Assembly: GCA_016713425.1 (NCBI GenBank)
Contig: JADJPE010000005.1
Coordinates: 5,437,532 to 5,501,531 of the forward strand
DNA length: 64,000 bases
Origin: Deltaproteobacteria bacterium
GTDB lineage: Bacteria > Myxococcota > Kuafuiibacteriia > Kuafuiibacteriales > Kuafuiibacteriaceae
Reading direction: 5' to 3'
Shown here: piece by piece, positions 1-64,000 of the stretch
Layout of the letters: the number at the start of each line of letters is the position of its first letter
Position numbering within the stretch: the stretch's first letter is position 1
The notes under the pieces: model-generated
Told to the model about the DNA's origin: nothing
The model's input: only the letters and a program-made list of their open reading frames with translations
The model's database searches: none
Position numbers and translations under genes: made by a program

Positions 1-280
1 CGCCCTCTGCATCCCAGGTGGTCGTTGAAGAGCCCAGCGCGACGACACCTTCGTACGTTTTCTCGGTCGCCTCAATGAACCGACTGATCCGGGTGGCTCG
101 TCCCAGCGTCAGCACGAGAAGCCCCGTAGCCATCGGGTCCAACGTCCCCGTGTGGCCCACCTCGCGCTGCCCAAAGATGCGCCGAACGCGGGCGACGACA
201 TCGTGGCTGGTCCAGCCGCGGGGTTTGTCGAGCTCCAAAACACCCGTTTGGGCGTCGGCCCGTGGCCGCCGGCCGCTCAC
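1..280 (-). CDS. truB: tRNA pseudouridine(55) synthase TruB, N-terminal part (gene runs off the window start)
   Basis: The reverse-strand translation reads '...[52 protein letters not shown]...', the TruB N-terminal signature (LDKP.G.TSHD, GTLDP.A.G). A GTG start at 280-278 overlaps the rbfA TGA stop (GTGA). Gene order rbfA-truB is standard. Confidence 0.75.
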
Positions 281-753
281 GGATCAGAATCCTGGCCCGC
301 GGACTCTTCTTCCGGATTCGGATTCGGATTCAGATTCGGATCTTGTTGTGGGTGTTGGCCGCGGTCCTGCTCCACAACGTCCCGAAGAAGCGCCTCCATC
401 CGCGCGCCATTTGCGATGCTTCCATCGTAGTCGAAGCGAAGATGCGGTGTGAAACGAAGTCCTGTGCGTGCGGACAGCATTCGTTTCATCTCGTTGGAAG
501 CCGAACCGAGCCCGTCGAGGACATCCTCGATCGTAGCCTTGTCGTCCGGGAAGATGGACACAAAGCAACGAGCAAGCTTCAGATCGGGTGACATGTCGAC
601 GCCGGTGATCGTCACCAACGACGCTCGCTCGAGGCGAGGGTCTTTGATGTGACCCTCATGAAGAACCTCGGAAAGTGTCTGGCGAACCAACTCTCCGACC
701 TGGACGGGCCGACCGCCGGCGCCTCGCTGGGGCTTCTTCTTCGTGCGTGCCAT
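277..753 (-). CDS. rbfA: ribosome-binding factor A (RbfA), with a C-terminal NPNPNP low-complexity tail
   Basis: The 158-aa ORF has the RbfA core ([24 protein letters not shown]...[20 protein letters not shown]) and lies directly downstream of infB and DUF503. The tail is encoded by a (gattcg)n repeat at about 296-335. Confidence 0.9.
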
Positions 754-776
754 CAGAAATATCAGGAATGGAAATA

Positions 777-1091
777 TCAGAAATGCAGCAGCTCGAGGCG
801 TTCATCCTGAAGATCCGCCTGGCCGAGGGTGTAGTCGGCCACCGCAGACCTCACTTTGTCCAGCACCGAGTTCACATACGCCTGGTCGTTGGCGACCATC
901 GCGATACCGAGGCAAGCGCGACGATGCTCGTCGTTGAAATCGACCTCGGCGATGGCGACGCCAAAGCGATGTCGAATCCGTTCCACCACGCTCTTGACGA
1001 CTCTCCGCTTCGCCTTCAGCGAATCGGCTTCGACGATCGAGAGCGTGAGCTCCAGGACACCAACCACCACGGCTCGATCCACTCTGCGCAC
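777..1091 (-). CDS. DUF503 family protein (YlxP-like), the conserved small ORF between infB and rbfA
   Basis: A 104-aa ORF in the canonical position between infB and rbfA. The sequence pattern (LELTLSIVEADSLKAKRRVVKSVVERIRHRF...VANDQAY) matches DUF503. Confidence 0.75.
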   Translation of the reverse strand: MRRVDRAVVVGVLELTLSIVEADSLKAKRRVVKSVVERIRHRFGVAIAEVDFNDEHRRACLGIAMVANDQAYVNSVLDKVRSAVADYTLGQADLQDERLELLHF

Positions 1092-1101
1092 CGAGGAGAG
1101 A

Positions 1102-4100
1102 TCACGCGGTCGGACGATCTTCCTTCACCGCGTCATCCAGCGTCGCCTGGACCTGGATCATCTCAAAGGACTCGATCACATCACCCACCTTGATGTCGTT
1201 GAAGCGGTCGATCCCCATACCGCACTCAAGGCCTTCCTTGACCTCTCGAACGTCGTCTTTGAAGCGCTTCAGGCTCGACAACTTGCCTTCATAGACCGGC
1301 TTGCTGTCGCGCAGGAGACGAATGCTCGCACGCCGCGCGACCACGCCGTCGACGATGATGCACCCGGCCACTGTACCAACCTTCGGAACGCTGAAGGTTT
1401 GGCGGACCTCCGCTCGGCCCAGGTATCGCTCCTTCGCCACCGGCGAAAGGAGACCTTCCATCGCCTTGCGAACCTCATCGACCGCCTCATAGATGATGTC
1501 GTACGTTCGAACGTCCACATCCATCGATCGCGCCGATTTCAAAGCCTTGGTATCCGGTCGGACACCAAACCCAAGCACAATCGCGTCGGAGGCCCGCGCG
1601 AATTCGACATCGGATTCCACGATCGCGCCGACGGCCGCCGTAATCACCAAGACCTTGACCTTCTCGGTCGAGAGTGCCGACAGCGCTGCCCGAACCGCCT
1701 CGGCAGAGCCTTGAGCATCCGCCTTGACAATGATCCGCAGCTCCTTCTGCTCACCCGCTTTGATCCGGTCGTAGAGATCCTGCAAGGAGGACGTCGATCG
1801 CTCCCCAAGCTCAACCGTACGGCGCCGCTCGCGTCGGTGCGCAGCCAAAAGCTTGGCGTCGGACAGGCTCTCCGCCACGCGAAGCTCCTCACCCGGATTC
1901 GGAACACCATCGAGCCCCAAGATCTCGACCGGTGTCGAAGGCAAAGCCTCCTTGGTTTGCCGCCCACCATCCACGAGCATGGCGCGAACCTTGCCAATAT
2001 TCTCGCCAACCACGACGATCTCGCCGGTTCTCAGAGTCCCCTCTTTGATGAGCACGGTGGCCACCGGTCCCCGTCCCTTATCGAGATGGGCTTCGACCAC
2101 CACGCCCACCGCCGGCGCGTCCTGGTTTGCCTTCAGCTCCATGATCTCGGACTGCAACGCAATCTGCTCAAGGAGTTCTTCAACGCCCTCGCCCGTCTTC
2201 GCCGAGACGCGCTTCCAGAGCACCTCGCCGCCCCAATCCTCGACGAGCAAGCCTTGATCCGCGAGTTGCTGCAGCACTCGGTCGGTATTCGCCTCAGGCT
2301 TATCGATCTTGTTCATCGCGATGATGATCGGCACTTCCGCGCTCTTGGCGTGTTCGATCGCCTCAAGCGTCTGCGGCATGACACCGTCATCCGCGGCAAC
2401 CACGAGCACCACAATATCGGTCACGTTGGCGCCACGCGCACGCATCTGACTGAACGCTGCATGGCCCGGTGTATCGAGGAAGGTCACTGGCCCCCGCGAA
2501 GTCGTCACCTGGTAGCCAGCGATTCGCTGCGTAATGCCACCGGCCTCCCCGCCCGCGACATTCGTATGCCGAATGTAGTCGAGCAGAGATGTCTTCCCGT
2601 GATCGACGTGCCCCATCACCGTCACGACCGGGGCGCGGGATGAGGAGTTGTCTTCATCGTGACCTGCGCGCGCGGCCTTGAGGCTCACGCCCGAGAGGTG
2701 TCGTTCTTCGTCGAACTGCAATGACTGAACCTCGTACCCGAACTCCTGACAGACGGTCGCCGCCGTGTCGTGATCCAAAGGCTGATTCATCGACGCCATG
2801 ACGCCATGTCGCACCAACCACGAAATGACTTGGCTCGCTTTCAAGCTCATCTGCTGAGAGAGCTGCGCGACGGTTATCGCATCACCAATCTCGATCGGCT
2901 TGCGGTTCGCCTCCGCGAGATCCGGACGCCGAACCACCTTCTTCGCACCTTTGACGCGCTTCCGATTCGGCGCCGGGTAGTAGACCTGGCCACGCCGAAC
3001 CTCCAGCAGATCCTTGGCTGAGAGCTCGTCGCGCCGCCGAGCGCTCCGGCCGCTCTTACCCTTCGCGGCCTCCTTGCGCACGTCGACCAACTCACGGTGC
3101 TTGCCCGATGCATCCTTGCGCACCTCGAGCTCCCGTTTGGGAGACGCCGCAACCTCTACCTCGGGCGTGGGGCGTCCCCAATCCTTCGGAGGCTCAGGTC
3201 GCTTGGATGCGCCCAACCGTGCTTTGAGAACGCTCGGATCAATCGTCCGTACGATCTTACCTTTGGCGAGTTCTTCCGTCTTCTTCACCGCGACCACCGT
3301 AGACGGCGGGGGAGGCGCGACACGAGCTTCCTTCTCTGGCCGTTTAATATTTATAAAATCAAACTCCGAGATTCCGAAATCTTCGACCTCGGGTTTTTCT
3401 TCTTCCTCATCGTAGGATTCGTCTCGTTTGCGATCCGGGCGAGCCACGCGCGCCTCGCGACGCTCACGCCGGGGCTCGTCGTCGTCGCTTCGAGCCGTCG
3501 TCGTCGCTTCGCCGAGGTCAGGCTCTGCCAAAGACGCCTCTTGCGCCCCCCGCGCGGGCAGCGCGGCGCTCGACGCGGCCTGGGGCTCGGCATCGGGCAC
3601 CGCGAGTGCGACCGAATCGGAGGCTTGCGCGCTCTCGGGCGCGACCTCGCGAGACGATTCACCGAGGACCGTCGTTTCCGCCAGCACCGGAGCAACCCCG
3701 GCGGCCGGCGCTTCGGCGGCTTCGAGCTCAGAGGTCTGAGTCGCCTCGAGCGCCTCATCATGGCTCTGTCCGTCCGCACCGACGAGCTCTTCGCCCACCG
3801 ACTCGGACGCGGCATCCTCAGCCCCGCCAACATCTTCTTCGTCGCGCGAAGCGGCGACGAGGACATCCGGCACGCCATCCTCAGCATCCGCAGAATATCC
3901 ATCCGCAGAATCGCTCAGATCAAAAGAAGTCGAGCCGTCACCCGCCAGCTCCGAGCCATCGAGGCCGCTCTCGTCCTCATCGGTGGACGACGCCTGCGCG
4001 TTCTCGCCGGCACCTGGTCGATCGTCCGCATCCTTCGGACGCCGCCGAATCACGCCGCGGCTGATGCGCCGCTCGTCCGTCTTCGCTCGACGTTCTGCCT

Positions 4101-4251
4101 CGGCCTTGTCGAGCAAGCGCTTCACCTCGTCGGCATCAACGCTCGACGAGTGCGACTTGACGTCGAAGCCCAGCTTCTGAAGCTTGTCGATCAGATCTCG
4201 GTTCGTGTAGCCGAGCTCTCGGGCGACTTCGAATATCCGCTTCTTGCCCAT
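1102..4251 (-). CDS. infB: translation initiation factor IF-2
   Basis: A 1049-aa ORF with an IF2 N-terminal domain ([29 protein letters not shown]) and a GTPase domain ([26 protein letters not shown]). It has the long acidic low-complexity linker typical of high-GC IF2 proteins. It sits in the nusA-infB operon. Confidence 0.95.
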
Positions 4252-4898
4252 TAATCACTTTCCCTCAAACAAAGCCCGCTCAGCCGGTCAGACGCCTCGC
4301 GCATGCGCTGCGCGAAGGTCCCGGGACGAATCCCAACCGCACCGACATCTTGGCGCCCCAATGCATGACCGATCGACGCCTTGGTGGCGAATCGCATCAA
4401 GGGCACCGGTTCGTCCAGCCGCGAAATCACGTCCGCGATCTCTTGCGCGGCGCGCGGGCTGACGTCTTCTGCGACAAACACCAGGGCAACCTCGCCGTGC
4501 ACCAGCCCCTCAGCGACGTAGTCCACCCCAAAAATCACCTGGTTGGCGCGCCATCCAAATGCAATAAGCTCTAAAATCCGGTCATTTAGGCGAGTCGTCG
4601 TCGCGATGAGTATCTGCGTCTGCGCCTCCGGGTCCAGAATCCGCGCCTGGCCCCGAAACAGACGTCCAAGCCCCTTTGGCGTCAAAGCCTCCGCGAGCGC
4701 GGCTCGCTTGGCCTCCACATAGACGCCGCGACCTGGCATTCGCCCCAGCACATCCACGAAGGGCGTGCCGTCCTCGGCTAAGCACAGCCGCAGGAGCCCC
4801 GCCTTGGGCCTCGAAGCCCGCGACACGGCACACCTTCTCTTTGGGCCGCCGCTGATGTTCATCTGGGTATCCAAGATCGTCAAACCGTCGTTGCCCAT
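4251..4898 (-). CDS. YlxR-like (DUF448) protein fused to, or adjacent to, an L7Ae-like ribosomal-protein domain; start uncertain (possibly the internal Met MNISGG)
   Basis: The Cys/Arg motif (RRCAVSR...GRGVYV) is characteristic of DUF448/YlxR. It is followed by an L7Ae-like fold segment (ILIATTTR...VIFGVDY). The position between nusA and infB matches Bacillus nusA-ylxR-ylxQ-infB. Confidence 0.65.
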   Translation of the reverse strand: MGNDGLTILDTQMNISGGPKRRCAVSRASRPKAGLLRLCLAEDGTPFVDVLGRMPGRGVYVEAKRAALAEALTPKGLGRLFRGQARILDPEAQTQILIATTTRLNDRILELIAFGWRANQVIFGVDYVAEGLVHGEVALVFVAEDVSPRAAQEIADVISRLDEPVPLMRFATKASIGHALGRQDVGAVGIRPGTFAQRMREASDRLSGLCLRESD

Positions 4899-4909
4899 CC
4901 GTCGACCCT

Positions 4910-6562
4910 TTAGGCCGAGAGCGACGTGTCCCCCGCACTCAACGTCTCCGCAAGGTACTCTGACGGCTGGTAGTCTTCCTCAGGTCCGGCGTTCTCGTCC
5001 GATATCTCCTGAGCCTCGCCCGCCGCCTCTCGATCCAAGAATCGCAGAGCCGCATGCCGCAATGCGTCCAGCTTCTCCGCCGACAGCCCCGAACGCTCCG
5101 CTGCACCGCGCAGATCCGTCAGCTCCGCCAGATCTTCCACGAAGAAGATTCCAGCCGCTTCAAGCTTCGGTACCAGCGACGAAGCCATGCCCCGGACACG
5201 GACGATCCGTTCGGCCTCCGGCATGCGCGTCTTTCGGCGATCGGCGTCGCCAAACATCTCCTTCGCTTGGATCCGCGCCTGCTTCTCTTCCTCGAGCTTC
5301 ATGTCTTTGCGTTCCGAGTCTTCCTCGGCCACGACACGCTTGGAGTCTTCTTTGAGGCGAGCGGCCATCTCCTCGCCGATCCCAGGAATCGAAGCGAGGA
5401 AGCTCACATCCGTCTGCAAGATGTCTTGCGCACACCGAATACCGTAGTTGTACAATGTCTGCATGTGAATATCGTTCACCGACGCCAAGCGGCCAAGCGA
5501 TTTGAACGCTCGGTCCTTGATCTCTTTGACCTTGGCCTCAGACACGATGTCGAGCTTCCATCCGGCGAGCTGCGACGCGAGACGCACATTCTGCCCGCGG
5601 CGCCCGATCGCAAGCGAAAGCTGATCATCCGGAACAATAATTTCCATCGCGTGATTGGACTCGTCGACCAACACGCGGCTCACCTCGGCCGGCGCCAAAG
5701 CGTTGCAGACGAATCGCGCGGGGTCCTCGCTGTATGGAACGATGTCGACCTTCTCACCCCGGAGCTCCTGCACGACCGCTTGAACGCGGGAGCCCTTCAT
5801 GCCGACGCAAGCACCCACCGGATCAACGTCGCGATCGGAGGAAGAGACCGCGATCTTCGATCGAGCCCCCGGCTCCCGAGCCGCCGCCTCGATCTTGACG
5901 ATGCCCTCGTAGATCTCCGGCACCTCTTTCTCGAAGAGCTTGACCAAGAGCCCCGGTGACGTACGCGACAACACGATCTGCGAACCGCGCGCCTGTTTGT
6001 TCACATCGACGACATAAGCCTGGATCCGATCGTTCAACCGGTATGACTCGCGCGGACACTGCTCTCGCATCGGCAGCACCGCCTCCGCGCGACCGAGGTC
6101 TACAATCAAGTTGCCGCGCTCGAAGCGCGTCACGACGCCCGTGACGAGCTCTTCTTTGCGATCCGCGTACTCATTGAAGATCTTCTCCCGCTCCGCCTCA
6201 CGAACGCGCTGAATGATGACCTGCTTGGCCGTCTGCGCCGCGATGCGGCCGAGATCCGCCTTCTCGATTCGGATGCCGAGCGAGTCACCCATCTGGCAGT
6301 CGGGGTCCAGCTCGAGAGCGTCGTCCATGAGGACCTCGGTGTTTGGATCGCTCACGGTTTCGACGACGGTGCGAAACTCGAAGATCTCGACGTCGCCGCT
6401 GTCCTCATTGAAGTGGGCTTCGATGTCGCGCTGGATGCCATAGACCTTGCGCGCGGCCGTCAACATCGCGGCCTCGAGCGCCTCCACGAGGATGTCCTTC
6501 GCCAACCGCTTGTCCTTGGCGACCTGGTCAATGATTTCCGAGAGATTAACGAGTTCCATCAA
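4910..6562 (-). CDS. nusA: transcription termination/antitermination factor NusA
   Basis: A 550-aa ORF with the NusA N-terminal domain (MMELVNLSEIIDQVAKDKRL...), S1 and KH domains (GSRVQAVVQELRGEKVDIV) and a C-terminal acidic repeat region. It lies between rimP and infB. Confidence 0.95.
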   Translation of the reverse strand: MMELVNLSEIIDQVAKDKRLAKDILVEALEAAMLTAARKVYGIQRDIEAHFNEDSGDVEIFEFRTVVETVSDPNTEVLMDDALELDPDCQMGDSLGIRIEKADLGRIAAQTAKQVIIQRVREAEREKIFNEYADRKEELVTGVVTRFERGNLIVDLGRAEAVLPMREQCPRESYRLNDRIQAYVVDVNKQARGSQIVLSRTSPGLLVKLFEKEVPEIYEGIVKIEAAAREPGARSKIAVSSSDRDVDPVGACVGMKGSRVQAVVQELRGEKVDIVPYSEDPARFVCNALAPAEVSRVLVDESNHAMEIIVPDDQLSLAIGRRGQNVRLASQLAGWKLDIVSEAKVKEIKDRAFKSLGRLASVNDIHMQTLYNYGIRCAQDILQTDVSFLASIPGIGEEMAARLKEDSKRVVAEEDSERKDMKLEEEKQARIQAKEMFGDADRRKTRMPEAERIVRVRGMASSLVPKLEAAGIFFVEDLAELTDLRGAAERSGLSAEKLDALRHAALRFLDREAAGEAQEISDENAGPEEDYQPSEYLAETLSAGDTSLSA

Positions 6563-6596
6563 ACGTCCTCTGGTCCTTGCGCCGGCTCCGTCGGCT

Positions 6597-7109
6597 TCAA
6601 ACCGGCCCGCCGCGCGAGAGATCTGGCTCTAGGTTCGCCTTTGCTACCTGCCTCAGCTCAAGCTGCCGCTCAGCGCCATCCACGTGGATGCTCAGCAGGC
6701 CGCCCTCGTGCTTCGTGAGGATTCCCGTGAACACCTTTCGGTCCCCTATTCGCTCGAACGTCTTGATCTTCACTCTGGCCCCGACCGAGCGATCGAAGTG
6801 TTCCGGCTTCGTGAGCGGACGATAGATACCGGGCGAAGACACCTCGAGGTGGTACTGCCCCGGCACAACATCCTCCACATCGAGCAGGTCGGACACGACC
6901 CGAGAGACGTTGGAGCAATCCTCAACACCGATCGCACGCTCAGCCGTCCCCGGCGGAATCGTGTCGATGTAAATCCGCAGAATCTGCCGGCCGCGGTCGG
7001 AGACGTACTCGACGTCTACCAACTCGTATCCCTCACGACCAAGCACGGGGTCGATGAGCGCCTTTACCTGCTCCACCAATTCGGTGCTCTTCGTCACCAG
7101 CGACTCCAT
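6597..7109 (-). CDS. rimP: ribosome maturation factor RimP (ORF extends to 7214; the internal Met at 7109 is the likely start)
   Basis: The RimP signature (LVEQVKALIDPVLGREGYELVDVEYVSDRGRQILRIYID) is present. This is the first gene of the rimP-nusA-infB operon. Confidence 0.85.
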   Translation of the reverse strand: MESLVTKSTELVEQVKALIDPVLGREGYELVDVEYVSDRGRQILRIYIDTIPPGTAERAIGVEDCSNVSRVVSDLLDVEDVVPGQYHLEVSSPGIYRPLTKPEHFDRSVGARVKIKTFERIGDRKVFTGILTKHEGGLLSIHVDGAERQLELRQVAKANLEPDLSRGGPV

Positions 7110-7273
7110 TCGGTCCCAGGCATAAAAAAAGGTGGGCGGCCCGAAGGCTCCCACCTTTCTTTCGGCCGCCGCCGAGAGAAGGGTTTCTTCCGACACCGTT
7201 ACTCGCTCAAGCACCTCGGGTTGGCAAGAAAAAAGAGCGTCGAGGCGCGTAGATCGTCCCCTATGCTGCGGCC

Positions 7274-7858
7274 ATGAACATCATGGACGTGATTCGTCTG
7301 CGTCGCTCCATCAAACCCGAATCGATGAAAGCGGATCCTGTTGCCCGGGATCTGCTCGACCAACTCTTCGAGGCCGCGAACTGGGCGCCGAGCCACGGTC
7401 GAACCGAGCCTTGGCGATTCGTTGTCTTCACGGACGATGCGCGCCTCGATCTCGCCCGCGTCCTCGCGAGCGCGGAGGTCGGATCGTCCCCCGTCTCCGA
7501 GACCGATCCGACGTACCTCAAGCTGCGACAAAAGATGACGAACGCCCCCGTCGTCATCGCGATCATCTGCGCCCCTTCCCCGAACCCAAAGATCGAGCCG
7601 CACGAGGAGCTCGCTTCGGTGGCGATGGCCGTTCAAAACATGCATTTGTGTGCGCGCGCGCTTGGCCTCGGTGGCTTCTGGTCATCGGGGAAAAAGGCCT
7701 TTCACCCGGCCGTCGCATCGTTTCTCGAGGTCGCGCCTCCCGCACACTGCCTCGGCTTCTTCTATGTTGGATGGCCTGCGATCCCCTGGCCAAAAGGAGA
7801 GCGTGGTTCAGTGACCCACAAGGTCACCTGGCGCAACCGCACCGAACTTTCAATTTGA
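7274..7858 (+). CDS. nitroreductase family protein
   Basis: A 194-aa ORF with the nitroreductase N-terminal pattern (RRSIK...APSHGRTEPWRFVV) and a C-terminal conserved Gly-rich segment. Confidence 0.75.
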   Translation: MNIMDVIRLRRSIKPESMKADPVARDLLDQLFEAANWAPSHGRTEPWRFVVFTDDARLDLARVLASAEVGSSPVSETDPTYLKLRQKMTNAPVVIAIICAPSPNPKIEPHEELASVAMAVQNMHLCARALGLGGFWSSGKKAFHPAVASFLEVAPPAHCLGFFYVGWPAIPWPKGERGSVTHKVTWRNRTELSI

Positions 7859-7919
7859 TCCGAGATCGATGTACACTCGGCTCACCCAGTTCTTCGGGTG
7901 GCTCGTCAGAAGATTTGCG

Positions 7920-7948
7920 CCCCACTCGGCGAACCTCGCCGAGTGGGG
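7920..7948. terminator. GC-rich perfect hairpin (13-bp stem, 3-nt loop) in the convergent gap between the nitroreductase gene and ileS; candidate bidirectional terminator
   Basis: The sequence is CCCCACTCGGCGA-ACC-TCGCCGAGTGGGG. It lies between two convergent stop codons (7858 and 8001). It has no clean U-tract. Confidence 0.4.
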
Positions 7949-8000
7949 ATGAGCAATCAGTCCGGATCACGATCCACCATCGGCCCGCCGAAAAACAAAG

Positions 8001-11000
8001 CTACGAACGGCTCGTTCCTGCCGCATCGAAACGATCGCTCTTCTTCCCGGGGGTGCCGAGATCGACGATGCCGATCCCGATCCTCTCATCGCCAACCGTC
8101 GCCTCGAAGACGTCGCTCGGGGCGACTTCGGAGACCAACCGGACGTCCGAAGCCAGCGTCTCCCGGCCGAGCTCCTCGCGGCGCTTCTCCAACGTTGCCG
8201 CCAAACGCTCGCTCAAGCCCCAAAGCGACAAAGAGATCCGCGCCGCAAAGTCGAGCTTAAGGTCCTTGCGTCGTCCCTGGACCTTGGAGAGGACCTCACG
8301 GAACAGGCCCTCCTCGATAAGCGCATCCGACAAGGTCGTGTTCAGCACCACGACACCCACCGGTCCTCCGGCCGCCGCGAACCCTTCCTTCGCTTCGACG
8401 GTCACGACGAGGTCTTCCTTCGTGAGCTCGACGGTGCCCGCATCGACGTCGAGCGTCACACGCCCGTTCTTGTCCAAGGCTCGCTGAAGCTCACCCGGAT
8501 CTTTCGCCGCGATCGCCGCCTGCGTGGCCTTCATCTTCGGTCCGAGCCGCTTTCCAAGCGCTTGGAAGTTAGGCTTCACCCGGTAGCTCACATACTCCTC
8601 GGCGGCCCGAACGAATCGAATGGTCCGCACGTTGAGCTCGTCCTGCATGATGCCCACGTACTGGCTCAGCGCAGCCTCGCGCTCCGGTGCCGACAGCACG
8701 ATCTCGGCTTCCTCCAGTGGTTGCCGCACCTTGATCTTCGTCTTCGCACGCACCTGAAGTCCGAGTGAAACAAGCGCCCGAACCTCCGCCATATCCTGGG
8801 AGAGCACCTCATCCACGCGCGACGCATCACCGGTCGGGAAGAGCCGCAGGTGCACGCTGTCGGGATGTCCCTCGCCGTACTGACGCACGACGAGGTTCTG
8901 ATACATATCTTCGGCCGCGAACGGGAGAAACGGCGCGATCATGAGTGCCAGATCGCGGAGGCATTGATAGAGCGTCCAATACGCGTCGAGCTTTTCTGGC
9001 CCCTTGCCTTCGGCCCAGAAGCTGTCGCGCGATCGGCGGACATACCAATTCGACAGGCCCTCTACGAACTCGTTGAGCGCCTGCGTCGCCTCATAGGAGC
9101 GAAACGCATCCATGTGAAGAACGACGCTCATCTTCGTCTTCTCGAGCTCCGAGATGACCCATCGCTCGAGCAACGCCCGCTCTTTGACCGGACGTTTCGC
9201 CTTCTCGTGCTCGACGGGCGAGAAGCCGTCGATATTGGCGTAGGTGACGAAGAATGAGTAAACGTTGCGAAGCTTGATCGGCAGCTCCTTTTGGAGCGCT
9301 CGCACGTTGCTCAGCGAATGACGGGTGCTGTTCCAAGGTGGATTCGACGCCAAGAAGAACCAGCGAAAGGCGTCCGCGCCCGGTGCCGGCACGCTCTGAT
9401 CCTCGACCATCACGCGCTGGCGCATCGGCAGACGCGGAACCTCGGCCGGTCTGACGTCCGCGGGCGCCGGTTCGAGCGCGAGGGCCTTCATGTCCTCTTC
9501 GGAGAGGATCACGACGCGTCGAGGGAGTCCCGTCTTCGTCGTTTGCGTACGCTTGCCCGCGACCCGGAGCTTCACCCGGCGTCGAATGCGATCGTCCGCA
9601 ACGTCGCCCGTCTTCTCTGCATTCTCCGCCTTCTCCGTCTTCTCCGCCCTCTCTGTGGCTTCCGCCGGGACACGCGAGACGGAGGTGGAGATCGACGGCG
9701 ACGTGAGCACGACCTCGCTTCCATCCTTCAGGTCGAGGCCGTCGAGGTCCTCCGGTCCGATCAGCGCTTCGCCTGGGCGCGGAGGCTTGAAGTCCTTGGC
9801 GTACGGGGCATCCATCGTGACGACCGCGAGCTCCATTCGAACGGCGTCCAAGATAATCTCGGGAGGCGTATAATTCCCGGAAGACTTCGATTCCTTCTTC
9901 CCGAACTGATCGAGCACGTGGCCGAGGACGATGCATCGCTTGTAAGGATGCGCCTCTCTCTTCTCTTCGAAGAGCAGGTTGGAGATCATCATCAAGGAGT
10001 AGAACCACCCGCGCGTCTGATCGATCGCTTCCGAGATGAAGTCAGCGGGAAACGCTCGTCTGAAGCGCTCTTCGCTGCCCTCCGCGTGCGGGTAGCCAAA
10101 CTGCGCGAACGGCATGCACCCGGAGTCGAACCAACAATCGATCACCTCAGGGACACGCTTCATCGTGCCACCGCATTCAGGCTTCACGCACGGCATCGTC
10201 ACGGCGTCGATCCATGGCTTGTGCACCATCAGATCGAGTGACAGATCTTCGTTCTTATCGCGTGCCGCCGCGCGATCGGCGTGAAACCGCGAGAAGGCCT
10301 CTGGGTTTCGCTTCTCGATCGCCGCGCAAGAAGCCGGAGCCTCCATCGTCCCGCAGGTCTCGCATACCCAAATATTGAGCGGCGTGCCCCAAAATCGCTC
10401 GCGAGAAAGCGCCCAGTCGACGTTCCCCTCGAGAAAATCGCCGAAGCGGCCTTCCTTGATGTGCTCCGGAGCCCAAACCACCCGGCCGTTGTTTTCGATC
10501 ACCCGATCGATCTTCTCGGTCGTACGGATGAACCACGCGTCGCGCGCGAACTGAATGAGCGGATCGCTGTCGGACCGCCAGCAGAATGGGTACTCGTGCG
10601 TGTAGGTCTCGTGATGAACGAGAATCCCGCGCGCCTTGAGGTCTTGGATGAGCGGGCGATCGGCATCCTTCACCCACGTGCCCTCGAGACCGAGTGATGC
10701 CAAACGTTCATCCATCTTTCCGTCCGGGCGGACCGTGCAGAGCAACTTGAGATCGCGCTTCGTCGTCTCGAGTTCCCGTCGCTCTTCCTTTCTCCAGACT
10801 TTCCAGTCGTCTTCACCAAAGGCCGGCGCCAGGTGGACGATGCCGGTCCCCACGTCGAGGGTCACAAACCAATCGGGTGCGGTCGTATGCGAACGGTCGC
10901 CTCCGACGACCCGCCAGTAGCGGTCGTCCCCGTCCGTCGCGCCATGCGTGTCTTTCGTGAAGACATCGAACGGCGGCGTATAGCGTCGCCCGATGAGATC

Positions 11001-11852
11001 GCGGCCCAAAACAACTTTCCGCTCCTCGAGCCCACGCCCGAACTTCTCGGACAATCGGGCCACGAGTTCGCGCGCGACGACGAGCGTCTCGCCGCGTTCG
11101 GAATCGTAGACGTAGCTGTATTCGAGATCGGCGTGTACGGCGGCAAACATGTTGCTCGGAAGGGTCCACGGGGTCGTCGTCCAGATGAGAAGCGACGCAT
11201 CCTCCCCGACGAGGGGTAGACGCACGTAGACGGACGGATCGTCCACGGTTTTGTAAGCGTTTCCGACCTCGCCGGACGACAACGCAGTACCGCCCTGCGC
11301 CCACCACCAAACAACCTTGTGGCCACGATAGAGGAGCCCCTTCTCGAACAGTCGCGACAGCGCCCACCAAACCGATTCGACGTAACGCTTGTGATATGTC
11401 ACGTAGGCCTTGTCGAGGTCGACCCAGAAGCCGATCCGCTTGGTCATGTGCTCCCACTCGCGCGTATAGCGAAAGACCGACGCAAGGCATCGCTCGGCGA
11501 ATCGATCGACGCCATACTCCAAGATGGCTTCGCGGCCCCGAATTCGGAGTTCCTTTTCGACCTCCACTTCAACCGGAAGTCCGTGCGTATCCCATCCGGC
11601 GCGCCGCTCGACGTGATAGCCCCGCATCGTCATGTAGCGCGGGAAGAGATCCTTGATGACGCGCGTGAGCACATGCCCGTTGTGCGGAAGCCCGTTTGCG
11701 GTCGGCGGTCCCTCGTAGAAGACGAATTCGGGTCGGTCCTTGGTCTCGGCCAACGAACGATGAAAGACCTTGCGATCTTCCCAGAGCTGCAAGATGCGGC
11801 GCTCGAGGTTCGGGAAATTCGGGATGGCCTGGTCGACCTTTTCAAAAGCCAT
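8001..11852 (-). CDS. ileS: isoleucine--tRNA ligase, unusually long at 1283 aa
   Basis: The HIGH-type motif (PPTANGLPHNGHVLTRVIKD) and a KMSKS-like motif (KESKSSGN) are present, together with the editing domain and an anticodon-binding domain (ADAFRWFFLAS). An extra insertion of about 150 aa follows the KMSKS motif. Confidence 0.95.
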   Translation of the reverse strand: MAFEKVDQAIPNFPNLERRILQLWEDRKVFHRSLAETKDRPEFVFYEGPPTANGLPHNGHVLTRVIKDLFPRYMTMRGYHVERRAGWDTHGLPVEVEVEKELRIRGREAILEYGVDRFAERCLASVFRYTREWEHMTKRIGFWVDLDKAYVTYHKRYVESVWWALSRLFEKGLLYRGHKVVWWWAQGGTALSSGEVGNAYKTVDDPSVYVRLPLVGEDASLLIWTTTPWTLPSNMFAAVHADLEYSYVYDSERGETLVVARELVARLSEKFGRGLEERKVVLGRDLIGRRYTPPFDVFTKDTHGATDGDDRYWRVVGGDRSHTTAPDWFVTLDVGTGIVHLAPAFGEDDWKVWRKEERRELETTKRDLKLLCTVRPDGKMDERLASLGLEGTWVKDADRPLIQDLKARGILVHHETYTHEYPFCWRSDSDPLIQFARDAWFIRTTEKIDRVIENNGRVVWAPEHIKEGRFGDFLEGNVDWALSRERFWGTPLNIWVCETCGTMEAPASCAAIEKRNPEAFSRFHADRAAARDKNEDLSLDLMVHKPWIDAVTMPCVKPECGGTMKRVPEVIDCWFDSGCMPFAQFGYPHAEGSEERFRRAFPADFISEAIDQTRGWFYSLMMISNLLFEEKREAHPYKRCIVLGHVLDQFGKKESKSSGNYTPPEIILDAVRMELAVVTMDAPYAKDFKPPRPGEALIGPEDLDGLDLKDGSEVVLTSPSISTSVSRVPAEATERAEKTEKAENAEKTGDVADDRIRRRVKLRVAGKRTQTTKTGLPRRVVILSEEDMKALALEPAPADVRPAEVPRLPMRQRVMVEDQSVPAPGADAFRWFFLASNPPWNSTRHSLSNVRALQKELPIKLRNVYSFFVTYANIDGFSPVEHEKAKRPVKERALLERWVISELEKTKMSVVLHMDAFRSYEATQALNEFVEGLSNWYVRRSRDSFWAEGKGPEKLDAYWTLYQCLRDLALMIAPFLPFAAEDMYQNLVVRQYGEGHPDSVHLRLFPTGDASRVDEVLSQDMAEVRALVSLGLQVRAKTKIKVRQPLEEAEIVLSAPEREAALSQYVGIMQDELNVRTIRFVRAAEEYVSYRVKPNFQALGKRLGPKMKATQAAIAAKDPGELQRALDKNGRVTLDVDAGTVELTKEDLVVTVEAKEGFAAAGGPVGVVVLNTTLSDALIEEGLFREVLSKVQGRRKDLKLDFAARISLSLWGLSERLAATLEKRREELGRETLASDVRLVSEVAPSDVFEATVGDERIGIGIVDLGTPGKKSDRFDAAGTSRS

Positions 11853-11901
11853 GGCCGGCGGACCCTACACGAAACGACCCCGCTTGGGGTACATCTGTCG
11901 G

Positions 11902-12745
11902 CATGTCGACCTTCTTGGCTGCTGTCGTTCAGCTCACGACCACCGACGACGTGGAAGCGTCCTTGAATCGCGCCTGTCAGGGCGTAGAAGACGCCGCCCG
12001 GCGTGGGGCCACGTTGGTCGCTCTACCGGAAAACGTCAGCTTCATGGGAAGCGAGCGCACCAAGCTGACCCTAAGGGAACCGATCCATGGACCGACCTTC
12101 CAGAGGTTCTCTGACCTCGCGCGGGCGCTGCGCATCCATCTGATCGCGGGGACTCTTCCCGAGATCGCCTCGGATGACACGCACGCGTTCAACACGTCGG
12201 TCGTCTTCGGGCCCGACGGCGCCCGCCTCGGGCGCTACCGGAAGATCCATCTATTCGACGTCGAATTGGGCGAGGGTGCCACCCACCACGAGTCCGCAAC
12301 CGTCGAGGCCGGGACGTCGGCGACGGTCGTCGATACGCCCCTCGGAAAGCTCGGTCTCAGCATCTGCTACGATGTTCGCTTCCCGGGTCTTTATCGAGCC
12401 CTCGCCCGCGCCGGCGCGGAGATCCTCTCGGTGCCCGCCGCCTTCACGGTCCCGACGGGGCGCGACCACTGGGAGGTCTTGATCCGCGCGCGCGCAATCG
12501 AGAACCAGTGCTTCTTGCTTGCACCCGCGCAGGTGGGCGCGAACGCACCGAACCGCCGAACCTTCGGCCGCTCGATGATCGTCGATCCGTGGGGCACGGT
12601 CCTCGCCACCTGTCCAGACGCGCCCGGCATCGCGTTGGCGGAGATCGATCTCGCGCGCCTTCGCGACCTCCGCGCCCGGCTACCGACGGCGGCGCACGAA
12701 CGTCCCGAGGCCTACCACGTCGCCGCCTCCGAACCGAGCCGTTGA
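11902..12745 (+). CDS. carbon-nitrogen hydrolase (nitrilase superfamily amidohydrolase)
   Basis: All three members of the catalytic Glu-Lys-Cys triad are in the expected contexts (LPENVSF, YRKIHLF, LSICYDVRFP). Length is about 281 aa from the ATG at 11902. Confidence 0.8.
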
Positions 12746-12828
12746 GTCTTCTCCCCGGCCAATCGCGTTGACGGCATACGGGCCGACTGCTACCGGCGAA
12801 CGATGAGCCGGAACGATGAGCCGGGACG

Positions 12829-13971
12829 ATGAGCCGTGATCTCCTGCGAGTGGTCGCACGGCCGGCGTTCAAGAACCAAGCCGTAAACCCGTATAATGCG
12901 CGCATCTACGGCGGCATGGACCGCTATGGAATCCAAGTGGTCGAGTACGGTCCCGCCGCGCTCTTGGCTCGGCCCGATATCGTCCATGTGCACTGGCCTG
13001 AGTCGTCCTTCAACCACGGACTTCTGGGCGCACGGCTCACAACCCACGCCCTCTTGCTTGCGCTCAAATCGGCCCGCCAAAGAGGGGCCAAGATCGTCTG
13101 GACGATGCACAACCTTCGCGCCCATGAGCGTCGCTATCCTTCGACCGAAGCGGTTTTCTGGCAGCGCTTTCTCCCGCTGGTCGACGCGACGATTGCGCTG
13201 AGTCAAGCCAGTCTGGATTTCGCACGCCAGGCGCGGCCCGAGATCGCCGACAAACCGTCGTTCGTCGTTCGGCATCCCGACTACCGAGGTGCATATCCAG
13301 ACGACGTCGACCGGATCGAGGCCCGCCGACGTCTTGGCCTTCCGCCCGAGACGCAGGCCGTCATCACGTTCTTTGGGCACATCAAGGCGTACAAGAACGT
13401 CCCGGCCCTCATCGAGACCGTTCGTGCTCTGCCCCCCGATATCGTCCTTCTCGTGGCGGGACGCGCTCGAGACCCGAGTGCCGCAGAGCTCATCCGCAAC
13501 GCCGCCGGCAACGACCCCCGTATTCGCCTCACGCTGCGTCACATCGAAGACGACGAAACGCAGCTCTTCTTCCGCGCCGCCGATCTCGTCGCCCTCCCCT
13601 ACCACGACATCCTCAACTCGGGGACCGCGTTGCTCGCGCTCTCCTTCGACCGGCCTGTCTGGCTGTCGGTCGGAGGTGAACCCAGCGAAGGCGGAGCAAA
13701 CACCGTCGCCGACGGGGTCGATGCGGCGAGCGCGGCGAGCGCGACGGACGCTTCCGGTTCGGCCCGTGCGCTGGCTCGCGACCTTCAGGCCGCTGTCGGT
13801 ACGCAATGGGTTCGTTCTGGCCCGCTGTCGGCCGAACAACTGCAAGCCGCATTGCTCGGTTCGCAACAACTACCGGAAAGGACCTCGGGCGACCATCTTC
13901 GACTCTTCTCGCCCGCGGCCGTCACCCAAACGACCGCAGGAGTCTTTCACAGCGTGGTGGCTCAGCCCTAA
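12829..13971 (+). CDS. glycosyltransferase (GT-B fold, GT4-like)
   Basis: The N-terminal region (IVHVHWPES...KIVWTMHN) and the C-terminal Rossmann-like region have the layout of GT1/GT4 enzymes. No exact family assignment is possible. Confidence 0.55.
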   Translation: MSRDLLRVVARPAFKNQAVNPYNARIYGGMDRYGIQVVEYGPAALLARPDIVHVHWPESSFNHGLLGARLTTHALLLALKSARQRGAKIVWTMHNLRAHERRYPSTEAVFWQRFLPLVDATIALSQASLDFARQARPEIADKPSFVVRHPDYRGAYPDDVDRIEARRRLGLPPETQAVITFFGHIKAYKNVPALIETVRALPPDIVLLVAGRARDPSAAELIRNAAGNDPRIRLTLRHIEDDETQLFFRAADLVALPYHDILNSGTALLALSFDRPVWLSVGGEPSEGGANTVADGVDAASAASATDASGSARALARDLQAAVGTQWVRSGPLSAEQLQAALLGSQQLPERTSGDHLRLFSPAAVTQTTAGVFHSVVAQP

Positions 13972-14067
13972 GACGAGTCATGGGCGTTGTTGCACGCTCG
14001 AAGAGTCGGCCGAGGACTCCTCGTCAGGAGGCCCGAGGACCCTGCGGGGCCGTGCAGGGCCCTTTCA

Positions 14068-14134
14068 CGGCGATTGACGGCGATTGATCGCGATTGACGG
14101 CGATTCCTGATGGCGAGTGAGTGATGGCGAGTGG
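14068..14134. repeat. direct repeats with 10-bp phasing, (C/G)GCGATTGA(C/T) x4, followed by GATGGCGAGTG x2
   Basis: Visible in the intergenic sequence upstream of the 14292 ORF. Confidence 0.5.
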
Positions 14135-14291
14135 CAGCGGACAGTTTCCGAGCCGGTCGACACTCCTAGATGGCACACCGCGGCTTCCAACGGATCTTCG
14201 AACGAAGCTTTTGCTGTCGATCGCTCGCGGTCCGGGGTCTGCAAGAGGCCCGTCCAAGCACGCCACACTACGACCGATAGGGAGATTGCGC

Positions 14292-15461
14292 ATGAAGACA
14301 AGTTGGAGATCGACGGGACTCAGCCACCCGGGCCGTGCGGTCCGCACGGGCGCCTTTGTCGCGGCCATATTTAGTAGTCACTGCGGGACGGGCGCCGACG
14401 GATGGCCCGAGGCTGACGACGAGAACGTCGAAGAATCGCAGGACGGGCTGACCCTGAACGTGTCGAACTGGCACGATATCCCGGTGTTCACGCCGAACTC
14501 GACCGGATCGAACATGAACCAGCTCTTCGAGAAGACGCTGTACTCGGGCGCGCTTGCGAAGCAGGACATCAACATCTGGTACGCTCGGACAGCATTTGCG
14601 CGCACGTTTCCAAACGCCGGTCGTGTCAAATTGCCAGGCCTGACTCGCAATTATATCGGCGTGCCTTGGCAGCCACGCCCATTTATCAACTACGTAACGG
14701 GCCAAGGGTACCTCATCGAACTCGAAGTCGAGAGCACCGGCGCGGTCGTGCCGTTCGGCGTACTCGACGTGTACGGCATGGCCAACGGCGTCCATGGGCT
14801 CTACTCAACGGGTGCCATGAAGAACCCGAGCAGCCCGACGGCACCGGCGCCCGGTGCGACGGCACAGACTTGGGGCGGTCCACTGTGGCCCGAGACCTCG
14901 AAGTTTCCGCGGCTCCTGCCGCTCCTACCGAGCCAGATCCTGCTTCCAGACCGACTCGGCCAGGAGACACGCTTCACCGTTCCGTGGCCCGGCCGCGCCA
15001 CCGACAACTGGGCCGCCTTCATCGGCATGTCGAACGCGGTCAGTCGTGGGGCCGCGCCGGCCGCGTGCCAGCTCAAGTCGGAGGGAAGCATTGGCTTGCC
15101 CATCGCCTCTTCGACGGGGAACACGATTCACGCGCTTCGCAAGATCAACTTGGGCGGAAACATGGGTGTAAGGTGGGTGCTGATCTACTCCAACTACGAC
15201 GACGTCCAACGTCGAATCCGTAACGAAAGACAAGGCGGAATCGTGGAGTACTTTGGGATCGATCTTGCACCCGGCTCCGTTTGGCCTGGTGGCGGCCCTC
15301 CAACCTATGGCCGCGTACTCTACGGCCAGCAGGTCCTCGATGGGTCGGGCAAGATGGTGAACTGGAGTCTCGGACTATGGAATCGAACCGTTCCAAGAAC
15401 CAGAGGGGGCCGAATTTTCAACTGCTCGACCGTGACACCGGTTGTCGACGTCACCCTGTGA
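14292..15461 (+). CDS. hypothetical secreted protein or lipoprotein (no recognisable domain)
   Basis: The ATG at 14292 yields MKTSWRSTGLSHPGRAVRTGAFVAAIFSSHCGT..., which has signal-peptide character with a possible lipobox (SSHC). The 390-aa ORF has coding-like composition and ends convergent with the TonB-dependent receptor gene. Confidence 0.45.
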   Translation: MKTSWRSTGLSHPGRAVRTGAFVAAIFSSHCGTGADGWPEADDENVEESQDGLTLNVSNWHDIPVFTPNSTGSNMNQLFEKTLYSGALAKQDINIWYARTAFARTFPNAGRVKLPGLTRNYIGVPWQPRPFINYVTGQGYLIELEVESTGAVVPFGVLDVYGMANGVHGLYSTGAMKNPSSPTAPAPGATAQTWGGPLWPETSKFPRLLPLLPSQILLPDRLGQETRFTVPWPGRATDNWAAFIGMSNAVSRGAAPAACQLKSEGSIGLPIASSTGNTIHALRKINLGGNMGVRWVLIYSNYDDVQRRIRNERQGGIVEYFGIDLAPGSVWPGGGPPTYGRVLYGQQVLDGSGKMVNWSLGLWNRTVPRTRGGRIFNCSTVTPVVDVTL

Positions 15462-15555
15462 TCTTGAGATGATCCGCCGCCGCTCGAAGAGTGCTCGCCC
15501 TCGACGTCTCACCGGCGGACGAAAGGTGAGTTGCAGTGGGGAGAGGCCTCCGGCT

Positions 15556-18111
15556 TCAGAGGTCCGTCGACATCGAGATCGTCCCGAAGACCCAGCAACC
15601 CGGCTGCGGATATGGAAATTGGGTACTCCCGCCCTGATACCACCGCGAGCCGAAGAGATTGTAGACCCAGAGCGAAACGCCAAGCCCTGGGAGGAATGCA
15701 TTCTCCGCCCGAACCCCGACATCCGCGAGCAACAGATCAGGCTCCGAATTCGCGACGTTATCGATACGATTCGGCCGGTTCTGTGAAACGCGCAGGATCG
15801 GCGACTGCCGAGCCCCCACGTGCCGAAGGTGTAGGCTGACCCAGGCGTCGTCGAGGATGCTGGAGATCGGATTCACGTCGACAATCAGATTCCCGTAGAA
15901 CATGGGAACATTCCACAAACGATGGTCACCATCTTGCGCGTTCACGATCGGGCGCGTCGACTGGCGATCGAAGGCCGTGTACTCCTCCACATCCGTGACG
16001 ACGAAGACGGTATAGTTCCCCCGAATGCGGTACCAATCTCCAATGAACGCAATCTCGTCTTCGAGGCTGACCGAATTCACAATGCCCGCGTTGTTGTAGT
16101 TCGACTCGCCGGCGGCCGCGTTCGGAATCCGGTAGATACCATCGCGAAGGTTGCTGTACGAAATATTGAGCGTATTGACGAAGCGTCGCTCGAGAAGACG
16201 CAACGTCGGTGTCAACGAGACCGATCGCATCCGTTCGGGTCGAAGGTTGTACGCTCCCGTGTAAGCCTGCAACGAGCTATATCGATACCAGTACGGACTA
16301 TCGACGAACGCATCGGAGTACGAAAGACTCACATCGAGCGCATCATTGGCCGTAACGATGACCGCTGCTCGCGGACTGAGAACCACGATGTCATCTTGCT
16401 CCGGCGGTTCGGAGGCGGCCGAACCATCGTTGTTTCGGCGCTCGCGATAGTCGAGCCGCCCGCCGATGTTGAGGAGAACGGGATCAGACAGGCGGTGTTT
16501 CAGTTGAACAAAGGCCGAATAGGTGCCCTCCCGCCCGGTGAACAACACGCGCTTGCGCGTTTCGTCGGCGAAGACATCGAAGTCGCCAACGCCCGAAGGG
16601 AGCGCACTGTCTTGCAGCCACCACACATCGAGCTGAGCACCGGCGAGGACAGTTCCACGACCGAACCCACCGAGATCGTAGTCATAGATGCCTTGTAGGA
16701 TCGCTTGATAAGCATCCTCCGTCCACGTGAGCCAGATCTGACTATTGTCGACCAGCGGCAGCGGCGGAGGGCCCATCGTATCGACATCCCATCCGGGCGG
16801 TGCCGTCCGGTTCCCGACCAGGACGCCCTCAACGCTCGAATGATCCCAAGCGGTCTTGACGGATATCTTCAACGACGTATTCAAACGACGCGACCACTCG
16901 GCGCCAAAGGACATCGTCCGCATCCCTAGCCCCGTCCCCACGCCGTTGAAGGTCCGGATCTTGTCGTAGTCGTAGAGATCGCCCGTTCGTCCACTCGATG
17001 AATAGGACTCGGTCAGCTTCTCGAAACGAGACTGCCCAAAGACGGACAGATCTCCCGCCCGAAGCCGCAGCCCTACATCATGATTGAGCGGAACTTTGAC
17101 CGCTCCCACGTACAGATTCCCGGAACGTGGTTGCTCAGTACCGAGGTCTTGAACCCAGTCGTCTGCGGCCGCGATCTGAACGCGTTCGCCCTTGGCTCGG
17201 TAGAGTTGGCCATAGAATACAACATCGCTCCACTCGTTGAATCGGCGCCCAAACGTGGCTTCGCCCAGCCATTGACCAAAGTTGCCCGTGCCGATCCGAA
17301 GCTTGGCCGCATTGATGTCGCCGCCGTCCTTGGTCACGATGTTGACCACGGCCGTCAACGCTGCGTTCCCATAAACTGAAGATCCGGGCCCACGCAGGAC
17401 CTCGATCTGCTTGACCTTGTCGGGATTGATGCTGATCCCGAACCCGGGCGCGGCTGTTCCATAGGCACGTTGGTTCAGTCGGTGCCCGTCGAGCATCACG
17501 AGAATCTTCTGCTGCGAGGACGCATAGATTCCGCGCATCGCGACGTTGTATTCGTTGTGGTCGATGATGCTCGTCATGCCTGGGACATAGGCGACGAGGA
17601 CATCCAACAGCGTTCGACCGCCGACGGCACGAATCATGTCGTCGGTAATGACCGTGACCGGGACCGGAGCCTCCCGTAACGGCTCACGCTGACCCGACGC
17701 CGTCTCCACCGAAATCGGGAGCTTCAGGAGCTCGCCCAGCGAGAGATCGACCAAGTCCTCCGCCTCATAGTTGGCGTCCTCGTCTTCGCCCTCATCCCCG
17801 CCTTCGCCTTCATCGCCGCCCTCGCCCGCAACCTCAACCTCGCCGCTGCCTCCGCGGACTCCGCTGCCTCCGCGGACTCCGCTCGCTTCGCGAGCGTCAC
17901 GAGCTTCACGAGCTTCGGCCCCTTCCCCAAGCGCCTGACTGCTTGTCTGGACCGAGCTGAGCGCAGGGGGCCCCTCGTCGCCCCAGGCAGCCTCCGGATA
18001 CGCCGAGACCGCGGGAACAAGAAGCAGGCACGCGCCGAGCCCCGCTCCGATCATCGGCCGAGGACAACGTCCGGACGTCGGCCTGGCCGCCCAATTATTC
18101 ACTCCGCGCAT
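15556..18111 (-). CDS. TonB-dependent outer-membrane receptor
   Basis: Signal peptide, an acidic Gly-rich low-complexity N-terminal extension and a TonB-box region (DLVDLSLGELLKLPISVETASGQ). The plug domain is recognisable (LLDVLVAYVPGMTSI...RGPGSSVYGNAALTAVVNIVTK) and is followed by a long barrel region. Confidence 0.85.
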   Translation of the reverse strand: MRGVNNWAARPTSGRCPRPMIGAGLGACLLLVPAVSAYPEAAWGDEGPPALSSVQTSSQALGEGAEAREARDAREASGVRGGSGVRGGSGEVEVAGEGGDEGEGGDEGEDEDANYEAEDLVDLSLGELLKLPISVETASGQREPLREAPVPVTVITDDMIRAVGGRTLLDVLVAYVPGMTSIIDHNEYNVAMRGIYASSQQKILVMLDGHRLNQRAYGTAAPGFGISINPDKVKQIEVLRGPGSSVYGNAALTAVVNIVTKDGGDINAAKLRIGTGNFGQWLGEATFGRRFNEWSDVVFYGQLYRAKGERVQIAAADDWVQDLGTEQPRSGNLYVGAVKVPLNHDVGLRLRAGDLSVFGQSRFEKLTESYSSSGRTGDLYDYDKIRTFNGVGTGLGMRTMSFGAEWSRRLNTSLKISVKTAWDHSSVEGVLVGNRTAPPGWDVDTMGPPPLPLVDNSQIWLTWTEDAYQAILQGIYDYDLGGFGRGTVLAGAQLDVWWLQDSALPSGVGDFDVFADETRKRVLFTGREGTYSAFVQLKHRLSDPVLLNIGGRLDYRERRNNDGSAASEPPEQDDIVVLSPRAAVIVTANDALDVSLSYSDAFVDSPYWYRYSSLQAYTGAYNLRPERMRSVSLTPTLRLLERRFVNTLNISYSNLRDGIYRIPNAAAGESNYNNAGIVNSVSLEDEIAFIGDWYRIRGNYTVFVVTDVEEYTAFDRQSTRPIVNAQDGDHRLWNVPMFYGNLIVDVNPISSILDDAWVSLHLRHVGARQSPILRVSQNRPNRIDNVANSEPDLLLADVGVRAENAFLPGLGVSLWVYNLFGSRWYQGGSTQFPYPQPGCWVFGTISMSTDL

Positions 18112-18146
18112 TCACGACCCCCACCTACAAAACTCACAGTCCGCAC

Positions 18147-18839
18147 CTACTCCACGACCTCGGCCAGGCGCAAAAAGGCCGCACCAAAGTCAGCACGAAT
18201 CCGCCGAGCAGCCGGCAGATTCACGAGAATTGCGGGATTCTTCCCCTTGGCCACCACGCCAATCGTTATGCCCTTCTCCACGTACGATCGCTGCCCCGCA
18301 AGCGTTGGGGCCTCGACCTTCGCGGCCGCGGCGAGAATCTCTTGCAGCGAATCGTCGAGACCCGGGCAGACATACACGACGGTTGCCTTCGCCTTCGCGA
18401 GCTCCACGTCCAACGGCGTCTTGAACGGAACCGACACGAAACGAACCTTCAAGTCACGGATCGTTATATTTCCAGCGCGCTGAAAGGCCCCCAACATCTC
18501 GGTGTACCGCTGTACCGAGGTGCTCGAGCTGGGTTCGTAGACGATCGCGACGACAATCTCCGAGAGTGATCGCTGCACGAGGTTTCGGTCATACCCGATC
18601 GCCTTCAGATGGATCGCAGCCTCCAGAGCTGCGTCAACCTCTCCGCGGGATTTCGCGACGGCCTGCAACGGGATCCAAACAAGAACCGCCGCGATCCCCA
18701 GCGCCACGGCGACGCCTCGCGTTCTCCGAACCCCCAACGACGTCACGTCTCCCCCGGGGCCATCCAGGCGCGCAAACGCCACCCCTTCCCGACCGCAAAG
18801 ACCTAACATGCGCTCAGGGCACCGTCGAGGATGCGCCAC
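18147..18839 (-). CDS. YfiR-like periplasmic protein (DUF4154 family); start probably internal, at the signal peptide VALGIAAVLVW
   Basis: The C-terminal half (TLAGQRSYVEKGITIGVVAKGKNPAILVNLPAARRIRADFGAAFLRLAEV) follows the YfiR/DUF4154 pattern (LLIGEQ..F...G.I.F.L.GNKVRFEIN...K..GL.IS..LL.L). A hydrophobic signal segment is present near the N-terminus. Confidence 0.6.
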   Translation of the reverse strand: MAHPRRCPERMLGLCGREGVAFARLDGPGGDVTSLGVRRTRGVAVALGIAAVLVWIPLQAVAKSRGEVDAALEAAIHLKAIGYDRNLVQRSLSEIVVAIVYEPSSSTSVQRYTEMLGAFQRAGNITIRDLKVRFVSVPFKTPLDVELAKAKATVVYVCPGLDDSLQEILAAAAKVEAPTLAGQRSYVEKGITIGVVAKGKNPAILVNLPAARRIRADFGAAFLRLAEVVE

Positions 18840-18999
18840 CGCATTGCGTCAGACCGCGCAAGGCAAGTCCTCGACGCGACCACCCACGTCGTGACATCGG
18901 GAGGGAAGGACACCCACCCACCTCGATCCCCAAAGCCCTACTGGTTGGGAATCCGTCGCCTAGCGTCTGCATTCGAGTTCGTGACAGATCAGACAAAGC

Positions 19000-19551
19000 G
19001 TGTCCAACACGAGCGGAGAAGAACGCTGGGTCGAGCTCGCAGAGCGCTACGTGCTGCGCTGCACTCCCGAGCTCTTTACAGCCTACGGAATGGCGATTGA
19101 AGGCAAGACTTCGTCGAGAGTCTCCTTCGACTCCGATTCTCTGGTCGGCGTCGCGGGATTCGTCGGCGATGTATGCGGTATTCTTTCGCTCCGCATCGAC
19201 GCTGCGGTTGTCGCCGCTTGCCACCCTATCCAAAAGGATGCCGCGCCCAATCGACGCATGCTCTTCGACTGGACAAGCGAGCTTGCGAATCAGCTCGTCG
19301 GGCGAATCAAGCTGCGGCTCGGGAACCACGGAATAAACTTCCGAGTGAGCGCTCCGATCGCCCTCGATGGTGCGCGAATGCGTTTCGTGGGTGCGAACGG
19401 GCACACATGCCGTGCCAGCTTCGACACCGGAACCGGCGATCTCGACGTGTGGGTCGACGCAGAACTCCGGAAGTCTGTCACATGGTCCGAAGCATTCTTC
19501 CGCGATGACCTATCCGATCCCAACGTCGAAGGCACGGTGATCTTCCTATGA
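19000..19551 (+). CDS. CheX/CheC-like phosphatase-fold protein (putative)
   Basis: A 183-aa ORF containing D-x3-E-x2-N-x21-P (DWTSELANQ...SAP), a near match to the CheC/CheX D/S-x3-E-x2-N-x22-P motif. Its stop overlaps the start of the downstream CheY-like gene. Confidence 0.45.
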   Translation: MSNTSGEERWVELAERYVLRCTPELFTAYGMAIEGKTSSRVSFDSDSLVGVAGFVGDVCGILSLRIDAAVVAACHPIQKDAAPNRRMLFDWTSELANQLVGRIKLRLGNHGINFRVSAPIALDGARMRFVGANGHTCRASFDTGTGDLDVWVDAELRKSVTWSEAFFRDDLSDPNVEGTVIFL

Positions 19552-19928
19552 CGACAAAGAAGGTCATGGTCGTCGACGACTCGCACACGGTGCAGGCGCT
19601 CGTCTCGTCGGCGTTTGCGAACCATGGATTCAGCGTCATCTGTGCGTCTGACGGCATGGACGCGATCGAGAAGTTGTCGATGCACGACGACGTGGTGCTC
19701 ATCTTCTGCGACGTCAACATGCCTCGGATGAGCGGCCTCGAGATGGTCAGTGAAGTCAAACGCATGCAGAAGTACGTCGATATTCCGGTGGTCATGCTTA
19801 CAACAGAAGGCCGTCCGGAGCTCATGCGCCGCGCGAAGGAGGCAGGCGCAAGTGCATGGATTGTCAAACCATTCAAACCGGAACAGCTCGTCGCGGTTGT
19901 GAAGAAGCTCGTTGAACGAACAGGCTAG
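19548..19928 (+). CDS. single-domain CheY-like response regulator
   Basis: A 126-aa receiver domain (VMVVDDSHTV...IFCDVNMPRMSGLE...VMLTTEG...KPF) with the acidic pocket and phospho-acceptor Asp intact. Confidence 0.85.
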   Translation: MTTKKVMVVDDSHTVQALVSSAFANHGFSVICASDGMDAIEKLSMHDDVVLIFCDVNMPRMSGLEMVSEVKRMQKYVDIPVVMLTTEGRPELMRRAKEAGASAWIVKPFKPEQLVAVVKKLVERTG

Positions 19929-19939
19929 ACGATACAGTC

Positions 19940-22069
19940 ATGAATGAGAACCGCCCCCCGCTCGTCCTACTCGTCGCGCCCACGCCCTCGCCGACCCTCG
20001 AGCGGGCCCTGGCTTCGACCGGACTCCGGGTCGTACACTCGAACGAACCGCGCGAAATCCTCGAGAAGCTCACGGAGCTCGACATTCGCCTGATCGTCGT
20101 GGACGGCCGACGATTCCCCCGAGGCGCCCAAGAAGTCGCCACGCTCCTCCATGAGGGCATGCCGGAGAACACGCTTCCAACCATCGTGGTCGTCGACGAC
20201 ATCGACGCTGCGATCGAGATCTTCGGATCTTCGTCCGCCGTCGAAATTCTCGCCGACGAGCGTCTGCTCGTTCACGCCGTCGGGCGCTCTCTGAAGACGC
20301 AGAAGGTTCACGAAGACCGACGACGGGCCGAGACGCGCTTCTCTCGCGCACGCCTCATGGCGGGTTTCGCGAGTTGGGAGTGGAGCCTCGAAACCAATCG
20401 GTTCGCCTGCGACCTCGAGCTCCTCGAGATCTTCGACTGCGGACCGATCCGCGGCTCCGTGCAAGTCGAAGACCTTCTCGGGCAAGTCCACCCGAGCGAC
20501 GCCGCGTTGGTTCGCACGGCTTTCGAGAATCGACGACCTCACCAGATCGAGTATCGCCTGTCGTCGACCAGCGCTCGCCCTATCCGTACGGTGCTTCAGG
20601 AAGCAGAGCTCGTCCAAGATCAGCCGAACGGCGAGGTCCGACTTCTCGGAACCGTTCTCGACATTTCGGAGCTGAAGGACGCCCAGACCCGCATCGCGCG
20701 TCTCGTGTACTTCGACAGCCTCACCGGGCTCCCGAATCGAGCCTATTTGAACGAGCATCTCGCACGAGTCATCGGGGCGGCCCAACGCAACCAGGAGCGG
20801 GTGGCCGTCATGGGGCTCGATCTGGACCTATTCAAACGCGTCAACGACACCCTCGGCCATGCGGCCGGGGATCTTCTGCTCCGAGAGGTCGCCAACCGCA
20901 TCAGTCGTGCGATTCGCCACGGGGACTCCGTTGTCGCGAGCGGTCATGGTTCGGTCGATCTTAAGCCAACAACCTCATCGACGACGGGCGTCGACCGTGA
21001 GAACACCGCCGTTCGTCTGGGCGGCGATGAGTTTATCATTATTCTGAATCGCCTCAACGCGCCCGAAGACGCAGAGGTGGTCGCACGAAGAATCGCCGAC
21101 CGGCTTTCAAAGTCTGTCGTCATCGAGGGCGCCGAAGTCTTCGTGAGTTGCAGTATCGGGATCTCGCTCTTTCCCGAGAACAGCGACTCGCCGGAGGAAC
21201 TTCTCAAGCAGTCCGATGCCGCAATGTACGAAGCCAAAGAAAAGGGGCGTAACACCTTTCAGTTCTTCTCCGCCTCGATCCACGAACGCGCCATGCGACG
21301 GGCCAAGCTCGAGAACGGCCTACGCGGTGCGCTCGAAAAGGATGAATTGCGCCTCGTATACCAACCCAAGGTGAAGCTTTCCACGGGCGAGACCGTCGGG
21401 GCGGAGGCATTGCTTCGTTGGACGCACCTCGGCGAGGCGATATCCCCCGGCGAATTCATTCCGGTCGCCGAAGATCGTGGCCTCATCGTGCCCATCGGAG
21501 AATGGGTGCTTCGCCACGCATGCGCCCAGATTCACGCTTGGACGCTTGCGGGGCGATCGATCCATGTCTCGATCAATGTGTCTTCGCGCCAATTTCGCGA
21601 GTCTGATTTCGTCGACAACGTGGCGCGCATCCTGCACGAGACAGGCGTCCGGCCCGACCTCGTGGAACTCGAGATCACCGAAACTTGCATCATGCAGACC
21701 TCAGAACGAGCGACTCGGACGTTGGAGCGCCTTAAGGCACTCGGGGTCACGATCGCCGTCGACGACTTCGGGACGGGCTACTCATCCCTCAGCTATCTGG
21801 GTCGGCTCCCGATCGATACGCTGAAGATCGACGTTGAATTCGTAAGAAGTGTCGTGACGAATGCATCCTGTCGCGCGATCACGTCGGCGATCATTGCGCT
21901 CGGGCGCACGCTCGGTCTTCAAATCGTCGCCGAGGGCGTCGAGTCAAAGAAGCAGATCGACTATCTCCTCCAGCAGGGCTGTTCCTTTGCGCAAGGATTC
22001 GCGTTCAGCCGCGGGATCCCACCCGAGGAGCTGCGCTCGGCGTATAAGGCTCAGCCGGAGGACGCATGA
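19940..22069 (+). CDS. REC-like-PAS-GGDEF-EAL protein (bifunctional c-di-GMP cyclase/phosphodiesterase candidate)
   Basis: The N-terminal receiver-like fold lacks the usual DD pair. A PAS region follows. The GGDEF motif is intact (VRLGGDEFIIILN). The EAL domain is intact (GAEALLRW...DDFGTGYSSLSYL...KID). Confidence 0.9.
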   Translation: MNENRPPLVLLVAPTPSPTLERALASTGLRVVHSNEPREILEKLTELDIRLIVVDGRRFPRGAQEVATLLHEGMPENTLPTIVVVDDIDAAIEIFGSSSAVEILADERLLVHAVGRSLKTQKVHEDRRRAETRFSRARLMAGFASWEWSLETNRFACDLELLEIFDCGPIRGSVQVEDLLGQVHPSDAALVRTAFENRRPHQIEYRLSSTSARPIRTVLQEAELVQDQPNGEVRLLGTVLDISELKDAQTRIARLVYFDSLTGLPNRAYLNEHLARVIGAAQRNQERVAVMGLDLDLFKRVNDTLGHAAGDLLLREVANRISRAIRHGDSVVASGHGSVDLKPTTSSTTGVDRENTAVRLGGDEFIIILNRLNAPEDAEVVARRIADRLSKSVVIEGAEVFVSCSIGISLFPENSDSPEELLKQSDAAMYEAKEKGRNTFQFFSASIHERAMRRAKLENGLRGALEKDELRLVYQPKVKLSTGETVGAEALLRWTHLGEAISPGEFIPVAEDRGLIVPIGEWVLRHACAQIHAWTLAGRSIHVSINVSSRQFRESDFVDNVARILHETGVRPDLVELEITETCIMQTSERATRTLERLKALGVTIAVDDFGTGYSSLSYLGRLPIDTLKIDVEFVRSVVTNASCRAITSAIIALGRTLGLQIVAEGVESKKQIDYLLQQGCSFAQGFAFSRGIPPEELRSAYKAQPEDA

Positions 22070-24261
22070 GGCCAAACGCGCACCGTCTGCGCTTCCATTC
22101 GGTCGGATGGAAAATCGCCGGTGCGACCGTAGTGGTGGTGACCGCCCTCGCCGCCATCGTGCACGTCGCCGTGAGCCGACGGCACCGTGAGTACATCAAG
22201 GCCGCCAAACAAGACGCGGCCAGGATGGTCATTCAATTGACCGCCGCTGGTCTATCAGCACCCGTTGTCTTTGGCGACACTCAGACCACGCAAGAACAAC
22301 TCGATCTTCTCGAGTCCAATGAAGATGTTCTCTACGCAGGCGCATGGCTGGTGAGCAACGACAAACCGCCCATGCCCACCGAACGGCTCGGCCTATACTA
22401 CCGGCAGGCCCGGACTCCGAGGCGCGGGCATCCTCCGGCATCGCCACGAGAACGCACCACGGAACAAGTCATGAAACCCGACCGCGTACCGGAGCAGATC
22501 GAGCAAAGCTACGGTCAGATGTTGATCTCGACGGCGCCGATCGTCGATCTGAGCGGGCGGACCGTCGGGGTCGTGCAAATCGCCTTCTCTTTGGCGCGCG
22601 AGCGCGCGGCCGATGAGGCAGGCGAACACCAGGCGATCATCTTTTCGGCAACTCTTGCAACTTTTCTTGCCTCGATCCTTCTCCTCTTCGCGCGTTTTGC
22701 AATCATAAGGCCACTACACATGCTTTCGAACGCCGCAAATCGCCTGGAGCGCGGCGAAAGGGCAACCATCGACGTGCAATCGAAGGACGAGATCGGCGAC
22801 CTCGCGACCGCTCTACGTGCGATGTCGAGCGCCGTGCAAGACCGGGAAGCGAAGCTCAAAGCGCGCAACAACGACATGCGATTGATCCTCGACAACGCCG
22901 GCGAGGGTTTCGTGACGGTCACATCTCACGGAAAGATGGCGGACGAACGTTCGAAGATGATCGACGAATGGTTCGGCCCACCCGCGGATGGCGCAACTTT
23001 CTTCGACTTCATAGCAACCGTCGCCGGACAAGAGATCGCCGACTGGATGACGCTCGGATGCGAAGCCCTTCACGATGGATTCCTGCCCCTTCAGGTCGCG
23101 ATCGACCAGCTTCCCAAGCAGTTCTCGCATGACGGGCGTTATTTCGCGCTCGAGTACCGCCCCATCTTGCAGGAAGATGGCACATTTCAGGCGATCTTGG
23201 TGGTCATCCGAAACATCACCGCAGAGGTCGAGTTCAAACGCTCGGAGGCGCTCCAACGAGAGGCCCTTGCCCTATTCCAACACTACGTGCGCAACCGCAT
23301 CGGTCTCATCGATTTCTTCCGCGAATCACGCACCCTCGTCGATGCGATCATCATGCACCGAAAAGACGAGCAAGCGATGCGCCGCAACATCCACACACTC
23401 AAGGGCAACGCCGCCTTGTTTGGCGTCGAACGCATCGCAGAGTATTGCCATCGCCTCGAGTCGAAGTGGTCCGAAGATGATCGGCACCCGAGCACATCCG
23501 ATCTTCAAGAGCTGTCGAATCGATGGCGATCGGTCGAGGAGGTCGTCAGCAACCTGGGCGCCGGCACGGAATCTGAGATTATCATGAGCCGAGAAGAACA
23601 CGCGCGCCTCCTCGCGGCCATTCGGTCACGGCAACCGCACGCCGAACTCGAATCCGCCCTGGGCGCTCTCGCCTACGAGCCGGCGGCGCGACGACTCGCC
23701 GCGATGCGGGAGCAAGTCCTGGCGCTCGGCGAGCGATACGGAAAGCCCGAGATTCAGGTCGAGATCAAGCCCACGCCCCTGCGACTTCCTTCTGCTCGTT
23801 GGGCAAGATTCTGGCCATCGTTGGTTCACATCTTTCGCAACGCGGTCGACCACGGTCTCGAAGACGCGGATGAACGAAGTCGGCTGGGGAAGCCGCCCCA
23901 CGGACGCATCGTGCTCTCGTTCGAGAATGTCGGAGACAAGGTCGTCTTCGCCTTCGAAGATGACGGCCGAGGCATCGCGTGGACCAAGCTCGCGGAGCGT
24001 GCCGCCGAGATCGGGCTCCAGACGACCACCAAGGCGGAACTTGAACAGGCTCTCTACTCGGGCGCGCTCTCCTCGAGGGGAGAGGTCACGGAGCTTTCGG
24101 GTCGAGGCATCGGAATTTCAGCCGTCAATGCGACCATTCAGTCCCTGGGGGGCACGATGTCCATTGCCAGCGAGAGTGGCCACGGAACATCCATCCGGTT
24201 CGCCTTTCCCAGCTCGATGCTGAAGGATGATGCACCGACTCAGGAATCCTCTGCCACCTGA
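22066..24261 (+). CDS. membrane sensor kinase with periplasmic domain-HAMP-PAS-Hpt-HATPase architecture (CheA-like phosphorylation on the Hpt domain; no DHp/H-box or CheW domain)
   Basis: Two TM segments flank a periplasmic domain of about 150 aa. HAMP and PAS follow, then an Hpt motif (HTLKGNAALFG). The HATPase has an N-box (IFRNAVDHG), G1 (DDGRGI) and G2 (GRGIGIS). The start overlaps the stop of the upstream gene. Confidence 0.8.
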   Translation: MRPNAHRLRFHSVGWKIAGATVVVVTALAAIVHVAVSRRHREYIKAAKQDAARMVIQLTAAGLSAPVVFGDTQTTQEQLDLLESNEDVLYAGAWLVSNDKPPMPTERLGLYYRQARTPRRGHPPASPRERTTEQVMKPDRVPEQIEQSYGQMLISTAPIVDLSGRTVGVVQIAFSLARERAADEAGEHQAIIFSATLATFLASILLLFARFAIIRPLHMLSNAANRLERGERATIDVQSKDEIGDLATALRAMSSAVQDREAKLKARNNDMRLILDNAGEGFVTVTSHGKMADERSKMIDEWFGPPADGATFFDFIATVAGQEIADWMTLGCEALHDGFLPLQVAIDQLPKQFSHDGRYFALEYRPILQEDGTFQAILVVIRNITAEVEFKRSEALQREALALFQHYVRNRIGLIDFFRESRTLVDAIIMHRKDEQAMRRNIHTLKGNAALFGVERIAEYCHRLESKWSEDDRHPSTSDLQELSNRWRSVEEVVSNLGAGTESEIIMSREEHARLLAAIRSRQPHAELESALGALAYEPAARRLAAMREQVLALGERYGKPEIQVEIKPTPLRLPSARWARFWPSLVHIFRNAVDHGLEDADERSRLGKPPHGRIVLSFENVGDKVVFAFEDDGRGIAWTKLAERAAEIGLQTTTKAELEQALYSGALSSRGEVTELSGRGIGISAVNATIQSLGGTMSIASESGHGTSIRFAFPSSMLKDDAPTQESSAT

Positions 24262-24574
24262 CACCTCTGGTCGTCGCTCGGGGCCAACGCCCAGCGTTTC
24301 TGATTCGCGATGCGCTCAGCAAGCGCTGGGTTCGTGTTCATGCCACCGCGAATCACACAACTCGACCCAACCCCTCAACGGGGCCCCTGAACGGGCATCT
24401 TGAGGATGTCACCGGAAAACGGTGGGATTGCGGAGTCGACGCCGACGCCGACAATCGACCGCCGACTGCGACAACCGGCAGGGTTTGCAGTCGGCAGCCA
24501 GGCTGAACGATCGTTGACCCTCCGGGGGGCATGTGTCCCCTCCGGGGAGAAGCGCAACGTCATAGAGCCCCACC

Positions 24575-25315
24575 GTGATACGCGCCATTCGTGCCGGGAG
24601 CACCACGCTCTGGGTCGCGAAGTCCCTGCTCAAGGTCAGCAAGCAAGGAATCGGTTCCGGGTCGGTGACCAGCGTTCCCCTGGGCATCAACTGTGGCAGC
24701 GACTGCACCGAGAGCTACGAAGCGGCGACGTCCGTTGTGCTGAAGGCCCAAGCCGCCTCGGGTTCGGAGTTCTCGGGTTGGAGTGGCGGCGGGTGCAGCG
24801 GGAACGAGGCAACCTGCACAGTAGCGATGACCGGAGCCCGTACCGTCACCGCCGAGTTCGCGCTTGCAACCAAGGTGTCTTTTTCCCCGGGAACCATTCT
24901 GATCGAGCAGAACCAATATGCCGAGACCGCCAGGTTCAGGCTGTACATGCAGGCCGATGGAAATCTCGTACTGTACCGGAAGTCGGACGCCACCGTCCTC
25001 TGGTCGAGTGGAACCAGCGGACGAACCTGCAACGACAGCAACGTCTGCAAAGCGAAGTTCCAGGGCTCGTGGTCACCGCCGAAGACGCACGAGTCGCCCT
25101 GCGGTCTACCGTCTAGCGTCTACGCGTCAGGGTCGCGCGGAGCATCACCTTTGATCCCTGCGTATCGGCCTCGGTCGCGACCGCTGTCCGTCCGCGGTCC
25201 ATCACCAACCTGTGCTCCTGAACCATGGGGTCGATCCCGGTGGGAAGGCCGCTGCTCAGGACTTGGACGACCGAAACCGCAAAGTCTCCATCGGTTAAGA
25301 CGCGCTCACACATAG
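24575..25315 (+). CDS. fragmentary protein with a divergent InlB B-repeat domain and a partial bulb-type (mannose-binding) lectin motif; possibly a pseudogene or frameshifted
   Basis: GSGSVTSVPLGINCGSDCTESY...GSEFSGWSGGGCSGNEATCTVAMTGARTVTAEF matches the InlB B-repeat pattern. RLYMQADGNLVLYRKSDATVLWSSGT matches one B-lectin subdomain. Only one of the expected three subdomains is present, no signal peptide is seen, and the C-terminus is junk-like. Confidence 0.3.
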   Translation: MIRAIRAGSTTLWVAKSLLKVSKQGIGSGSVTSVPLGINCGSDCTESYEAATSVVLKAQAASGSEFSGWSGGGCSGNEATCTVAMTGARTVTAEFALATKVSFSPGTILIEQNQYAETARFRLYMQADGNLVLYRKSDATVLWSSGTSGRTCNDSNVCKAKFQGSWSPPKTHESPCGLPSSVYASGSRGASPLIPAYRPRSRPLSVRGPSPTCAPEPWGRSRWEGRCSGLGRPKPQSLHRLRRAHT

Positions 25316-25378
25316 TATGGGTCGAGCGCTCCAGTTGCGCCCTCGATCGACGTCCAGCGCTGACTTGAGCCTAAAAAG

Positions 25379-28300
25379 GTGGTTGGCTCGCAGCCAACCA
25401 TGAAACGCCTCGTCGCATCGCGTCGAAATGACCTCCGCCTCGCCGTGATGTCGAGCTGGCTGTTCGACACCGCGACCCAAGGCTCGGTCCTTGTCGTGGG
25501 CACGACCCGAAGGGCTGCCGACGACTTTGCGCGCGACATTCTGCGCGCGGACGAACGGGGGCGCATAGGTGTCGTCCGGCTCACGCTTCGCCAGCTCGCA
25601 AGAGAGCTTGCTACGCGCGATCTAGCCCGGAGCAAGAAGGGCACCGCCGGTTTCCTCGCTTGCGAAGCGCTCGCCGCGCGATCCGCGCACCAGGCGCAAT
25701 TCCACGGAGGCCTTCGAGCCTTCGCAGCCGCCGCGAAAAGCCCAGGATTCGCGCGGGCGCTTGCCGAGACCATTCGCGATCTGCGTGGGGAAGGAATTGG
25801 CCCGTCCGAACTCGCGCCGCTCGGCCCCGCTGGCGCCGACCTCATGACACTGCTCAAGGCCTACGAAGCAGCGCTCGCCGCCCACAGGCTCGCCGATCCG
25901 AGCGATGTCTTCGAGATCGCGACGACCGTCGTCGAGCGGGGCGAACATCCGTTCGTTGCACGGCCGATCCTCCTCCTCGACGTTGCACCGGCAACGCGCG
26001 CCGAAGAACGCTTCGTCGGCGCACTCAGCAATGCGAGCCCTTCGGTCCTGGCCGGCGCGCTTCGCGGCGACGACGACGGCATCGCCCGCCTCGAAGCGGC
26101 GCTCGGCGTTCGCGCCGAGTACCTCGAAGATATTGACCTCGTCGATCCGGTCCGCGTTCCATCGGACGGCCCGGATGAAAGCCGCCGCGGGCGGGCCCTC
26201 GAGCGGGCGCAAGCAAGGACCTTCAGGGCGCTTCCCCGCGACGAGGTCGCGGTCGTTCCGCCGGAGGCGGAGCCAGAGGACCACTCGTTCGAGCTGTTCG
26301 CCGCAAGCGGCGAGTCGGCGGAGGTGCTCGAGATCGCGCGTCGCATCCTTGTCGCCGCGCGCCAAGAAGGCGTCGCATTCGACGAGATGGCCATCCTCCT
26401 GCGCCACCCGTCCATCTACGAACCGCTCATCGAAGAGACGTTGCGGCGCGCGGACATACCGGCCTTCTTCACCCAAGGGACCCGGCGACCGCAAACGAGC
26501 GGACGTGCGCTCCTGGCCTTGCTGGCGTGTGCGGGGGAGCGCTTGTCGGCCCGGCGGTTTGCGGAGTACCTGTCCCTCGGGCAGGTACCTCCGCTCGACG
26601 CTGAGGCCAAACCGAAACCAAGGACCGTGCCTTGGGTCGCGCCCAAGGATGATATCCAGCTCGTCTTTGCGACCGATGTGTTCGAGCCCCACGAACAAAC
26701 CGACGAACAAACCGACGAACAAGCGGTCCCCGAAGCCTCGGAGCGAGATCCCCGAGGCTCGCCTCACCCCAATATTCGGCCGCATGGTCGACCCGAGGCG
26801 TCAACGCGACGAGACAACGACGAAGGCCCCGAGAGCGCCGGGACGCTCCACACACCGCGGTCTTGGGAGCATCTGCTCGTCGATGCAGCCGTCATTGGGG
26901 GCCGCGATCGGTGGGTGCGCCGTCTTCGCGGCCTCGAACAGGAGTTCCAGGCCCAGATTCGGGCGCTCGAGGTCGAGGATCCGGTGCGCGCACGCAAGAA
27001 GCAGGATGATCTCGAACGTCTTCGAAACCTCGAAGGCTTCGCGCTCCCAGTCATCGATTTCTTGGCCGCGATGCCGAGCGCGGCGCCCTGGGGTGTATGG
27101 CTCGACCACCTCGATGCGCTCGCCGGCATGGCGCTTCGACATCCGGAACCCGTGCTTGCGGTCCTGGCGGAGCTGCGCCCGATGGCGGACGTCGGACCGG
27201 TCACGCTTCGTGAGGTCCGCGAGGTCCTGACGCGGCGCCTAAAGAACGAACGCGTACCCACCGGCGGCCAACGTTTCGGTCGCGTCTTCATCGGCCATCT
27301 CGAGGAAGCCGCGGGCCGGGCCTTTCACACGGTCTTCGTGCCCGGCCTTACTGAGGGTCTCTTTCCCGAGAAGGCCTTTGAGGATCCTTTGCTCCTCGAT
27401 CAGGCGCGAATCGAAATCGCCGGGCCGTCCTTCGCACTTCGCCCGCAGCGCGTGCGCCACGAGCGGCACATGCTGAGGCTCGGCCTCGGCGCAGCACGCG
27501 AGAAGCTCGTGGTCTCCTATCCAACGGTCGACTTGGCCGAGGGCAAGGGCCGCGTTCCGTCCTTCTACGCGCTCGAGATCCTTAGGGGTGCCGAGGGTCG
27601 CGTCCCGTCGCTTCGGGGTCTCGAACAACGCGCCCAGTCATCGGCGTCGAACCGGCCGGGCTGGCCGGCCCCCAGATCGCCAGAGACCGCGGTCGACGAT
27701 GCGGACTACGATCTTTCCATCATCGGTGCACTTCGCGATCTACCTTCCGATGAGATCGGAGGACGAGGCCGCTATCTCATCGAAGGCCACGACGGCGCAC
27801 CCCCGAACGACAGCCTCGTTCGAAACCTGCGTGCACGCGCACAGCGCTTTCGACATCGCTTCTCCGGCGCGGACGGTCTTTGGCTCGACGACGACAACGC
27901 ACATCTCGTCGCGGCGCTTGCCGCGCGCCGTCCGACGGAGCGCGCCTATTCTGCAACATCGCTTCAGACCTTTGCCGCATGTCCCTATCGATTCCTGCTC
28001 CACGCCCTCCATGGCCTAAGGCTACGCGAGGATTTCACGACGGTCGAGTCGCTCGATCCGCTGACACGCGGCAGCATCTACCACGACGTCCAGTTCGATC
28101 TATTCTTCGCGCTCAAAGCGCAAGGGCTCTTGCCCGTCAACGAGGCGCGCCTCGAACCCGCGACCCGAGTCCTCGACCGGGTCGTGCGCGAGGTCTTCGC
28201 TCGTTATGAAGAACGACTCGCGCCCGCGATCCCTCAGATCTTTGCTCGCGAAACGCAGGCGCTGCACCAGGACATCAACCAGGCCCTGCACGTCGAGGCC

Positions 28301-28864
28301 GCGCGGAGCAGCGACTGGCGTCCCATCCACGCCGAGCTCGCGTTTGGGCTGGCCGACGAGCTCGAACGACGCGACCCCGAGAGCCGGCCAGAACCGATCC
28401 AGATCCTTTCTCGCTTCCTCGTGCGTGGCAGCGTGGATCTCGTCGAAGAGCACCACACGTCGGGTCATCTTCGCATCACAGATCACAAGACGGGGCGCCT
28501 CCCGAAGCCACCACCCCGCTACGTGGGAGGCGGCGAGCATCTGCAGCCGCTCCTTTATGGTCTCGCCATGGAGGCCCGCTTGGGCAAGCCCGTCCAAAGC
28601 GGACGTCTGAGCTACGGGACCGAGCGCGGACAATTCGACGCGATCGAGGTCGAGATCAACGCGTCGTCGCGTGGGTCCTTGGGTCAGGTTCTCGAAACGA
28701 TCGACGACGCCGTCGCGAGTGGTCGCTTGCCGGCTGCGCCCCAACTCGGAAAATGCAGCTACTGCGACTATCGACCCGTTTGCGGAACGCACGAGGAGCA
28801 ACGGGTGCAGCGCAAGGATATGAGTCAACTTGCCGCGCTCGAGGCGCTGCGCGCGCTCCGGTAG
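25379..28864 (+). CDS. addB: AddB-type helicase-nuclease subunit (RecB-family nuclease with Fe-S cluster; degenerate N-terminal ATPase)
   Basis: A 1161-aa ORF. The C-terminal nuclease motif (ITDHKTG) and the Cys cluster (GKCSYCDYRPVCG, CxxCx5C) are as in AddB. The N-terminal P-loop is degenerate (VVGTTRRAAD). The gene lies upstream of an AddA-like gene. Confidence 0.8.
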   Translation: MVGSQPTMKRLVASRRNDLRLAVMSSWLFDTATQGSVLVVGTTRRAADDFARDILRADERGRIGVVRLTLRQLARELATRDLARSKKGTAGFLACEALAARSAHQAQFHGGLRAFAAAAKSPGFARALAETIRDLRGEGIGPSELAPLGPAGADLMTLLKAYEAALAAHRLADPSDVFEIATTVVERGEHPFVARPILLLDVAPATRAEERFVGALSNASPSVLAGALRGDDDGIARLEAALGVRAEYLEDIDLVDPVRVPSDGPDESRRGRALERAQARTFRALPRDEVAVVPPEAEPEDHSFELFAASGESAEVLEIARRILVAARQEGVAFDEMAILLRHPSIYEPLIEETLRRADIPAFFTQGTRRPQTSGRALLALLACAGERLSARRFAEYLSLGQVPPLDAEAKPKPRTVPWVAPKDDIQLVFATDVFEPHEQTDEQTDEQAVPEASERDPRGSPHPNIRPHGRPEASTRRDNDEGPESAGTLHTPRSWEHLLVDAAVIGGRDRWVRRLRGLEQEFQAQIRALEVEDPVRARKKQDDLERLRNLEGFALPVIDFLAAMPSAAPWGVWLDHLDALAGMALRHPEPVLAVLAELRPMADVGPVTLREVREVLTRRLKNERVPTGGQRFGRVFIGHLEEAAGRAFHTVFVPGLTEGLFPEKAFEDPLLLDQARIEIAGPSFALRPQRVRHERHMLRLGLGAAREKLVVSYPTVDLAEGKGRVPSFYALEILRGAEGRVPSLRGLEQRAQSSASNRPGWPAPRSPETAVDDADYDLSIIGALRDLPSDEIGGRGRYLIEGHDGAPPNDSLVRNLRARAQRFRHRFSGADGLWLDDDNAHLVAALAARRPTERAYSATSLQTFAACPYRFLLHALHGLRLREDFTTVESLDPLTRGSIYHDVQFDLFFALKAQGLLPVNEARLEPATRVLDRVVREVFARYEERLAPAIPQIFARETQALHQDINQALHVEAARSSDWRPIHAELAFGLADELERRDPESRPEPIQILSRFLVRGSVDLVEEHHTSGHLRITDHKTGRLPKPPPRYVGGGEHLQPLLYGLAMEARLGKPVQSGRLSYGTERGQFDAIEVEINASSRGSLGQVLETIDDAVASGRLPAAPQLGKCSYCDYRPVCGTHEEQRVQRKDMSQLAALEALRALR

Positions 28865-28897
28865 TCGGATGCTGACTGCCGCCACGAGGACACCAAC

Positions 28898-30076
28898 ATG
28901 ACATGCGCCGATGGGAATGCACTGGGTCTAGCGCTGCTGCACGAACTGGAAGACGCCCTTCGCACGATCCTGACCGGACGCTACGCGTACGAGGATCGCA
29001 CGCCGCCCTCCGACCCGGAAGCAGACGAGACGCTCGCCCCCGGTCGACCATCGCGTTTGCCCACGGCTTTGGAATGGATCCGCGACGTCTTTGTCCCGCG
29101 CCAGAGGGCTCAGCTCGACCGAACGCGTTTCGTCGCGCCCGAGCCTTGGGTTTCCGCGATCGTAAGCCGGATCAACCGAACGGACACGTCCGAGTTTCTT
29201 CGACGGTTGGACCGCTATCAAAACTGGCTGATGTGCAACGCGGAGAACCGCGGTTCGGCGAGCCCAGCTGGCGCCGATTCCAACGCCGAATCCGCGTCAG
29301 GGTCCGGGCCCGAGTCGATCCAGCAGCCCACGCCCATCCTCGACGCCCTCGACGCCCTCGACACCCTCGACACCCTCGACACCCTCGACACCCTTGACAT
29401 CCTCGACACCCTCGATGCCATCGAAGCCCTCGAAGCGGAGCTCGCCGCGCTGGGTTGCCATCAGCGGCCGTTGGTACCAGCGTGCCACGAGGAGGCTTCG
29501 CATCTTGGTGTCGAGGATTATGTCGCCGCTGTCGTCCTGCCCGCCGCTCGCGCCCACGCCCACGCTCGCGCCCGCGGCGAAGATCCGCCCTCCGCAAGCG
29601 CGGTCGTGTGCGGTCTCGACGGACTATGCCAGGAGCTATCGCACTTCGAATCGGGGCGGCGTCTCGAAGCATTGCTCCGCACGCTGGCCCACTCGGTCGG
29701 CGCACCGCTGCCCGAAGCCGTACCGAAAGGACCTGCGCACTACGGGATCGTCACATTCTCGCCGGCGTTGGTCGACCGCACCATCCATGAGGTCGTCGTT
29801 GCCCGGCAGAGGACCCTGAAGATCCCCGGCTACGCGCGCGGGAAGGCGCCGTCCGCGGTGGTGCTGGCCGCACACTGGAACGACATTTCCGAAGAGGCAA
29901 CGCGCCGTCTGCTGCTTTGTTTGGGAGGCGAGCAGGTCTTCTTCGCTCTCGAACCGCTTGCGCAAGGGGTTCCGTTTCGGGTCGCCCTCGAGTTGCTCTT
30001 CGACGATCCGCACAAGTTCGAAGCCCGACTCGCAGAGGTCGGTGCCGAAGTCTGCGCGGAGTTCGAAATGATCTGA
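28898..30076 (+). CDS. hypothetical protein with a (D-A/T-L)n repeat, encoded between addB and addA
   Basis: A 392-aa ORF containing DALDALDTLDTLDTLDTLDILDTLDAIEALEAEL, encoded by a 9-bp tandem repeat (ctcgacacc)n at about 29340-29410. No recognisable domain. Confidence 0.45.
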   Translation: MTCADGNALGLALLHELEDALRTILTGRYAYEDRTPPSDPEADETLAPGRPSRLPTALEWIRDVFVPRQRAQLDRTRFVAPEPWVSAIVSRINRTDTSEFLRRLDRYQNWLMCNAENRGSASPAGADSNAESASGSGPESIQQPTPILDALDALDTLDTLDTLDTLDILDTLDAIEALEAELAALGCHQRPLVPACHEEASHLGVEDYVAAVVLPAARAHAHARARGEDPPSASAVVCGLDGLCQELSHFESGRRLEALLRTLAHSVGAPLPEAVPKGPAHYGIVTFSPALVDRTIHEVVVARQRTLKIPGYARGKAPSAVVLAAHWNDISEEATRRLLLCLGGEQVFFALEPLAQGVPFRVALELLFDDPHKFEARLAEVGAEVCAEFEMI

Positions 30077-30156
30077 AGAGCCGAAGCTCGCAGCCTGGGC
30101 GACAAACATCCCGGCCCAAACGCGGCTTGCCAGGGTTCTGCGCTGGACGCCATAAA

Positions 30157-33100
30157 GTGCACGTGCAAAACAACGAATCGCCACCCGACCGCGATCCAGG
30201 CCGGCTCGACGCCGAAGCACGCGCCGCGATTCGGCACCGCCTCGATGAGAGCCTACTGGTCGAGGCTGCAGCCGGCACCGGGAAGACCACCGCCCTCACC
30301 GAGCGCATCGTCGCCCTCATTCGCACCGGCCGGGCCACGGTCGACCAGATCGTCGCTGTCACCTTCACGCGAAGAGCAGCCGGCGAACTCAAGCTGCGTC
30401 TTCGCGAAGCGCTCGACTTGGGCCGACTGACCGCGGACCTCCCCGACGGTGAGCGCGTTCGCCTTGAGACCGCGCTCGCCCGGCTCGAGGAGGCACATAT
30501 CGGCACCATCCACGCCTTCTGCGGTGAAATTCTTAGAGAGCGGCCCATAGAAGCCGGAATCGATCCGCGATTCGAGGAGATCACCGACGGCGCCGACAAT
30601 CCGCTCTTCGCGGAGGCTTTCTCGCGCTGGTTCGAAGCGAAGCTTGCGGCGCCACCACCAGGGCTCGCCCGCATCCTCGCGCGTAAGCCGACAACCTTCG
30701 ACCTCTCGCCGCCGTCCGTTCGCCTTCGTAGCGCAGCCTGGATGCTCGCCGAATGGCGTGACTTTCAGACGCCCTGGCGTCGTCCCGCCTTCGATCGAGT
30801 GGCCATGATCGATGCGCTGACCCACGAAGTCCTCGATGTCGCAGACGACAGTGCAAAGGCCGAATCAACGAAGGACGCGTTGTATGAAGGCCTTCGGGAA
30901 ACGAGGCGTTTCGCGTCTTGGTGGCGGGCGGCATCCGCCGTCACCGCGAACGCGCCGGTCACCGCCCACGCGGCCGTCACCGCCGTGAGCACCGACGCCG
31001 TCACCCCCGCTGAACGCGATCATGCCGACGCCGGGTCGCTCCTCGACGAGCGGGAGGTTCGCCTGTTCGCAGTGCTCTCAGGACTCAAGAAAGAGAAGAA
31101 GAAAGGAACGGGTCGCTACGGTGGACCGGGGACCCGCGAACAGCTCCTCCGCAAGAAGGAGGCCTTGGTCGAGCGCTTGGCCGCATATCAGATCGTCGCC
31201 GAGGCCGAGCTCGCAACGCTGCTTCGAAGCGAGCTCCAAGAGGTCGTGGAGGGCTACGACGCACTGAAACGGGAGGCGGGCAAGCTGGACTTCATGGATT
31301 TGCTGCTCTTCACGCGAGGATTGCTGAAAGGGAACCCGCTCGTTCGCGAACATCTTCAGGCGCGATACACGTACATCTTCGTCGATGAGTTTCAGGACAC
31401 CGACCCTCTGCAAGCGGAGATCCTTCTCCTCCTAGCGGCCGCAGATCCTTCGACCGAAGACTGGCGCGAGACCCACCCGAGAGCCGGGAAACTCTTCTTG
31501 GTCGGGGACCCCAAACAGTCCATCTATCGTTTCCGTCGGGCCGATGTGCTGTTCTACCACGACGTCAAATCGCACCTCGCATCGCGCGGCGTCGTCGTCC
31601 TCGAACTTTCTCGCAGTTTTCGCGCAACGCAGCCGATCCAAGCTGCGCTCAATGCGGCTTTCGCCCCCGAGTTCCTCTATGACGAGGTAAGCGGACAGCC
31701 CGGATACATGCCCATGACCGGCGGTCCGCCCTCAGAGACCGAGACCGCCGCGCCGCCGGCGCTGATCGCGCTTCCGGTGCCGCACCTGCACGGGCGCTAC
31801 GCGGGCATCTTCCGTGGTACCGTCGAACGCGCTCAGCCGGCCGCCATCGCAAGCTTCGTGCGCTGGATGCTGGAGGACAGCCAGTGGCGGATCCGCGATC
31901 TCGTCGAGCCCTCGAAATACCGAGCCATCGCACCGAGCGACGTCGCGATCTTGTTCCGCCGCTACGTTTCCTTTGGCCGGGACATCACCCGCGATTACGC
32001 CCAAGCGCTCGAGAATCAGAAGATCGCGCATGTACTCGTCGGTTCCCGTTCGTTTCATCAACGGGAGGAGGTCTTGGCGTTGCGGGCCGCCGCGACGGCC
32101 ATCGAGTGGCCGGAAGACGAGCTCTCGGTCTTCGCGACACTGAAAGGGCCCTTCTTTTCGATCTCCGACGACCTTCTTTTCCGCCATCGGGCGGGCGGCC
32201 ATCCATTCGACCCCCTCAAGGCCCGGGCGCTTTCGCGACGGTTCTCGGAGGAACTGAACGTATCCCTAGGCGTCAAAGCCCGCGAAAACCTCGAGGCACA
32301 CGAAGACCTCGGAGGACACGAAGACCTCGCGCCCGTCTGGCGGGCGCTCACCTTGCTCGCGGACCTTCACGACGCGCGGAACGACCGTCCCGTCGCCGAC
32401 GTGCTTAGCCAGCTCCTGTCGGCGACGCGCGCCCACGCGGGCTTTGCGCTTAGGCAGACGGGTCACCTCGTGCTCGCCAACATCCAACATGTCATCGACC
32501 GCGCGCGAGCCTTCGAGATGCAGGGAGGGCTCTCATTTCGCGGCTTCGTAGATCGTCTCGCCGCCGAAAGTGAGAGCACATCGTCGGCCGACGCGAGCCA
32601 CGTTGAGGAGCAAGCGGAAGGCGTCCGAATCATGACCGTGCACGCCGCGAAGGGCCTAGAGTTTCCGGTCGTCATCCTGGCCGACCTCACGAACCCGATC
32701 GCGCACGAGGTTCCGGATCGTTTCATCGACCCCAAGCGCCAGCTTTGGGCGGCCCGCATCCTCCAGTGCGCGCCGATCGACCTCTTGGAGCATGCCGCCG
32801 AAGAACGGCGACGCGATGAGGCTGAGGGCATCCGTCTCGCGTATGTCGCCGCAACTCGAGCGCGCGACGTGCTGGTCGTGCCTGGAATCGGCGAAGGCCC
32901 ACGCGGCCTGTTCTGGGAGAGCGACAAGCGAAGCTGGCTCGCCCCGCTCGATCGCGCGATTTACCCGCCGACCAGCGCATTCAGCGCCGCATCCCCCTCG
33001 CCGAAGTGCCCGCCGTTCGGGCGCAACACAGTGCTCAGCGTACCGGAGAGCGGACACCCATCGCCCCAGATCCGACCCGGCGTCCACGCGATCGAATCCG

Positions 33101-33807
33101 GGGACGTCGTCTGGTGGGACGCGGCGCTCATCGCCGATGTCCCGGCCCCAACCGCCGGTCTTCACGACGAGTCGTTTCTGGCCAAGAACCCGCCCCATGC
33201 GGACCGAGCGGCGCTTTCGGTCACGCGCTATCAGGCGTGGCAATCGGATCGGACGTTGGCGCTCGAGCAAGGAGGGCGCCTGTCGAAATCCGTTCTCTCA
33301 CCGAGCGAGACGGACGTCGACCCACCCTCGCCCTTCAAATCCTCCATCGAGGTTATCCGGCTCCCGGGCGCAGCCGCCGAAGGACGTCGTTTCGGCACCC
33401 TCGTTCACGCGATCGCTCGCGACGCCGCGTTCGATGAAGAGGCGTCCATGGTTCTGGCCCTCGCCGAACACCACGGTCGAACCCTGGGTGCAAGCCGCGC
33501 TGAGGTCGAGGCGGCGCGCGACACGATCGCACGCCTCCATCGGCACGAGATCATTCGCCGCGCCCACGCGGCTTCGGTCTGTCATCGAGAGCTTCCGGTG
33601 CTCGTCACGACCGAGGACGATGAGGTCGTCGACGGCGCGGTCGATCTCGTCTTCGAGGAAGGCGCGTTATCGATCGTGGTCGACTTCAAGACCGGCCGCT
33701 TCGATGCGGAACGCGAAGAGAAGAGCCGACGGCAGCTCGCCTGGTACTGCTACGCCCTCGAGCGGACGACTGCTCGCCCTGCGCGGGGCATCATTCTCGT
33801 CCTGTAG
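30157..33807 (+). CDS. addA: AddA-type ATP-dependent helicase/nuclease (UvrD-like helicase with a C-terminal PD-(D/E)XK nuclease)
   Basis: Walker A (AAAGTGKT) and UvrD motifs (VTFTRRAAGELK; DEFQDTDPLQ) are present. The C-terminal nuclease motif is (G)AVDLVFEE...VVDFKTG. Likely GTG start at 30157 or 30163 (in frame with ORF 29917..33807). Confidence 0.85.
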   Translation: MHVQNNESPPDRDPGRLDAEARAAIRHRLDESLLVEAAAGTGKTTALTERIVALIRTGRATVDQIVAVTFTRRAAGELKLRLREALDLGRLTADLPDGERVRLETALARLEEAHIGTIHAFCGEILRERPIEAGIDPRFEEITDGADNPLFAEAFSRWFEAKLAAPPPGLARILARKPTTFDLSPPSVRLRSAAWMLAEWRDFQTPWRRPAFDRVAMIDALTHEVLDVADDSAKAESTKDALYEGLRETRRFASWWRAASAVTANAPVTAHAAVTAVSTDAVTPAERDHADAGSLLDEREVRLFAVLSGLKKEKKKGTGRYGGPGTREQLLRKKEALVERLAAYQIVAEAELATLLRSELQEVVEGYDALKREAGKLDFMDLLLFTRGLLKGNPLVREHLQARYTYIFVDEFQDTDPLQAEILLLLAAADPSTEDWRETHPRAGKLFLVGDPKQSIYRFRRADVLFYHDVKSHLASRGVVVLELSRSFRATQPIQAALNAAFAPEFLYDEVSGQPGYMPMTGGPPSETETAAPPALIALPVPHLHGRYAGIFRGTVERAQPAAIASFVRWMLEDSQWRIRDLVEPSKYRAIAPSDVAILFRRYVSFGRDITRDYAQALENQKIAHVLVGSRSFHQREEVLALRAAATAIEWPEDELSVFATLKGPFFSISDDLLFRHRAGGHPFDPLKARALSRRFSEELNVSLGVKARENLEAHEDLGGHEDLAPVWRALTLLADLHDARNDRPVADVLSQLLSATRAHAGFALRQTGHLVLANIQHVIDRARAFEMQGGLSFRGFVDRLAAESESTSSADASHVEEQAEGVRIMTVHAAKGLEFPVVILADLTNPIAHEVPDRFIDPKRQLWAARILQCAPIDLLEHAAEERRRDEAEGIRLAYVAATRARDVLVVPGIGEGPRGLFWESDKRSWLAPLDRAIYPPTSAFSAASPSPKCPPFGRNTVLSVPESGHPSPQIRPGVHAIESGDVVWWDAALIADVPAPTAGLHDESFLAKNPPHADRAALSVTRYQAWQSDRTLALEQGGRLSKSVLSPSETDVDPPSPFKSSIEVIRLPGAAAEGRRFGTLVHAIARDAAFDEEASMVLALAEHHGRTLGASRAEVEAARDTIARLHRHEIIRRAHAASVCHRELPVLVTTEDDEVVDGAVDLVFEEGALSIVVDFKTGRFDAEREEKSRRQLAWYCYALERTTARPARGIILVL

Positions 33808-33809
33808 CT

Positions 33810-33865
33810 CTCGTCTTATAGGTCTTGTCTTATAGATCTCGTCTTATAGATCGCGTCTTGCGAAC
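33810..33865. repeat. about 14-bp tandem repeat (CTCGTCTTATAGAT x3-4), AT-rich for this genome, immediately after the addA stop
   Basis: Read directly: ctcgtcttataggt cttgtcttatagat ctcgtcttatagat cgcgtcttgcgaac. It lies in the convergent gap between addA and the SDR gene. Confidence 0.6.
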
Positions 33866-33882
33866 GGCGAGCGAGGTCTTGA

Positions 33883-34659
33883 TCACATGGAGAGGCCACC
33901 ATCAACATCGATCGTCCGACCGGTGAAATAGTCACAGGCGATAATGAACCTCACGGCTTCCCAGATGTCTTCCGGCAAGCCCACTCGACCGACGGGAACC
34001 ATATTCACGAGCGCGTCACGCGCCTTCTGATTCATGCCTTGGATCATCGGCGTCTCGATCATGCCGGGCGCAACCGCTCCGACGCGAATGCCGAAACGCG
34101 CAAACTCGAGCGCCCACGTTCGGGTATTGGCCGCAATCGCAGCCTTCGTCGCCGCGTAGCTCGTCTGACCTCGATTCCCGTACCGCGCGATCGACGACAT
34201 GTTCACGATGACGCCTTTTTGGTCGGTCGCGATCATCTTCGCCACGGTCTCTCGGACCATGAAGGTCGCGCCCGTCAGGTTGACGGCAAGCGTGGCATGC
34301 CAGGCCGCCTCGTCGAGCGTTACCACTTCGCCTGTCTCTCGATCTTTTCGAACCATCAGACCGTCGCGCAAGATACCTGCGTTATTGATGAGCCCCGTCA
34401 AGCCGCCCATCGCTTCCGAGGCCCAATCAACGAATGCTTTGAGATCCGAGATCTTCGAGACGTCGAGCGGCCGGCTGAAGACCTGACCGGGCAGCCCGCG
34501 GCACGATTCCTTGACGGCCTCGAGACCTTCGGGCTGAACGTCTCCGACCGCCACGGACGCGCCGGATTCCGCAAGACGCTGGACGAAATGGCGGCCCATG
34601 CCCTGGGCACCACCCGTGACGATCAGCCTCATATTCTCGAGCTTCATGAGAGGACTCAT
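33883..34659 (-). CDS. SDR family oxidoreductase (FabG-like 3-oxoacyl reductase)
   Basis: TGGAQGMG cofactor motif, NNAG, and the catalytic S...YxxxK (SSIARYGNRGQTSYAATKAA). The ORF extends to 34776 through an (EEKGL)4 repeat, but the Met at 34659 or 34647 just before the Rossmann fold is the more plausible start. Confidence 0.85.
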   Translation of the reverse strand: MSPLMKLENMRLIVTGGAQGMGRHFVQRLAESGASVAVGDVQPEGLEAVKESCRGLPGQVFSRPLDVSKISDLKAFVDWASEAMGGLTGLINNAGILRDGLMVRKDRETGEVVTLDEAAWHATLAVNLTGATFMVRETVAKMIATDQKGVIVNMSSIARYGNRGQTSYAATKAAIAANTRTWALEFARFGIRVGAVAPGMIETPMIQGMNQKARDALVNMVPVGRVGLPEDIWEAVRFIIACDYFTGRTIDVDGGLSM

Positions 34660-34684
34660 AGCGCCCGAGCCGCGCCAAGGCCAG

Positions 34685-34744
34685 CCCTTCTCTTCAAGAC
34701 CCTTCTCTTCAAGACCCTTCTCTTCAAGACCCTTCTCTTCGAGA
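34685..34744. repeat. 15-bp tandem repeat x4 (CCCTTCTCTTCAAGA) in the divergent region between the SDR gene and plsC
   Basis: Four near-perfect copies are visible. It encodes EEKGL repeats only if the upstream alternative SDR start is used. Confidence 0.6.
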
Positions 34745-34790
34745 TCGTTCCCCGCGGAACCTTCTCTTCGCGACACCTCTTTGACTGTGC

Positions 34791-35558
34791 GTGCTCAAGT
34801 GCGATAGGCGGGCCGTCGTGTGGTCAACCGTCGTGAAGCTCACCGCCGGCATGCTGTTCCTCGGAGTCATGATGACGGTTGGGTTGGTGCTGCTCCTCGT
34901 GCTCTTGCCTTCTCGAGTGGCGCGCATCCGGCTCACCAATGCTTTTGGGCACGTGGTTGGCCGCGGCATCATGTGGATCTCGCGGTGCCCGATCGTCGTC
35001 GAGGGCCTTGAGAACCTTCCGCCCGGCCGCCCGGTGATCTTCTGCGGCAACCATACGTCCATCTTCGATGCCTTCACGTCCATCTGGCTGACCCCGCTCG
35101 GCACGGTCGGCGTCGCCAAGAGGCAGATCCTCTACTACCCATTCTATGGGGTCATCTTCTGGCTGGCGGGTCACGTTCTCGTCGATCGAGGGCGCACGGA
35201 GCGAGCGAAGCGAGATCTCGAGGACATCAGCCGCTTTCTGCTGCGACATCGGCTTCACATCTTCATGTGGCCGGAAGGGACGCGCGCGGCAGACGGTCGA
35301 CTCAGACCTTTCAAGAAAGGGATAGGCCATCTCGCGCTCAACACCCGGAACCCGATCATGCCCATGGTCACGGTGGGGGCGCATCAAGCCTGGGTGAAGT
35401 CGGGGCTTAGGCTCAGCAAGGTTCCCATCTCGATTCGCTTCCTGCCGCCGATCGAAACCTCATCGTGGGCCCTCGAAACGCTCGACGCACACCTCGAAGC
35501 CCTGCATCAAACGTTTCGCGCCGCGCTTCCGGCCGAGCAACGGCCGGTTTCCACCTGA
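34791..35558 (+). CDS. plsC: 1-acyl-sn-glycerol-3-phosphate acyltransferase (LPLAT family)
   Basis: The HX4D motif (NHTSIFD) and PEGTR motif are present, together with an N-terminal TM anchor. Confidence 0.85.
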   Translation: MLKCDRRAVVWSTVVKLTAGMLFLGVMMTVGLVLLLVLLPSRVARIRLTNAFGHVVGRGIMWISRCPIVVEGLENLPPGRPVIFCGNHTSIFDAFTSIWLTPLGTVGVAKRQILYYPFYGVIFWLAGHVLVDRGRTERAKRDLEDISRFLLRHRLHIFMWPEGTRAADGRLRPFKKGIGHLALNTRNPIMPMVTVGAHQAWVKSGLRLSKVPISIRFLPPIETSSWALETLDAHLEALHQTFRAALPAEQRPVST

Positions 35559-35600
35559 CCCTGACCCTGACCCTGAGCCTGAGCCTGACTCTGACGCCTC
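35554..35600. repeat. hexanucleotide repeat (CCTGAC/CCTGAG) of about 8 units that exactly fills the convergent gap between plsC and lgt
   Basis: Read directly from the sequence. Confidence 0.6.
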
Positions 35601-36693
35601 AACCCTGAGGCGAAAGCATAACTTCGACCGCCTCAGCCGCCGAACGAAGCGGGCGTCGGCGGCGAAGTCTCGCGTATGCGAAGATCCCAATCGGGATGAG
35701 GAAAAGGGCGACCGTCTGGGTCGTGGAGAGGATCAACGGGTCGTCGGTCGGATATCGGAACGCGAACTGCCGCTCCGGGTCGCCCCGCACCAGTTCAACC
35801 AGGAACCGGCCGAACGGATAGAGGACGAGATACGCGGCCGTTACCATGCCCGGTACCGTCTCGCGCTGGCGGTGAAGCCAAAGCAGCGTGAACCCGACGG
35901 CGAAACACATGACGACGGAGTAGAGCTGCGTCGGATGCACATGAGGCGTCCACGCGTCGGGCGCGATGCGGCCCTCGGTGGCGAAAACGAACTGCGCGAT
36001 GCTTCCGGGCGGGAACGATACCCCCACCGAGGCACTCGTCTCCCGCCCGTAACAGCATCCCGCCAAGAAGCAACCGATTCGACCGATGCCGTGGCTCAGC
36101 GCGACGCCAAGGACCAGGGCATCGAGCGACCCAAGCCCAAGCCCTCGTCGTCGCAGGTACAGCATCGTGAACACGAGCGCCGCGATCGCCCCACCGATGA
36201 ACGCCATACCGCCATCCCAGAAGGTAAGCGCCGCGAGCGGCGTCGCTTCGTAGTCGCTCCAGTTGACGACGACGTGAAGAAGGCGCGCACCGATCGCGGC
36301 CGCCAATCCGCCGTAGATCCAAATCGACAAGATCTGATCACTCGTCAGCCCTGCCCGCACGCCGAAGTGACGCTGCACGAGAAAGCAGACCATCATCCCG
36401 AGCACAACCATCAACCCCCACGATCTAAGGGGGATCGCAAAGTTCTCAGGCAGCCGGGCGGGCGTGATGAACGCCGATATGAGCACGAAGCTGACAGCCA
36501 CGAAACCGACGCCCATCACGAGCGCACGCCCGAGGTACGCGCGCCCGTGCTCGCGGCAGCCGTCGAAGACGATGAAGCCTCCGAGCAAGACGCTCACGAC
36601 GTACGCCACGAGGCGGAGCGTCTCTGGAGTGGAGGTCAGGGTAAGAAATGTCGGAAACACAGGCGAGCCGAAGCTAGCGCGCTCGGTCGCCAT
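35599..36693 (-). CDS. lgt: prolipoprotein diacylglyceryl transferase
   Basis: The Lgt signature (GRIGCFLAGCCYG) is present in a multi-TM protein of 364 aa. Confidence 0.9.
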   Translation of the reverse strand: MATERASFGSPVFPTFLTLTSTPETLRLVAYVVSVLLGGFIVFDGCREHGRAYLGRALVMGVGFVAVSFVLISAFITPARLPENFAIPLRSWGLMVVLGMMVCFLVQRHFGVRAGLTSDQILSIWIYGGLAAAIGARLLHVVVNWSDYEATPLAALTFWDGGMAFIGGAIAALVFTMLYLRRRGLGLGSLDALVLGVALSHGIGRIGCFLAGCCYGRETSASVGVSFPPGSIAQFVFATEGRIAPDAWTPHVHPTQLYSVVMCFAVGFTLLWLHRQRETVPGMVTAAYLVLYPFGRFLVELVRGDPERQFAFRYPTDDPLILSTTQTVALFLIPIGIFAYARLRRRRPLRSAAEAVEVMLSPQG

Positions 36694-36927
36694 CGTGAAG
36701 GGCGAAAGATCCGATCTGAGATGTCCGTCCCGCTCTCGGTTCTCGGTCTCGATCTCGGTCTCGATCTCGGCGTGAGCCGTTCATGGCGCATCGGCCGCGG
36801 CGAGCCCACCTTAAGGGCGCCGACCGTCCAGAGCCCATCCCGGTCTGGCGTGGGCGAGCGTGTGGTGCGAGGCCCCCCCGGCCCACGAATTGATTCGCCC
36901 CGACCGCTTGGGCATCATGGCGTCGAC

Positions 36928-37560
36928 ATGATCGCCCTCGCGTGGAACCTTTTCATCGACGAGTCCATCGCTTCACGAGCGATGCGCGGCTTTCGTCGCC
37001 CTGCTGTCCCTCGGCCGCTCCGCGTTGTGAGCCCCGTGGGTCTCCTCGGTCTCCTCGGTCTCCTCGGCCTCGGGGGGGGCGCGACCGGGTGCGAACAGGT
37101 GCCGAAGGAGGCCGCGCCGGTCGAGTCGGGCGACACGTTTAGATACGCGTTCGTCGTCAGCGCAGGCCCCTCATCGAGCCAGTATTTCGCGACGGTCAAC
37201 TTGACCGTCGAGGGTCCGAACGCTATCCGGCTCGACTCTGACCCCCCGCTCGGCCAGGACCCGGTCGTCGCGAACAAGGCCTTATCGGCGCGACGCCTCA
37301 TTCCCATGCATTCGCTCGGCATGTTGTGGCTTCCTACGCAACAGCGACACATCGGCGCACCGACCGATGTGGGCACAGTGCAAAGGGAGCGCGCGTTCGG
37401 CGGCTACGCGACCTACGTCATTCCGCAACCCGGGCAACTCACCAACGAACGGTACTACGACCAAGCAACGGGCTTCTTGGTCGGCTACCAAGTCAATGCA
37501 CCATCGGGTCCAACGACGTGCACACTGCTCGAGAGCTCGATCGAAGGCCTCTCGCGCTGA
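36928..37560 (+). CDS. putative lipoprotein (hypothetical)
   Basis: Signal peptide with a (GLL)n hydrophobic core and a lipobox-like GGATGC. Possible starts are 36928 or the later Met MRGFRRP at about 36988. The N-terminal 1 kb of the track ORF 35872..37560 is antisense to lgt and was rejected. Confidence 0.45.
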   Translation: MIALAWNLFIDESIASRAMRGFRRPAVPRPLRVVSPVGLLGLLGLLGLGGGATGCEQVPKEAAPVESGDTFRYAFVVSAGPSSSQYFATVNLTVEGPNAIRLDSDPPLGQDPVVANKALSARRLIPMHSLGMLWLPTQQRHIGAPTDVGTVQRERAFGGYATYVIPQPGQLTNERYYDQATGFLVGYQVNAPSGPTTCTLLESSIEGLSR

Positions 37561-37663
37561 TTCCGACCGCAGGCCGCGAGCGCCAAGAACCTCGATTTCG
37601 GGTGGCGGACCGCGCGAAAAGCGCGTAGCACTGGAGCCGAACGCTGACCAACCAGGGGTCGAG

Positions 37664-37990
37664 ATGAGCAAAAAGATCGATAAAAAGACGGACAAGAAAA
37701 ACGGGGCCAAGAGGAAGCAGAGCGGGGCCGAGCCAGCAGGCTCAGCCCCTCGGGCGACCAAGGTTTTCACCTTCGCGGTCACCGACGAACGCGAAGCCCA
37801 CGTCCTGATCAGGGCGCGAACCAAGCGCGAAGCCGAGGATTTCCTTGCGGACCATCAGAACGAGATCGACTGGGAGTCTCTGCGTTGGGTGCCAAAAGGC
37901 TTGGAATTCCGCCGGGAAAAAGACGAAGCATTCGACGCCGAGACCTATGGCGGCGTGATCCACCTCGACGCCAACGCTCCGGCCGAGTAA
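37664..37990 (+). CDS. small hypothetical protein (108 aa, Lys-rich N-terminus)
   Basis: The ATG at 37664 gives MSKKIDKKTDKK.... The composition is coding-like and no domain is recognised. Confidence 0.35.
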   Translation: MSKKIDKKTDKKNGAKRKQSGAEPAGSAPRATKVFTFAVTDEREAHVLIRARTKREAEDFLADHQNEIDWESLRWVPKGLEFRREKDEAFDAETYGGVIHLDANAPAE

Positions 37991-38180
37991 GGCTGCCCCG
38001 AAAACACCGCGCGCGAGACCGCATCCGCATTTCGACACCGAACAGTCACAAGGCTGCTCTCCGAGAGTCACAAGGCCGTCTCCGCGAGTCACAAGGCTGC
38101 TCCCCGCGCGCCGTGGTTCACGCCTGAACCCGAATGCTCCAGAGCAAGAGATCGGTTGATTTCCCTGGGTCAAGGACCCT

Positions 38181-40541
38181 ATGCCACGGCACATGAAAAC
38201 TGAGATGCGTTTGGGCCGAGCCGCGGCTTCGCGAGGTCCCGCGCGCGAACCGCAGGGCTTCCGGGCAGACCGAGTTTCGCTCTCCATCGCGCGTTCGTCC
38301 GCCGCGCGCCCGACACGCCGCGCGGTCGCCATGTTCGCAGCCGGCGTATGTCTCTTCGCGTCGCCGGTCGCCATGACCGTGGCGCGGGCACAAGTCGTCC
38401 TCACCGAAGTTCAACCCAACCCGTCCGGGACCGACGACAGTGAATGGATCGAGATCCAGAATATTGGGCCGGTCGGCGCCTCGATTGAAGGCTTCGTCCT
38501 TCAGGATTTCGGACCCACGAGCCCACGTCGCTACGCGTTCCCTCCGGGTTCGACACTTGGGCCGCAGCAGGTCATCCTCCTTGCCCGTTCCGCATCGAGC
38601 TACGAGCTTCTCGCGGCGAGCGAAGGGTTCTCGAGACCCCAGCCTGACTACGAATTCGCCGAAGGAGACGACGATCCGGGGACACCAAACCTCGTCGTCA
38701 CCGAAGGGTCCTCGGCCATCCAGCTCGCGAACGGTGGGGACGCCGTCGCGCTTTACGACGCCGCCGGTGCCTTCGTGTCGGGTATCGAGTGGGTCGTCGA
38801 CCGAGCCGAGATCCCGGGTGCCCCGTTCCCAGGTACGGCCGGTTCAGGCGAAAGCCTCCGCCGTATCGGCCTCAGCGGGAACAGCGCCGATGACTTCGAG
38901 ATCTCACCGCGGCCAACGCCGGGCGAGGGGATGGGTGCAACAAGCAACCGCGGGCCCCTGCTCAGTGACGCGCACGCAACACCGAACGTGCTCTTCTATG
39001 GGGAGACGACCACCTTCGAGGTCTCGGCGACGGACCTCGACGGGGTGCATTCGGTCGTGGGCTACTTCGCCCTCGCGAACACCCCAAATGCACCGACCTC
39101 GACGGATTTCATCGACGTGCCGCTCGCGGCCGACGCCGCTGCGCCCGGACGCTACCAGCTTTCGGGTACACCGGAGATCATCTTCCCGGGCCTCGTGGGC
39201 GACCCACCGACCGGATTTCATGACCGGTATCTTCGATACTACTTCCAGGCGACCGACGCGCTCGGGGCGGCGACGACGCTGCCCGCAAATGCCTCACCCA
39301 CCGCCGGCAGTTCCGCTTTCTTCTGGGACAACGTCCTCCCCGCCGGCGCGATCGTCACGATCGCCGCGGCGCGCCAACAAGACGCGAGCCACATCTTGTT
39401 GTACGACAACCACGCCGTGCGCGTGGACGCCATCGTGACCTCGGCCGGTGACGCTTTCAGCACCGCACGCACCGACTTCTTCGTTCGCGATCTCGAAGGC
39501 GCCGATTCGATTCACGTCTATTCACGCACGGCCCTCGCCACATCCTTGCTTCCCGGCGATATCGTTCGAATCACCGGCCGCCTGAGCAGCTATGCGGATC
39601 TTCGCCAAATTGGCGATGACCCCCGAAGCGACGCCCCGACGCTCACGATTGAATCTTTGGGCACGACGACGAGCCCCGAACCCCGCTTCTTGACCATCGC
39701 GGAGCTTCTTCTCGCGCCTGAGGATCTGGAGTCGCAGCTTGTTGGCGTCCATGATGCAGAACTGGTCGCCGGTCCGGGTCAGGATTTGGGTCATCCGCCA
39801 ACCGTCTGGCCCAGCGGCGATACGGTGTACATCGTCGACGGGACAGGCACCCTGGCGGTGCGCATCAGTGCCGGCAGCCAGATCGCGGGCGCGCCAACGC
39901 CCACCGGGCGCTTCGATTTGTCGGGCATCTTTGGCCAGTTTTCGCCCGGAGCACCCGTTCCGGAGACGTACCAGATCCTCCCCCGTGGACTCTCTGACAT
40001 CGCCCTTCCGCAGATCGATTCCGACGGCGGCGTCGCAGCCGACGCAGAAACAACCGATGCAGACGTGGCCGACGCGGACGTTGCCGATGCAGACGTTGCC
40101 GACGCAGACGTTGCCGACGCAGACGTTGCCGACGCAGACGTCGCCGATGCAGACGCGGCCGATGCAGACGTTGCCGATGCAGACGCCGCGGATACAGACG
40201 TCGCCGATGCAGACGTCACCGATGCAGAAGCAGCCGACGCCGGGGGCTCCCAACTCGATGTCGGCACCCCGGGCGACGCCGCGCCGCCCTCGCCTGCCCT
40301 CGCCGATGCCGGAACGTCGAGCCGCCCGGACGCCACCGTCGGCGGCCGAGATGCGCTGAGTTGGGGCGCATCCTCGCCAGCGGGCGACGACGAAGGTGGC
40401 TGCAGCTGCGGAATCCACCGGCCTGCAGATGCGCCGCCGGGGAGCAATGGGCTTGATCTCCTGTTTCTGACGCTTCTCGCTTCCGCGGTCGTGATCAGGC
40501 GGGGTACTCGGCGCTTCAAGACGGTCTCCCTTTCGCAGTAG
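38181..40541 (+). CDS. secreted lamin-tail-domain (LTD) protein with C-terminal (ADADV)n repeats and a MYXO-CTERM-like sorting tail
   Basis: The LTD signature (VVLTEVQPNPSGTDDSEWIEIQNIG...IEGFVLQD...LANGGDAVALYD) is present. About twelve copies of a 15-bp repeat encode ADADVADADV. The C-terminus is GGCSCG...hydrophobic...RRGTRR. A signal peptide at MFAAGVCLFASPVAMTVARA suggests a later true start (about 38331). Confidence 0.75.
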   Translation: MPRHMKTEMRLGRAAASRGPAREPQGFRADRVSLSIARSSAARPTRRAVAMFAAGVCLFASPVAMTVARAQVVLTEVQPNPSGTDDSEWIEIQNIGPVGASIEGFVLQDFGPTSPRRYAFPPGSTLGPQQVILLARSASSYELLAASEGFSRPQPDYEFAEGDDDPGTPNLVVTEGSSAIQLANGGDAVALYDAAGAFVSGIEWVVDRAEIPGAPFPGTAGSGESLRRIGLSGNSADDFEISPRPTPGEGMGATSNRGPLLSDAHATPNVLFYGETTTFEVSATDLDGVHSVVGYFALANTPNAPTSTDFIDVPLAADAAAPGRYQLSGTPEIIFPGLVGDPPTGFHDRYLRYYFQATDALGAATTLPANASPTAGSSAFFWDNVLPAGAIVTIAAARQQDASHILLYDNHAVRVDAIVTSAGDAFSTARTDFFVRDLEGADSIHVYSRTALATSLLPGDIVRITGRLSSYADLRQIGDDPRSDAPTLTIESLGTTTSPEPRFLTIAELLLAPEDLESQLVGVHDAELVAGPGQDLGHPPTVWPSGDTVYIVDGTGTLAVRISAGSQIAGAPTPTGRFDLSGIFGQFSPGAPVPETYQILPRGLSDIALPQIDSDGGVAADAETTDADVADADVADADVADADVADADVADADVADADAADADVADADAADTDVADADVTDAEAADAGGSQLDVGTPGDAAPPSPALADAGTSSRPDATVGGRDALSWGASSPAGDDEGGCSCGIHRPADAPPGSNGLDLLFLTLLASAVVIRRGTRRFKTVSLSQ

Positions 40542-40751
40542 GCGGCCCACGATTGCGCCTGAGGCGCAGGTCTCCACTGTCTCACCACGACGGGCGCCTC
40601 CGTCTCATGCAACAAGCCAGTATGTTCCCGGGGGGTGGATCTCCGCGTCTGCTTCCTCTCGTTCTCCTTCTGGCCCGATTCTTGAGGCTCTTGTTCCCAG
40701 GTGTTCCGATTCACCTGTCTCAAGCACCTGTCTCAAGAGAGAGGACTGCCC

Positions 40752-42638
40752 ATGTATACACGCGCCAACGACGATCTCATTCACACGCGGAGGAACGGAC
40801 TGCTCAGCGCCTTCACGCTGCTGCTCTTGCTCTCCGGATGTACACCGAGCGACGAACCGTCGGACGACTTGACGCAGGCTGCCTCCATAGCCCCCGAGGG
40901 TCTGCGGTACTTCGGCTACTATCAAGCGGACCGGGCCGACGAAACTCGAGCTGTAGCAGACCACTCGAACACACTCATCGCGGAGATCGGGTTTACGGAC
41001 AGCGAGTTCGCTCGATTCCGCGATCAGAATCTCAAGATCTTCCTGTCCCTCGCCCCCATCTTCTTTGAGTGGGACCCATCTTGCCCTTGCCACGTCTTTC
41101 GGCGCGACACGGCGGATGCGGAATGGGACAAGCAGAAGGACGTCATTCGTCGCAACAGTGACGTCATCGAAGCCTTCATTCCCATCGACGAACCCGAGTT
41201 CAGCCGCTTTCCTGGCTCAGAAGAGACGGAACCGCTTCGTCGACGAGAGGGTCTCGAACGCATTGCCGCGCTCGTGCGAAGAGATGTTCCCGGAGCAAAG
41301 ATGGCCGTAAACTTCTGGAGCAGCACGGTCCACTTGTTCGAGCGAGTTCCGCGCGAGTTCGAGCGACGATATCCCCCGAGCTACGACTTCGTCGGCACGG
41401 AGGACTACGAAGAGGCTTTTGACGCAAGGCTGTACGAGAAGCTCATGGCGCTCACCGCCTCCGTGAGAAATCCACCGCCTGAAGTGTACCTGGTACCGAA
41501 AGCATTCATCAATGACGGCAGCAGTCGGTTTCCTCAGCCCGATGGTCAGCAGGGACTCATAACCCGCCACCTCGAGCCTGCACTCGCCTTCGCACGAGCC
41601 GACCCCCGGGTCGTCGGGTTCTTCGCCTTTCTCTATCGAACCCTTGGCGAACAGGGCGCCCAACTGCGTGGCCTCAACGAACAACCCGAAGCGCTTGCTT
41701 GGATGCGTCGAACGGGTGGCGGCTCCGGAGGTACGACGCCCACGCCTCCCCAACCAAATCCGAACCCTACGCCGCAGCCCCCCGCCGGCCCAACGGCACC
41801 CATCCGACTGGCGTCAGGCCTGTGCCTCGACGTAAATGCAGCCTGCATGAACGAAAACGGGTGTAACGTCCAGGTCTGGAGCTGCAACGGCGCAGCACAG
41901 CAGGCCTGGAGCCTTGACGGCGGCACATTGCGTAACGCGAACGGTAAGTGCGTCGACGTCCATGCACCATGCATGAGCGAGAACGGATGCAACGTGCAGA
42001 TCTGGGACTGCAACGGAACACCGCAGCAATCATGGACCCTTCAGAACGGCACACTACGGAACGCCGGCGGCAAGTGTCTCGATGTCCACGCGCCATGCAT
42101 GAACGAAAACGGATGCAATGCGCAGGTCTGGGACTGCAACGCGGCGCCCCAGCAATCCTGGACGCCCACGCCCACGGGGCCGAACCCAACGCCGAACCCA
42201 ACGCCGAACCCAACGCCGAACCCAACGCCGAACCCAACGCCAGAGCCTCCCCCGGCATCGACCGGCCCGGTTCGCTCGGCTTCGGGTCTTTGCCTAGATG
42301 TCCATGCACCCTGCATGAACGAAAACGGGTGCAACGTGCAGGTCTGGAGCTGTAGCGGCGCAGCACAGCAGACCTGGAGCCTTGTCGGCGGCACATTGCG
42401 TAACGCGAACGGCAAGTGCGTCGACGTCCATGCGCCGTGCATGAGCGAGAACGGGTGTAATGTGCAGGTCTGGGACTGCAACGGGACACCGCAGCAATCA
42501 TGGACGTTTCAAAACGGCGCCTTGCGAAACGCCGGCGGTCAGTGTCTCGACGTCCACGCGCCATGCATGAGCGAAAACGGGTGCAACGTGCAGGTCTGGA
42601 GCTGCAACGCAGCAGCCCAGCAATCCTGGACGCGTTGA
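40752..42638 (+). CDS. lipoprotein with an N-terminal hydrolase-like domain and two ricin-B (beta-trefoil) lectin domains
   Basis: Lipobox LLLLSGC. There are six Q-x-W subrepeats (GLCLDV..CM.ENGCNVQVW.CNG..QQ.W), equivalent to two ricin-B domains. These are separated and preceded by PNPTPNPT linkers. The N-terminal 300-aa domain is unassigned. Confidence 0.8.
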   Translation: MYTRANDDLIHTRRNGLLSAFTLLLLLSGCTPSDEPSDDLTQAASIAPEGLRYFGYYQADRADETRAVADHSNTLIAEIGFTDSEFARFRDQNLKIFLSLAPIFFEWDPSCPCHVFRRDTADAEWDKQKDVIRRNSDVIEAFIPIDEPEFSRFPGSEETEPLRRREGLERIAALVRRDVPGAKMAVNFWSSTVHLFERVPREFERRYPPSYDFVGTEDYEEAFDARLYEKLMALTASVRNPPPEVYLVPKAFINDGSSRFPQPDGQQGLITRHLEPALAFARADPRVVGFFAFLYRTLGEQGAQLRGLNEQPEALAWMRRTGGGSGGTTPTPPQPNPNPTPQPPAGPTAPIRLASGLCLDVNAACMNENGCNVQVWSCNGAAQQAWSLDGGTLRNANGKCVDVHAPCMSENGCNVQIWDCNGTPQQSWTLQNGTLRNAGGKCLDVHAPCMNENGCNAQVWDCNAAPQQSWTPTPTGPNPTPNPTPNPTPNPTPNPTPEPPPASTGPVRSASGLCLDVHAPCMNENGCNVQVWSCSGAAQQTWSLVGGTLRNANGKCVDVHAPCMSENGCNVQVWDCNGTPQQSWTFQNGALRNAGGQCLDVHAPCMSENGCNVQVWSCNAAAQQSWTR

Positions 42639-42760
42639 TGTCTACGCCGCGCTCGGTCCGATGGTGCCGCGGCAGCGCCGGACCGTCGTGAGACCAGACG
42701 CATTTTTCTCCGTCCACCGTCCATCGTCCACCGTCCACCGTCCACCGGCTCGCGGAACGT

Positions 42761-43882
42761 TCAGAGGGCCGACGCCGGCGGTAGGAAAGGCAAGGGCGAA
42801 AGCGTCGCCTCGACTTGGCTGCCATCCCCGGTTTCGACGAGCAATCGGGTGCCTGGGGCGTCGTCCGCCTTTCTGACATACCCAAGCGCAATCACCTCGT
42901 TGAGTGCGAAGGAGAACACGGCCGAGGTCAAATGACCGGTCTCGCGGCCATCCGACGCCATGCGCAAGATGGCCCCGCGTTCCGGTATGCTTTTCGAAGC
43001 GGGGCCGAACCTAAGCCCCACCAAGATGTGCTTGATGCCTCCCAGGTTCGTGGCGCGCGCAATGACCTCTTGACCGACATAACAGCCCTTGGTCATCGAG
43101 ATCGCGTCTTCCAGTCGCGCCTCCATGGGAAGCGTATCCTCTTCGAGATCGACGCCATCACGTGGGCGTCCAGCCTCAACGCGAAGCACATTGAGTGCAT
43201 CCGTCGAGACACGATGGCCACCCGAAGCCACCACGCGGGCAAGAAGCTCATCCGGCTTCGGCGCCCCGCGCGAAACTGTGCCCAAGGCCGTCTCCAAGGT
43301 CTGCTCCGAGCTGCTCGTCGCCTGAGTCGCCTCAGTTCTCTGACTCGCCTGACTCGCCTGACTCGCCTGAGTTGTCTGAGGAATGTGTAGATCGTAGCCA
43401 ACGACCCCTAAACTGTCGTCGCGGACGATCACTACACCGTCGGGCGCTTGAACGAAGGCGTATGAGGAGGCTGGGCGGTGCTTGTATCCGGCGGCCTCGA
43501 GGACGGCGTCGCCGCGCGGCCCCAGCACGCTGATCACGGCGAACGCATCCGGGTGCTCGGCGATCGAACAGTCGTCCATGATGATCAATCGGTCGAAACT
43601 CGAAAGGATACGGTTCTTCACCGAACCTTCAACGTCGATCTCGAAGGCATCCTCCAAGGCGCGTACGCGAAGGACGCCCTCGATGCGGCCCTTCTGTGTC
43701 GTCTTGATGGCCACGAGACCTTGCCCCGGCGTCAACGTCGAGACGTCGTTCGTCACCATTCCGTTGAGAAAACGAACACGGTCGGCGCCTAAGAGTCTGA
43801 GCACGGCTCGTTCCTCTCGGCGGCAGACGCCCGCCCCTTCCCTCAGTGCCCGGACCTCATCCTCGATCGCGTTTGCACGCAT
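42761..43882 (-). CDS. ygfZ: folate-binding tRNA-modification protein YgfZ (GcvT-like)
   Basis: The YgfZ signature (KGCYVGQEV) is present in a GcvT-like fold. It contains a QASQASQASQ low-complexity insertion encoded by (ctgactcgc)n. Confidence 0.75.
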   Translation of the reverse strand: MRANAIEDEVRALREGAGVCRREERAVLRLLGADRVRFLNGMVTNDVSTLTPGQGLVAIKTTQKGRIEGVLRVRALEDAFEIDVEGSVKNRILSSFDRLIIMDDCSIAEHPDAFAVISVLGPRGDAVLEAAGYKHRPASSYAFVQAPDGVVIVRDDSLGVVGYDLHIPQTTQASQASQASQRTEATQATSSSEQTLETALGTVSRGAPKPDELLARVVASGGHRVSTDALNVLRVEAGRPRDGVDLEEDTLPMEARLEDAISMTKGCYVGQEVIARATNLGGIKHILVGLRFGPASKSIPERGAILRMASDGRETGHLTSAVFSFALNEVIALGYVRKADDAPGTRLLVETGDGSQVEATLSPLPFLPPASAL

Positions 43883-43921
43883 GTCGTCCCCCTCGCCAAT
43901 CCCGGCGCCCGCAAATTCGAT

Positions 43922-44662
43922 TCACCAGTTTCGGCCAATTCGATCTGGTGAAAAGCCCGACTCAGTGAGCGCCTCCGTACAGCCCTGGACCATCGCCTTC
44001 ATGCCGCTCACGTAGGCCATAGCGTCAGACGCCGGGGGCGAATCCGCGCGAAACCTATCCTGAACATACGGCCTAGATATCGACTGAATCACCTCGACCT
44101 GATCACTCGACCACCCGAAATACTCCGCCCGATACGGAAAATCATTCGTGGTGTGCGCGCCGAGGTAGGCTCGAATCCGCCCATACTGCCCGCGATCGCG
44201 ACGGAAGTGCTCAATCAGTGGCCGGACCGAGGCGATGGCCGAACCGACCGCGAAGATCAGAATTTCTCGGCCGGACGCTCGGTCGAGCGGGAAGCCTGCG
44301 CCAAAGGGTTCGCTGATCTCGAGTTCCTGTCCGACCGAAAGCGTCAACTTCTGCTGGGCGCCCGCGCCCAGAAGGACTTCGAGCGCAAAGCGCTCGCCCG
44401 GAAACGACGCCAGTGCAAGATACACCTTCTCGCCGCCCGGGACCGACGACAACGTAACGACCTGCCCGGGGCGTACGTATCGAGCCGCGAGTTCGGGCTC
44501 CACCTCAAGCACGGCACCCTCGAGTCTCTCCGTCTCCTTCCAGGTCCGTCTGACAATGGCCGTATGACGACTGCCCCCACCCATCCCTGCCGCGCATCCT
44601 GGCGTCGACCCGTCAAAGAGACAAGCCTTTCCAGGCCGCTTATGGAAGGATTCGCGATGCAT
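43922..44662 (-). CDS. ferredoxin-NADP reductase-like FAD/NAD(P)-binding oxidoreductase
   Basis: An FAD-binding beta-barrel (RPGQVVTLS...) and an NAD-binding motif (ILIFAVGSAIASVRPL). The ORF extends to 44824, but the Met at 44662 fits the domain boundaries. Confidence 0.6.
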   Translation of the reverse strand: MHRESFHKRPGKACLFDGSTPGCAAGMGGGSRHTAIVRRTWKETERLEGAVLEVEPELAARYVRPGQVVTLSSVPGGEKVYLALASFPGERFALEVLLGAGAQQKLTLSVGQELEISEPFGAGFPLDRASGREILIFAVGSAIASVRPLIEHFRRDRGQYGRIRAYLGAHTTNDFPYRAEYFGWSSDQVEVIQSISRPYVQDRFRADSPPASDAMAYVSGMKAMVQGCTEALTESGFSPDRIGRNW

Positions 44663-44837
44663 GAGCAGCTCCCGTTCGGGCCCCCCGCGGTCCAAAGACG
44701 CCCCGCCCTGCGCGATCGGCGTGGAGATCATCCAGAACCTATCGTCGGTCTCGTCGCCGCTTGACGGATTTCTTCGCCGCCATCGCCTCCGTGCCAAGAC
44801 GCTGCTGTCCGATGGGCGCCGCACCGAGACCTATCTC

Positions 44838-45557
44838 ATGGACTACGTCGACCGTGCCCCCGGACGACGCGATGCGGTGGCGGTCGCCCTCGTCGCCCGC
44901 GAAGTCGAGACCCCAGCCGCTTTCATCTCCACGGCCCCTTCTGCGGCCCCTTCTGCGGCCCCTTCTGCGGCCCCTTCTGCGGCCCCTTCTGCGGCCCCTT
45001 CTGCGGCCCCTTCTGCGTCCACTTCTGCGTCCACTTCTGCGTCCACTTCTGCGGCCCGCTGGACCACCGCGTCCGCCGCAAGCCCCGTCCCCCGGGTCAA
45101 GGTTCTGCTCCGAAAGCAGGCTCGGTATCCGGTGCACCTCGTCACGGGGCAGATTCTCTGTACCGAAGTCGTGGCCGGCATCATCGAGGGCGACGAGGCC
45201 CCCGAAGCCGCGGCAGTTCGTGAAGTCCTCGAAGAGACAGGCATCGCGGTCGATCGGGCCGACGTAACCTGTTTGGGCCCCGCCGTCTTCGCCAGCCCAG
45301 GCATGCTCACAGAACGCTTTTTTCCAATGATGGTGGAGATCCCGACCGCGACCCTCGAACACCTACCTCAGCTGCGACCCGCGGGTGACGGCAGCCCGAT
45401 GGAGGAAGGCGCGGTCCTCCTCGTTGCGACGCTCGAACAAGCACTTAAGGCCACCCTTCATCCGGTCGAGACGAAGGAGGGTCGCCTACACGTGAACGAT
45501 GCCAAGACCGAGATCGTGCTCAACAGGGTGTGGCGGCATCTTACCGGTCTTTCGTGA
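44838..45557 (+). CDS. NUDIX hydrolase with an internal (PSAA)n / (STSA)n repeat insertion
   Basis: The Nudix box (GIIEGDEAPEAAAVREVLEETGI) is present. An in-frame 12-bp tandem repeat encodes APSAAPSAAPSAAPSAAPSAAPSASTSASTSASTS. The start is uncertain (the ORF opens at 44661). Confidence 0.6.
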   Translation: MDYVDRAPGRRDAVAVALVAREVETPAAFISTAPSAAPSAAPSAAPSAAPSAAPSAAPSASTSASTSASTSAARWTTASAASPVPRVKVLLRKQARYPVHLVTGQILCTEVVAGIIEGDEAPEAAAVREVLEETGIAVDRADVTCLGPAVFASPGMLTERFFPMMVEIPTATLEHLPQLRPAGDGSPMEEGAVLLVATLEQALKATLHPVETKEGRLHVNDAKTEIVLNRVWRHLTGLS

Positions 45558-45571
45558 CACCATAGAGCGCG

Positions 45572-46669
45572 ATGCGCTCGTGCCCGCCGCCCACCCTTCA
45601 TCGTCCCTCGATTCATCGTCGGCCGGTCTTGTGCACGGCCGTGCGCGCGATAGCCCTCCTCGGTGTCTTTTCTCCCGTTCTGGCCTCCGCCCAGCAAGAA
45701 CGCGGTCTCCAAGTCCTCCATCAGCTCGAGCGTCTGCGGGACAGTGACAACTGGCGAACACGGATGCAGGCCGCCGTTTATATCAGCGGGTCACGCGACG
45801 TTCGGGCGCGTCGAGCGCTCGGTCGAGCGCTCGACGACACACACTACGCCGTGCGTGCCGCATGCGTCCGCGGGCTCGCATCCATCGGGGATGCGCGCGA
45901 TGTCGCGGCCGTCGTCGACCGGCTTGCTGATCCGGAATCCTATGTTTCGATGGAGGCCCGCCGCGCGCTCGAGCGCTGGCCGATCGACACCATCGAAGAC
46001 ACGCTCATCCGCCTTCTGAAGACCCATCCCGACTCACAGGTTCGACGCACGATCGCGGAGCGTCTCGCCGAGCGCGTCACCCCCGCGGTTGCGGACGCAC
46101 TGCTCGAGGCCATGGCTGACGCCGATGAAGCCGGGCGGTTTGCAGGTTCGGTCCTCGGAGCTCTCCCCGACGCCACGGCTCGCCGCGTTTTCCTGCGTGG
46201 GCTCCAGATGCCGAGCTACCGTGTGCAAGCCGCGGCCATCGATGCCCTCGGACACCTCGACGACCCATCGGTCGTGGAGCCCATCGCGCGACTTATTGGG
46301 GCACGATCCCCCGAGGTCTCCCGGGCCGCCGCCCGCTCACTCGCCCGTCTGCGCAAGCACATCGATGCGAAGACCTATCTCATGGTCGCGCGACGAAGCC
46401 GCGATCGGAGGGCCCGAGCCCACGCACTGCGCATCGCAGGCGTCGTCGGCGGCGAAGAAGCATCATCCGCAATCTTCTTTGCCATGGACGACAAGGACAT
46501 CACCGTGCGCGGAGCCGCCGTCGCGGCCCTCGTCGATCTTCGCGACCCGAGGGCCATTCCCAAGTTGAAGGAAATGAAGGGACGACGCGAAAATGCGCGT
46601 ATCATCGCGCTCATCCGCAGCACGATGGCTCACCTCGCACGACTTCAGCGCGCGGCGGCGGAGAGCTAG
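45572..46669 (+). CDS. secreted HEAT/PBS-lyase-repeat protein
   Basis: Signal peptide (AIALLGVFSPVLASA), then repeated units of A..LG.L.D..AV..L..LL.D.d..VR..A..AL that fit HEAT-like repeats. Confidence 0.55.
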   Translation: MRSCPPPTLHRPSIHRRPVLCTAVRAIALLGVFSPVLASAQQERGLQVLHQLERLRDSDNWRTRMQAAVYISGSRDVRARRALGRALDDTHYAVRAACVRGLASIGDARDVAAVVDRLADPESYVSMEARRALERWPIDTIEDTLIRLLKTHPDSQVRRTIAERLAERVTPAVADALLEAMADADEAGRFAGSVLGALPDATARRVFLRGLQMPSYRVQAAAIDALGHLDDPSVVEPIARLIGARSPEVSRAAARSLARLRKHIDAKTYLMVARRSRDRRARAHALRIAGVVGGEEASSAIFFAMDDKDITVRGAAVAALVDLRDPRAIPKLKEMKGRRENARIIALIRSTMAHLARLQRAAAES

Positions 46670-46829
46670 AGGCCCGGTCGATATCTTTGCGGACTCAGCG
46701 GAAAGCATTCCGTCGCCCCGCCCCTGACCATCGGTCCCATGCTCCCAAGGTCACGCTTTCAAAGAAATGGGTCATCCGCGCTCGAATTGCTTGCGGATGC
46801 GGGCCAAATCCGTAGCCTGTCTCATTCGC

Positions 46830-48302
46830 ATGACTGCTGAGGCTCCTCCCCCAACGAATCGTGTCCATTTCGTCTCCCTCGGGTGCCCCAAGAACCGGGT
46901 GGACTCGGAGATCATGCTCGGCCACCTGCAAGACGCGTCCATGACCGTCACCGATGAGGCCGAGGACGCCGATGTCATCGTGGTCAATACGTGTGGCTTC
47001 ATCGAAGACGCGAAGAAAGAGTCCATCGACGTCATTCTCGAGATGGCTCGCCATCGGACCGAGGGGCGCGCGCGTCGACTCATCGTTACGGGCTGCCTGG
47101 TACAGCGCTACGCCCAGGAGATCGCGAGCGAGATTCCGGAGATTGACGTTCTCCTGGGCAACGGAGCTTATGCCTCGGTTGCAGAAGCCGCCCAATCCTC
47201 ATCCTTGCTTCCCGTTCCCCGTATTCAGATCGAGCCGCCACGCTTTCTCCATCAGGCAACCACCCCACGCGTGAACACGTTCCTTCCGCACTCCGCCTAC
47301 GTGAAGGTGTCCGAGGGCTGCGACCAGAAGTGTTCCTTCTGCGCGATCCCCAGTATGCGCGGGCTTCAGAGAAGTCGTCCCATCCACGATATCGTCGACG
47401 AAGTCTCGACCCTGGGCGCGCGTGGCATCGTGGAGGTAAATCTTATCGCGCAAGATCTAACCGGGTACGGGACCGATCTCACGCCACGCGCCTCGCTGGC
47501 CGAGCTCTTGAGATCTTTGGGCGGCGTCGATCACGTACGATGGCTCCGCCTCCACTACGCCTACCCACGGCCGTTCTCTCGGGCCCTCCTCGAGGCGATG
47601 GCGGAAGAACCCAAGGTTCTGCCGTACCTCGACATGCCTCTTCAACACATCGCGGACCCGATCCTCAAACGCATGCAACGAGGTCGGCCACGCCGCTTCA
47701 TCGAGAGGCTCCTGGGCGACATCCGAGCCTCCGTGCCCGAGATCGTCATGCGCACGTCCTTCATCGTCGGCTTTCCAGGTGAGACCGAGTCGGAGTTCAA
47801 GGAACTCCTCGATTTCGTCGAAGAGCAAGATTTCGAGCGCGTGGGCGTTTTTCGCTTCTCGCGCGAAGAAGGCACGCCCTCCTTCGATCTCCCGGACCAA
47901 GTTCCCAAAGAGACGATCGACGAACGCTACGACCGGCTGATGACGTCGCTCGCCAAGAAGTCACGTGCGCGAATGGAGAGCTACGTCGGACGTCGCCTCG
48001 CGGTTTTGGTCGATGGCGTGTCGGACGAAACAGATCTGCTTCTCACGGGGCGACACAAAGGGCAAGCGCCCGAGATCGACGGGACGACCTATATCAACGA
48101 CGGCGAAGCACGCACGGGCGACATCGTGGAGGTCGAGATCACTGAAGCCTTCGACTATGACATCGTCGGTCACGTCACCCAGATCCTCTTCCCGGCCCCG
48201 CCGCGCCCAGAGCATCCGCGGCTCGAGCATTTGCCCGTCGAACACCCGCGGACCGAGCATTCGCGCCATGGCCACGCGAGCCTCCGCGTGCTACCCGGAT
48301 GA
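46830..48302 (+). CDS. rimO: ribosomal protein S12 methylthiotransferase RimO (radical SAM MTTase)
   Basis: The MTTase N-domain (VHFVSLGCPKNRVDSE...VNTCGF) and the radical-SAM motif (CDQKCSFC) are present, followed by a TRAM domain. A C-terminal HP(R/E)xEH repeat extension is appended. Confidence 0.9.
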   Translation: MTAEAPPPTNRVHFVSLGCPKNRVDSEIMLGHLQDASMTVTDEAEDADVIVVNTCGFIEDAKKESIDVILEMARHRTEGRARRLIVTGCLVQRYAQEIASEIPEIDVLLGNGAYASVAEAAQSSSLLPVPRIQIEPPRFLHQATTPRVNTFLPHSAYVKVSEGCDQKCSFCAIPSMRGLQRSRPIHDIVDEVSTLGARGIVEVNLIAQDLTGYGTDLTPRASLAELLRSLGGVDHVRWLRLHYAYPRPFSRALLEAMAEEPKVLPYLDMPLQHIADPILKRMQRGRPRRFIERLLGDIRASVPEIVMRTSFIVGFPGETESEFKELLDFVEEQDFERVGVFRFSREEGTPSFDLPDQVPKETIDERYDRLMTSLAKKSRARMESYVGRRLAVLVDGVSDETDLLLTGRHKGQAPEIDGTTYINDGEARTGDIVEVEITEAFDYDIVGHVTQILFPAPPRPEHPRLEHLPVEHPRTEHSRHGHASLRVLPG

Positions 48303-48348
48303 TCGTACCGACCGACGGTTGATTCGTACCGACGGTTGAACAACCGCT

Positions 48349-49389
48349 ATGGCTGTGTCGCATAAGAAACTTACGGTGCTCGGGTTGATCGTGTCGATCA
48401 GCGTCCTCGTCGTGCTCGCCCACGAGTTCGACGTTCGGGCCGTAGTGCAAACGTTGGAGGGCGCCGACCGCAGATGGATTGCCATCGGCGCTCTGTCGTA
48501 CGTCTCCCTGTTCGTTCTTCGTGGTCTCCGGTGGGCGCTCATTCTTCATCCTCTTGCGCCGGTATCCGTCGCTTCGGCGACCGAGGGATTTATCGTCGGC
48601 GCCATGGCCAACAACGTGCTCCCGGCACGACTTGGCGATGTTTCTCGGGCCCTTTGGCTTGCTCGCCGGGAGGCGGTTTCACGGAGCTCGGTCTTCTCGA
48701 GTGTGCTCTTCGAGCGAATCCTCGACGGCACGACGGTCGTCGCTTTGCTCGGCGCGGTCTTGTGGCTTGAACCCCCAGAGGCCCCTTGGGTCGGGGCGAT
48801 AGGGCAGTCCATGGCGTTCGTCTTCATCTCGGCGTCGCTGACGGTCTTCCTCGTCGCACACGCGGAGTCAAAGGTACTGCTCATCGCGCAACGTATGCTG
48901 CGTTGGCTGCCGGCGAGGCGCCTCGACCGCGTGACCTCGACGTTGACCAAGCTCGCGCGCGGCGTCGCGGTGCTCCGCGACCGGAAGCGAACCGTGAGCA
49001 TCGTGCTTCTCTCGGTGGGGATATGGCTCTCGGAGGTCGCCATCTACGCGGTTATTCAGCGCGCCTTTGGGCTAGCGATTCCCTTGTCTGGTCTGGCGCT
49101 CGTCATGTGCGTCCTGACGCTCGGCCTAACCGTTCCGAGCTCACCGGGCTTCGTTGGCGTGTACGAAGGACTCATCATTGCGACGCTCTCACTTTACAGC
49201 CAGGACACTCACGGCGTGGCTGCCGCGTTCGCGTTGATGATGCACCTCGTACACTACGTCCCCGTCACGCTCTTGGGCTTGTTCATCGTCTCGAGACGAG
49301 GGCTCAAGCTGCGCGAGCTGACCAGCACATCCGAGCCGCCGCCCACGGACGTCGACGACGCGCCCTCGCCTCGCCGCATTCAAGTCTAG
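48349..49389 (+). CDS. integral membrane protein of the lysylphosphatidylglycerol-synthase TM-region / flippase-like family
   Basis: Roughly eight TM helices. The conserved R..RW motifs (LRGLRWALIL) and overall topology fit the UPF0104/LPG-synthase TM region family. Confidence 0.6.
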   Translation: MAVSHKKLTVLGLIVSISVLVVLAHEFDVRAVVQTLEGADRRWIAIGALSYVSLFVLRGLRWALILHPLAPVSVASATEGFIVGAMANNVLPARLGDVSRALWLARREAVSRSSVFSSVLFERILDGTTVVALLGAVLWLEPPEAPWVGAIGQSMAFVFISASLTVFLVAHAESKVLLIAQRMLRWLPARRLDRVTSTLTKLARGVAVLRDRKRTVSIVLLSVGIWLSEVAIYAVIQRAFGLAIPLSGLALVMCVLTLGLTVPSSPGFVGVYEGLIIATLSLYSQDTHGVAAAFALMMHLVHYVPVTLLGLFIVSRRGLKLRELTSTSEPPPTDVDDAPSPRRIQV

Positions 49390-49517
49390 GACGGACTGCT
49401 ACATCTAGGATACCCGACACCCGAGCAGCAGCCGAGCGCCCAACGGCCGCTCACCTGTCGTTTTTCTCCCTTGGGCCCGTTTCCAGATCCAAGCAATGAG
49501 GTAGATCAGACGCCCAT

Positions 49518-50819
49518 ATGGATCTTGCGGTTATTGGGACAGGCTATGTCGGACTGGTCGCTGGGACGTGCTTCGCCGAGACGGGGCACACCGTCGTCTG
49601 CGTGGATAAGGACAGCCGGAAGGTCGACCTCTTACGAAACGGCGAGGTCCCCATCTACGAGCCCCGACTCAAGGAGCTCATCCAGCACAATGTCGAAAAG
49701 AACCGCCTCACCTTCTCGACAGACCTCAAGGCGGCCGTCGCGAACGCGGAAGTCATATTCATCGCAGTCGGGACGCCGGAGGGCGAGGACGGAAGCGCGG
49801 ATTTGTCGATGGTCCTGGCGGTCGCGAAGGCGGTCGGCGAGTCGCTTACCGGACCCGCGATCGTAGTCACCAAGTCGACGGTACCGGTTGGCACCGCCGT
49901 GCGCATCCGCAGCGCAATCGCCGAAGTGACAGATATCCCCGTCGACGTCGTGAGCAATCCGGAGTTTCTGAAGGAAGGCGCCGCGGTCGAAGACTTCTTG
50001 CGCCCGGATCGGATCATCATCGGGAGCGACAGCGAGCGCGCAAGAGAGGTCATGACCGATCTCTACGAACCTTTCAACCGAACGAAGAGCCGCATGGTCT
50101 TCATGGATACGGCGTCGGCCGAAATGACGAAGTACGTCTCGAACGCCATGCTCGCCACACGCATCTCGTTCATGAACGAGATGGCGAACCTCTGCGAGCG
50201 CGTCGGCGCTGACGTCACGAAGGTCCGCGCCGGCGTCGGCAGCGATCCTCGGATCGGATCGTCCTTTCTTTTCCCTGGGGTTGGGTTCGGCGGGAGCTGT
50301 TTTCCAAAAGACATCAAAGCGCTCCTCAAGACCGGTGAGCTCAACGACATGCCGCTCAAGGTTCTGGGGGCAGTCAGCGAGGTGAACGAGCGCCAGAAAA
50401 CGGTGTTGGTCGACAAGATCATTCGGCGGTTCGGCGAAGACCTCTCAAAGCTCAAGTTCGGCGTTTGGGGCCTCGCGTTCAAGCCGGAAACGGATGACAT
50501 GCGTGAAGCGCCCTCGATCAAGATCATCGAGGCTCTCCTGGCGCGCGGAGCCCGCGTCGCGGGGACGGACCCTGAGGCGTATGAGACGGCCAAGCGGGTT
50601 TTTGGCGATCGGATCACCATCGAGAAGGACCCCTATGCGGTGTTGCAAGACGCCGATGCTCTCGTGGTTGTCACTGAGTGGAACGAGTTTCGGCGGCCCG
50701 ACTATCGGCGAATCAGGAGCGCACTCAGGACGCCCGCCATTTTCGACGGGCGAAACGTTTACAATCCGCGAACAATGAGGGAGATGGGCTTCGACTACTT
50801 TTCCATTGGGAGGCCCTAA
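49518..50819 (+). CDS. ugd: UDP-glucose 6-dehydrogenase
   Basis: The N-terminal NAD-binding motif (MDLAVIGTGYVGLVAGTCFAETGHTV) and the catalytic-Cys region (GGSCFPKD) are present. The 433-aa length is typical. Confidence 0.9.
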   Translation: MDLAVIGTGYVGLVAGTCFAETGHTVVCVDKDSRKVDLLRNGEVPIYEPRLKELIQHNVEKNRLTFSTDLKAAVANAEVIFIAVGTPEGEDGSADLSMVLAVAKAVGESLTGPAIVVTKSTVPVGTAVRIRSAIAEVTDIPVDVVSNPEFLKEGAAVEDFLRPDRIIIGSDSERAREVMTDLYEPFNRTKSRMVFMDTASAEMTKYVSNAMLATRISFMNEMANLCERVGADVTKVRAGVGSDPRIGSSFLFPGVGFGGSCFPKDIKALLKTGELNDMPLKVLGAVSEVNERQKTVLVDKIIRRFGEDLSKLKFGVWGLAFKPETDDMREAPSIKIIEALLARGARVAGTDPEAYETAKRVFGDRITIEKDPYAVLQDADALVVVTEWNEFRRPDYRRIRSALRTPAIFDGRNVYNPRTMREMGFDYFSIGRP

Positions 50820-50821
50820 CT

Positions 50822-52186
50822 GTGGCAGATATCCGTCCGTTCCGAGCAATCCGCTATCAGCCTGATCACGTCGGAGACATCAGCAAGGTGATCGCGCCGC
50901 CCTACGACGTGATCTCCCCCGAGCTCCAAGACGAGCTCTACGCGCGCAGCGAGAAGAACATCGTCCGCGTCGACCTCAATCGCGCGGAGCCTGGCGACGA
51001 GGCCTTGTCGCGCTATGAACGCGCCAACGCCCTCCTCGAGGCCTGGCTGAGCGAGGGAACGCTCACGCAGGATTCCGAACCCGGATATTATGTCTTGGCG
51101 CAAACGTTCACCGGCCCCGACAAGGTCGAGCGGACTCGAACGGGCTTTTTCAGCTCGGTCCGCTTGACGCGCTTCGGCGAGGGGCCGGTTCTACCGCACG
51201 AGCGAACGCTCAAGGGGCCGAAGCAAGATCGCTTGCGGCTCTTCCGGGCAACCAAGGCGAACTTGTCGCCGGTCTTCATGATGTACGAGGATCCGGAGCA
51301 AGAGGTCCACAAGATCCTTGAGAGTGTTCTTGCCGACCCTCCTTTGGTGGAAGCCACGATGGATCGGGTTAGAAACCGGCTTTGGCACGTTCGCGACCCG
51401 AAACGAATCGAAGCCCTGTCCTCGGCCATCAGTGTCCGGAAGCTGTACATCGCCGACGGTCACCATCGCTACGAGACAGGCCTCGCCTACCGTGACGAGC
51501 GCCGGCAGGAAGCCAAGACCCCGACGAGCGCGGCTTCGGACGGCGGCCCGGGTTCGGGTTCGAACAGCGTTGAACTGGGGCACTTCGACGCCATGCCTGC
51601 GTATGAGAGCATCCTGGCGTTCTCGGCGGCCGTCGAGGATCCGGGGATGGTGGTGTTTCCCACCCATCGCATCCTCCACAGCCTGCCGAATTTCAACGGT
51701 TCTGCCTTCAAAGAGGCGCTCGAACCGTTCTTCGAGATCACGGCCGTCGCGCCGTCCGCGGACCTTGTCCAGACCCTGGCCGCTGCGGGAGAGGGCAAGA
51801 TGGCATTCGCCTGCGTGACGAGCACCGGCACCGACCTCCTGACGCTCCGCAAGGACGCGCCGCTCGATCTCGTTAAGAGCCTGCCGGGACACCCGCTTCA
51901 TCGGAGTCTCGACGTCACGATCCTGCACTGCGTGATCATGGAGCATATCCTCGGCATCAGCCGCGAAGCACAAGCCGCGCAAGAGAACTTGCGGTACTCC
52001 AAAGATGCGAAAGACGCTGCCAGTCAGGCGGCCAACGATGCCCAAGTCAACGCGGCCTTCTTGATGAATCCCACCCGCATCGACCAGGTCATCGCGATCT
52101 CAAACGCGCAGGAAATCATGCCGCAGAAGTCGACCTTCTTCTATCCGAAGGTGCCGAGCGGCTTGGTCCTCTACCCGCTGGGCTAG
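50822..52186 (+). CDS. DUF1015 family protein
   Basis: A GTG start 2 nt after the ugd stop. The N-terminus (ADIRPFRAIRYQPDHVGDISKVIAPPYDVIS) matches the characteristic DUF1015 opening motif. The first 144 nt of the track ORF overlap ugd and were trimmed. Confidence 0.7.
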   Translation: MADIRPFRAIRYQPDHVGDISKVIAPPYDVISPELQDELYARSEKNIVRVDLNRAEPGDEALSRYERANALLEAWLSEGTLTQDSEPGYYVLAQTFTGPDKVERTRTGFFSSVRLTRFGEGPVLPHERTLKGPKQDRLRLFRATKANLSPVFMMYEDPEQEVHKILESVLADPPLVEATMDRVRNRLWHVRDPKRIEALSSAISVRKLYIADGHHRYETGLAYRDERRQEAKTPTSAASDGGPGSGSNSVELGHFDAMPAYESILAFSAAVEDPGMVVFPTHRILHSLPNFNGSAFKEALEPFFEITAVAPSADLVQTLAAAGEGKMAFACVTSTGTDLLTLRKDAPLDLVKSLPGHPLHRSLDVTILHCVIMEHILGISREAQAAQENLRYSKDAKDAASQAANDAQVNAAFLMNPTRIDQVIAISNAQEIMPQKSTFFYPKVPSGLVLYPLG

Positions 52187-52226
52187 TCTCGACCCACGCA
52201 TGAGGTAGACAAACATCGGCCTTGAG

Positions 52227-53549
52227 GTGCCTTTGGCGCCGGACCCGACTTGTCTTGATCTTCGTAGTATCCCTAACTCTGGTGTCGCTCATCGGCTTTG
52301 CCCATCACCGTCTCGCGCGAAATGTGCAGGAGTGCTAACCGAGTGTCTCGTGGGGTCAGAGACGGCACACCATTCGGCTCACTGGATTCCGCTGGGAAGC
52401 GCTCAGATCATCGATTGGGCTCATCTCGGCGACAACGTGGGGGCCCGCGGCGCAACGGCCTGGCTATCGACGATCGCGCAAGGGCCGGTTTTGCTTCGAT
52501 CGTGGTGCAGTGATGAGACGATCTTCTACGAGTTTCATTGCCTCGCAGGAAATCTGCCGCGCGGATCGATCGTGCTCTCATCGGTCATTGGCGAAGACCG
52601 CCGGGCACGCCTGAAGATCACGCTCGAAGTGGACGGCCGTCTCGCCTATACGGACATCACGGAGTTTGTTCCTCACGTCACGACCGGACTGGTCCTCCTC
52701 GAAACGCGGGAGGTCGAGGTCACGCTCGGGAACATTGACGTTCGCGCCCTGCCTCAACCTTCGGGCGACCAAGCCAAGCTCTTCGCGCAGTGTCCGGAAG
52801 AAGTGCTCTCTACATCCTGCGGCACCCTGATCCACACGATCATCGACTTCGTAACCCAGGATCATCCGCCAGCGCTCCATGGATACATCGATGCCCAGCT
52901 TTCGGCGCCGATGCCGTCGTCGGCTCCTTCCAACGGAAGGCCGGGCTCGCAAGCCGACGTTGGGCACGCGCGATCCGAGGCGAGCCCCAGCCCTCGCCCT
53001 GCGCCCATGCCGACGCCCACGCCCGCGCCACTTGCAGCCGCTGCGCCCTCGGCGGGCGGTTCGCCTTCTCCAGCCGGTGGCAAGCAACGCCCAAGCCTGT
53101 CGTCCGTCCCTCGGGCGCGGCCGCTCCCCGGTGGCGCGCGTACCCCGGATGCGCCTCGAGCCGCACCCGCACCTGTACCCGCACCTGTACCCGCACCCGT
53201 ACCCAGCGTCGATCGCGCAGCCTCCCTCAGCTTGCCAAGAACGGGGCCGAACGAGGTCCTCGACCGTCCGCAGCTCACCTGCACCGCGAACACCGGAGAA
53301 GTCTGGACGATCACCGATGACGAAACGTTTATCGGCCGGAGCAAGCAGTGCGGCATCATCTTGCGATCGCAGCGCGTCTCGCGAAAACACGCCTCGCTGA
53401 CGGCTGAGCCCGAGGGCTACTACATCAACGACCTCGGCGCCGCCAACGGCGTTTGGTGTGGCACCGAGAAGATCGAGCGAGCGCTCTTGCAAGACGGGTC
53501 CGAGTACATCGTCGGCGATGTGCTTCTCACCTTTCATCTCGGCGCTTGA
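52227..53549 (+). CDS. FHA-domain protein with an unassigned N-terminal domain and a Pro/Ala-rich linker
   Basis: The C-terminal FHA domain reads VWTITDDETFIGRSKQCGIILRSQRVSRKHASL...YYINDLGAANGVW. An (APVP)n linker is encoded by a 12-bp repeat at about 53162-53205. Confidence 0.7.
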   Translation: MPLAPDPTCLDLRSIPNSGVAHRLCPSPSRAKCAGVLTECLVGSETAHHSAHWIPLGSAQIIDWAHLGDNVGARGATAWLSTIAQGPVLLRSWCSDETIFYEFHCLAGNLPRGSIVLSSVIGEDRRARLKITLEVDGRLAYTDITEFVPHVTTGLVLLETREVEVTLGNIDVRALPQPSGDQAKLFAQCPEEVLSTSCGTLIHTIIDFVTQDHPPALHGYIDAQLSAPMPSSAPSNGRPGSQADVGHARSEASPSPRPAPMPTPTPAPLAAAAPSAGGSPSPAGGKQRPSLSSVPRARPLPGGARTPDAPRAAPAPVPAPVPAPVPSVDRAASLSLPRTGPNEVLDRPQLTCTANTGEVWTITDDETFIGRSKQCGIILRSQRVSRKHASLTAEPEGYYINDLGAANGVWCGTEKIERALLQDGSEYIVGDVLLTFHLGA

Positions 53550-53664
53550 GCGTCACGCGGCCCGCTTTGTCCGTCCGAGCCGGGTCGACCGCACGACACC
53601 CCGGACGAATCGCCCCCTATGCCCTGGTCTCACGTTTGGCGCAGAATCTGCTACCTGCCTTCGG

Positions 53665-54096
53665 ATGCAATCACCTCGCACTGACCTCACCCACGGAGCT
53701 TTGGAGCGGATCGCTGCCGAGCTCATCGACCTCGCGACCAGCGGCGACCTCGGTATTCGCGAAGGCACGGTCATGACGGTCGGCGCGCCGCCGTACCGTC
53801 GCCTGGACTGCGACGGACGGGCGCTCGCGTACATACGCACCCGCCCCCGTCGGCGTGCCGTGCGCGTTGACGTCTCAGGGCTCTGGATCGCCACCGAGCC
53901 GCCTCACTTCGGGATCCGAGGGGCAGGCGGGAGCGTGACCTTGCTCCTTCAACGTCGAGCCGATCTGGTCGAAGCGACCACGTACATCGAGGCACTCGTC
54001 GTCAGGACCCGCAAGGCGCACGAACAAGAGCATCGTCGTCGTCGCGCGACGGGACACATCGCCGTGCCCGCCCCGGTTGACGACGCCCATCTCTAG
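53665..54096 (+). CDS. hypothetical protein (143 aa)
   Basis: In-frame ATG inside ORF 53458..54096, placed after the FHA gene stop. No recognisable domain. Confidence 0.3.
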   Translation: MQSPRTDLTHGALERIAAELIDLATSGDLGIREGTVMTVGAPPYRRLDCDGRALAYIRTRPRRRAVRVDVSGLWIATEPPHFGIRGAGGSVTLLLQRRADLVEATTYIEALVVRTRKAHEQEHRRRRATGHIAVPAPVDDAHL

Positions 54097-54233
54097 CTCG
54101 ACAGGTCCGGACGCCTGGAGCGCCTTGGCATCCATCCGTCGTGGGCGTCGTCCGTCGTGGGCGTCGTCCGTCATGGGCGTCGTCGATCGGCCGAGACGAT
54201 TGACCCGGCGCGCAAACCCACGTTTGAGGACGT

Positions 54234-55439
54234 GTGTTTTCGGAGCGTACTCGGTGGTCGCGCGAGGAGAACGCGCTCTCGCTCGAGGCCCGACAGGCGC
54301 GAGGCTTTGACGACTTCATCGACCTGACGCAGTCGAACATCACGCGGGTGGGACTCTCGTCCTCCCAGCTCGCAGAGCGTCCCCTGGCGACCCTCGATGA
54401 GGTATCCGGGTGCGCCTACGATCCGCAGCCACTCGGGACGCTCGACGCGCGATGCGCCGTGGGCGCCTACTACGAACGTCGTGGTCTTCATGTTCCTGGG
54501 GAGCGCGTCATGCTGACCGCCTCAACGAGCGAAGCGTACGTTCATTCCTTTCGCCTTCTGGCCGACCCGGGCGAGGCCGTGCTCGCGCCCACCCCGAGCT
54601 ATCCGCTCTTCTCGTTCCTCGCGGAGGCTGCGGGCATTTCGTTGTGCCCGTATCGACTTCGATTCGACGGTGAACGCTGGTACGTGTCGATGGACGACCT
54701 TCGCGATCGCCTCGAATCGGAGAGCGGGCCGAAGGTTCGAGCCATTCTCCTCGTCAGTCCCAACAACCCGACCGGTTCTTTGTTGTCGTCGCAGGAGCGT
54801 GCAGAGATCTACCGGCTGGCGCGCGCACATGAGGCGGCCGTCGTGAGCGACGAGGTGTTCCTCGATTTCTGTCATGCTTTCGATGACGATCGCACGTCAG
54901 CGTTCACGGAGCACAGCGCCGTCGACGCGCCCGTCCCGCTGGCCTTGACGCTCTCCGGCCTCTCGAAGGTGGCGGGTCTGCCGCAAGCCAAGCTCGCCTG
55001 GATGGTGGCGAGCGGCGTGCCTGCACGCGTCCATGAGGCGATGGCGCGCCTCGAGATCATGGGGGACACGTTCCTCTCGGTCTCGTCGTCGATCCAGCGT
55101 GCCGCCCCCGATATCCTAGACCAAGTCGAGGGATGGCAGTCCGAACTTCGGGGTCGACTCCGGCGGAACTGGGCGGCGCTCTCGACTCAGACCGCGACCA
55201 GCGTCAACATACGTGCGCGCCCGATTTCGGCCGGATGGCACGCCGTCCTCGCCCTTCGGACGCCGCTCGACGACGAAACGTGGGCGCGACGCTTGCTGGC
55301 TGAAGCACACGTCCTCGTGCATCCAGGCTATCTTTTCGAGATCGAAGACATGCCGTCGGCTGTCATATCCCTGATTCTCCCTGAGGAGACCTTCAGCGAT
55401 GCCGTCGCACGCCTCGTTCGCCATGCAGACAAGGCGTGA
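54234..55439 (+). CDS. pyridoxal-phosphate-dependent aminotransferase class I/II (alanine or aspartate transaminase-like)
   Basis: A 401-aa protein with an aminotransferase fold I N-terminus (RTRWSREENALS...) and the conserved SLSK (LSGLSKVAGL) PLP-lysine region. Confidence 0.85.
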   Translation: MFSERTRWSREENALSLEARQARGFDDFIDLTQSNITRVGLSSSQLAERPLATLDEVSGCAYDPQPLGTLDARCAVGAYYERRGLHVPGERVMLTASTSEAYVHSFRLLADPGEAVLAPTPSYPLFSFLAEAAGISLCPYRLRFDGERWYVSMDDLRDRLESESGPKVRAILLVSPNNPTGSLLSSQERAEIYRLARAHEAAVVSDEVFLDFCHAFDDDRTSAFTEHSAVDAPVPLALTLSGLSKVAGLPQAKLAWMVASGVPARVHEAMARLEIMGDTFLSVSSSIQRAAPDILDQVEGWQSELRGRLRRNWAALSTQTATSVNIRARPISAGWHAVLALRTPLDDETWARRLLAEAHVLVHPGYLFEIEDMPSAVISLILPEETFSDAVARLVRHADKA

Positions 55440-55450
55440 GGCGTCCCGCC

Positions 55451-55528
55451 GACCGCAGCCCCAGACCGCAGCCCCAGACCGCAGCCCCAGACCGCAGCCC
55501 CAGACCGCAGCCCCAGACCGCAGCCCAT
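55451..55528. repeat. 13-bp tandem repeat x6 (GACCGCAGCCCCA) between the aminotransferase stop and the ttcA start
   Basis: Five perfect copies and one degenerate copy. The unit length is not a multiple of 3, so the repeat is unlikely to be coding. Confidence 0.7.
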
Positions 55529-55552
55529 AAGACCGCGAGCCTCGATTCGTCG

Positions 55553-56485
55553 ATGACGTTCTTCGCCCGGTTCGCTACGGTTCTTCCCGTGTTGTCCAAA
55601 TCGACCGCGGCGGATGAGGAAGCGGTGGATCGCTTGAAGGTCCGTCTCCTCAAGCAAGTTCGGCGAACATGCAAACGCTATCAACTCCTCGCCGCGGGAG
55701 ATCGGATTCTCGTCGCCGTATCGGGCGGGAAGGACAGCTTCACGATGCTAGAGCTCATGGCCGCCCTCAAGGACCGGCTTCCCTTTCGCATCGAACTCAT
55801 CGCCGTCCATCTCGACCAAAGACAACCCGGTTATGATGGTGCACCCTTGGTCGGGTGGCTTGAGCAAAGGGGTCTGCCCTTCGAGATTCTCTCCGAAGAC
55901 ACGTATGGCGTCGTCAAGACACACGTCGAGGAAGGCGGCACGTACTGCTCCCTGTGTTCGCGCCTTCGACGAGGCATTCTCTATACCGCCGCTCAGAGGC
56001 TCGGCTGCAACAAGCTGGCCCTCGGACATCATCGCGAGGACACCCTCGAGACCTTTCTCTTGAACCTCTTCTTCGCGGGGAAGATGCAAGCCATGCCTCC
56101 CCACTACACGACGGACGACGGGACGCTCGGCGTGATTCGACCTCTTCTCGAGTGCAGCGAAGCGGAGATCGCGGAGTACGCTCGCCGCAAAGCGTTCCCG
56201 ATCCTCCCCTGCAATCTTTGCGGTTCTCAGCCGGGTCTCAAGCGAGACATGATGGGTGCGTTCATCGAACGGCTCGAAGCCGTGCAGCCCAACGTCCGCG
56301 CCACGATGATGAACGCCCTCAGCAACATTCGACCAACCCATATGCTCGACCCCGAGGTCCTCGAAGCCTGGCATGCGCGGCCGCCTCACGTGCGGCCAGT
56401 CCCCGAGGTAGCCCGCCGTACCGAACACGCAAGTGCCGAGCCGATCCGCTCCTCCCTGAGTCGCCTTCCGATCATCGACGCCTGA
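55553..56485 (+). CDS. ttcA: tRNA 2-thiocytidine(32) synthetase TtcA
   Basis: The PP-loop (SGGKDS) and both Fe-S Cys motifs (CSLCSRLRRG, PCNLCGSQ) are present. The ATG at 55553 lies downstream of the 13-bp repeat array. Confidence 0.85.
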   Translation: MTFFARFATVLPVLSKSTAADEEAVDRLKVRLLKQVRRTCKRYQLLAAGDRILVAVSGGKDSFTMLELMAALKDRLPFRIELIAVHLDQRQPGYDGAPLVGWLEQRGLPFEILSEDTYGVVKTHVEEGGTYCSLCSRLRRGILYTAAQRLGCNKLALGHHREDTLETFLLNLFFAGKMQAMPPHYTTDDGTLGVIRPLLECSEAEIAEYARRKAFPILPCNLCGSQPGLKRDMMGAFIERLEAVQPNVRATMMNALSNIRPTHMLDPEVLEAWHARPPHVRPVPEVARRTEHASAEPIRSSLSRLPIIDA

Positions 56486-56709
56486 TCCTCTCCGCCAACT
56501 CCGGTGCCTGGGCCCGCAACGCCTAGCCCGAGTCGGCCGGATGAGAGGCGAGCCTTCCGTGCCCGGAGCCTGGCGGGCGGATCAAGGCTCCTCGGTCGGT
56601 CGGGCGGTCGGGCGGTCGGGCGTGCCTCGGGAGTAAGGCGAAGAGACCTCGATCAACTCTGCGGAGCTGAAGGTTGGCAAATCGTCGACATTCGGACAGA
56701 GCCTCCCTC

Positions 56710-57483
56710 ATGCGCATCGCGACATGGAACGTGAACTCGATCTTGGCGCACGAAGACCAGGTGCTCGACTGGATCGAAAGCGAGCGCCCCGATGTCGTCT
56801 GCCTACAAGAGACCAAAGTGGTGGATCAGGCGTTCCCCGAAGATGGCTTCGGCGACCTCGGATACGATGTCGTCTTCTTCGGACAGCCACGCTACAACGG
56901 CGTCGCGATTGCGAGTCGCGCCGAGATCAGAGACGTATTCCGAGGCTTCCCGGGCGAATCCGACACCGACGATCGCCGTATCATCGGAGCCACGATCGAG
57001 GACATCCAGGTCCTCAGCGTCTACGTCCCGAACGGCCAGACCCTCGACTCGCCGCAGTATCCAAACAAGCTCACCTGGCTCGCTCGGCTGCGCACCCTGC
57101 TCGAGCCACACGCGCGCGCCGATGTCCCATTGGTGGTTGCGGGTGATTTCAACGTCGCACCGGCCGATGAGGACGTCTGGGACATCGAGGCCTTCCGGGG
57201 CGCGACCCACGTCTCCCCACCCGAACGCGAAGCCTTCTCACAGCTCCTCGACCTCGGACTCACGGATGCGCTCCGACACTTTCAGGGCTCCGACAAGCGT
57301 CTGTACACCTTCTGGGACTATCAGGCCCGAGCGTTCGAACGCGATCGCGGCATGCGCATCGATCACATGCTCATCTCGCCGCCGCTCCTCCAACGGGCCA
57401 CCGGCTGCTTCGTTGACCGCGCGGCCCGCGCAGCGGACAAGCGAAGCGACCATGCCCCGGTGGTGCTCGATCTCTCCACATGA
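56710..57483 (+). CDS. xthA: exodeoxyribonuclease III
   Basis: MRIATWNVNS...VCLQETK...DFNVAP...RIDHMLIS, with the EEP nuclease catalytic residues in canonical positions. Confidence 0.9.
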   Translation: MRIATWNVNSILAHEDQVLDWIESERPDVVCLQETKVVDQAFPEDGFGDLGYDVVFFGQPRYNGVAIASRAEIRDVFRGFPGESDTDDRRIIGATIEDIQVLSVYVPNGQTLDSPQYPNKLTWLARLRTLLEPHARADVPLVVAGDFNVAPADEDVWDIEAFRGATHVSPPEREAFSQLLDLGLTDALRHFQGSDKRLYTFWDYQARAFERDRGMRIDHMLISPPLLQRATGCFVDRAARAADKRSDHAPVVLDLST

Positions 57484-57925
57484 TCGACGCGCCCCCGACC
57501 CAAGCAGGGGCTCTCAACCAAGGAAGGCGCAGCACGGAGCCTGGCACAGCACCAAGGACCAAGACTGAGGGCAGAAGGAAGCGGGCAGAAGGCAGAGGAC
57601 GGAAGACGGGGGACGGAGACACCCAGAATTCGGGTCGGTGCCCGGGGCGCCGACGCCCTCGCGGACGGGGAAAGGCCGGCGACAAAGACCAAGAACCCGC
57701 TTGACTTCGCCGGTTCACACCCCTAACGTCTCAACGTTCGCAGCGCTCGTTTAGGGAAAAGGTTCCCCAGCGCGCTGCGTTTTCTCGACAAACCATTGAA
57801 AGGGTCACCGCGGCGCGGCCCGTCTTTTCGTTAAGAATCCGAACGTTGGCTCTGACGACGCGCGATGCGTGGCTCAAGACGACGGCACGGGTGAGCCGCA
57901 CTCAACCAACTGAGGTATCGAAAAC

Positions 57926-59365
57926 ATGACCGGTGAAGGAACCGAAACTCCCCGCCGCAGCCCCGGCAAGAAACGTCGCCCCCCAACTTCTGGAAGAGGC
58001 CCTGACCACGGCGGTGACGCGGTCGACATCCCCGAGACAGACGAGACGACCACCACGAATGAGGGCACATCGCGCGCAGAGGTGCGTGGACCAAGCATCG
58101 ACTTGAGCGACAAGAAGATGAATCTGAAGGAGCTCAAAGAGAAGCGCATCTCCGAGCTCACGCGCATGGCGCGTGAGATGGGTGTCGAAGGCGCAGCGGG
58201 CATGCGAAAGCAGGAGCTCATCTTCGCGGTCTTGACCGCGCATGCCGCCGCCAACGGACAAATCTATTCGGAAGGTGTGCTTGAGTGCCTCTCCGACGGC
58301 TTCGGGTTCCTTCGGTCCCCGGATTACAGCTATCTCCCAGGCCCGGACGACATCTACGTCTCCCCGTCGCAGCTCCGACGGTTCAACCTTCGGACGGGCG
58401 ACACGGTCAGCGGGCAGATCAGACCGCCCAAAGACAACGAGCGCTACTTCGCGATGTTGAAGGTCGAGAGCGTGAATTTCGAGCCTCCCGAAGTTGCGCG
58501 CGACAAGATCCTCTTCGACAACCTCACGCCCCTTTATCCGCAGTCGAAGCTTCAGCTCGAGTACCGAAACGACAACTACTCGACACGGATCATCGACCTC
58601 CTCACGCCGATCGGAAAGGGTCAGCGTGCATTGATTGTCTCGCCTCCGCGAGCCGGTAAGACGGTTTTGCTGCAAGACATCGCGCACGCGATTTCGACGA
58701 ACCATCCTGAAGTCTGGCTGATGGTGCTCTTGATCGACGAGCGCCCGGAAGAAGTGACCGACATGGAGCGTAGCGTCGACGGCGAAGTGATTTCGTCGAC
58801 GTTCGACGAGCCAGCGTCCCGGCACGTCCAGGTGGCCGAGATGGTGATCGAGAAGGCTAAGCGGTTGGTCGAGCACGGGCGAGATGTCGTTATCCTTCTC
58901 GATTCGATCACGCGTCTCGCGCGCGCCTACAACACGGTGATCCCGCCGTCGGGTAAGATTCTCTCGGGTGGTGTGGATGCCAACGCACTCCACAAGCCGA
59001 AACGTTTCTTCGGCGCCGCGCGAAACATCGAAGAGGGCGGTTCGTTGACCGTTATCGCGTCTGCGTTGGTCGATACCGGAAGCAGAATGGACGAAGTCAT
59101 CTTCGAGGAGTTCAAGGGTACCGGTAACTCCGAGATCCACTTGGATCGGAAGTTGATGGAAAAGCGCATCTTCCCGTGCCTCGACATCAACAAGTCGGCC
59201 ACCCGCAAGGAGGAACTCCTGCATCCGCAGGACGTCTTGAAGCGCGTCTGGATTCTCCGGCAGCTCTTGCATCCGCTGAACGTCATCGACTCGATGGAGT
59301 TCATGCTGTCGAAGCTACGACCGACGAAGGCCAACCAAGAGTTCCTCGATTCGATGAACTCCTAG
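57926..59365 (+). CDS. rho: transcription termination factor Rho, with a basic N-terminal extension of about 60 aa
   Basis: Rho N-terminal domain, cold-shock (CSD) fold, and RecA-like ATPase with Walker A (SPPRAGKT) and Q/R loops. Total 479 aa. Confidence 0.95.
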
Positions 59366-59415
59366 CCCAAAGACTTCGGATTTTTCCCCTTCCGCGCGGC
59401 CGCGCGAAGTCAGAA

Positions 59416-59530
59416 TTCCCGTACGGGAATCGTTCCAACCAACGAGCGTCCACCGGCTGCCTATATTCCCGATCGGGAATCGGAAGTCCTAACCTTGGCT
59501 ATCAGATGCCTTAGATTCCCGTTCGGGAAT
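59416..59530. repeat. array of three 16-bp palindromes, ATTCCCG-NN-CGGGAAT, at 49-50 bp centre-to-centre spacing
   Basis: Two copies are perfect palindromes: 59416-59431 (ATTCCCGTACGGGAAT) and 59465-59480 (ATTCCCGATCGGGAAT). The third, 59515-59530, has perfect 7-bp arms around a TT spacer. They lie in the convergent gap between rho and the Ser/Thr kinase gene. Confidence 0.7.
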
Positions 59531-59695
59531 GAGAATCGCCAAGACGCCGAGGATCACCATCGTGGGGAACCAGCGAGACCCGTGGCGAGATCATTCTCGC
59601 GAAGCGCGTCGCAAGGCGACGCGATCGACGCAAGCTCGACGCCAACCAACGGATGCAACGGATGCAACGGATGGATCGTGGGACCGCGAGCTCCG

Positions 59696-60889
59696 TCAGC
59701 TCGCGGTCGAAGGTCCCAAAGTCGTCGCTCGAGGCGAGACTTCGTGCGTCAGCGGCTCACCATGGGCGAGCAAGCTCGCGACCCGGCGCTCCGATCGACG
59801 CAACGGCTCGGCCTCGAGTACCTGATGGCGCTCAAGCGATACACGCTCGACCCGGTCTGGCGACTGAAGCGCGTTCATAATCGCGTCCTCGAGGTTGTTC
59901 TCAGCCGCGATTCGAGCGCGCACGACCGCGTGGCCAAGGCCCCGCTCCTGGTCGAGACAGCGCGCGCCAATGAGAAGGCGACGAAGATCGCTCCGGCAGC
60001 GCTCGGAGTCATACTCGATGAGCGCGCTGTCCAGTGCATCTGCGAACGCGCGCGCCGACTGATAGCGGTCGCGGGGGTCCAGCTCTGTCGCCTTTCGGAA
60101 GACGAGATCCATGGAAGCGGGTAGACCTGGGCGGGCGTCTTCGAGCGTCGGGAGATCGGCGTTCGCAACGCGAATCATGAGCTGGGCCACGCCCACGTCA
60201 TCGTAGATCCGCTTGCCGGCCAGGAGCTCCCAGAGCACCAAGGCCGTCGAATAGACGTCCGTGCAGGCCGTGGTGATGTGGCCTTTGATTTGTTCCGGCG
60301 CCATGTACCGGAACTTGCCCTTGACGTTTCCCGCCTCGGTCTTCGCGAGCCGATTCTGTGCGCGCGCAATGCCGAAGTCGACCAAGCGAACACGGCCGTC
60401 GACGTCCACCATCACGTTGCCCGGCGAAACATCGCGGTGAACCACGTTCAGATAGTCGCCCTGCTCATCCTTGATGTTGTGGGCATAGTCGAGGCCTTCC
60501 AAGATCTCGCGCACGATGTGCACCGAAGCCTCGAGCGAGAAGTCCTGTCGAGTCTCACGCGCGAAACGTTTGAGCCGTCCGAGGTCAACGCCGTCGACGT
60601 ACTGCAAGATCAGCCCGAGTTGCCCTTCGACCTCAACGACTTCAACGACAGAGGCAATGTTCTCGTGGTTGAGAAGCGAGCAGATCTTCGCCTCATCCAT
60701 GAGCATCTTTCGAAACTCGACGTCATCGTCGCAATCCGGCCGGATACGCTTGAGCGCGAAAGCTTGGTCGGGCCAGTTGTCCCGATAAACTTTGAAGATC
60801 TCGGCCATGCCTCCGCTGGCGATCCGTTCGACCACCCAATAGGGACCAAACTGCCCCAGCTCGGAGCGCGAGCTCGTCATGCGTGACAT
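59696..60889 (-). CDS. Hanks-type serine/threonine protein kinase
   Basis: A Gly-rich loop (IASGGMAEIF), the catalytic loop (HRDVSPGNV), DFG and APE motifs. The start was chosen at the Met of MSRMTSS before the kinase domain; the ORF extends to 60952. Confidence 0.85.
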   Translation of the reverse strand: MSRMTSSRSELGQFGPYWVVERIASGGMAEIFKVYRDNWPDQAFALKRIRPDCDDDVEFRKMLMDEAKICSLLNHENIASVVEVVEVEGQLGLILQYVDGVDLGRLKRFARETRQDFSLEASVHIVREILEGLDYAHNIKDEQGDYLNVVHRDVSPGNVMVDVDGRVRLVDFGIARAQNRLAKTEAGNVKGKFRYMAPEQIKGHITTACTDVYSTALVLWELLAGKRIYDDVGVAQLMIRVANADLPTLEDARPGLPASMDLVFRKATELDPRDRYQSARAFADALDSALIEYDSERCRSDLRRLLIGARCLDQERGLGHAVVRARIAAENNLEDAIMNALQSPDRVERVSLERHQVLEAEPLRRSERRVASLLAHGEPLTHEVSPRATTLGPSTAS

Positions 60890-61099
60890 GTTCGAAGCAC
60901 CGTGCCGTTCCGCCGTCACTTTCGTCTCATGCGTCGCACATTTCGAAGGCATACGGAACCCCGGCGAGGGACCTTCCCGCGGTCACGCGCCCGCAGCCAT
61001 TCGTGTCATCAGAACGCATTCGCGACAACGCATCGCGAAAGACTACCCGAGTGTGCCGGCCTGTGATATGCCACCGATTCCGTAGTCGAGCACCCCAGC

Positions 61100-61172
61100 A
61101 GGCGGATAGCTCAGTTGGTAGAGCAACGCTTTTACACGGCGTGGGTCGCAGGTTCGAGCCCTGTTCCGCCTA
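61100..61172 (+). tRNA. tRNA-Val (anticodon TAC)
   Basis: A manually folded cloverleaf: acceptor AGGCGGA/TCCGCCT, D-arm GCTC-AGTTGGTA-GAGC, anticodon stem ACGCT/GGCGT with loop TTTACAC, T-arm GCAGG-TTCGAGC-CCTGT, and discriminator A. Confidence 0.85.
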
Positions 61173-61320
61173 AATTCACCCCCTGCCCTCGCGACCGCAT
61201 GGAGACCAGCATGCACCCCGTCCCTTGGGCTCTTAGTGTCACGCCAACAAGAAATCCGTTTCGCGCCGTTCGATCGAATTGTAAAGTCGCTTCTTTACGA
61301 AACGAAAGCGGCCCCCTAGC

Positions 61321-61653
61321 GTGCGCTCCCGGATGAGCACCGAGGAGAACGAAACGGCAACGATTTATCGGCGGGGAGGTCACGTCAACCTCCAGCTCGC
61401 CTCTCGATATGATGAATCTTTGATCGAGGAGGCGCGGACAATCTCGGCCCGACTCTTGGATCGGGTGAAGGCAAACGTCGACGATTTCGACGACTTCGCA
61501 CGACGCGTCGAGCGTTCTGAAGAGTTCAGCCTTCACGAATCAGCTCAGCTCTCGAAAAAAGAGAAGGAGTTCCGGACCGTATATCTCCGCGGGCGCGCAC
61601 TCCTCGACGCGATCGCCGAAGCAGAAGCTCGAAAGGCGCGGTTCGGTCGTTGA
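61321..61653 (+). CDS. hypothetical small protein (110 aa)
   Basis: An ORF of coding-like composition following the tRNA. No recognisable domain. Confidence 0.35.
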   Translation: MRSRMSTEENETATIYRRGGHVNLQLASRYDESLIEEARTISARLLDRVKANVDDFDDFARRVERSEEFSLHESAQLSKKEKEFRTVYLRGRALLDAIAEAEARKARFGR

Positions 61654-61689
61654 CGCCCCCTCGAGCGATTGAGGCGCGGTCACACCTTC

Positions 61690-61833
61690 TCGGCCGCTAT
61701 CGCTTTCTTGGCCGCTATCGCTTTCTTGGCCGCTATCGCTTTCTCGGCCGCTATCGCTTTCTCGGCCGCTATCGCTTTCTCGGCCGCTATCGCTTTCTCG
61801 GCCGCTATCGCTTTCTCAACAGCTATCGCCTTC
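61690..61833. repeat. 18-bp tandem repeat x8 (GGCCGCTATCGCTTTCTY) in the convergent gap between the hypothetical ORF and rlmN
   Basis: Seven near-identical copies and one degenerate copy, read directly. There are no interspersed spacers. Confidence 0.75.
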
Positions 61834-62898
61834 TCGGATCGGCAGACGGGTTCTTCGCAGTTCGATGTTCCCGAGCTGACCGCATCCGGCCATGACGGAG
61901 CGCCCCTTCGTCACCCGTCGCGTCACTGGAACGTGAAGCGACGAAAGCCAAGCCATGAACTGAGCGACCTCGGCTTCCGTGGGCGCCCGCGCGAGCGGTT
62001 TCGTCCCCGGATTGTACGGAATAACGTTTACCATGACACGAAGTGATCGACAGAACGCCGCAACGGCCTCCGCATCCTCGCGGCGATCATTGATCCCCGG
62101 CATCAAACAATAGTTGATGCCATAGACGAACTTCGCCCGCCGCGGAAATCGCTCGAGCGCATCGCGAAGGGCCGCAATCCCGACCTTTCGATTCATCGGC
62201 ATGACGCGATCCCGAACTTCGTCCGTCGCACTGTTCAAGCTAATCGAAACATCGAGACGCTTCCAACCAAGCGTCGCCAACTTGGCCAGGCCGTCGGGAT
62301 GCCCAACCGTGCAGATCGTCAGACGCTGCTGTCCATAGGACAAACCGAACGGATCGTTCATCACGCGCAACGCACCGATCACGTTGTCTGCGTTATCAAG
62401 CGGCTCGCCCATCCCCATGAAGACGATGTTGCGAATGGGCCAGCCCAAGAAACCACGGGCCAGGACGAGCTGACCCACGATCTCCGCCGTGCTCAAGTTG
62501 CGCAGAAGGCCCATGCGCCCGGTTTCGCAGAAGCCACAAGCAAGACGGCAGCCCACCTGACTCGAGACACACAAGGTGTACTTGCCGCCGCCCATCGGCA
62601 CCCGCACCATCTCGAACTCGAGGCCCTCCTCGGTCGCCAGGACCGTCTTGATCGTGTCGCCGTCGAAGGCGGAGGGCTCGGCAACGCTCCGAACGACCCG
62701 CGGCAAACTGAACCGAAACGCGGCCCGCCAGGCCTCGACCGCCTCCGGGCGAAGGCCCATCGTGTCGGGCTGAAAACGGCCCTCCAGGCAGGCCTCTCGA
62801 TAGATCCGCCGCGCAACCCCGAACCCGCGCGGGATGAGGCGCTGGGCCTCCGCAAACAACGCGCGGCCGCCAAACTCAAGGATGTGGCGCTGAGTCAT
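61816..62898 (-). CDS. rlmN: 23S rRNA/tRNA m2A methyltransferase RlmN (radical SAM, Cfr family)
   Basis: The radical-SAM motif (CGFCETG), MGMGEPL, and the conserved C-terminal Cys (MAGCGQL) are present. The ORF extends to 62913 (MHAHGMTQRH), giving an alternative start. Confidence 0.85.
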   Translation of the reverse strand: MTQRHILEFGGRALFAEAQRLIPRGFGVARRIYREACLEGRFQPDTMGLRPEAVEAWRAAFRFSLPRVVRSVAEPSAFDGDTIKTVLATEEGLEFEMVRVPMGGGKYTLCVSSQVGCRLACGFCETGRMGLLRNLSTAEIVGQLVLARGFLGWPIRNIVFMGMGEPLDNADNVIGALRVMNDPFGLSYGQQRLTICTVGHPDGLAKLATLGWKRLDVSISLNSATDEVRDRVMPMNRKVGIAALRDALERFPRRAKFVYGINYCLMPGINDRREDAEAVAAFCRSLRVMVNVIPYNPGTKPLARAPTEAEVAQFMAWLSSLHVPVTRRVTKGRSVMAGCGQLGNIELRRTRLPIREGDSC

Positions 62899-62952
62899 CC
62901 CATGGGCGTGCAACGCTTTGCACGAAGACGCAACGAATCCCTCGCCGGCCGC

Positions 62953-63582
62953 GTGCGACCATGCGAAACTTGCGGCGCCACGGTCCGCCTAGAAGACATC
63001 GAGCGCGCCCTCGCGATTCACCAGCCGACCCGACCCCCGCTCCAGCGGATCTTTCGAAAGGCCGCCGTTGCGGCCATCTTCCGCACTTCTTCAACGTCAA
63101 CGCTCGAGCTGCTCTTCATTCGCCGCGCCGAGCACCCGCGCGATCCCTGGTCCGGCCACATGGCTTTTCCGGGGGGGAGGATGGATCCGGTCGACAGAAC
63201 ACCACTCGACGCCGCAGTCCGCGAGACACGGGAAGAACTGGGTCTCGATCTCGAGCGACACGGGCAGAATATCGGGGCCCTCTCGCCCGTCCCCGCGACC
63301 GCCCACGGAAAACCGGTTCCGCTCATCATCTCGCCCTTTGTCTTCAGCGTCGGTGAGGCACCGCCGCTCGCGCTCAATCACGAGGTCCAAGAAGTCGTCT
63401 GGATCCCGATCTCTTTTTTTCTCGACCCGCGCCACCGCACACACATGCGACGCGCCATTGCCGACGTCCCGGTCACCCTTCCCTGCTACAACTATCAGTC
63501 ACGCTGCATCTGGGGCCTGACCTTGCGCATGGTCGACGAGCTCCTCGCCATTCTCCGAGGCCTGGCTGCGACTCGAACCTAG
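62953..63582 (+). CDS. NUDIX hydrolase, CoA pyrophosphatase-like (NudL family)
   Basis: AAVAAIFR...LLFIRRAEHPRDPWSGHMAFPGGRMDPVDRTPLDAAVRETREELGL, a Nudix box in the NudL-like UPF0035 context. The 5' part of the track ORF is antisense to rlmN, and the start is uncertain (GTG 62953 or ATG 62902). Confidence 0.5.
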   Translation: MRPCETCGATVRLEDIERALAIHQPTRPPLQRIFRKAAVAAIFRTSSTSTLELLFIRRAEHPRDPWSGHMAFPGGRMDPVDRTPLDAAVRETREELGLDLERHGQNIGALSPVPATAHGKPVPLIISPFVFSVGEAPPLALNHEVQEVVWIPISFFLDPRHRTHMRRAIADVPVTLPCYNYQSRCIWGLTLRMVDELLAILRGLAATRT

Positions 63583-63975
63583 GGCCACGCCCGCTGACGG
63601 TGAGGCCGCCAACATCCGTCCCGCACCGTCGCCCAAGAGCGCGCCAAAGGCGCTTCCGATCAGGGCGCCCGCCTTCAGGACCGCATCTGTTTTCGCGGCC
63701 GGCAAACCCCGGCGAAGCGCGTCGACCATCGCGGCCGGACTGCGAACGTGCTCCGCGACCCATCCAGCGCCTCTGACCACCTTGTTGACGCCGCCCAGGA
63801 AGAAATGTCCGAACACGAGTGCCAAGAGCGCCCCTCCGACGGCCCCAACCGTACCGCCGACCGCCCGTCCAGCCACCTGACGCGTTCGCGCGAACGACTC
63901 GTCCCCCGAGCGGAGATCGGACGCGGCCGCGGTGCCCAAACTCACGAGATCGATGCCGAGCGTCACCGGGAGCAT
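63499..63975 (-). CDS. hypothetical Gly-rich membrane protein
   Basis: Gly-zipper-like segments (GALIGSAFGALLG; VGGTVGAVGGALLALVFG). Low-complexity composition, weak call. Confidence 0.25.
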   Translation of the reverse strand: MLPVTLGIDLVSLGTAAASDLRSGDESFARTRQVAGRAVGGTVGAVGGALLALVFGHFFLGGVNKVVRGAGWVAEHVRSPAAMVDALRRGLPAAKTDAVLKAGALIGSAFGALLGDGAGRMLAASPSAGVALGSSRSQASENGEELVDHAQGQAPDAA

Positions 63976-64000
63976 CGCTCGAACCGCCAGCGAGCCGGTC

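Follow-up and report, generated by a model that had tools for sequence, protein, structure and literature searches.

The described systems that come closest to the locus reported here are YfiBNR and, alongside it, TpbB, AwsXRO and HmsCDE, which are found in Pseudomonas, E. coli and Yersinia. These systems combine a periplasmic DUF4154 protein (YfiR) with an inner-membrane CHASE8-HAMP protein (YfiN) and an outer-membrane third partner (YfiB, a Pal/OmpA-like lipoprotein), and they ultimately act on c-di-GMP; the output domain of YfiN is GGDEF. The site of YfiN to which YfiR binds has been mapped to the motif AAVVF (PMC3375315). The same work predicted that cores of YfiR and YfiN[PAS] occur with HPT, kinase, GGDEF-EAL and MCP outputs, usually without YfiB, as in a Thauera 'YfiN' with HPT (Malone et al., 2012; PMC3375315). 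A three-part neighbourhood is also defined in NCBIfam, which comprises NF053590 (TOL_0244 TBDR), NF053591 (TOL_0243 YfiR-like) and NF053592 (YfiR-like protein-associated sensor histidine kinase). We found no published experiment on this triad in the literature searched.

We analyzed a 64-kb stretch of a myxobacterial genome, called the window throughout, that contains six adjacent genes with domains related to these systems. Judged by those domains, the six genes look like one signalling pathway, in which a receptor and a YfiR-like protein would lead to a kinase, and the kinase to a response regulator and a c-di-GMP enzyme. The features of the island are as follows.

15556..18111, minus strand: TonB-dependent outer-membrane receptor (TBDR), 851 aa (Pfam Plug 59 bits, TonB_dep_Rec_b-barrel 53 bits)
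18147..18839, minus strand: YfiR-like (DUF4154) periplasmic protein (Pfam DUF4154 24.8 bits, E 2.6e-5)
18840..18999, no strand: divergent intergenic region, 160 nt (from ORF coordinates)
19000..19551, plus strand: CheX-type CheY-P phosphatase, 183 aa (Pfam CheX 32.1 bits, cut-off 27)
19548..19928, plus strand: single-domain CheY-like response regulator, 126 aa (Pfam Response_reg 91.8 bits, NCBIfam CheY 71.5 bits)
19940..22069, plus strand: pseudo-receiver/PAS-like/GGDEF/EAL protein, 709 aa (Pfam GGDEF 155 bits in two stretches, EAL 236 bits)
22066..24261, plus strand: membrane sensor kinase, 731 aa (Pfam CHASE8, weak; HAMP; PAS_4, weak; Hpt; HATPase_c)
22174..22635, plus strand: CHASE8-like periplasmic domain of the kinase (24.4 bits, cut-off 27)
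23392..23406, plus strand: predicted phospho-accepting His H443 of the kinase Hpt, in HTLKG (from the translation and an alignment of 25 homologues)

The coordinates that the original prediction had given for the six open reading frames were exact, and the overlapping stops and starts that it described are real, being 4-nt ATGA overlaps at 19548-19551 and 22066-22069; a gap of 11 nt separates the REC gene from the GGDEF-EAL gene. Its domain calls were likewise borne out by Pfam, with the exception of an N-terminal REC domain in the GGDEF-EAL protein, which is degenerate and only receiver-like. The TBDR and YfiR-like genes form an operon that is divergent from the CheX-to-kinase operon, and the promoters of both presumably lie within the 160 nt between them, a region in which we found neither a sigma-70 consensus nor an Rfam match. 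The genes that flank the island are unrelated housekeeping or other genes.

Components of the island

The kinase consists of a first transmembrane segment (TM1, residues ~15-36), a CHASE8-like periplasmic domain (37-~175), TM2/HAMP (177-277) and PAS (280-383), followed in its C-terminal half by Hpt with H443 (385-495), short helices (509-557) and a CheA-P4-type ATPase (563-719), straight after which the protein ends at residue 731. HAMP and Hpt scored 36.9 and 43.8 bits in Pfam, respectively, and an AlphaFold2 model of the protein has a mean pLDDT of 83.5. Foldseek aligned the ATPase to CheA P4 structures (TM ~0.8, 30-34% identity), and the NCBIfam model CheA_Halo scored 122 bits on residues 562-718. 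Residues H443, T444, K446 and G447 are the same in all 25 homologues aligned. Pfam returned no match to HisKA, H-kinase_dim or CheW in the kinase, so that a canonical DHp H-box, the presence of which would count against the Hpt-type kinase originally proposed, is absent by this measure. Within residues 470-584, no Pfam match was obtained at E ≤ 10, the model shows only the short helices at 509-557, and Foldseek to CheA P3P4 (4XIV) gave a TM of 0.61. The kinase belongs to a large family that has no name and falls into at least 643 clusters when grouped at 50% identity.

By profile comparison, the kinase has a periplasmic domain of the CHASE8 family, to which the YfiR-binding domain of YfiN/DgcN also belongs. 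Of 16 family sensors, 11 matched CHASE8 with E values of 0.01 or lower, the best being 5e-10, and a profile of the family sensors matched E. coli DgcN in hhalign (E 2e-4), with APVVFGD placed on AAVVFAD. Residues A65-P66-V67-V68-F69 of the kinase (nt 22258-22272) match the position of AAVVF in YfiN. As references, E. coli DgcN scored 116 bits on CHASE8 and E. coli YfiR scored 108 bits on DUF4154. It had been part of the original prediction that the YfiR-like protein addresses the kinase at its periplasmic domain, and the assignment of that domain to the same family as in YfiN strengthens this idea. Kinases of the family without a YfiR-like gene nearby (e.g., at loci L004 and L018) also carry AVVF-like motifs, which indicates that the motif is not specific evidence for binding.

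The score of the YfiR-like protein, 24.8 bits, lies just under the Pfam DUF4154 gathering cut-off of 24.9 bits. Four orthologues scored 28-52 bits over their full length, and BLASTP aligned 158 residues of the window protein with the DUF4154 protein of locus L003 (E 4e-12), which secures the borderline call. The six best matches of the family profile in the PDB are all YfiR chains, and NCBI annotates the gene as encoding a 211-aa DUF4154 domain-containing protein. The DUF4154 identity of 18147-18839, which had been named beforehand as a point on which the proposal could fall, thus held in both Pfam and the orthologues. The protein has a Sec-type signal peptide that ends in PLQAVA, with KSRGE following the cleavage site. 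The redox sensitivity of YfiR/HmsC comes from Cys pairs. The mature YfiR-like protein has one Cys only and therefore does not have the YfiR disulfide pairs; the YfiR segment TECSVGSMFC aligns with SYVEKGITIG.

In order, the TBDR comprises a signal peptide, an acidic and Gly-rich insert of ~80 aa, the TonB-box-like 'LSLGELLKLPISVETAS', a plug and a barrel. Pfam found Plug and barrel only, with no STN signalling domain in the protein. An N-terminal motif is common to 34 linked receptors, and the acidic insert occurs in the window receptor alone; the N-terminal extension is of low complexity and not conserved. The best NCBIfam matches of the receptor are far under their cut-offs.

The proposed phosphatase motif of the CheX protein is present as D90-X3-E94-X2-N97 (nt 19267-19290) and is conserved among 42 CheX family members, with E94 in 42/42, N97 in 41/42 and G101 in 42/42. 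The protein can be aligned with 3H2D, 6VPW and 3IIC, which are CheX/CheC-like structures, and the E..N motifs then coincide. All canonical residues of the CheY-like protein are present (D10, D11, D55 at nt 19710-19712, T85 and K107), and among the proteins of the island it is the only predicted canonical phospho-acceptor. In the GGDEF-EAL protein, GGDEF is located at residue 361, with the Pfam GGDEF match split around residues 333-350, EALLR at residue 489 and DDFGTG at residue 608. From the motifs, the catalytic residues of both domains appear intact (GG(D/E)EF and DxDxFKxxND; EAL, N, ExxE, DDFG(T/A)GYSS, KxD, EGVE and QG), and no RxxD I-site was found in the protein. Its PAS has a weak PAS_3 match only (E 0.009).

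Conservation of the gene neighbourhood

To the original prediction belonged the expectation that the TBDR/YfiR-like pair is co-conserved with the kinase operon, and co-conservation was found in genome loci and metagenome contigs alike. The genome set contained 83 loci encoding the kinase family, 36 with a window-type sensor and 47 others. A TBDR was encoded within 6 kb at 21/36 of the loci with a window-type sensor and at 0/47 of the others (Fisher 2e-10), and the corresponding values for a YfiR-like gene were 9/36 and 0/47 (3e-4). In the genome loci, the YfiR-like gene is always next to both a TBDR gene and a kinase gene, in four gene arrangements, and where all three are co-directional they follow one another directly on the same strand. 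An independent scan that started from the YfiR-like protein yielded 26 metagenome contigs, 12 of them long. The TBDR gene is directly upstream of the YfiR-like gene in 20 of the 26, the other six having ≤510 nt of upstream sequence, and the kinase is encoded in 12/12 of the long contigs, which show the same triad as the genome loci. Beyond the window, TBDR, YfiR-like protein and kinase are thus encoded side by side in nine more genome loci and in each of the 12 long contigs.

Of the remaining genes, a CheX and REC pair is frequent, being next to 32 of the 83 kinases, and a REC-GGDEF protein adjoins the kinase in seven other loci. All six genes also occur together at L003, L008 and L027, in a different order. 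The GGDEF-EAL gene, which had been taken as an integral part of the system, is present in 4/83 genome loci and 0/26 metagenome loci and so falls outside the conserved core. That core is the TBDR, the YfiR-like protein and the kinase, usually with CheY/CheX, and the GGDEF-EAL protein is an optional output. The closest relative of the kinase, encoded at L002, is 64% identical and lies in the same CheX-REC-GGDEF/EAL-kinase operon. No TBDR or YfiR-like gene was found within 10 kb of it, which suggests that the coupling to this pair either is not obligatory or acts in trans.

We also compared distances among the proteins. Those of the YfiR-like proteins follow those of the TBDRs (r 0.96, with a partial r of 0.91 after correction for the kinase core; permutation p 2e-4) and, under the same correction, do not track those of the kinase periplasmic domain (partial r -0.08). 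The TBDR/YfiR-like pair of the window is 19-31% identical to all others, whereas the kinase core shares 56% identity with its L003 counterpart. Taken together, the covariation and these identities suggest that related kinase operons were combined with different TBDR/YfiR-like cassettes on more than one occasion. In a second locus set, related receptors and kinases are paired with two entirely different periplasmic proteins. The TBDR and the YfiR-like protein are a tight inherited pair that is repeatedly located beside a CHASE8 membrane kinase.

Models of signalling across the envelope

We consider the chances about even that the six genes together constitute a single module for trans-envelope signalling that works on the YfiR-YfiN principle. 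In such a module, the YfiR-like protein would bind CHASE8 around APVVF and lock the kinase in one signalling state. The TBDR would replace the lipoprotein YfiB, such that capture or release of the YfiR-like protein by the ligand-occupied or TonB-energised receptor switches the kinase. The kinase would autophosphorylate at H443, the CheY-like protein would receive the phosphoryl group at its D55, and CheX would reset the relay. CheY-P or free CheY may then contact the pseudo-receiver-PAS-GGDEF-EAL protein through a protein-protein interaction that involves no phosphotransfer, and this contact could shift the balance between c-di-GMP synthesis and hydrolysis in the window genome. We infer this last link from operon membership, and it would apply to a minority of loci.

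Several observations count against the model of a Yfi-type module. The CHASE8 and DUF4154 matches of the window proteins are both just under the Pfam cut-offs; the redox Cys pairs of YfiR/HmsC are missing; the N-terminus of the TBDR is of the ordinary TonB-box type, with no signalling domain; and L002 does not have the pair, nor do YfiR-like distances follow the kinase periplasmic domain. The more specific proposal, that the TBDR is itself the outer-membrane sensor and, in place of YfiB, captures or releases the YfiR-like protein to feed a CheW-less CheA-type kinase with a CheY/CheX relay and no chemoreceptor array, is one that we put forward tentatively. If true, it would represent TonB-dependent trans-envelope signalling distinct from cell-surface signalling through sigma and anti-sigma factors.

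A possible alternative, which we nonetheless doubt, is that ligand is first imported and then sensed. The TBDR would be an ordinary transporter, and either the YfiR-like protein would act as a co-receptor that presents ligand to CHASE8 or CHASE8 would bind the imported ligand directly; there would be no sequestration at the outer membrane, and the downstream steps would be unchanged. Co-receptors of this type include LuxP for LuxQ and TorT for TorS, and direct sensing of an imported ligand has precedents in PfeA/PfeS and the SusC-linked hybrid kinases of Bacteroides. The normal plug, barrel and TonB-box-like N-terminus of the receptor, which has no signalling extension, are consistent with this alternative, as is the covariation of the TBDR and YfiR-like protein as a unit, which would be expected of a transporter and its periplasmic binding partner. 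The two different periplasmic proteins of the second locus set would fit exchangeable binding proteins. There are also reports of small-molecule binding by YfiR. However, DUF4154 proteins are in all studied cases protein-binding repressors of CHASE8 sensors and not ligand shuttles (PMC3375315). Furthermore, neither the island nor the related loci encode an ABC or other inner-membrane importer, so that the cluster looks dedicated to signalling and not to uptake.

The relay itself could have a second branch, in which Hpt phosphorylates the GGDEF-EAL protein directly at its N-terminal receiver, in parallel to CheY, and so switches the enzyme. WspE phosphorylates WspR in this manner. The gene lies in the same operon, between those for the CheY-like protein and the kinase; a REC-GGDEF protein is encoded beside the kinase in the seven other loci mentioned above; and the ~120 N-terminal residues align with receiver domains, with the acceptor D55 kept in the window, L002 and L003. 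However, D55 is the only canonical residue that is kept: the Mg-binding acidic pair DD is replaced by Ala-Pro, the Thr/Ser by Val or Asp, and the Lys by Asp with a 3-residue deletion. The counterparts at L008 and L027 have Glu in place of the acceptor, and a complete receiver is present in 0/5 GGDEF-EAL partners. Pfam Response_reg gave no match to this N-terminus even at E ≤ 10, hhalign against the CheY-like protein gave E 0.012 with a probability of 3.5%, and a single-sequence structure model (pLDDT 43.7) was too poor to judge the fold. Domains of such degenerate type are classed as pseudo-receivers, which are unable to catalyse phosphotransfer (PMC12632262). Because the receiver is degenerate, direct phosphotransfer to the GGDEF-EAL protein appears improbable. 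The phospho-flow originally envisaged, to the CheY-like protein or the REC-GGDEF-EAL protein, would thus have its only canonical acceptor in the former and is unlikely for the latter.

It is less probable still that the TBDR/YfiR-like operon is an independent uptake or envelope unit that merely neighbours the kinase operon with no signalling tie, a reading that fits the divergent transcription of the two units in the window, the missing pair at L002 and the partly different histories of pair and kinase, but is disfavoured by the linkage counts in genome loci and metagenome contigs (adjacency in nine further loci and 12/12 long contigs in four arrangements, and a TBDR exclusively beside kinases with a window-type sensor) and by DUF4154 and CHASE8 being the known interacting Yfi pair.

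Comparison with known systems

The original prediction did not recognise the combination as a described system, but it is partly known, both from Malone et al. (2012; PMC3375315) and from NF053590-NF053592. The modules of Malone et al. share with the island the concept of a core of YfiR and a YfiN-type sensor that is recombined with outputs; their survey, in contrast, includes no Myxococcota, TBDR partner, CheA-type catalytic domain or CheY/CheX (PMC3375315). The NCBIfam triad has the same three-part neighbourhood. The window proteins scored 72.6 on NF053590 (cut-off 645) and 32.3 on NF053592 (cut-off 194) and had no match to NF053591 (cut-off 125), on which the YfiR-like orthologues scored 15-29. 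These scores are far under the curated cut-offs, which indicates that the window proteins are not members of the three families.

Relative to YfiBNR, the island retains the periplasmic DUF4154 protein, the CHASE8-HAMP sensor, the hydrophobic AxVVF motif, a third partner in the outer membrane and, ultimately, c-di-GMP. It differs in that the sensor has PAS-Hpt-CheA-type ATPase as its output instead of GGDEF and in that c-di-GMP would be reached only indirectly, through the separate GGDEF-EAL protein. Furthermore, the YfiR-like protein is without the Cys pairs of YfiR, and the outer-membrane partner is a TBDR and not a lipoprotein, with no YfiB homologue found within the 64-kb window by phmmer with the E. 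coli YfiB query.

The kinase resembles CheA in its Hpt (P1) with HTLKGN, its P4-fold ATPase and its CheY-like and CheX partners. In contrast to CheA, it lacks a CheW-like P5, shows no detectable H-kinase_dim and carries its own TM sensor, HAMP and PAS; in a survey of CheA proteins, Hpt, dimerisation, kinase and CheW domains were present in all, with no sensor domain (PMC10542144). The Wsp system (WspA-F and WspR) likewise ties a CheA-type kinase to a c-di-GMP enzyme. Unlike Wsp, the island would receive its input from a fused periplasmic sensor, and its enzyme has a pseudo-receiver and EAL. No homologues of MCP, CheW or CheR were found within the 64-kb window, and a CheB query matched nothing there but the CheY-like ORF, by way of the receiver domain of CheB (E 3.9e-8). 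The earlier description of the island as chemotaxis-style is therefore apt for the kinase catalytic core, CheY and CheX and not otherwise. FecA/FecR/FecI and PfeA/PfeSR also link a TBDR genetically to trans-envelope signalling. However, the island has no STN domain and encodes no sigma factor (ECF or other), anti-sigma factor or DNA-binding regulator, and its relay would consist of the YfiR-like protein and the CheA-type kinase.

Taken together, the island is a variation on the known Yfi system and not a new kind of system, and its concept is partly known. What is new is a CheA-type kinase that has its own sensor, dispenses with CheW and is joined to CheY/CheX.

Composition of the signaling island

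All six open reading frames claimed for the island by the original prediction lie exactly where it had placed them, and Pfam matches identify their products as follows:

15556-18111 (-), TonB-dependent receptor: Plug and barrel
18147-18839 (-), YfiR-like protein: DUF4154, 24.8 bits against a cut-off of 24.9
19000-19551 (+), CheX protein: CheX, 32.1 bits against a cut-off of 27
19548-19928 (+), CheY-like single-domain receiver: 91.8 bits
19940-22069 (+), GGDEF-EAL protein, 709 aa: GGDEF and EAL
22066-24261 (+), kinase, 731 aa: weak CHASE8 (24.4 against 27), HAMP, weak PAS, Hpt and HATPase_c; no Pfam match to HisKA, H-kinase_dim or CheW

ATGA overlaps occur at two junctions, between the CheX and receiver genes and between the GGDEF-EAL and kinase genes. 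The receptor and YfiR-like genes form a second operon, which diverges from the first across a 160-nt spacer. Scans of the island for promoter and terminator consensus sequences and for Rfam families returned nothing beyond chance level. The flanking genes are unrelated and encode a glycosyltransferase, a Pfam-negative protein, an InlB-repeat protein and AddAB-like nucleases, and the window beyond the island consists of housekeeping genes (among them infB, nusA and ileS). Because GC content is uniform, with the island resembling its surroundings, and because the neighbors are housekeeping genes, we ruled out a mobile or horizontally acquired island. Two long open reading frames showed no Pfam match, at 14121-15461 (+, 446 aa) and 35872-37560 (+, 562 aa); the former is convergent with the receptor gene, facing its 3' end, and has no conserved counterpart in related loci. 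Within the receptor, residues ~45-120 (window 17750-17990, minus strand) comprise an acidic, glycine-rich, low-complexity insert of ~80 residues ('GVRGGSGVRGGSGEVEVAGEGGDEGEGGDEGEDED...') between the signal peptide and a TonB-box-like motif, which was absent from all 34 of the related receptors examined.

The CheX protein contains the active-site motif D90-X3-E94-X2-N97, which aligns in register with CheX/CheC-like structures; among its relatives, the glutamate is kept in 42 of 42 and the asparagine in 41 of 42. Translation of the CheY-like gene revealed D10, D11, D55, T85 and K107. The receiver that had also been assigned to the N-terminus of the GGDEF-EAL protein was not detectable, with no Pfam REC match even at E<=10. 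When aligned with orthologues and the CheY-like protein, this N-terminus is receiver-like, and D55 is the sole receiver residue left: Ala-Pro stands in place of the acidic pair, there is no Thr/Ser, and the Lys has been substituted, accompanied by a 3-residue deletion. Comparison of the N-terminus with the CheY-like protein by hhalign gave an E of 0.012 and a probability of 3.5%, a word-indexed homologue search returned zero matches, and a single-sequence model (pLDDT 43.7) was too poor to show the fold. The GGDEF-EAL proteins of two loci in other genomes (L008:16043-18199 and L027:15645-17753) feature a receiver that is otherwise canonical (DDDD acidic pocket, Thr, Lys) with the acceptor Asp changed to Glu ('LLEVMTP'), which is apparently another route to a non-phosphorylatable receiver than that of the window protein. 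Judged by sequence, phosphoryl acceptance cannot be expected of any of the five linked GGDEF-EAL proteins. The translated window protein keeps the cyclase signatures DxDxFKxxND and GGDEF (residue 361) and the EAL signatures EALLR (489), ELEITE, DDFGTGYSS (608), KID, EGVES and QG, and contains no RxxD I-site. Its Pfam GGDEF match is split in two around residues 333-350, shortly before the GGDEF motif, and this split points to a short insertion in that stretch (window 20936-20992, residues ~333-351).

The kinase and its family

The structure model of the kinase is confident (mean pLDDT 83.5) and runs from TM1 through an alpha/beta periplasmic domain, TM2-HAMP, PAS, a helical Hpt domain and three short helices to the ATPase, which superposes on CheA P4 (TM ~0.8, 30-34% identity). 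H443 of the HTLKG motif is invariant in an alignment of kinase homologues. In the survey of Berry et al. (PMC10542144), every CheA contains Hpt, dimerization, kinase and CheW domains and is without a sensor, a definition from which the window kinase departs on two counts. The kinase belongs to a large unnamed PAS-Hpt-P4 family defined by its PAS-Hpt core (kinase residues 260-500, window 22843-23565); the family numbers 643 cluster representatives when E is limited to 1e-30, and 1547 when the limit is relaxed to 1e-10.

This family reaches Planctomycetota (Rhodopirellula baltica), Kuenenia and Gemmatimonadaceae, and its members are labeled in the sources just as 'Hpt domain-containing protein' or 'CheA'. 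Many different N-terminal sensors are found among these CheW-less CheA-type proteins (loci L019, L020, L043, L051, L071 and L075), and giant fusion proteins of ~2000 aa carry the PAS-Hpt-kinase core at the C-terminus (L032:5522-11677; protein P0144, 2025 aa). One region, L004/L005:1-22295, encodes two Hpt kinases of the family, one with a CHASE8 sensor and the other adjoining a periplasmic-binding-protein gene, along with a REC-GGDEF protein, a di-heme peroxidase of the MauG type and two CheX-CheY pairs, and it directly adjoins a complete che operon (CheA, CheW, MCP, CheR, CheD, CheB).

The receptor and YfiR-like protein as proposed kinase partners

The window YfiR-like protein aligns end to end with that of L003 (E 4e-12), which scores 52.5 bits for DUF4154, and three further orthologues score 28-41 bits. 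A PDB search with the window sequence alone returned zero matches and a family profile was required: for a profile of eleven members, the six best PDB matches were YfiR chains, each weak (E ~0.4) and covering the C-terminal half. The window protein lacks the Cys pairs of YfiR, and a word-indexed homologue search with it gave 3 matches only. As a control, E. coli YfiR scored 108 bits for DUF4154 and E. coli DgcN/YfiN scored 116 bits for CHASE8 and also matched GGDEF. CHASE8 was matched by 11 of 16 sensor domains of the kinase family (best 5e-10), and the family sensor profile matched the DgcN periplasmic domain (E 2e-4), with APVVFGD (residues 65-71) falling on AAVVFAD. YfiR-insensitive mutations of YfiN map to this very 'AAVVF' patch, the proposed YfiR-binding site (Malone et al., 2012; PMC3375315). 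AVVF-like motifs also occur in family kinases that have no YfiR-like neighbor; the motif is a CHASE8 feature and no proof of YfiR-like binding.

A scan with the kinase alignment, limited to a single genome for each species, yielded 79 loci, mostly from Myxococcota with some from Planctomycetota, Kuenenia and Gemmatimonadaceae. Open reading frames called at these loci were searched iteratively with the six window proteins, leaving 83 loci after duplicate removal. A TonB-dependent receptor lay within 6 kb of the kinase in 21 of 36 loci with the window-type N-terminal sensor and in 0 of 47 others (Fisher p 2e-10), and a YfiR-like gene in 9 of 36 and 0 of 47, respectively (p 3e-4), counts that come from phylogenetically non-independent loci. 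The YfiR-like gene adjoins both receptor and kinase in every case. The full six-gene set also occurs in L003, L008 and L027, in an order unlike that of the window, and the pair takes four arrangements.

Arrangements of the receptor/YfiR-like pair relative to the kinase
1: kinase-receptor-YfiR-like; pair co-directional, downstream of the kinase
2: YfiR-like-receptor-...-kinase; pair co-directional, upstream (L015)
3: receptor-YfiR-like; pair divergent, upstream (L095-L103)
4: divergent (window, L021)

Metagenome contigs were scanned independently of this, with a narrow YfiR-like alignment as the seed, and 26 loci were recovered. The receptor was directly upstream of the YfiR-like gene in 20, and the other six have <=510 nt upstream. 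All 12 contigs of sufficient length encoded an Hpt kinase, CheX and/or CheY were common, and none of the 26 loci had a GGDEF-EAL gene. At the kinase-seeded loci, a CheX+REC pair adjoins 32 of 83 kinases, and c-di-GMP partners consist of GGDEF-EAL in 4 loci and REC-GGDEF in 7 of the 8 GGDEF-only loci. Taken together, the two scans define a conserved core of receptor, YfiR-like protein and CHASE8-Hpt kinase, usually with CheY/CheX, to which GGDEF-EAL or REC-GGDEF is an optional output. The gene cluster as first described is real and is strongly conserved. The interpretation originally given to the island is correct in outline but errs on two points: the receiver credited to the GGDEF-EAL protein, and the centrality given to c-di-GMP.

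Proposed relay and comparison with known systems

The Yfi principle rests on a periplasmic repressor that moves back and forth between a sensor in the inner membrane and a partner in the outer membrane. Starting from the observed domain identities, conserved catalytic and acceptor residues, and genetic linkage, we infer a related mechanism in which the YfiR-like protein would bind the kinase CHASE8 domain and set the kinase state, with the receptor standing in for YfiB and titrating the YfiR-like protein from the outer membrane. H443~P would donate its phosphoryl group to the CheY-like protein at D55, CheX would reset the signal, and CheY, phosphorylated or not, would control the pseudo-receiver-PAS-GGDEF-EAL enzyme through contact. 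The main rival retains this relay, sees nothing more than an importer in the receptor, and assigns the sensing of a periplasmic ligand to the YfiR-like protein or to CHASE8 itself.

Pairwise distances of the YfiR-like protein and the receptor correlate at r 0.96 (partial r 0.91 given the kinase core, permutation p 2e-4), which is suggestive and not decisive because adjacency alone can yield such a correlation; between the YfiR-like protein and the kinase periplasmic domain, no correlation is left after correction for the kinase core (partial r -0.08). The comparison shows the YfiR-like protein as apparently tied to the receptor at least as closely as to the kinase. The window receptor and YfiR-like protein share 19-31% identity with every other pair, and the window and L003 kinases share 56% in the core and 48% in the periplasmic domain. 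The closest kinase, that of L002 (64% identity), has neither a receptor nor a YfiR-like gene within 10 kb. The pair may be read as a two-gene cassette that related kinase operons have lost, exchanged or regained at their side, which argues for functional coupling. Where the window has its divergent YfiR-like gene, L002 encodes a 253-aa protein just upstream of CheX (L002:5985-6746) with no Pfam match; we ruled it out as a divergent YfiR substitute, as comparison with the YfiR-like protein showed no similarity.

A second type of receptor-linked Hpt-kinase locus (L010, L033, L035, L040, L059, L063 and L067; e.g., L059:5324-11836) encodes a related TonB-dependent receptor, two conserved Pfam-negative proteins, and then a kinase with an sCache_3_2-like sensor. 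The two proteins are ~205 aa ('KLLVYLHVAVKQRAFQ...') and ~340 aa, the latter with a Tat-like 'MALTRRxF' leader, and the ~205-aa protein is not a divergent DUF4154 (hhalign probability 0.6%, no Pfam match). Such loci, with two DUF4154-unrelated proteins between receptor and kinase, appear compatible with both a titrating and an importing receptor. A Wsp-like canonical chemosensory pathway was ruled out because the window has no MCP, CheW or CheR, as was a FecA-type transducer because the receptor has no STN domain.

Myxococcota encode many orphan CheY-like proteins, and the module provides testable candidates for how cues from the envelope or from nutrients are linked in these bacteria to c-di-GMP and to further outputs. 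If the proposed mechanism is true, the module would also represent a concrete, widely conserved CheA-like kinase that senses via its own transmembrane domain and not via chemoreceptors and CheW, which would contradict the usual definition of CheA.

Searches of the open-access literature on DUF4154, YfiR + TonB, YfiR-like, and CheX + c-di-GMP + Hpt turned up no account of this combination. The Yfi-type logic that underlies the module is already known: in 2012, a survey that included neither Myxococcota nor a receptor partner predicted that a YfiR-YfiN[PAS] core is combined with interchangeable outputs, HPT and kinases among them (PMC3375315). An NCBIfam triad named after Thalassolituus loci (NF053590-NF053592) has the same three-part make-up of TonB-dependent receptor, YfiR-like protein and sensor kinase, although the window proteins score far under its cut-offs. 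Relative to these systems, two points are of specialist interest: the TonB-dependent receptor is a habitual partner of the YfiR-like protein, and the kinase is a receptor-fused CheA-type enzyme without CheW that would work with CheY/CheX. If the mechanism is true, the Yfi principle would gain two new ends, with a TonB-dependent receptor feeding into it and a CheA-type Hpt kinase, together with CheY/CheX, providing its output.

Follow-up and report, generated by a model that had tools for sequence, protein, structure and literature searches.

The kinase gene at the center of this locus, which lies in a 64-kb window (the whole stretch of DNA analyzed), raises the question of which histidine a membrane-bound sensor would use for phosphorylation when it carries an Hpt domain and an ATPase, while HisKA/DHp, P2, and CheW/P5 are not detected in its 731 aa. 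The product of the ORF is identical to NCBI MBK8013817.1, annotated as "Hpt domain-containing protein" in a Deltaproteobacteria MAG, and the ATG start codon shares an ATGA with the stop codon of the upstream gene. The original prediction described a membrane kinase with a HAMP-PAS-Hpt-HATPase layout, and both Pfam and an AlphaFold2 (AF2) model, a monomer prediction with a mean pLDDT of 84.9, bear this out. From the N-terminus, the order is TM1, a periplasmic domain of ∼150 aa, TM2, HAMP, a signaling helix, PAS, Hpt (with His443), and then a brief hairpin of helices that leads into an ATP-binding domain of the CheA type. AF2 folds residues 280-383 as PAS, 411-495 as a four-helix Hpt bundle, 509-534 as the hairpin, and 540-719 as a P4-like alpha/beta domain. 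The features are:

22066..24261, + strand: whole kinase gene, 731 aa (ORF, Pfam domains, AF2 model)
22108..22707, + strand: input module with TM1 (aa 15-37), periplasmic alpha/beta domain (aa 38-189, CHASE8-like), and TM2 (aa 190-214) (hydrophobic segments, AF2, weak CHASE8)
22699..22839, + strand: HAMP (aa 212-258; Pfam PF00672, E 4.5e-9)
22843..23214, + strand: signaling helix and PAS (aa 260-383; AF2 PAS secondary-structure pattern, pLDDT ∼90)
23296..23550, + strand: P1-type Hpt four-helix bundle (aa 411-495; Pfam Hpt aa 416-486, E 3e-11; AF2)
23590..23667, + strand: vestigial P3 that links Hpt to P4, a pair of short helices (aa 509-520, 525-534) (AF2, pLDDT 89-92)
23674..24222, + strand: CheA P4-type ATP-binding domain (aa 537-719) with N/G1/F/G2/G3 boxes (phmmer, Foldseek, family profile)

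A search for homologues with the same domain order, which the original prediction proposed as a check, returned 1,449 clusters at E<=1e-30, and all 149 other top representatives match the Hpt-to-P4 module in its entirety. In the 66 full-length members, a PAS domain lies upstream of the Hpt-P4 module, while the N-terminal sensors differ. None of PF02895, PF01584, and HisKA appears among 25 of the 27 Pfam families found in these 66 members. By sequence comparison, the kinase is a member of a large conserved family and not a one-off.

The Hpt domain contains the most plausible phosphorylation site. The HTLKGNAALFG motif, correctly recognized at the outset as an Hpt motif, occupies aa 443-453 (nt 23392-23424), with the codon of the predicted phosphoacceptor His443 at 23392-23394. 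The AF2 helices span residues 411-430, 435-451, 455-470, and 477-495 and form a four-helix bundle. It bears the CheA P1 signature of R-3, K+3, H+19, and E+22, and G+4 is likewise conserved in the family as in CheAs. The His, K+3, and E+22 do not vary in the family, and 129 of 140 members have H+19, a pattern that CheAs show as well; K446, H462, and E465 are predicted to complete the CheA P1 catalytic set. The closest Hpt structures in the PDB are the CheA P1 domains 2ld6 and 1tqg, which outscore other HPt domains, and NCBIfam gives weak matches to the Hpt regions of BarA and TorS. H443, T444, K446, G447, and E465, together with the N/G boxes, are the same in every sequence of two alignments (30 and 66 sequences), and the only invariant histidines from PAS to the C-terminus are H443, H588, and H596. 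As judged from these alignments, the conservation of the kinase features among homologues is far beyond chance. The unorthodox or hybrid kinases ArcB, BarA, and TorS also possess an Hpt with an HxxKG motif; however, the HPt of these proteins is C-terminal to DHp, CA, and REC and does not serve as the autophosphorylation site in any of them, whereas the Hpt studied here lies upstream of the ATPase in a protein that lacks both REC and DHp, and it resembles CheA P1 more closely.

The ATPase is also of the CheA type. The claim of a complete HATPase holds: the Pfam HATPase_c match covers aa 585-716 (E 6.5e-13), with the N box at 588-599, G1 at 632-637, an F-like box at 663-670, G2 at 678-685, and G3 at 705-709, all of them intact and invariant throughout the family. 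The domain matches Thermotoga maritima CheA P4 with phmmer (1e-25) and CheA P4 with Foldseek (TM ∼0.8, 30-34% identity), the family profile matches CheA P3P4/P4 structures with E-values as low as 2e-53, and an hhalign comparison between the family and 47 CheAs has a probability of 100% (E 1.5e-57). The likeness to CheA is thus stronger than first seen, since it extends to a P4-type ATPase and the CheA P1 residue set.

The kinase differs from CheA, a class II histidine kinase with the order P1-P2-P3-P4-P5, in what surrounds these two domains. CheA contains P2 and a P5/CheW domain. The kinase has no Pfam match to CheW (PF01584), H-kinase_dim (PF02895), or HisKA-type families even at E<=1, and its C-terminus lies only 12 aa past P4, too short a tail for P5; counted from the N box, 144 aa remain to the C-terminus versus 239-447 aa in CheAs. 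The predicted absence of P2 and P5 stands. The accompanying claim that P3 is missing stands in part: there is no PF02895 match and the linker is half of the P3 length (∼32 aa between Hpt and P4 versus a P3 span of 59-157 aa, median 65, in 70 CheAs), but a 26-aa hairpin (509-534) is left. With hhalign, the first hairpin helix falls on the start of CheA P3 helix 1 and the second on the last part of P3 helix 2; HMMER concurs for the second helix only, and the match of the first to P3 is ambiguous. We regard P3 as vestigial, reduced to a two-helix hairpin and not wholly gone. The Hpt His and the N box lie 145 aa apart in the kinase versus 229-586 aa in CheA; this spacing is fixed at ∼145 aa in the family, and 90% of the 140 representatives fall within 143-147 aa.

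The hairpin, or alternatively the post-PAS helix (385-409), could be a DHp-like helix pair that is autophosphorylated as in a classical kinase, with the Hpt serving only a second step as in unorthodox kinases. The best Foldseek match to the whole chain is indeed a full-length model of WalK, mirroring the TM-HAMP-PAS-helices-ATPase layout, and the hairpin contains His512 and His525; in an 18-sequence family alignment, most sequences have His at one position of the hairpin. We nevertheless consider this reading improbable. No HisKA family is matched at E<=1, in line with the expectation of no DHp H-box; neither hairpin His is invariant in three family alignments, whereas H443 is the sole invariant His N-terminal to the N box; a relay would need a REC domain between ATPase and Hpt, and none is there; and the ATPase is of a type that acts on P1, with the Hpt bearing the P1-specific H+19 and E+22. 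The likeness to class I HAMP-PAS kinases of the WalK/VicK type consists of the order TM, periplasmic domain, TM, HAMP, PAS, helical phosphosite domain, and ATPase, and both probably dimerize via TM, HAMP, and coiled coil. Unlike these kinases, the protein lacks a HisKA/DHp H box and has a monomeric Hpt bundle as its predicted phosphosite and a CheA-lineage ATPase.

The input half of the protein agrees with a sensor that spans the membrane. The two TM helices expected around a ∼150-aa periplasmic domain were located at aa 15-37 and 190-214, and in the AF2 model the periplasmic domain is a long helix leading into a beta-sheet. CHASE8 matches aa 47-96 weakly (E 3.6e-5, score 24.4, below the Pfam gathering threshold of 27), and the matches are clearer in relatives. 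HAMP was found in 34 of the 66 family members in a Pfam survey. The PAS_4 match is weak (aa 348-388). All 66 members share G281 and P350, and nearly all share L275, S296, W302, P341, Q348, and D383. Conservation at these positions places PAS in the conserved core of the family, which fits the originally proposed dimerization via HAMP and PAS.

The genes next to the kinase suggest partners for it:

15556..18111, − strand: TonB-dependent receptor with a low-complexity N-terminal extension (Pfam Plug + TonB_dep_Rec_b-barrel)
18147..18839, − strand: YfiR/HmsC-like (DUF4154) periplasmic protein (Pfam DUF4154, E 2.6e-5)
19000..19551, + strand: CheX-like phosphatase, 183 aa (Pfam CheX, 32.1 bits vs cutoff 27)
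19548..19928, + strand: CheY-like single-domain response regulator, 126 aa, MBK8013815.1 (Pfam Response_reg, 4e-26)
19940..22069, + strand: degenerate-REC, PAS, GGDEF, EAL protein, 709 aa (Pfam GGDEF 1.8e-45, EAL 5.9e-70)

The CheY-like receiver has all of the DD, D, T, and K residues, and it is the conserved neighbor of the family kinases, present in every close locus (L001, L086, L087, L002, and L004, where close orthologues adjoin the kinase) and in most of 14 further, more distant ones; we predict that it is the phosphoryl acceptor. The CheX-like gene overlaps the start of the receiver gene through an ATGA, and CheX was found in five loci, recurring in L001, L002 (twice), L086, and L010. 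The N-terminus of the GGDEF-EAL protein aligns to REC (hhalign probability 87%) without the acidic pair, T, and K. Its gene, whose stop overlaps the kinase start, has correspondingly placed orthologues in L001 and L086 and is translationally coupled to the kinase in all three loci; the protein is likely the c-di-GMP output. The DUF4154 score is marginal (24.8 bits vs a gathering cutoff of 24.9 bits), and this gene probably starts at a codon further downstream than the listed GTG. DUF4154 genes adjoin the kinase in L001 and L087, where a TonB-dependent receptor gene comes after the kinase, so that the two genes are linked in the window and in both of these loci. The YfiR-like protein is a candidate regulator of the periplasmic domain. 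The GGDEF-EAL and YfiR/TonB links are confined to the closest relatives, other members being found in other contexts, and the proposed output and input may not generalize.

Taken together, these data make it probable that the kinase is a class II (CheA-type) histidine kinase turned self-contained transmembrane sensor, most likely receptor-independent, autophosphorylating His443 and feeding a CheY/CheX/c-di-GMP circuit. A homodimer would be held together by TM, HAMP, the signaling helix, and PAS instead of P3. P4 would phosphorylate His443 on the tethered Hpt, with K446, H462, and E465 taking the parts of CheA K51, H67, and E70, and the sensor modules would gate the productive encounter of P4 and Hpt, standing in for the receptor/CheW/P5 array of CheA. 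The phosphoryl group would pass from His443 to the CheY-like receiver (19548-19928), from which CheX (19000-19551) would remove it. DHp kinases possess an intrinsic phosphatase activity that CheA-type kinases do not share, and for this reason we propose CheX for dephosphorylation; conversely, the separate CheX gene suggests that the kinase has no built-in phosphatase activity. The phosphorylated receiver may modulate the cotranslated GGDEF-EAL protein, in which case the output would be the c-di-GMP level. More speculatively, the YfiR-like protein, perhaps with the TonB-dependent receptor, might control the periplasmic domain by analogy to the control of the CHASE8-HAMP cyclase YfiN by YfiR, for which PMC2837407 and PMC4887326 offer a precedent. 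The YfiBNR (TpbB) system resembles the kinase locus, as proposed here, in its CHASE8-type periplasmic domain with HAMP, a YfiR-family gene next door, an outer-membrane partner, and a c-di-GMP output. The membrane component of YfiBNR is itself the diguanylate cyclase, whereas here a CheA-type kinase is proposed to act via a receiver on a separate GGDEF-EAL protein, and the putative outer-membrane partner is a TonB-dependent receptor instead of the OmpA-like lipoprotein YfiB.

With CheA, the kinase shares a P4-type ATP-binding domain, a P1-type Hpt (His/Lys+3/His+19/Glu+22) in which the predicted substrate His sits on a separate four-helix bundle and not on a DHp, and, as predicted partners, a CheY-like receiver and CheX phosphatase. 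Another reading is that the protein is a P1-P4 piece that works in a chemoreceptor array and borrows P3/P5 or CheW functions from other proteins, as the split CheA3/CheA4 pair does in Rhodobacter sphaeroides. In this pair, as in bipartite CheAs, P1 and P4 function outside the single-chain five-domain order (PMC10782961, PMC2924250). Although bipartite CheAs are on record (PMC10782961) and some relatives adjoin complete che operons (L002/L003, L004), we find array dependence more improbable still. CheA is said to be without any input domain (PMC10782961), whereas the kinase carries its own TM sensor, HAMP, and PAS; CheA3/CheA4 retain P5, CheA4 retains P3, and both act in receptor clusters, whereas the kinase has neither domain, with no P5 for docking on receptors or CheW, and would sense directly. 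The 64-kb window contains no CheW- or MCP-like ORF and, near the kinase, no CheR or CheB gene; the che operons beside relatives have a complete CheA of their own, and the receiver is the only conserved neighbor. Least credible is a protein without kinase activity or with reversed flow, in which nucleotide binding by P4 serves regulation only and the Hpt relays phosphate that originates from another kinase or returns from the receiver: pure phosphotransfer is a common Hpt role, but the five boxes are intact across the family, the P1-type catalytic helper residues are kept, and the His-to-N-box spacing is fixed at 145 aa, which points to constrained enzyme-substrate geometry.

Literature searches returned no description of a sensor-fused Hpt-P4 kinase family, and a 2023 survey of CheA left out proteins of this kind by definition. 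These findings indicate that the family of sensor-fused CheA-type kinases is large and apparently undescribed.

The kinase is encoded by a 731-aa ORF on the plus strand of the window (22066-24261), whose start codon forms an ATGA overlap with the stop codon of the preceding gene. The encoded sequence is the same as that of MBK8013817.1, an NCBI "Hpt domain-containing protein" from a 7.3-Mb Deltaproteobacteria MAG contig. The following features lie along it:

aa 15-37 and aa 190-214, hydrophobic segments flanking ~150 residues
aa 47-96, weak Pfam match to CHASE8 (24.4 bits, below the cut-off of 27)
aa 212-258, HAMP (Pfam, 4.5e-9)
aa 348-388, weak Pfam match to PAS_4
aa 416-486, Hpt (Pfam, 3e-11)
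aa 443-453, the sequence HTLKGNAALFG, which begins with His443, the predicted phospho-acceptor
aa 585-716, HATPase_c (Pfam, 6.5e-13)

The N, G1, F-like, G2, and G3 boxes form a complete set. An AlphaFold2 model made from 30 homologues (mean pLDDT 84.9) divides the chain as follows:

residues 13-68, TM1 continuing as a long helix in the periplasm
residues 72-175, periplasmic alpha/beta domain
residues 177-277, TM2, HAMP, and a continuous signalling helix
residues 280-383, PAS fold
residues 385-409, linker helix
residues 411-495, Hpt bundle of four helices, the second bearing His443
residues 509-520 and 525-534, two short helices (pLDDT ~90)
residues 540-719, ATP-binding alpha/beta domain

The original prediction had described a membrane kinase with a HAMP-PAS-Hpt-HATPase order, and the ORF, Pfam domains, hydrophobic segments, Hpt motif, and ATP boxes are all found where it placed them. 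Two of the checks it proposed bear this out: the domain HMM scan recovers HAMP, Hpt, and HATPase_c, and the structure prediction contains both the PAS fold and the four-helix Hpt bundle.

The Hpt of the query has the phospho-acceptor His and the helper residues of a CheA P1. R-3, His, Lys+3, Gly+4, His+19, and Glu+22 are each kept in 30/30 or 26/30 proteins of a first family set and in 138-140/140 or 129/140 of a second; the equivalent positions in CheAs score 46/46 or 42/46. We take the His, Lys+3, His+19, and Glu+22 to be the counterparts of H48, K51, H67, and E70 in E. coli CheA, which are required for P1 phosphorylation. The closest solved Hpt structures are the CheA P1 entries 2ld6 and 1tqg (~4e-9), while BarA-, YPD1-, and AHP-type HPt structures score worse (1e-5 to 2e-4). 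Judged by its sequence, the Hpt of the query is a P1-type domain.

The ATPase domain is specifically of the CheA P4 type. T. maritima CheA P4 matches the query at 1e-25 in phmmer, and Foldseek aligns ~30 P4 structures at a TM of ~0.8 and 30-34% identity. The family profile reaches 2e-53 against CheA P3P4/P4 chains, and a profile-profile comparison (hhalign) of the C-terminal 347 aa of the family with 47 CheAs gives a probability of 100% and an E of 1.5e-57. The query has a CheA-type HATPase_c, and the idea that this P4 is non-catalytic is unlikely given that every ATP box is invariant.

The original prediction had also held that the kinase lacks P3, and here it needs amending. PF02895 has no match in the query at E<=1, but a vestigial P3-equivalent stretch with partial P3 homology is kept. 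In hhalign, helix 1 of the short hairpin aligns with the very start of CheA P3 helix 1 and helix 2 with the very end of P3 helix 2, the middle of P3 being absent; HMMER supports this placement for hairpin helix 2 only. The P3-equivalent span is ~32 aa in the query versus 59-157 aa (median 65) in 70 CheAs, and the modeled hairpin helices are 12 and 10 aa long, where P3 is defined by two helices of ~26-28 aa or longer. The predicted absence of P2 and P5 stands. From the N box onward the query has 144 aa left, versus 239-447 aa in CheAs, and the protein ends 12 aa past P4, so that no room is left for P5; Pfam likewise finds no PF01584 (CheW) at E<=1. From the hairpin alignment, the short span, and the short tail, we conclude that P3 is vestigial and that P2 and P5 are absent.

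A DHp domain hidden in the kinase would make it a class I enzyme, with an H box just upstream of the catalytic domain. The query has no such box, as had been predicted: HisKA, HisKA_2, HisKA_3, HWE, and His_kinase are without a Pfam match at E<=1, and none of the histidines that lie between H443 and the N box is invariant in the family alignments. Since H443 is the sole invariant His upstream of the N box and there is no REC to serve a relay, we rejected a hidden DHp as unlikely. Dependence of the kinase on chemoreceptor arrays was rejected as unlikely too: P5 is absent, the protein bears its own sensor (TM helices, periplasmic domain, HAMP, and PAS) where CheA has no input domain and signals through MCP/CheW arrays, and che genes are not nearby, ad-hoc HMMs having detected no CheW- or MCP-like ORF in the 64-kb window.

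Berry, Andrianova, and Zhulin (2023) describe CheA as being without an input domain and report that all CheA homologues contain P1, P3, P4, and P5, with CheW detected in 100% (PMC10782961). Of this core the query keeps P1 and P4 only, with P3 vestigial. Two of the four domains that define a CheA are missing and the protein has its own input domain, so it should not be filed as a CheA; its His-to-N-box distance of 145 aa and its 144-aa tail place it in a family of PAS-Hpt-P4 sensor kinases, in which PAS, a P1-type Hpt, the short hairpin, and P4 make up one uninterrupted module that reaches the C-terminus and has a His-to-N-box distance of ~145 aa. As far as can be read from its sequence, the query works like a CheA catalytic core set in an ordinary sensor-kinase chassis, and the original interpretation of a direct transmembrane sensor with the Hpt His as phospho-acceptor is essentially right. 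The 2023 data set was collected through MiST and the CheW domain (PMC10782961), so proteins like the query were excluded from that census by construction. Public labels for family proteins read "Hpt domain-containing protein", "ATP-binding protein", or, by KEGG-style transfer, "CheA". In the full-text literature searched, whose coverage is incomplete and leaves novelty unproven, we found no description of a P3/P5-less or sensor-fused Hpt-HATPase or CheA-like kinase. A P. syringae census and a V. cholerae Rvv paper were judged irrelevant to the Hpt-HATPase architecture.

The homologue search proposed in the original prediction returned, in a first database search, ~30 proteins with the Hpt and HATPase_c composition of the query, all without PF02895 and PF01584; genuine CheAs rank below them and cover just 18-30% of the query. 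An exhaustive HMMER scan of aa 385-731 against 1.84 billion cluster representatives gave 1,449 clusters at E<=1e-30, of which the 149 other top representatives were inspected, the family size beyond 149 being an estimate. In 149/149 the whole Hpt-to-P4 module is matched as one stretch ending at the C-terminus, preceded by N-terminal extensions of 0 to ~1,600 aa. In 140 of the 149, His and N box lie 143-147 aa apart (5th-95th percentile), and a median of 151 aa separates the N box from the C-terminus. Aligning 66 full-length members shows that the PAS is kept as well, with G281 and P350 invariant, and that H443, T444, K446, G447, E465, and the ATP boxes are likewise conserved. Pfam finds Hpt and HATPase_c in 66/66 members, HAMP in 34/66, CHASE8 in 8/66 (with clearer matches than that of the query), and NIT, sCache/dCache, MASE6/7, DAHL, HNOBA, GAF, and CHASE4 in a few members each; H-kinase_dim, CheW, and HisKA are not among the 25 families listed, of 27, for these 66 members.

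A scan of GTDB genomes, keyed on a P4 motif that CheA shares, gave 80 loci, mostly ordinary CheA or ChpA genes, with ~14 P5-less kinases. Strict family members occur in Myxococcales MAGs, one Rubrivivax MAG, and one Aeoliella (Planctomycetota) MAG. Looser P5-less Hpt-P4 kinases with a spacing of 160-176 aa were also found, in Bdellovibrio sp. HCB-110 (PAS-PAS), Herbaspirillum rhizosphaerae (4HB_MCP-HAMP-PAS), Vitreimonas (MHYT), Oligoflexales (CHASE4-HAMP), and a Clostridiaceae MAG (GAF). Many family members (P0008-P0013, P0016-P0019, P0021, P0023, and P0025; alignment A1, columns ~100-470) have a ~200-aa polytopic membrane domain instead of the TM-periplasm-HAMP arrangement, for example at L004:8001-10049. 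This domain has several conserved histidines, the motif H.GQGP.QIEMHFYFF, and no Pfam family on record; we read it tentatively as a so far undescribed sensor domain of the membrane that perhaps binds a metal or haem. Giant members also exist (a 2,034-aa ORF at L008:1141-7245; P0220, 1,949 aa; P0186, 1,332 aa), in which >1,000 uncharacterised residues precede the PAS-Hpt-P4 module.

In a crude, unrooted neighbour-joining tree of P4 domains, the strict family groups apart from the CheAs and the broader P5-less kinases form a grade. Monophyly of the strict family is recovered in just 1/30 bootstraps, largely because the divergent member P0030 does not group with it. P0030 groups instead with P0092, an archaeal protein (Haloglomus litoreum 'CheA', 739 aa) with Hpt and HATPase_c alone on record, which may be a further P5-less lineage or a protein in which P3 and P5 were simply missed. 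That the PAS-Hpt-P4 kinases are an independent ancient class II branch, maybe close to the intermediate between classical sensor kinases and CheA, is a tentative and rather unlikely proposal; the alternative is a complete reversal of CheA to a one-protein sensor. If they are close to that intermediate, the short hairpin would be ancestral, and CheA would have lengthened it into P3 afterwards.

The kinase is the final gene of a tightly packed set, with two divergent genes upstream:

15556-18111, minus strand, TonB-dependent receptor
18147-18839, minus strand, YfiR/HmsC-like DUF4154 protein (24.8 bits against a cut-off of 24.9)
19000-19551, CheX-like protein
19548-19928, CheY-like receiver with complete active-site residues
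19940-22069, 709-aa protein with intact GGDEF and EAL
22066-24261, plus strand, kinase

ATGA overlaps join the CheX/REC and GGDEF-EAL/kinase pairs. The N-terminus of the GGDEF-EAL protein aligns with receivers (hhalign probability 87%) and is probably a pseudo-receiver, because the acidic pair, Thr, and Lys are missing. A consensus scan of 18-25 kb for promoters and terminators gave no excess over shuffled sequence. The N-terminal ~140 aa of the TonB-dependent receptor (about nt 17690-18111) are a long low-complexity extension rich in Gly, Glu, and Ala, in which repeats such as GVRGGS and GEGGDE occur, ahead of the Plug domain (from aa 144); this extension might make contact with the kinase or with the YfiR-like protein. 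Directly downstream of the operon comes a 246-aa ORF (24575-25315, +) whose InlB B-repeat (Flg_new_2) domain is divergent. Beyond it lie a 1,161-aa AddB-like protein (25379-28864, +) with a C-terminal PD-(D/E)XK/Cas4-like nuclease domain and an acidic EQTDEQTDEQ insert mid-protein, and a 392-aa ORF (28898-30076, +) without a Pfam match that contains the peptide repeat DALDALDTLDTLDTLDTLDILDTLDAIEALE near nt 29330-29440.

Parts of this neighbourhood recur around closely related kinases. One homologous locus (L001) has CheX, REC, GGDEF-EAL, kinase, TonB-dependent receptor, and DUF4154; a second (L086) has CheX, REC, GGDEF-EAL, and kinase; and a third (L087) has REC, kinase, TonB-dependent receptor, and DUF4154. 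The locus of the homologue P0007 (L002/L003) has a further Hpt-P4 kinase together with a REC-GGDEF protein and two pairs of CheX and REC, and at that of P0008 a REC lies immediately upstream of the kinase. An HMM made from the receivers of these close-homologue loci shows that most of 14 further loci have a small stand-alone REC close to the kinase, the best scoring 155 bits. In L002/L003 (1-18295), the set with its two Hpt-P4 kinases lies beside a complete che operon (CheA, CheW, MCP, CheR, CheD, CheB) and one kinase comes after a periplasmic-binding-protein gene, which suggests a multi-kinase network around CheY-like receivers.

The query combines this domain order, a CheA-type Hpt and ATPase, and a vestigial P3, with no DHp, P2, or P5, and has a conserved CheY-like neighbour. 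In the mechanism that we propose, the kinase would dimerise via TM, HAMP, signalling helix, and PAS, and P4 would phosphorylate His443 on the closely tethered Hpt; the fixed 145-aa distance between His and N box speaks for a constrained arrangement of enzyme and substrate. Gating of this reaction would fall to the sensor modules, in place of a receptor/CheW/P5 lattice. The conserved adjacency of REC genes points to the CheY-like receiver as the likely recipient of the phosphoryl group, and CheX would reset the receiver, consistent with a kinase without DHp-type phosphatase activity. The output in the window operon would be c-di-GMP turnover by the GGDEF-EAL protein that is translated along with the kinase. 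The adjacent YfiR-like protein may regulate the periplasmic domain, on the model of YfiR and YfiN. There, the periplasmic repressor YfiR controls the CHASE8-HAMP membrane protein YfiN, and an outer-membrane partner in turn titrates YfiR (PMC2837407, PMC4887326). The window may resemble YfiBNR in having a CHASE8 periplasmic domain in the membrane component and a YfiR-family gene beside it, though its CHASE8 and DUF4154 matches are sub-threshold, and these marginal matches make YfiR-like control the weakest step; a DUF4154 gene is linked to the kinase in L001 and L087 as well.

CheA is the textbook kinase that is unable to sense anything itself, and its activity is thought to need P3-mediated dimerisation and P5/CheW coupling to receptor arrays. 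The kinases described here form a large natural family that couples P1 and P4 straight to HAMP, PAS, Cache, NIT, CHASE, MASE, or GAF sensors, a whole class II kinase branch that current definitions miss and that is annotated loosely as "CheA" or "Hpt domain-containing protein". They offer a minimal, soluble-domain-sized system for the gating of P4 access to P1, and they bear on the origin of chemosensory kinases from, or their reversion to, two-component sensors. If true, the independent-branch reading would show how ordinary sensor domains can directly switch a CheA-type P1/P4 core in the absence of P3, P5, CheW, and arrays. The family also points to a CheY/CheX module outside chemotaxis, which in the window apparently sets c-di-GMP levels.

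Follow-up and report, generated by a model that had tools for sequence, protein, structure and literature searches.

A probable lineage-restricted gene with a trigger-factor-like domain between addB and addA of a divergent AddAB-type locus

Introduction

In the AddAB-type enzymes that have been described, namely Bacillus subtilis AddAB/RexAB and the alphaproteobacterial AddAB, AddA combines a UvrD-type SF1 helicase, including its Walker A motif, with a RecB-type nuclease at the C-terminus; AddB resembles a helicase and carries a C-terminal PD-(D/E)XK nuclease and the cysteine pattern C...CxxCx5C; and addB precedes addA. We know of no accessory proteins of AddAB-type enzymes. The two genes are generally neighbors, and in a genomic survey they were found to colocalise in 33 of 34 genomes (PMC1193525). 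A second described system of relevance here is trigger factor (Tig), in which the signature GFRxGxxP, located in the loop between helices 1 and 2 of the N-terminal domain, docks on the ribosomal protein L23 (PMC5722895).

Here, we describe an AddAB-type locus located in a window of 64 kb (the whole stretch of DNA that was analysed), in which three open reading frames follow one another on the + strand, with maximal extents of 25379-28864, 28898-30076 and 29917-33807. A first-pass annotation of this DNA had called the outer two addB and addA and had placed a coding-like ORF between them; this ORF is indeed found at 28898-30076, on the same strand as its neighbors, and is hereafter termed mid.

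The addB and addA genes

The features of the two flanking genes and of the insert that separates them are listed below; the motifs were read from the translations.

25400..28864, + strand: addB-like gene, with a helicase-like N-terminal region without Walker A, a C-terminal PD-(D/E)XK nuclease and four Fe-S cysteines
27971-27994, + strand: FAACPYRF, with the fourth Fe-S cysteine of AddB
28436-28495, + strand: AddB nuclease motif DLVE...ITDHK
28754..28783, + strand: CxxCx5C (CSYCDYRPVC), with three of the four Fe-S cysteines of AddB
28865..30156, no strand: insert from the addB stop to the addA start, 1292 nt
30163..33807, + strand: addA-like gene, a UvrD-type SF1 helicase with a C-terminal PD-(D/E)XK nuclease
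30268-30291, + strand: intact AddA Walker A motif AAGTGKTT
31384-31401, + strand: AddA motif DEFQDT
33640-33696, + strand: AddA nuclease motif VDLVFEE...VVDFK

The addB product corresponds exactly in sequence to MBK8013818.1 (1154 aa), whose deposited start is at 25400 and not at 25379, and its residues 857-1135 match PF12705 with 105 bits. The addA product is 100% identical to MBK8013820.1 (1214 aa); its scores of 193.5 bits for PF00580 and 68.5 bits for PF13361 identify an SF1 helicase core, and PF12705 is matched by residues 1074-1207 with 35.4 bits. The Pfam matches (PF00580 and PF12705), together with the CxxCx5C motif and the Walker A motif of AddA, bear out the assignment of the flanking genes to an AddB/AddA-type pair. 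The same holds for the Fe-S motif and the degenerate P-loop that had been attributed to AddB, in which CSYCDYRPVC is present and VLVVGTTRRA occupies the expected position of Walker A. The curated cut-offs are not reached by either product, neither by AddB for addB_Gpos (73.5 bits, cut-off 903.7) nor by AddA for the NCBIfam equivalogs addA_Gpos (235.3 versus 707.65) and addA_alphas (232.9 versus 860.75); judged by its sequence, the pair is of AddAB-type architecture and lies outside both curated equivalogs. It had also been proposed that the pair might act outside a housekeeping role; nothing points in this direction, the matches in PADLOC being those of generic UvrD and Cas4-like domains.

The insert between the two genes

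The insert has a GC content of 0.654, similar to that of its flanks, and 91% of it is taken up by mid, which starts 33 nt after the addB stop. The deposited addA protein starts at 30163, with an alternative GTG start at 30157, and the N-termini of the orthologues align from about 30163; mid therefore ends 80-86 nt ahead of addA. The overlap of mid with the addA start region, previously claimed, is thus not real, the TTG at 29917 being merely the maximal upstream extension of the addA reading frame.

The insert has neither terminal inverted repeats nor target-site duplications, and flanking repeats did not exceed matches of chance length. Neither Rfam families (within 24000-35000) nor promoter-like sites (within 24200-34400) were detected. 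The sole terminator-like match on the + strand near the junctions is weak and lies inside mid (29976-29992), and the total of such matches is below the shuffle expectation. Because the three genes share a strand, are separated by short spacers and have no promoter- or terminator-like sites between them, mid is most likely transcribed together with its two neighbors.

Two further interpretations of the junction were rejected. A candidate vestige of an ancestral addB/addA junction after the addB stop (GGATGCTGAC... compared with GGATGCCGTGAC...) is equalled by about 12-14% of random windows. Furthermore, mid lies in the addB frame with a single TAG between the two, as might be expected of read-through or of a fusion; this was dropped because AddB ends at the last residue of its orthologues and a shared frame occurs by chance in one case out of three.

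Spacing of addB and addA in related loci

In the 33 related loci that carry both genes, the estimated gap between addB and addA ranges from -674 to +175 nt, compared with 1292 nt here, and none of the 33 has room for a gene in between. The genes abut or nearly abut in these loci, in agreement with the statement that addB and addA are normally adjacent. In the four nearest relatives (L001, L083, L085 and L086), whose AddA is 48-50% identical, addB and addA as called share 4 nt; the best AddA match other than the protein itself is 50% identical. Mid was not found by tblastn in the related loci fetched. In the locus studied here both the C-terminus of AddB, collinear with its orthologues, and the N-terminus of AddA are intact.

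Recurring triplets with a gene between addB and addA, which the first-pass annotation had suggested looking for in relatives, are thus absent from these loci, and direct adjacency of the two genes in relatives had been named beforehand as an observation that would speak against its interpretation. The first-pass annotation had left the choice among a third subunit, a regulator and an inserted passenger. The last of these is the best supported, and a conserved subunit is not supported, as mid is missing from 33 of 33 loci and its one homologue (P0124, see below) lies away from addAB; these two observations argue for a lineage-specific insertion. An accessory or regulatory role restricted to this lineage may nonetheless hold, since the nearest AddA relatives are at most 50% identical.

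Mid as a protein-coding gene

28886..28890, + strand: GAGGA, Shine-Dalgarno-like site, 7 nt upstream of the mid ATG, read from the sequence
28898..30076, + strand: mid, 392 aa, 42.5 kDa, pI 4.86, called from codon statistics, ORF length and one homologue
29057..29098, + strand: N-terminal block LPTALEWIRDVFVP, common to mid and P0124 and at residue 54 in both
29338..29433, + strand: 9-nt tandem repeat CCTCGACAC, in frame, 10.7 copies, encoding (LDA/LDT)n, absent from P0124

The GC content at codon positions 1/2/3 of mid (0.725/0.489/0.753) is close to that of addB (0.759/0.489/0.740) and addA (0.717/0.481/0.761), and by codon-usage likelihood the sense frame is the best one (-3.856, compared with -3.904 for the antisense). 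Stop-free runs of at least 392 codons (observed run, 403) are rare when the insert is simulated, arising twice in 5000 mononucleotide shuffles and 75 times in 5000 first-order Markov sequences. Three ORFs that run antisense to mid (29172-29705, 29636-30220 and 29751-30674) were discarded, their codon statistics being those of antisense frames. Exact look-up of mid in five start variants, and of 12 candidate ORFs and start variants from the gap, gave no entry in a collection of 15 billion proteins. The accession numbers leave a single protein between AddB (...818) and AddA (...820), presumably MBK8013819.1. The coding statistics and the homologue described below indicate that mid is probably a real, lineage-restricted protein-coding gene. 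The description of mid as coding-like and without a recognised domain is confirmed by codon-position GC and codon usage and by the family searches, in which nothing scored above any curated cut-off; residues 1-280 match no known family, no defence-system or phage family was found in PADLOC or PHROGs, and mid contains no nucleic-acid-related or AddAB-related domain.

Much of the protein is low-complexity or repetitive. The (LDT)n repeat keeps the reading frame because its period is 9 nt, and the segment that it encodes has a pI of 4.05; similar tandem repeats are abundant in the 64-kb window. The full-length AlphaFold2 (AF2) model is poor (pLDDT 48), and the N-terminal region is helical in this low-confidence model.

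The homologue P0124

The only credible homologue of mid is P0124 (364 aa), which phmmer retrieved, with a modest library-wide E of 4.7e-4, when run exhaustively against 1.84 billion representative proteins. It is a hypothetical protein encoded on the 3.5-kb Logan contig SRR22388231_1941875 (locus L002), on which neither addB nor addA is found beside it. The two proteins align collinearly over residues 54-367, and the two halves of mid match P0124 independently (E 3e-6 for the N-terminal and 4e-9 for the C-terminal half); since P0124 comes from a low-GC contig, shared composition fails to explain the match. The block LPxxLxW[IV]R[DE]xFVP stands at residue 54 in both proteins, and both have at the C-terminus a trigger-factor-like domain that contains KIPGYxRGxAP. 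P0124, however, is only 22-26% identical to mid, belongs to a low-GC organism, and lacks both the (LDT)n repeat and the S/G/A-rich linker.

The other matches of the exhaustive search (P0121, P0122, P0123 and P0125-P0127) were rejected as compositional, mostly on the (LDT)n or low-complexity stretch. A word-indexed search of 5.8 billion clusters gave nothing with mid alone and P0124 only with a two-sequence profile, and no members were found in scans of JGI metagenomes and IMG/VR or by tblastn in plasmids. A degenerate DNA pattern for KIPGYxRGxAP hit 18 loci, of which 17 are chance matches and one is a genuine trigger factor. Two members of this protein type were found among about 15 billion predicted proteins.

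The trigger-factor-like domain

29747..30073, + strand: trigger-factor-N-like domain of mid, about 110 residues, supported weakly but consistently by sequence and by fold
29819-29851, + strand: signature-like loop KIPGYARGKAP, in register with GFRxGxxP

The Pfam family Trigger_N (PF05697) is matched by mid with 16.4 bits for the whole protein and 18.6 bits for its C-terminal fragment, below the cut-off of 22.2 that P0124 passes with 34.4 bits. Every one of the nine PDB profile matches of mid is to the N-domain of a trigger factor, with the signature loops aligned. The AF2 model of residues 275-392, of moderate confidence and built on two sequences (pLDDT 69.6, pTM 0.64), has the order beta-alpha-loop-alpha-beta-beta-alpha-beta, and its best nine Foldseek matches in the PDB are again trigger factor N-domains, with TM scores of 0.34-0.48, all below 0.5. 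In the loop, GYARGKAP keeps the glycine, the aromatic residue, the second glycine and the proline of GFRxGxxP, with alanine in place of arginine; the genuine trigger factor mentioned above (L091, Trigger_N 120.6 bits) reads KIPGYRRGKAP, compared with KIPGYARGKAP in mid. The tig equivalog scores 12 bits on mid, with a cut-off of 180. In sequence and predicted fold, the C-terminal 110 residues or so of mid thus resemble the ribosome-binding N-domain of trigger factor. Judged from this domain, the activity of mid would most likely be protein-protein docking of the trigger-factor type, at the L23 exit port or in dimerisation, rather than DNA processing.

Discussion

We consider it the better-supported reading, though by no means an assured one, that mid is a genuine gene restricted to this lineage and a passenger in the addBA operon rather than a component of AddAB. 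The insertion would have fallen exactly at the junction, after the stop of addB and ahead of the start of addA, leaving both genes intact, and an ancestral 4-nt overlap, presumably with its translational coupling, would have given way to short spacers, one of 33 nt on the addB side and one of 80-86 nt on the addA side. The product would be an acidic protein made of an N-terminal region, a linker of (LDT)n repeats that expanded recently and a C-terminal domain homologous to the trigger factor N-domain. Nothing links mid to DNA repair. The position in the operon is weak evidence for a functional tie between mid and AddAB, and is discounted in the passenger reading.

An alternative is that mid is a lineage-specific accessory or regulator of AddAB, such as a dedicated chaperone for its assembly or an acidic protein that modulates the nuclease, kept in place for a fixed proportion of the products. 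In its favor, AddA and AddB form an obligate complex, and mid is placed between their genes in the same orientation, parted from each by a short spacer and with no terminator intervening. The codon usage of mid is that of the host, from which it follows that mid did not arrive recently from a foreign source, and the protein is acidic (pI 4.86, with 4.05 in the repeat segment). This role is nevertheless unlikely: the order addB-mid-addA is missing from all of the 33 related loci, the sole homologue is not beside addAB, no domain related to nucleic acids or to AddAB is present, and the acidic repeat is a recent expansion that P0124 lacks and that has counterparts throughout the window. A more specific form of the idea, that mid is a dedicated ribosome-docking factor of AddAB which at the exit port chaperones or tethers nascent AddB or AddA, or tunes the output of AddAB, appears very unlikely.

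Quite unlikely, too, is that mid is spurious or decaying, a non-coding spacer or dead remnant left open in a 65% GC genome in which stops are rare. The observed length is attained by 1.5% of the first-order Markov simulations, codon usage separates the sense from the antisense frame by a small margin, mid is absent from a protein collection that contains its neighbors, and the low-confidence full-length model and largely low-complexity or repetitive sequence would suit such an ORF. However, a remnant would hardly have a collinear, full-length homologue in an organism whose composition is so different, matched significantly in each of two separate blocks, nor would three methods agree on the trigger-factor domain; the ribosome-binding site is properly spaced, the codon-usage margin of addB is just as small, and exactly one accession is left between those of AddB and AddA. 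The least probable of all the readings is that a phage or mobile element left mid behind in the addBA operon as cargo, such as a DNA-mimic-like anti-nuclease protein. The proteins with which phages inhibit RecBCD-type enzymes tend to be small and acidic; mid is acidic as well, and its insertion is seen in one lineage only. Against this stand the lack of inverted repeats, target duplications, integrase or transposase, a GC content and codon usage indistinguishable from those of the host genes, and the absence of matches in PHROGs, PADLOC, IMG/VR and plasmids.

If mid is a passenger, the locus would be a small example of a tightly coupled two-subunit operon that tolerates an insertion exactly at the junction of its subunits, and mid itself would be a nearly family-less protein that reuses the ribosome-binding domain of trigger factor in a new architecture. 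Binding of mid to ribosomes or to AddAB would, if true, be more significant, but the current evidence gives no pointer in this direction; were mid a ribosome-docking factor of AddAB, it would be the first accessory protein described for this type of enzyme, and the ribosome-binding module of trigger factor would have acquired a new use.

Comparison with known systems

Compared with trigger factor, mid residues ~284-392 match positions 17-71 of Trigger_N, with the same predicted order of secondary structure elements. Unlike in Tig, this domain lies at the C-terminus and not at the N-terminus, and mid has neither the FKBP PPIase domain nor the substrate-binding Trigger_C domain, so that the three-domain architecture of trigger factor is not present.

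Compared with Bacillus subtilis AddAB/RexAB and the alphaproteobacterial AddAB, the pair flanking mid is alike in the helicase, Walker A and nuclease of AddA, in the nuclease and cysteine pattern of AddB, and in the order of the genes. It differs from known AddAB in belonging to a divergent clade common to metagenome-assembled genomes of Acidobacteriota and Myxococcota, and in an AddB without Walker A. Both subunits carry lineage-specific repeat insertions and exceed their nearest relatives by 50-90 aa in length, and whereas addB and addA of these relatives overlap by 4 nt, the two genes are parted here by a 1292-nt insert that carries a gene of its own.

The addB and addA genes

In this genome only, an AddAB-type operon has a coding-like, homologue-supported ORF placed exactly where its two subunit genes meet, and the tail of the ORF resembles the N-domain of trigger factor. 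The region 25379-33807, in a window of about 65% GC, is occupied by three same-strand ORFs, the outer two of which were assigned to deposited proteins by exact look-up; the cysteine motifs of the first were read in translation.

25400 (deposited start), + strand: addB-like gene, MBK8013818.1, 1154 aa
27971-27994, + strand: fourth cysteine, in FAACPYRF, addB-like ORF
28754-28783, + strand: CxxCx5C motif CSYCDYRPVC, addB-like ORF
28865-30156: insert of 1292 nt between the addB stop and the addA start
28898-30076, + strand: middle ORF, 392 codons
30163 (deposited start), + strand: addA-like gene, MBK8013820.1, 1214 aa

The first ORF carries a C-terminal PD-(D/E)XK nuclease domain (PF12705, 105 bits) and VLVVGTTRRA at the expected Walker A place. 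The third is an SF1 helicase of the UvrD type (PF00580, 193 bits) that has the Walker A sequence AAGTGKTT and a PD-(D/E)XK nuclease at its C-terminus. Both proteins score far under the NCBIfam AddA/AddB equivalog cut-offs, and their closest relatives, 44-50% identical, are found in MAGs that bear labels such as Acidobacteriota and Myxococcota; judged from sequence, the pair has AddAB architecture and belongs to a divergent clade. The best non-self AddA match reaches 50% identity, and no close relative of the genome was found in any of the collections searched.

The first-pass annotation had the middle ORF overlapping the addA start. The observation of an ORF between the two genes is real, minus this overlap: the ORF stops at 30076, and the deposited start and the alignment of orthologue N-termini place the real addA start at 30157-30163, the TTG at 29917 only marking how far upstream the addA frame stays open. 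Spacers of 33 nt and 80-86 nt separate the middle ORF from addB and addA, respectively.

Coding status of the middle ORF

The coding-like character of the middle ORF is borne out by codon-position GC, codon usage, a GAGGA site 7 nt upstream of its ATG and a homologue. GC at codon positions 1/2/3 is 0.725/0.489/0.753, approximately equal to addB and addA, and the sense frame is the best under a codon-usage model derived from 11 confident genes in the window, with a small margin over antisense, like that of addB itself. The ORF takes up 91% of the insert; its length alone is only modest evidence for a gene, because stop-free runs of at least 392 codons arise in 2/5000 mononucleotide shuffles and 75/5000 Markov-1 simulations. 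Its internal tandem repeat keeps the frame owing to a 9-nt period. The product is absent from the 15-billion-protein collection that includes its neighbours, where look-ups of 12 candidate ORFs and start variants of the insert were all negative. The neighbouring accessions run ...816, ...817, ...818 and then ...820; since they are consecutive except for ...819, one annotated protein between AddB and AddA is implied.

The strongest evidence that the middle ORF is a gene is its homology to P0124, a hypothetical protein of 364 aa, the one credible relative (E 4.7e-4) when 1.84 billion representative proteins were searched exhaustively with phmmer. Other matches, which cover low-complexity sequence or the (LDT)n repeat, were set aside. 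The alignment is collinear over residues 54-367, a LPxxLxW[IV]R[DE]xFVP block stands at residue 54 of both proteins, and each half is significant alone (N-terminal block E 3e-6, C-terminal region E 4e-9). P0124 is encoded at 556-1650 of a 3491-nt Logan SRR22388231 contig, which is low in GC, so that shared composition cannot account for the match. This 3.5-kb contig holds sparse, small unannotated ORFs without family matches, and no addAB gene.

Conservation and origin of the insert

Colocalisation of addA and addB has been reported in 20/21 Firmicutes and 13/13 Proteobacteria (PMC1193525). The comparison covered 80 loci with genes for AddA relatives, taken from assemblies that represent each species by one genome, and the contigs on which the four closest AddA proteins are encoded. 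In the 33 loci with both genes detectable the estimated addB-addA distance is -674 to +175 nt, against 1292 nt in the window, and in the four closest relatives the called genes share 4 nt (GTGA or ATGA) in an overlap. Nothing like the middle ORF is encoded in any of these loci and contigs. At the C-terminus of AddB and the N-terminus of AddA, the proteins of the window align collinearly with their relatives, so the insert sits precisely between two intact genes. A conserved third AddAB subunit, an option raised at first reading, is not supported, given the adjacency of addB and addA in the 33 related loci, and the orthologous addB-X-addA triplets looked for there are not a conserved arrangement. 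The genome lacks a close relative in the collections searched, and the orphan status is partly a sampling effect.

The most likely reading is the inserted passenger, already among the options of the first-pass annotation: the middle ORF is probably a real gene, carried in the operon and not a component of AddAB. The three genes would be co-transcribed, as suggested by their common strand, the short spacers, the lack of a promoter-like site in 24200-34400 and of a convincing terminator between them; the ancestral addB-addA translational coupling would have been lost. A lineage-specific AddAB accessory or regulator would suit such an operon, and is unlikely given the relatives' uninterrupted junctions. 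That the ORF is spurious or decaying accords with its absence from the protein collection and is unlikely given the coding statistics and P0124.

Cargo of a mobile element would suit an insert confined to this genome, and is very unlikely: neither terminal inverted repeats, target-site duplication nor recombinase gene was found at the insert, its GC (0.654) and codon usage are native, and phage-family, viral and plasmid searches returned no relatives on phages or plasmids. A recent foreign arrival of the insert is unlikely on this composition. What looks like a remnant of the original addB-addA junction, downstream of the addB stop, scores no better than chance.

Tandem repeats and other genes of the window

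Short tandem repeats are unusually frequent in the window, with 39 TRF rows over its 64 kb; many have a period that is a multiple of 3 and lie within coding regions.

26691-26722: tandem repeat, addB
30936-30984, 32283-32329: tandem repeats, addA
40038-40237, 42179-42241, 44932-45057, 61687-61837: further tandem repeats
33795-33859: 14-nt repeat TCTCGTCTTATAGA, 4.6 copies
33883-34776, minus strand: short-chain dehydrogenase gene
41822-42163, 42291-42632: arrays of a 126-nt unit, 2.7 copies each, in ORF 40701-42638
55451-55526: perfect 13-nt repeat GACCGCAGCCCCA, 5.8 copies, 100% matches
35599-36693, minus strand: lgt gene (PF01790)
35872-37560, + strand: ORF of 562 codons overlapping lgt

AddB (1154 aa vs 1068-1104 aa) and AddA (1214 aa vs 1136-1151 aa) are 50-90 aa longer than in the closest relatives, partly because of tandem-repeat insertions, and the (LDT)n repeat of the middle ORF fits this genome-wide habit. 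The 14-nt repeat begins in the last addA codons and crosses the intergenic region toward the convergent dehydrogenase gene. The 13-nt repeat starts 15 nt past the start of ORF 55436-56485, and a change in copy number would shift the frame, its period not being a multiple of 3. The two 126-nt-unit arrays are parted by a perfect 12-nt repeat (5.2 copies); translated by eye, their consensus gives a cysteine-rich unit with a Q-x-W end, reminiscent to the eye of ricin-type lectin repeats.

A 1.1-kb stretch without protein accession (24262-25399) separates addB from the Hpt kinase gene (MBK8013817.1); its ORF 24575-25315 has an InlB B-repeat match (PF18998, E 4.6e-10), and a lectin-like segment can be read before the translation breaks down as though by a frameshift. 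Either a pseudogene or an indel in the assembly may explain this. ORF 35872-37560 has no Pfam match and tied sense and antisense codon statistics, AT skew is strongly positive (0.2-0.3) over 35500-36750, and at least the 5' part of this ORF is probably a shadow ORF.

The trigger-factor-like tail

The middle ORF encodes 392 aa (42.5 kDa, pI 4.86), of which residues 1-115 appear helical in a low-confidence full-length model (pLDDT 48).

Residues 116-145: Ser/Gly/Ala-rich linker
Residues 146-185: (LDA/LDT)n repeat

No match to residues 1-280 was found in Pfam, NCBIfam, PHROGs or PADLOC, in keeping with the first-pass statement that no domain was recognisable. Weak but concordant lines suggest a likeness between the C-terminal ~110 residues and the N-domain with which trigger factor binds the ribosome. 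Pfam Trigger_N gives 16.4-18.6 bits, under its 22.2 cut-off, and P0124 exceeds it with 34.4 bits; a profile of the two proteins matches nine PDB sequences, 9/9 trigger factor N-domains, all aligned on the signature-motif loop. The AF2 model of residues 275-392 (pLDDT 69.6, pTM 0.64), in the order beta-alpha-loop-alpha-beta-beta-alpha-beta, has trigger factor N-domains as its best nine Foldseek matches in the PDB (E 0.009-0.24, TM 0.34-0.48).

The trigger factor signature GFRxGxxP docks on L23 (PMC5722895), and the corresponding loop here is KIPGYARGKAP. A genuine trigger factor N-domain on metagenome locus L091 (8224-8787, Trigger_N 120.6 bits) carries KIPGYRRGKAP, with Tyr replacing Phe, so the aromatic position varies naturally. 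Most likely, the product would dock on other proteins in the manner of trigger factor and would not act on DNA. Rare and uncharacterised, the protein has a trigger-factor-like tail; its identification as trigger factor itself was rejected, since the N-domain likeness sits at the wrong end, the C-terminus, the PPIase and substrate-binding domains of trigger factor are missing, and the signature arginine is replaced by alanine.
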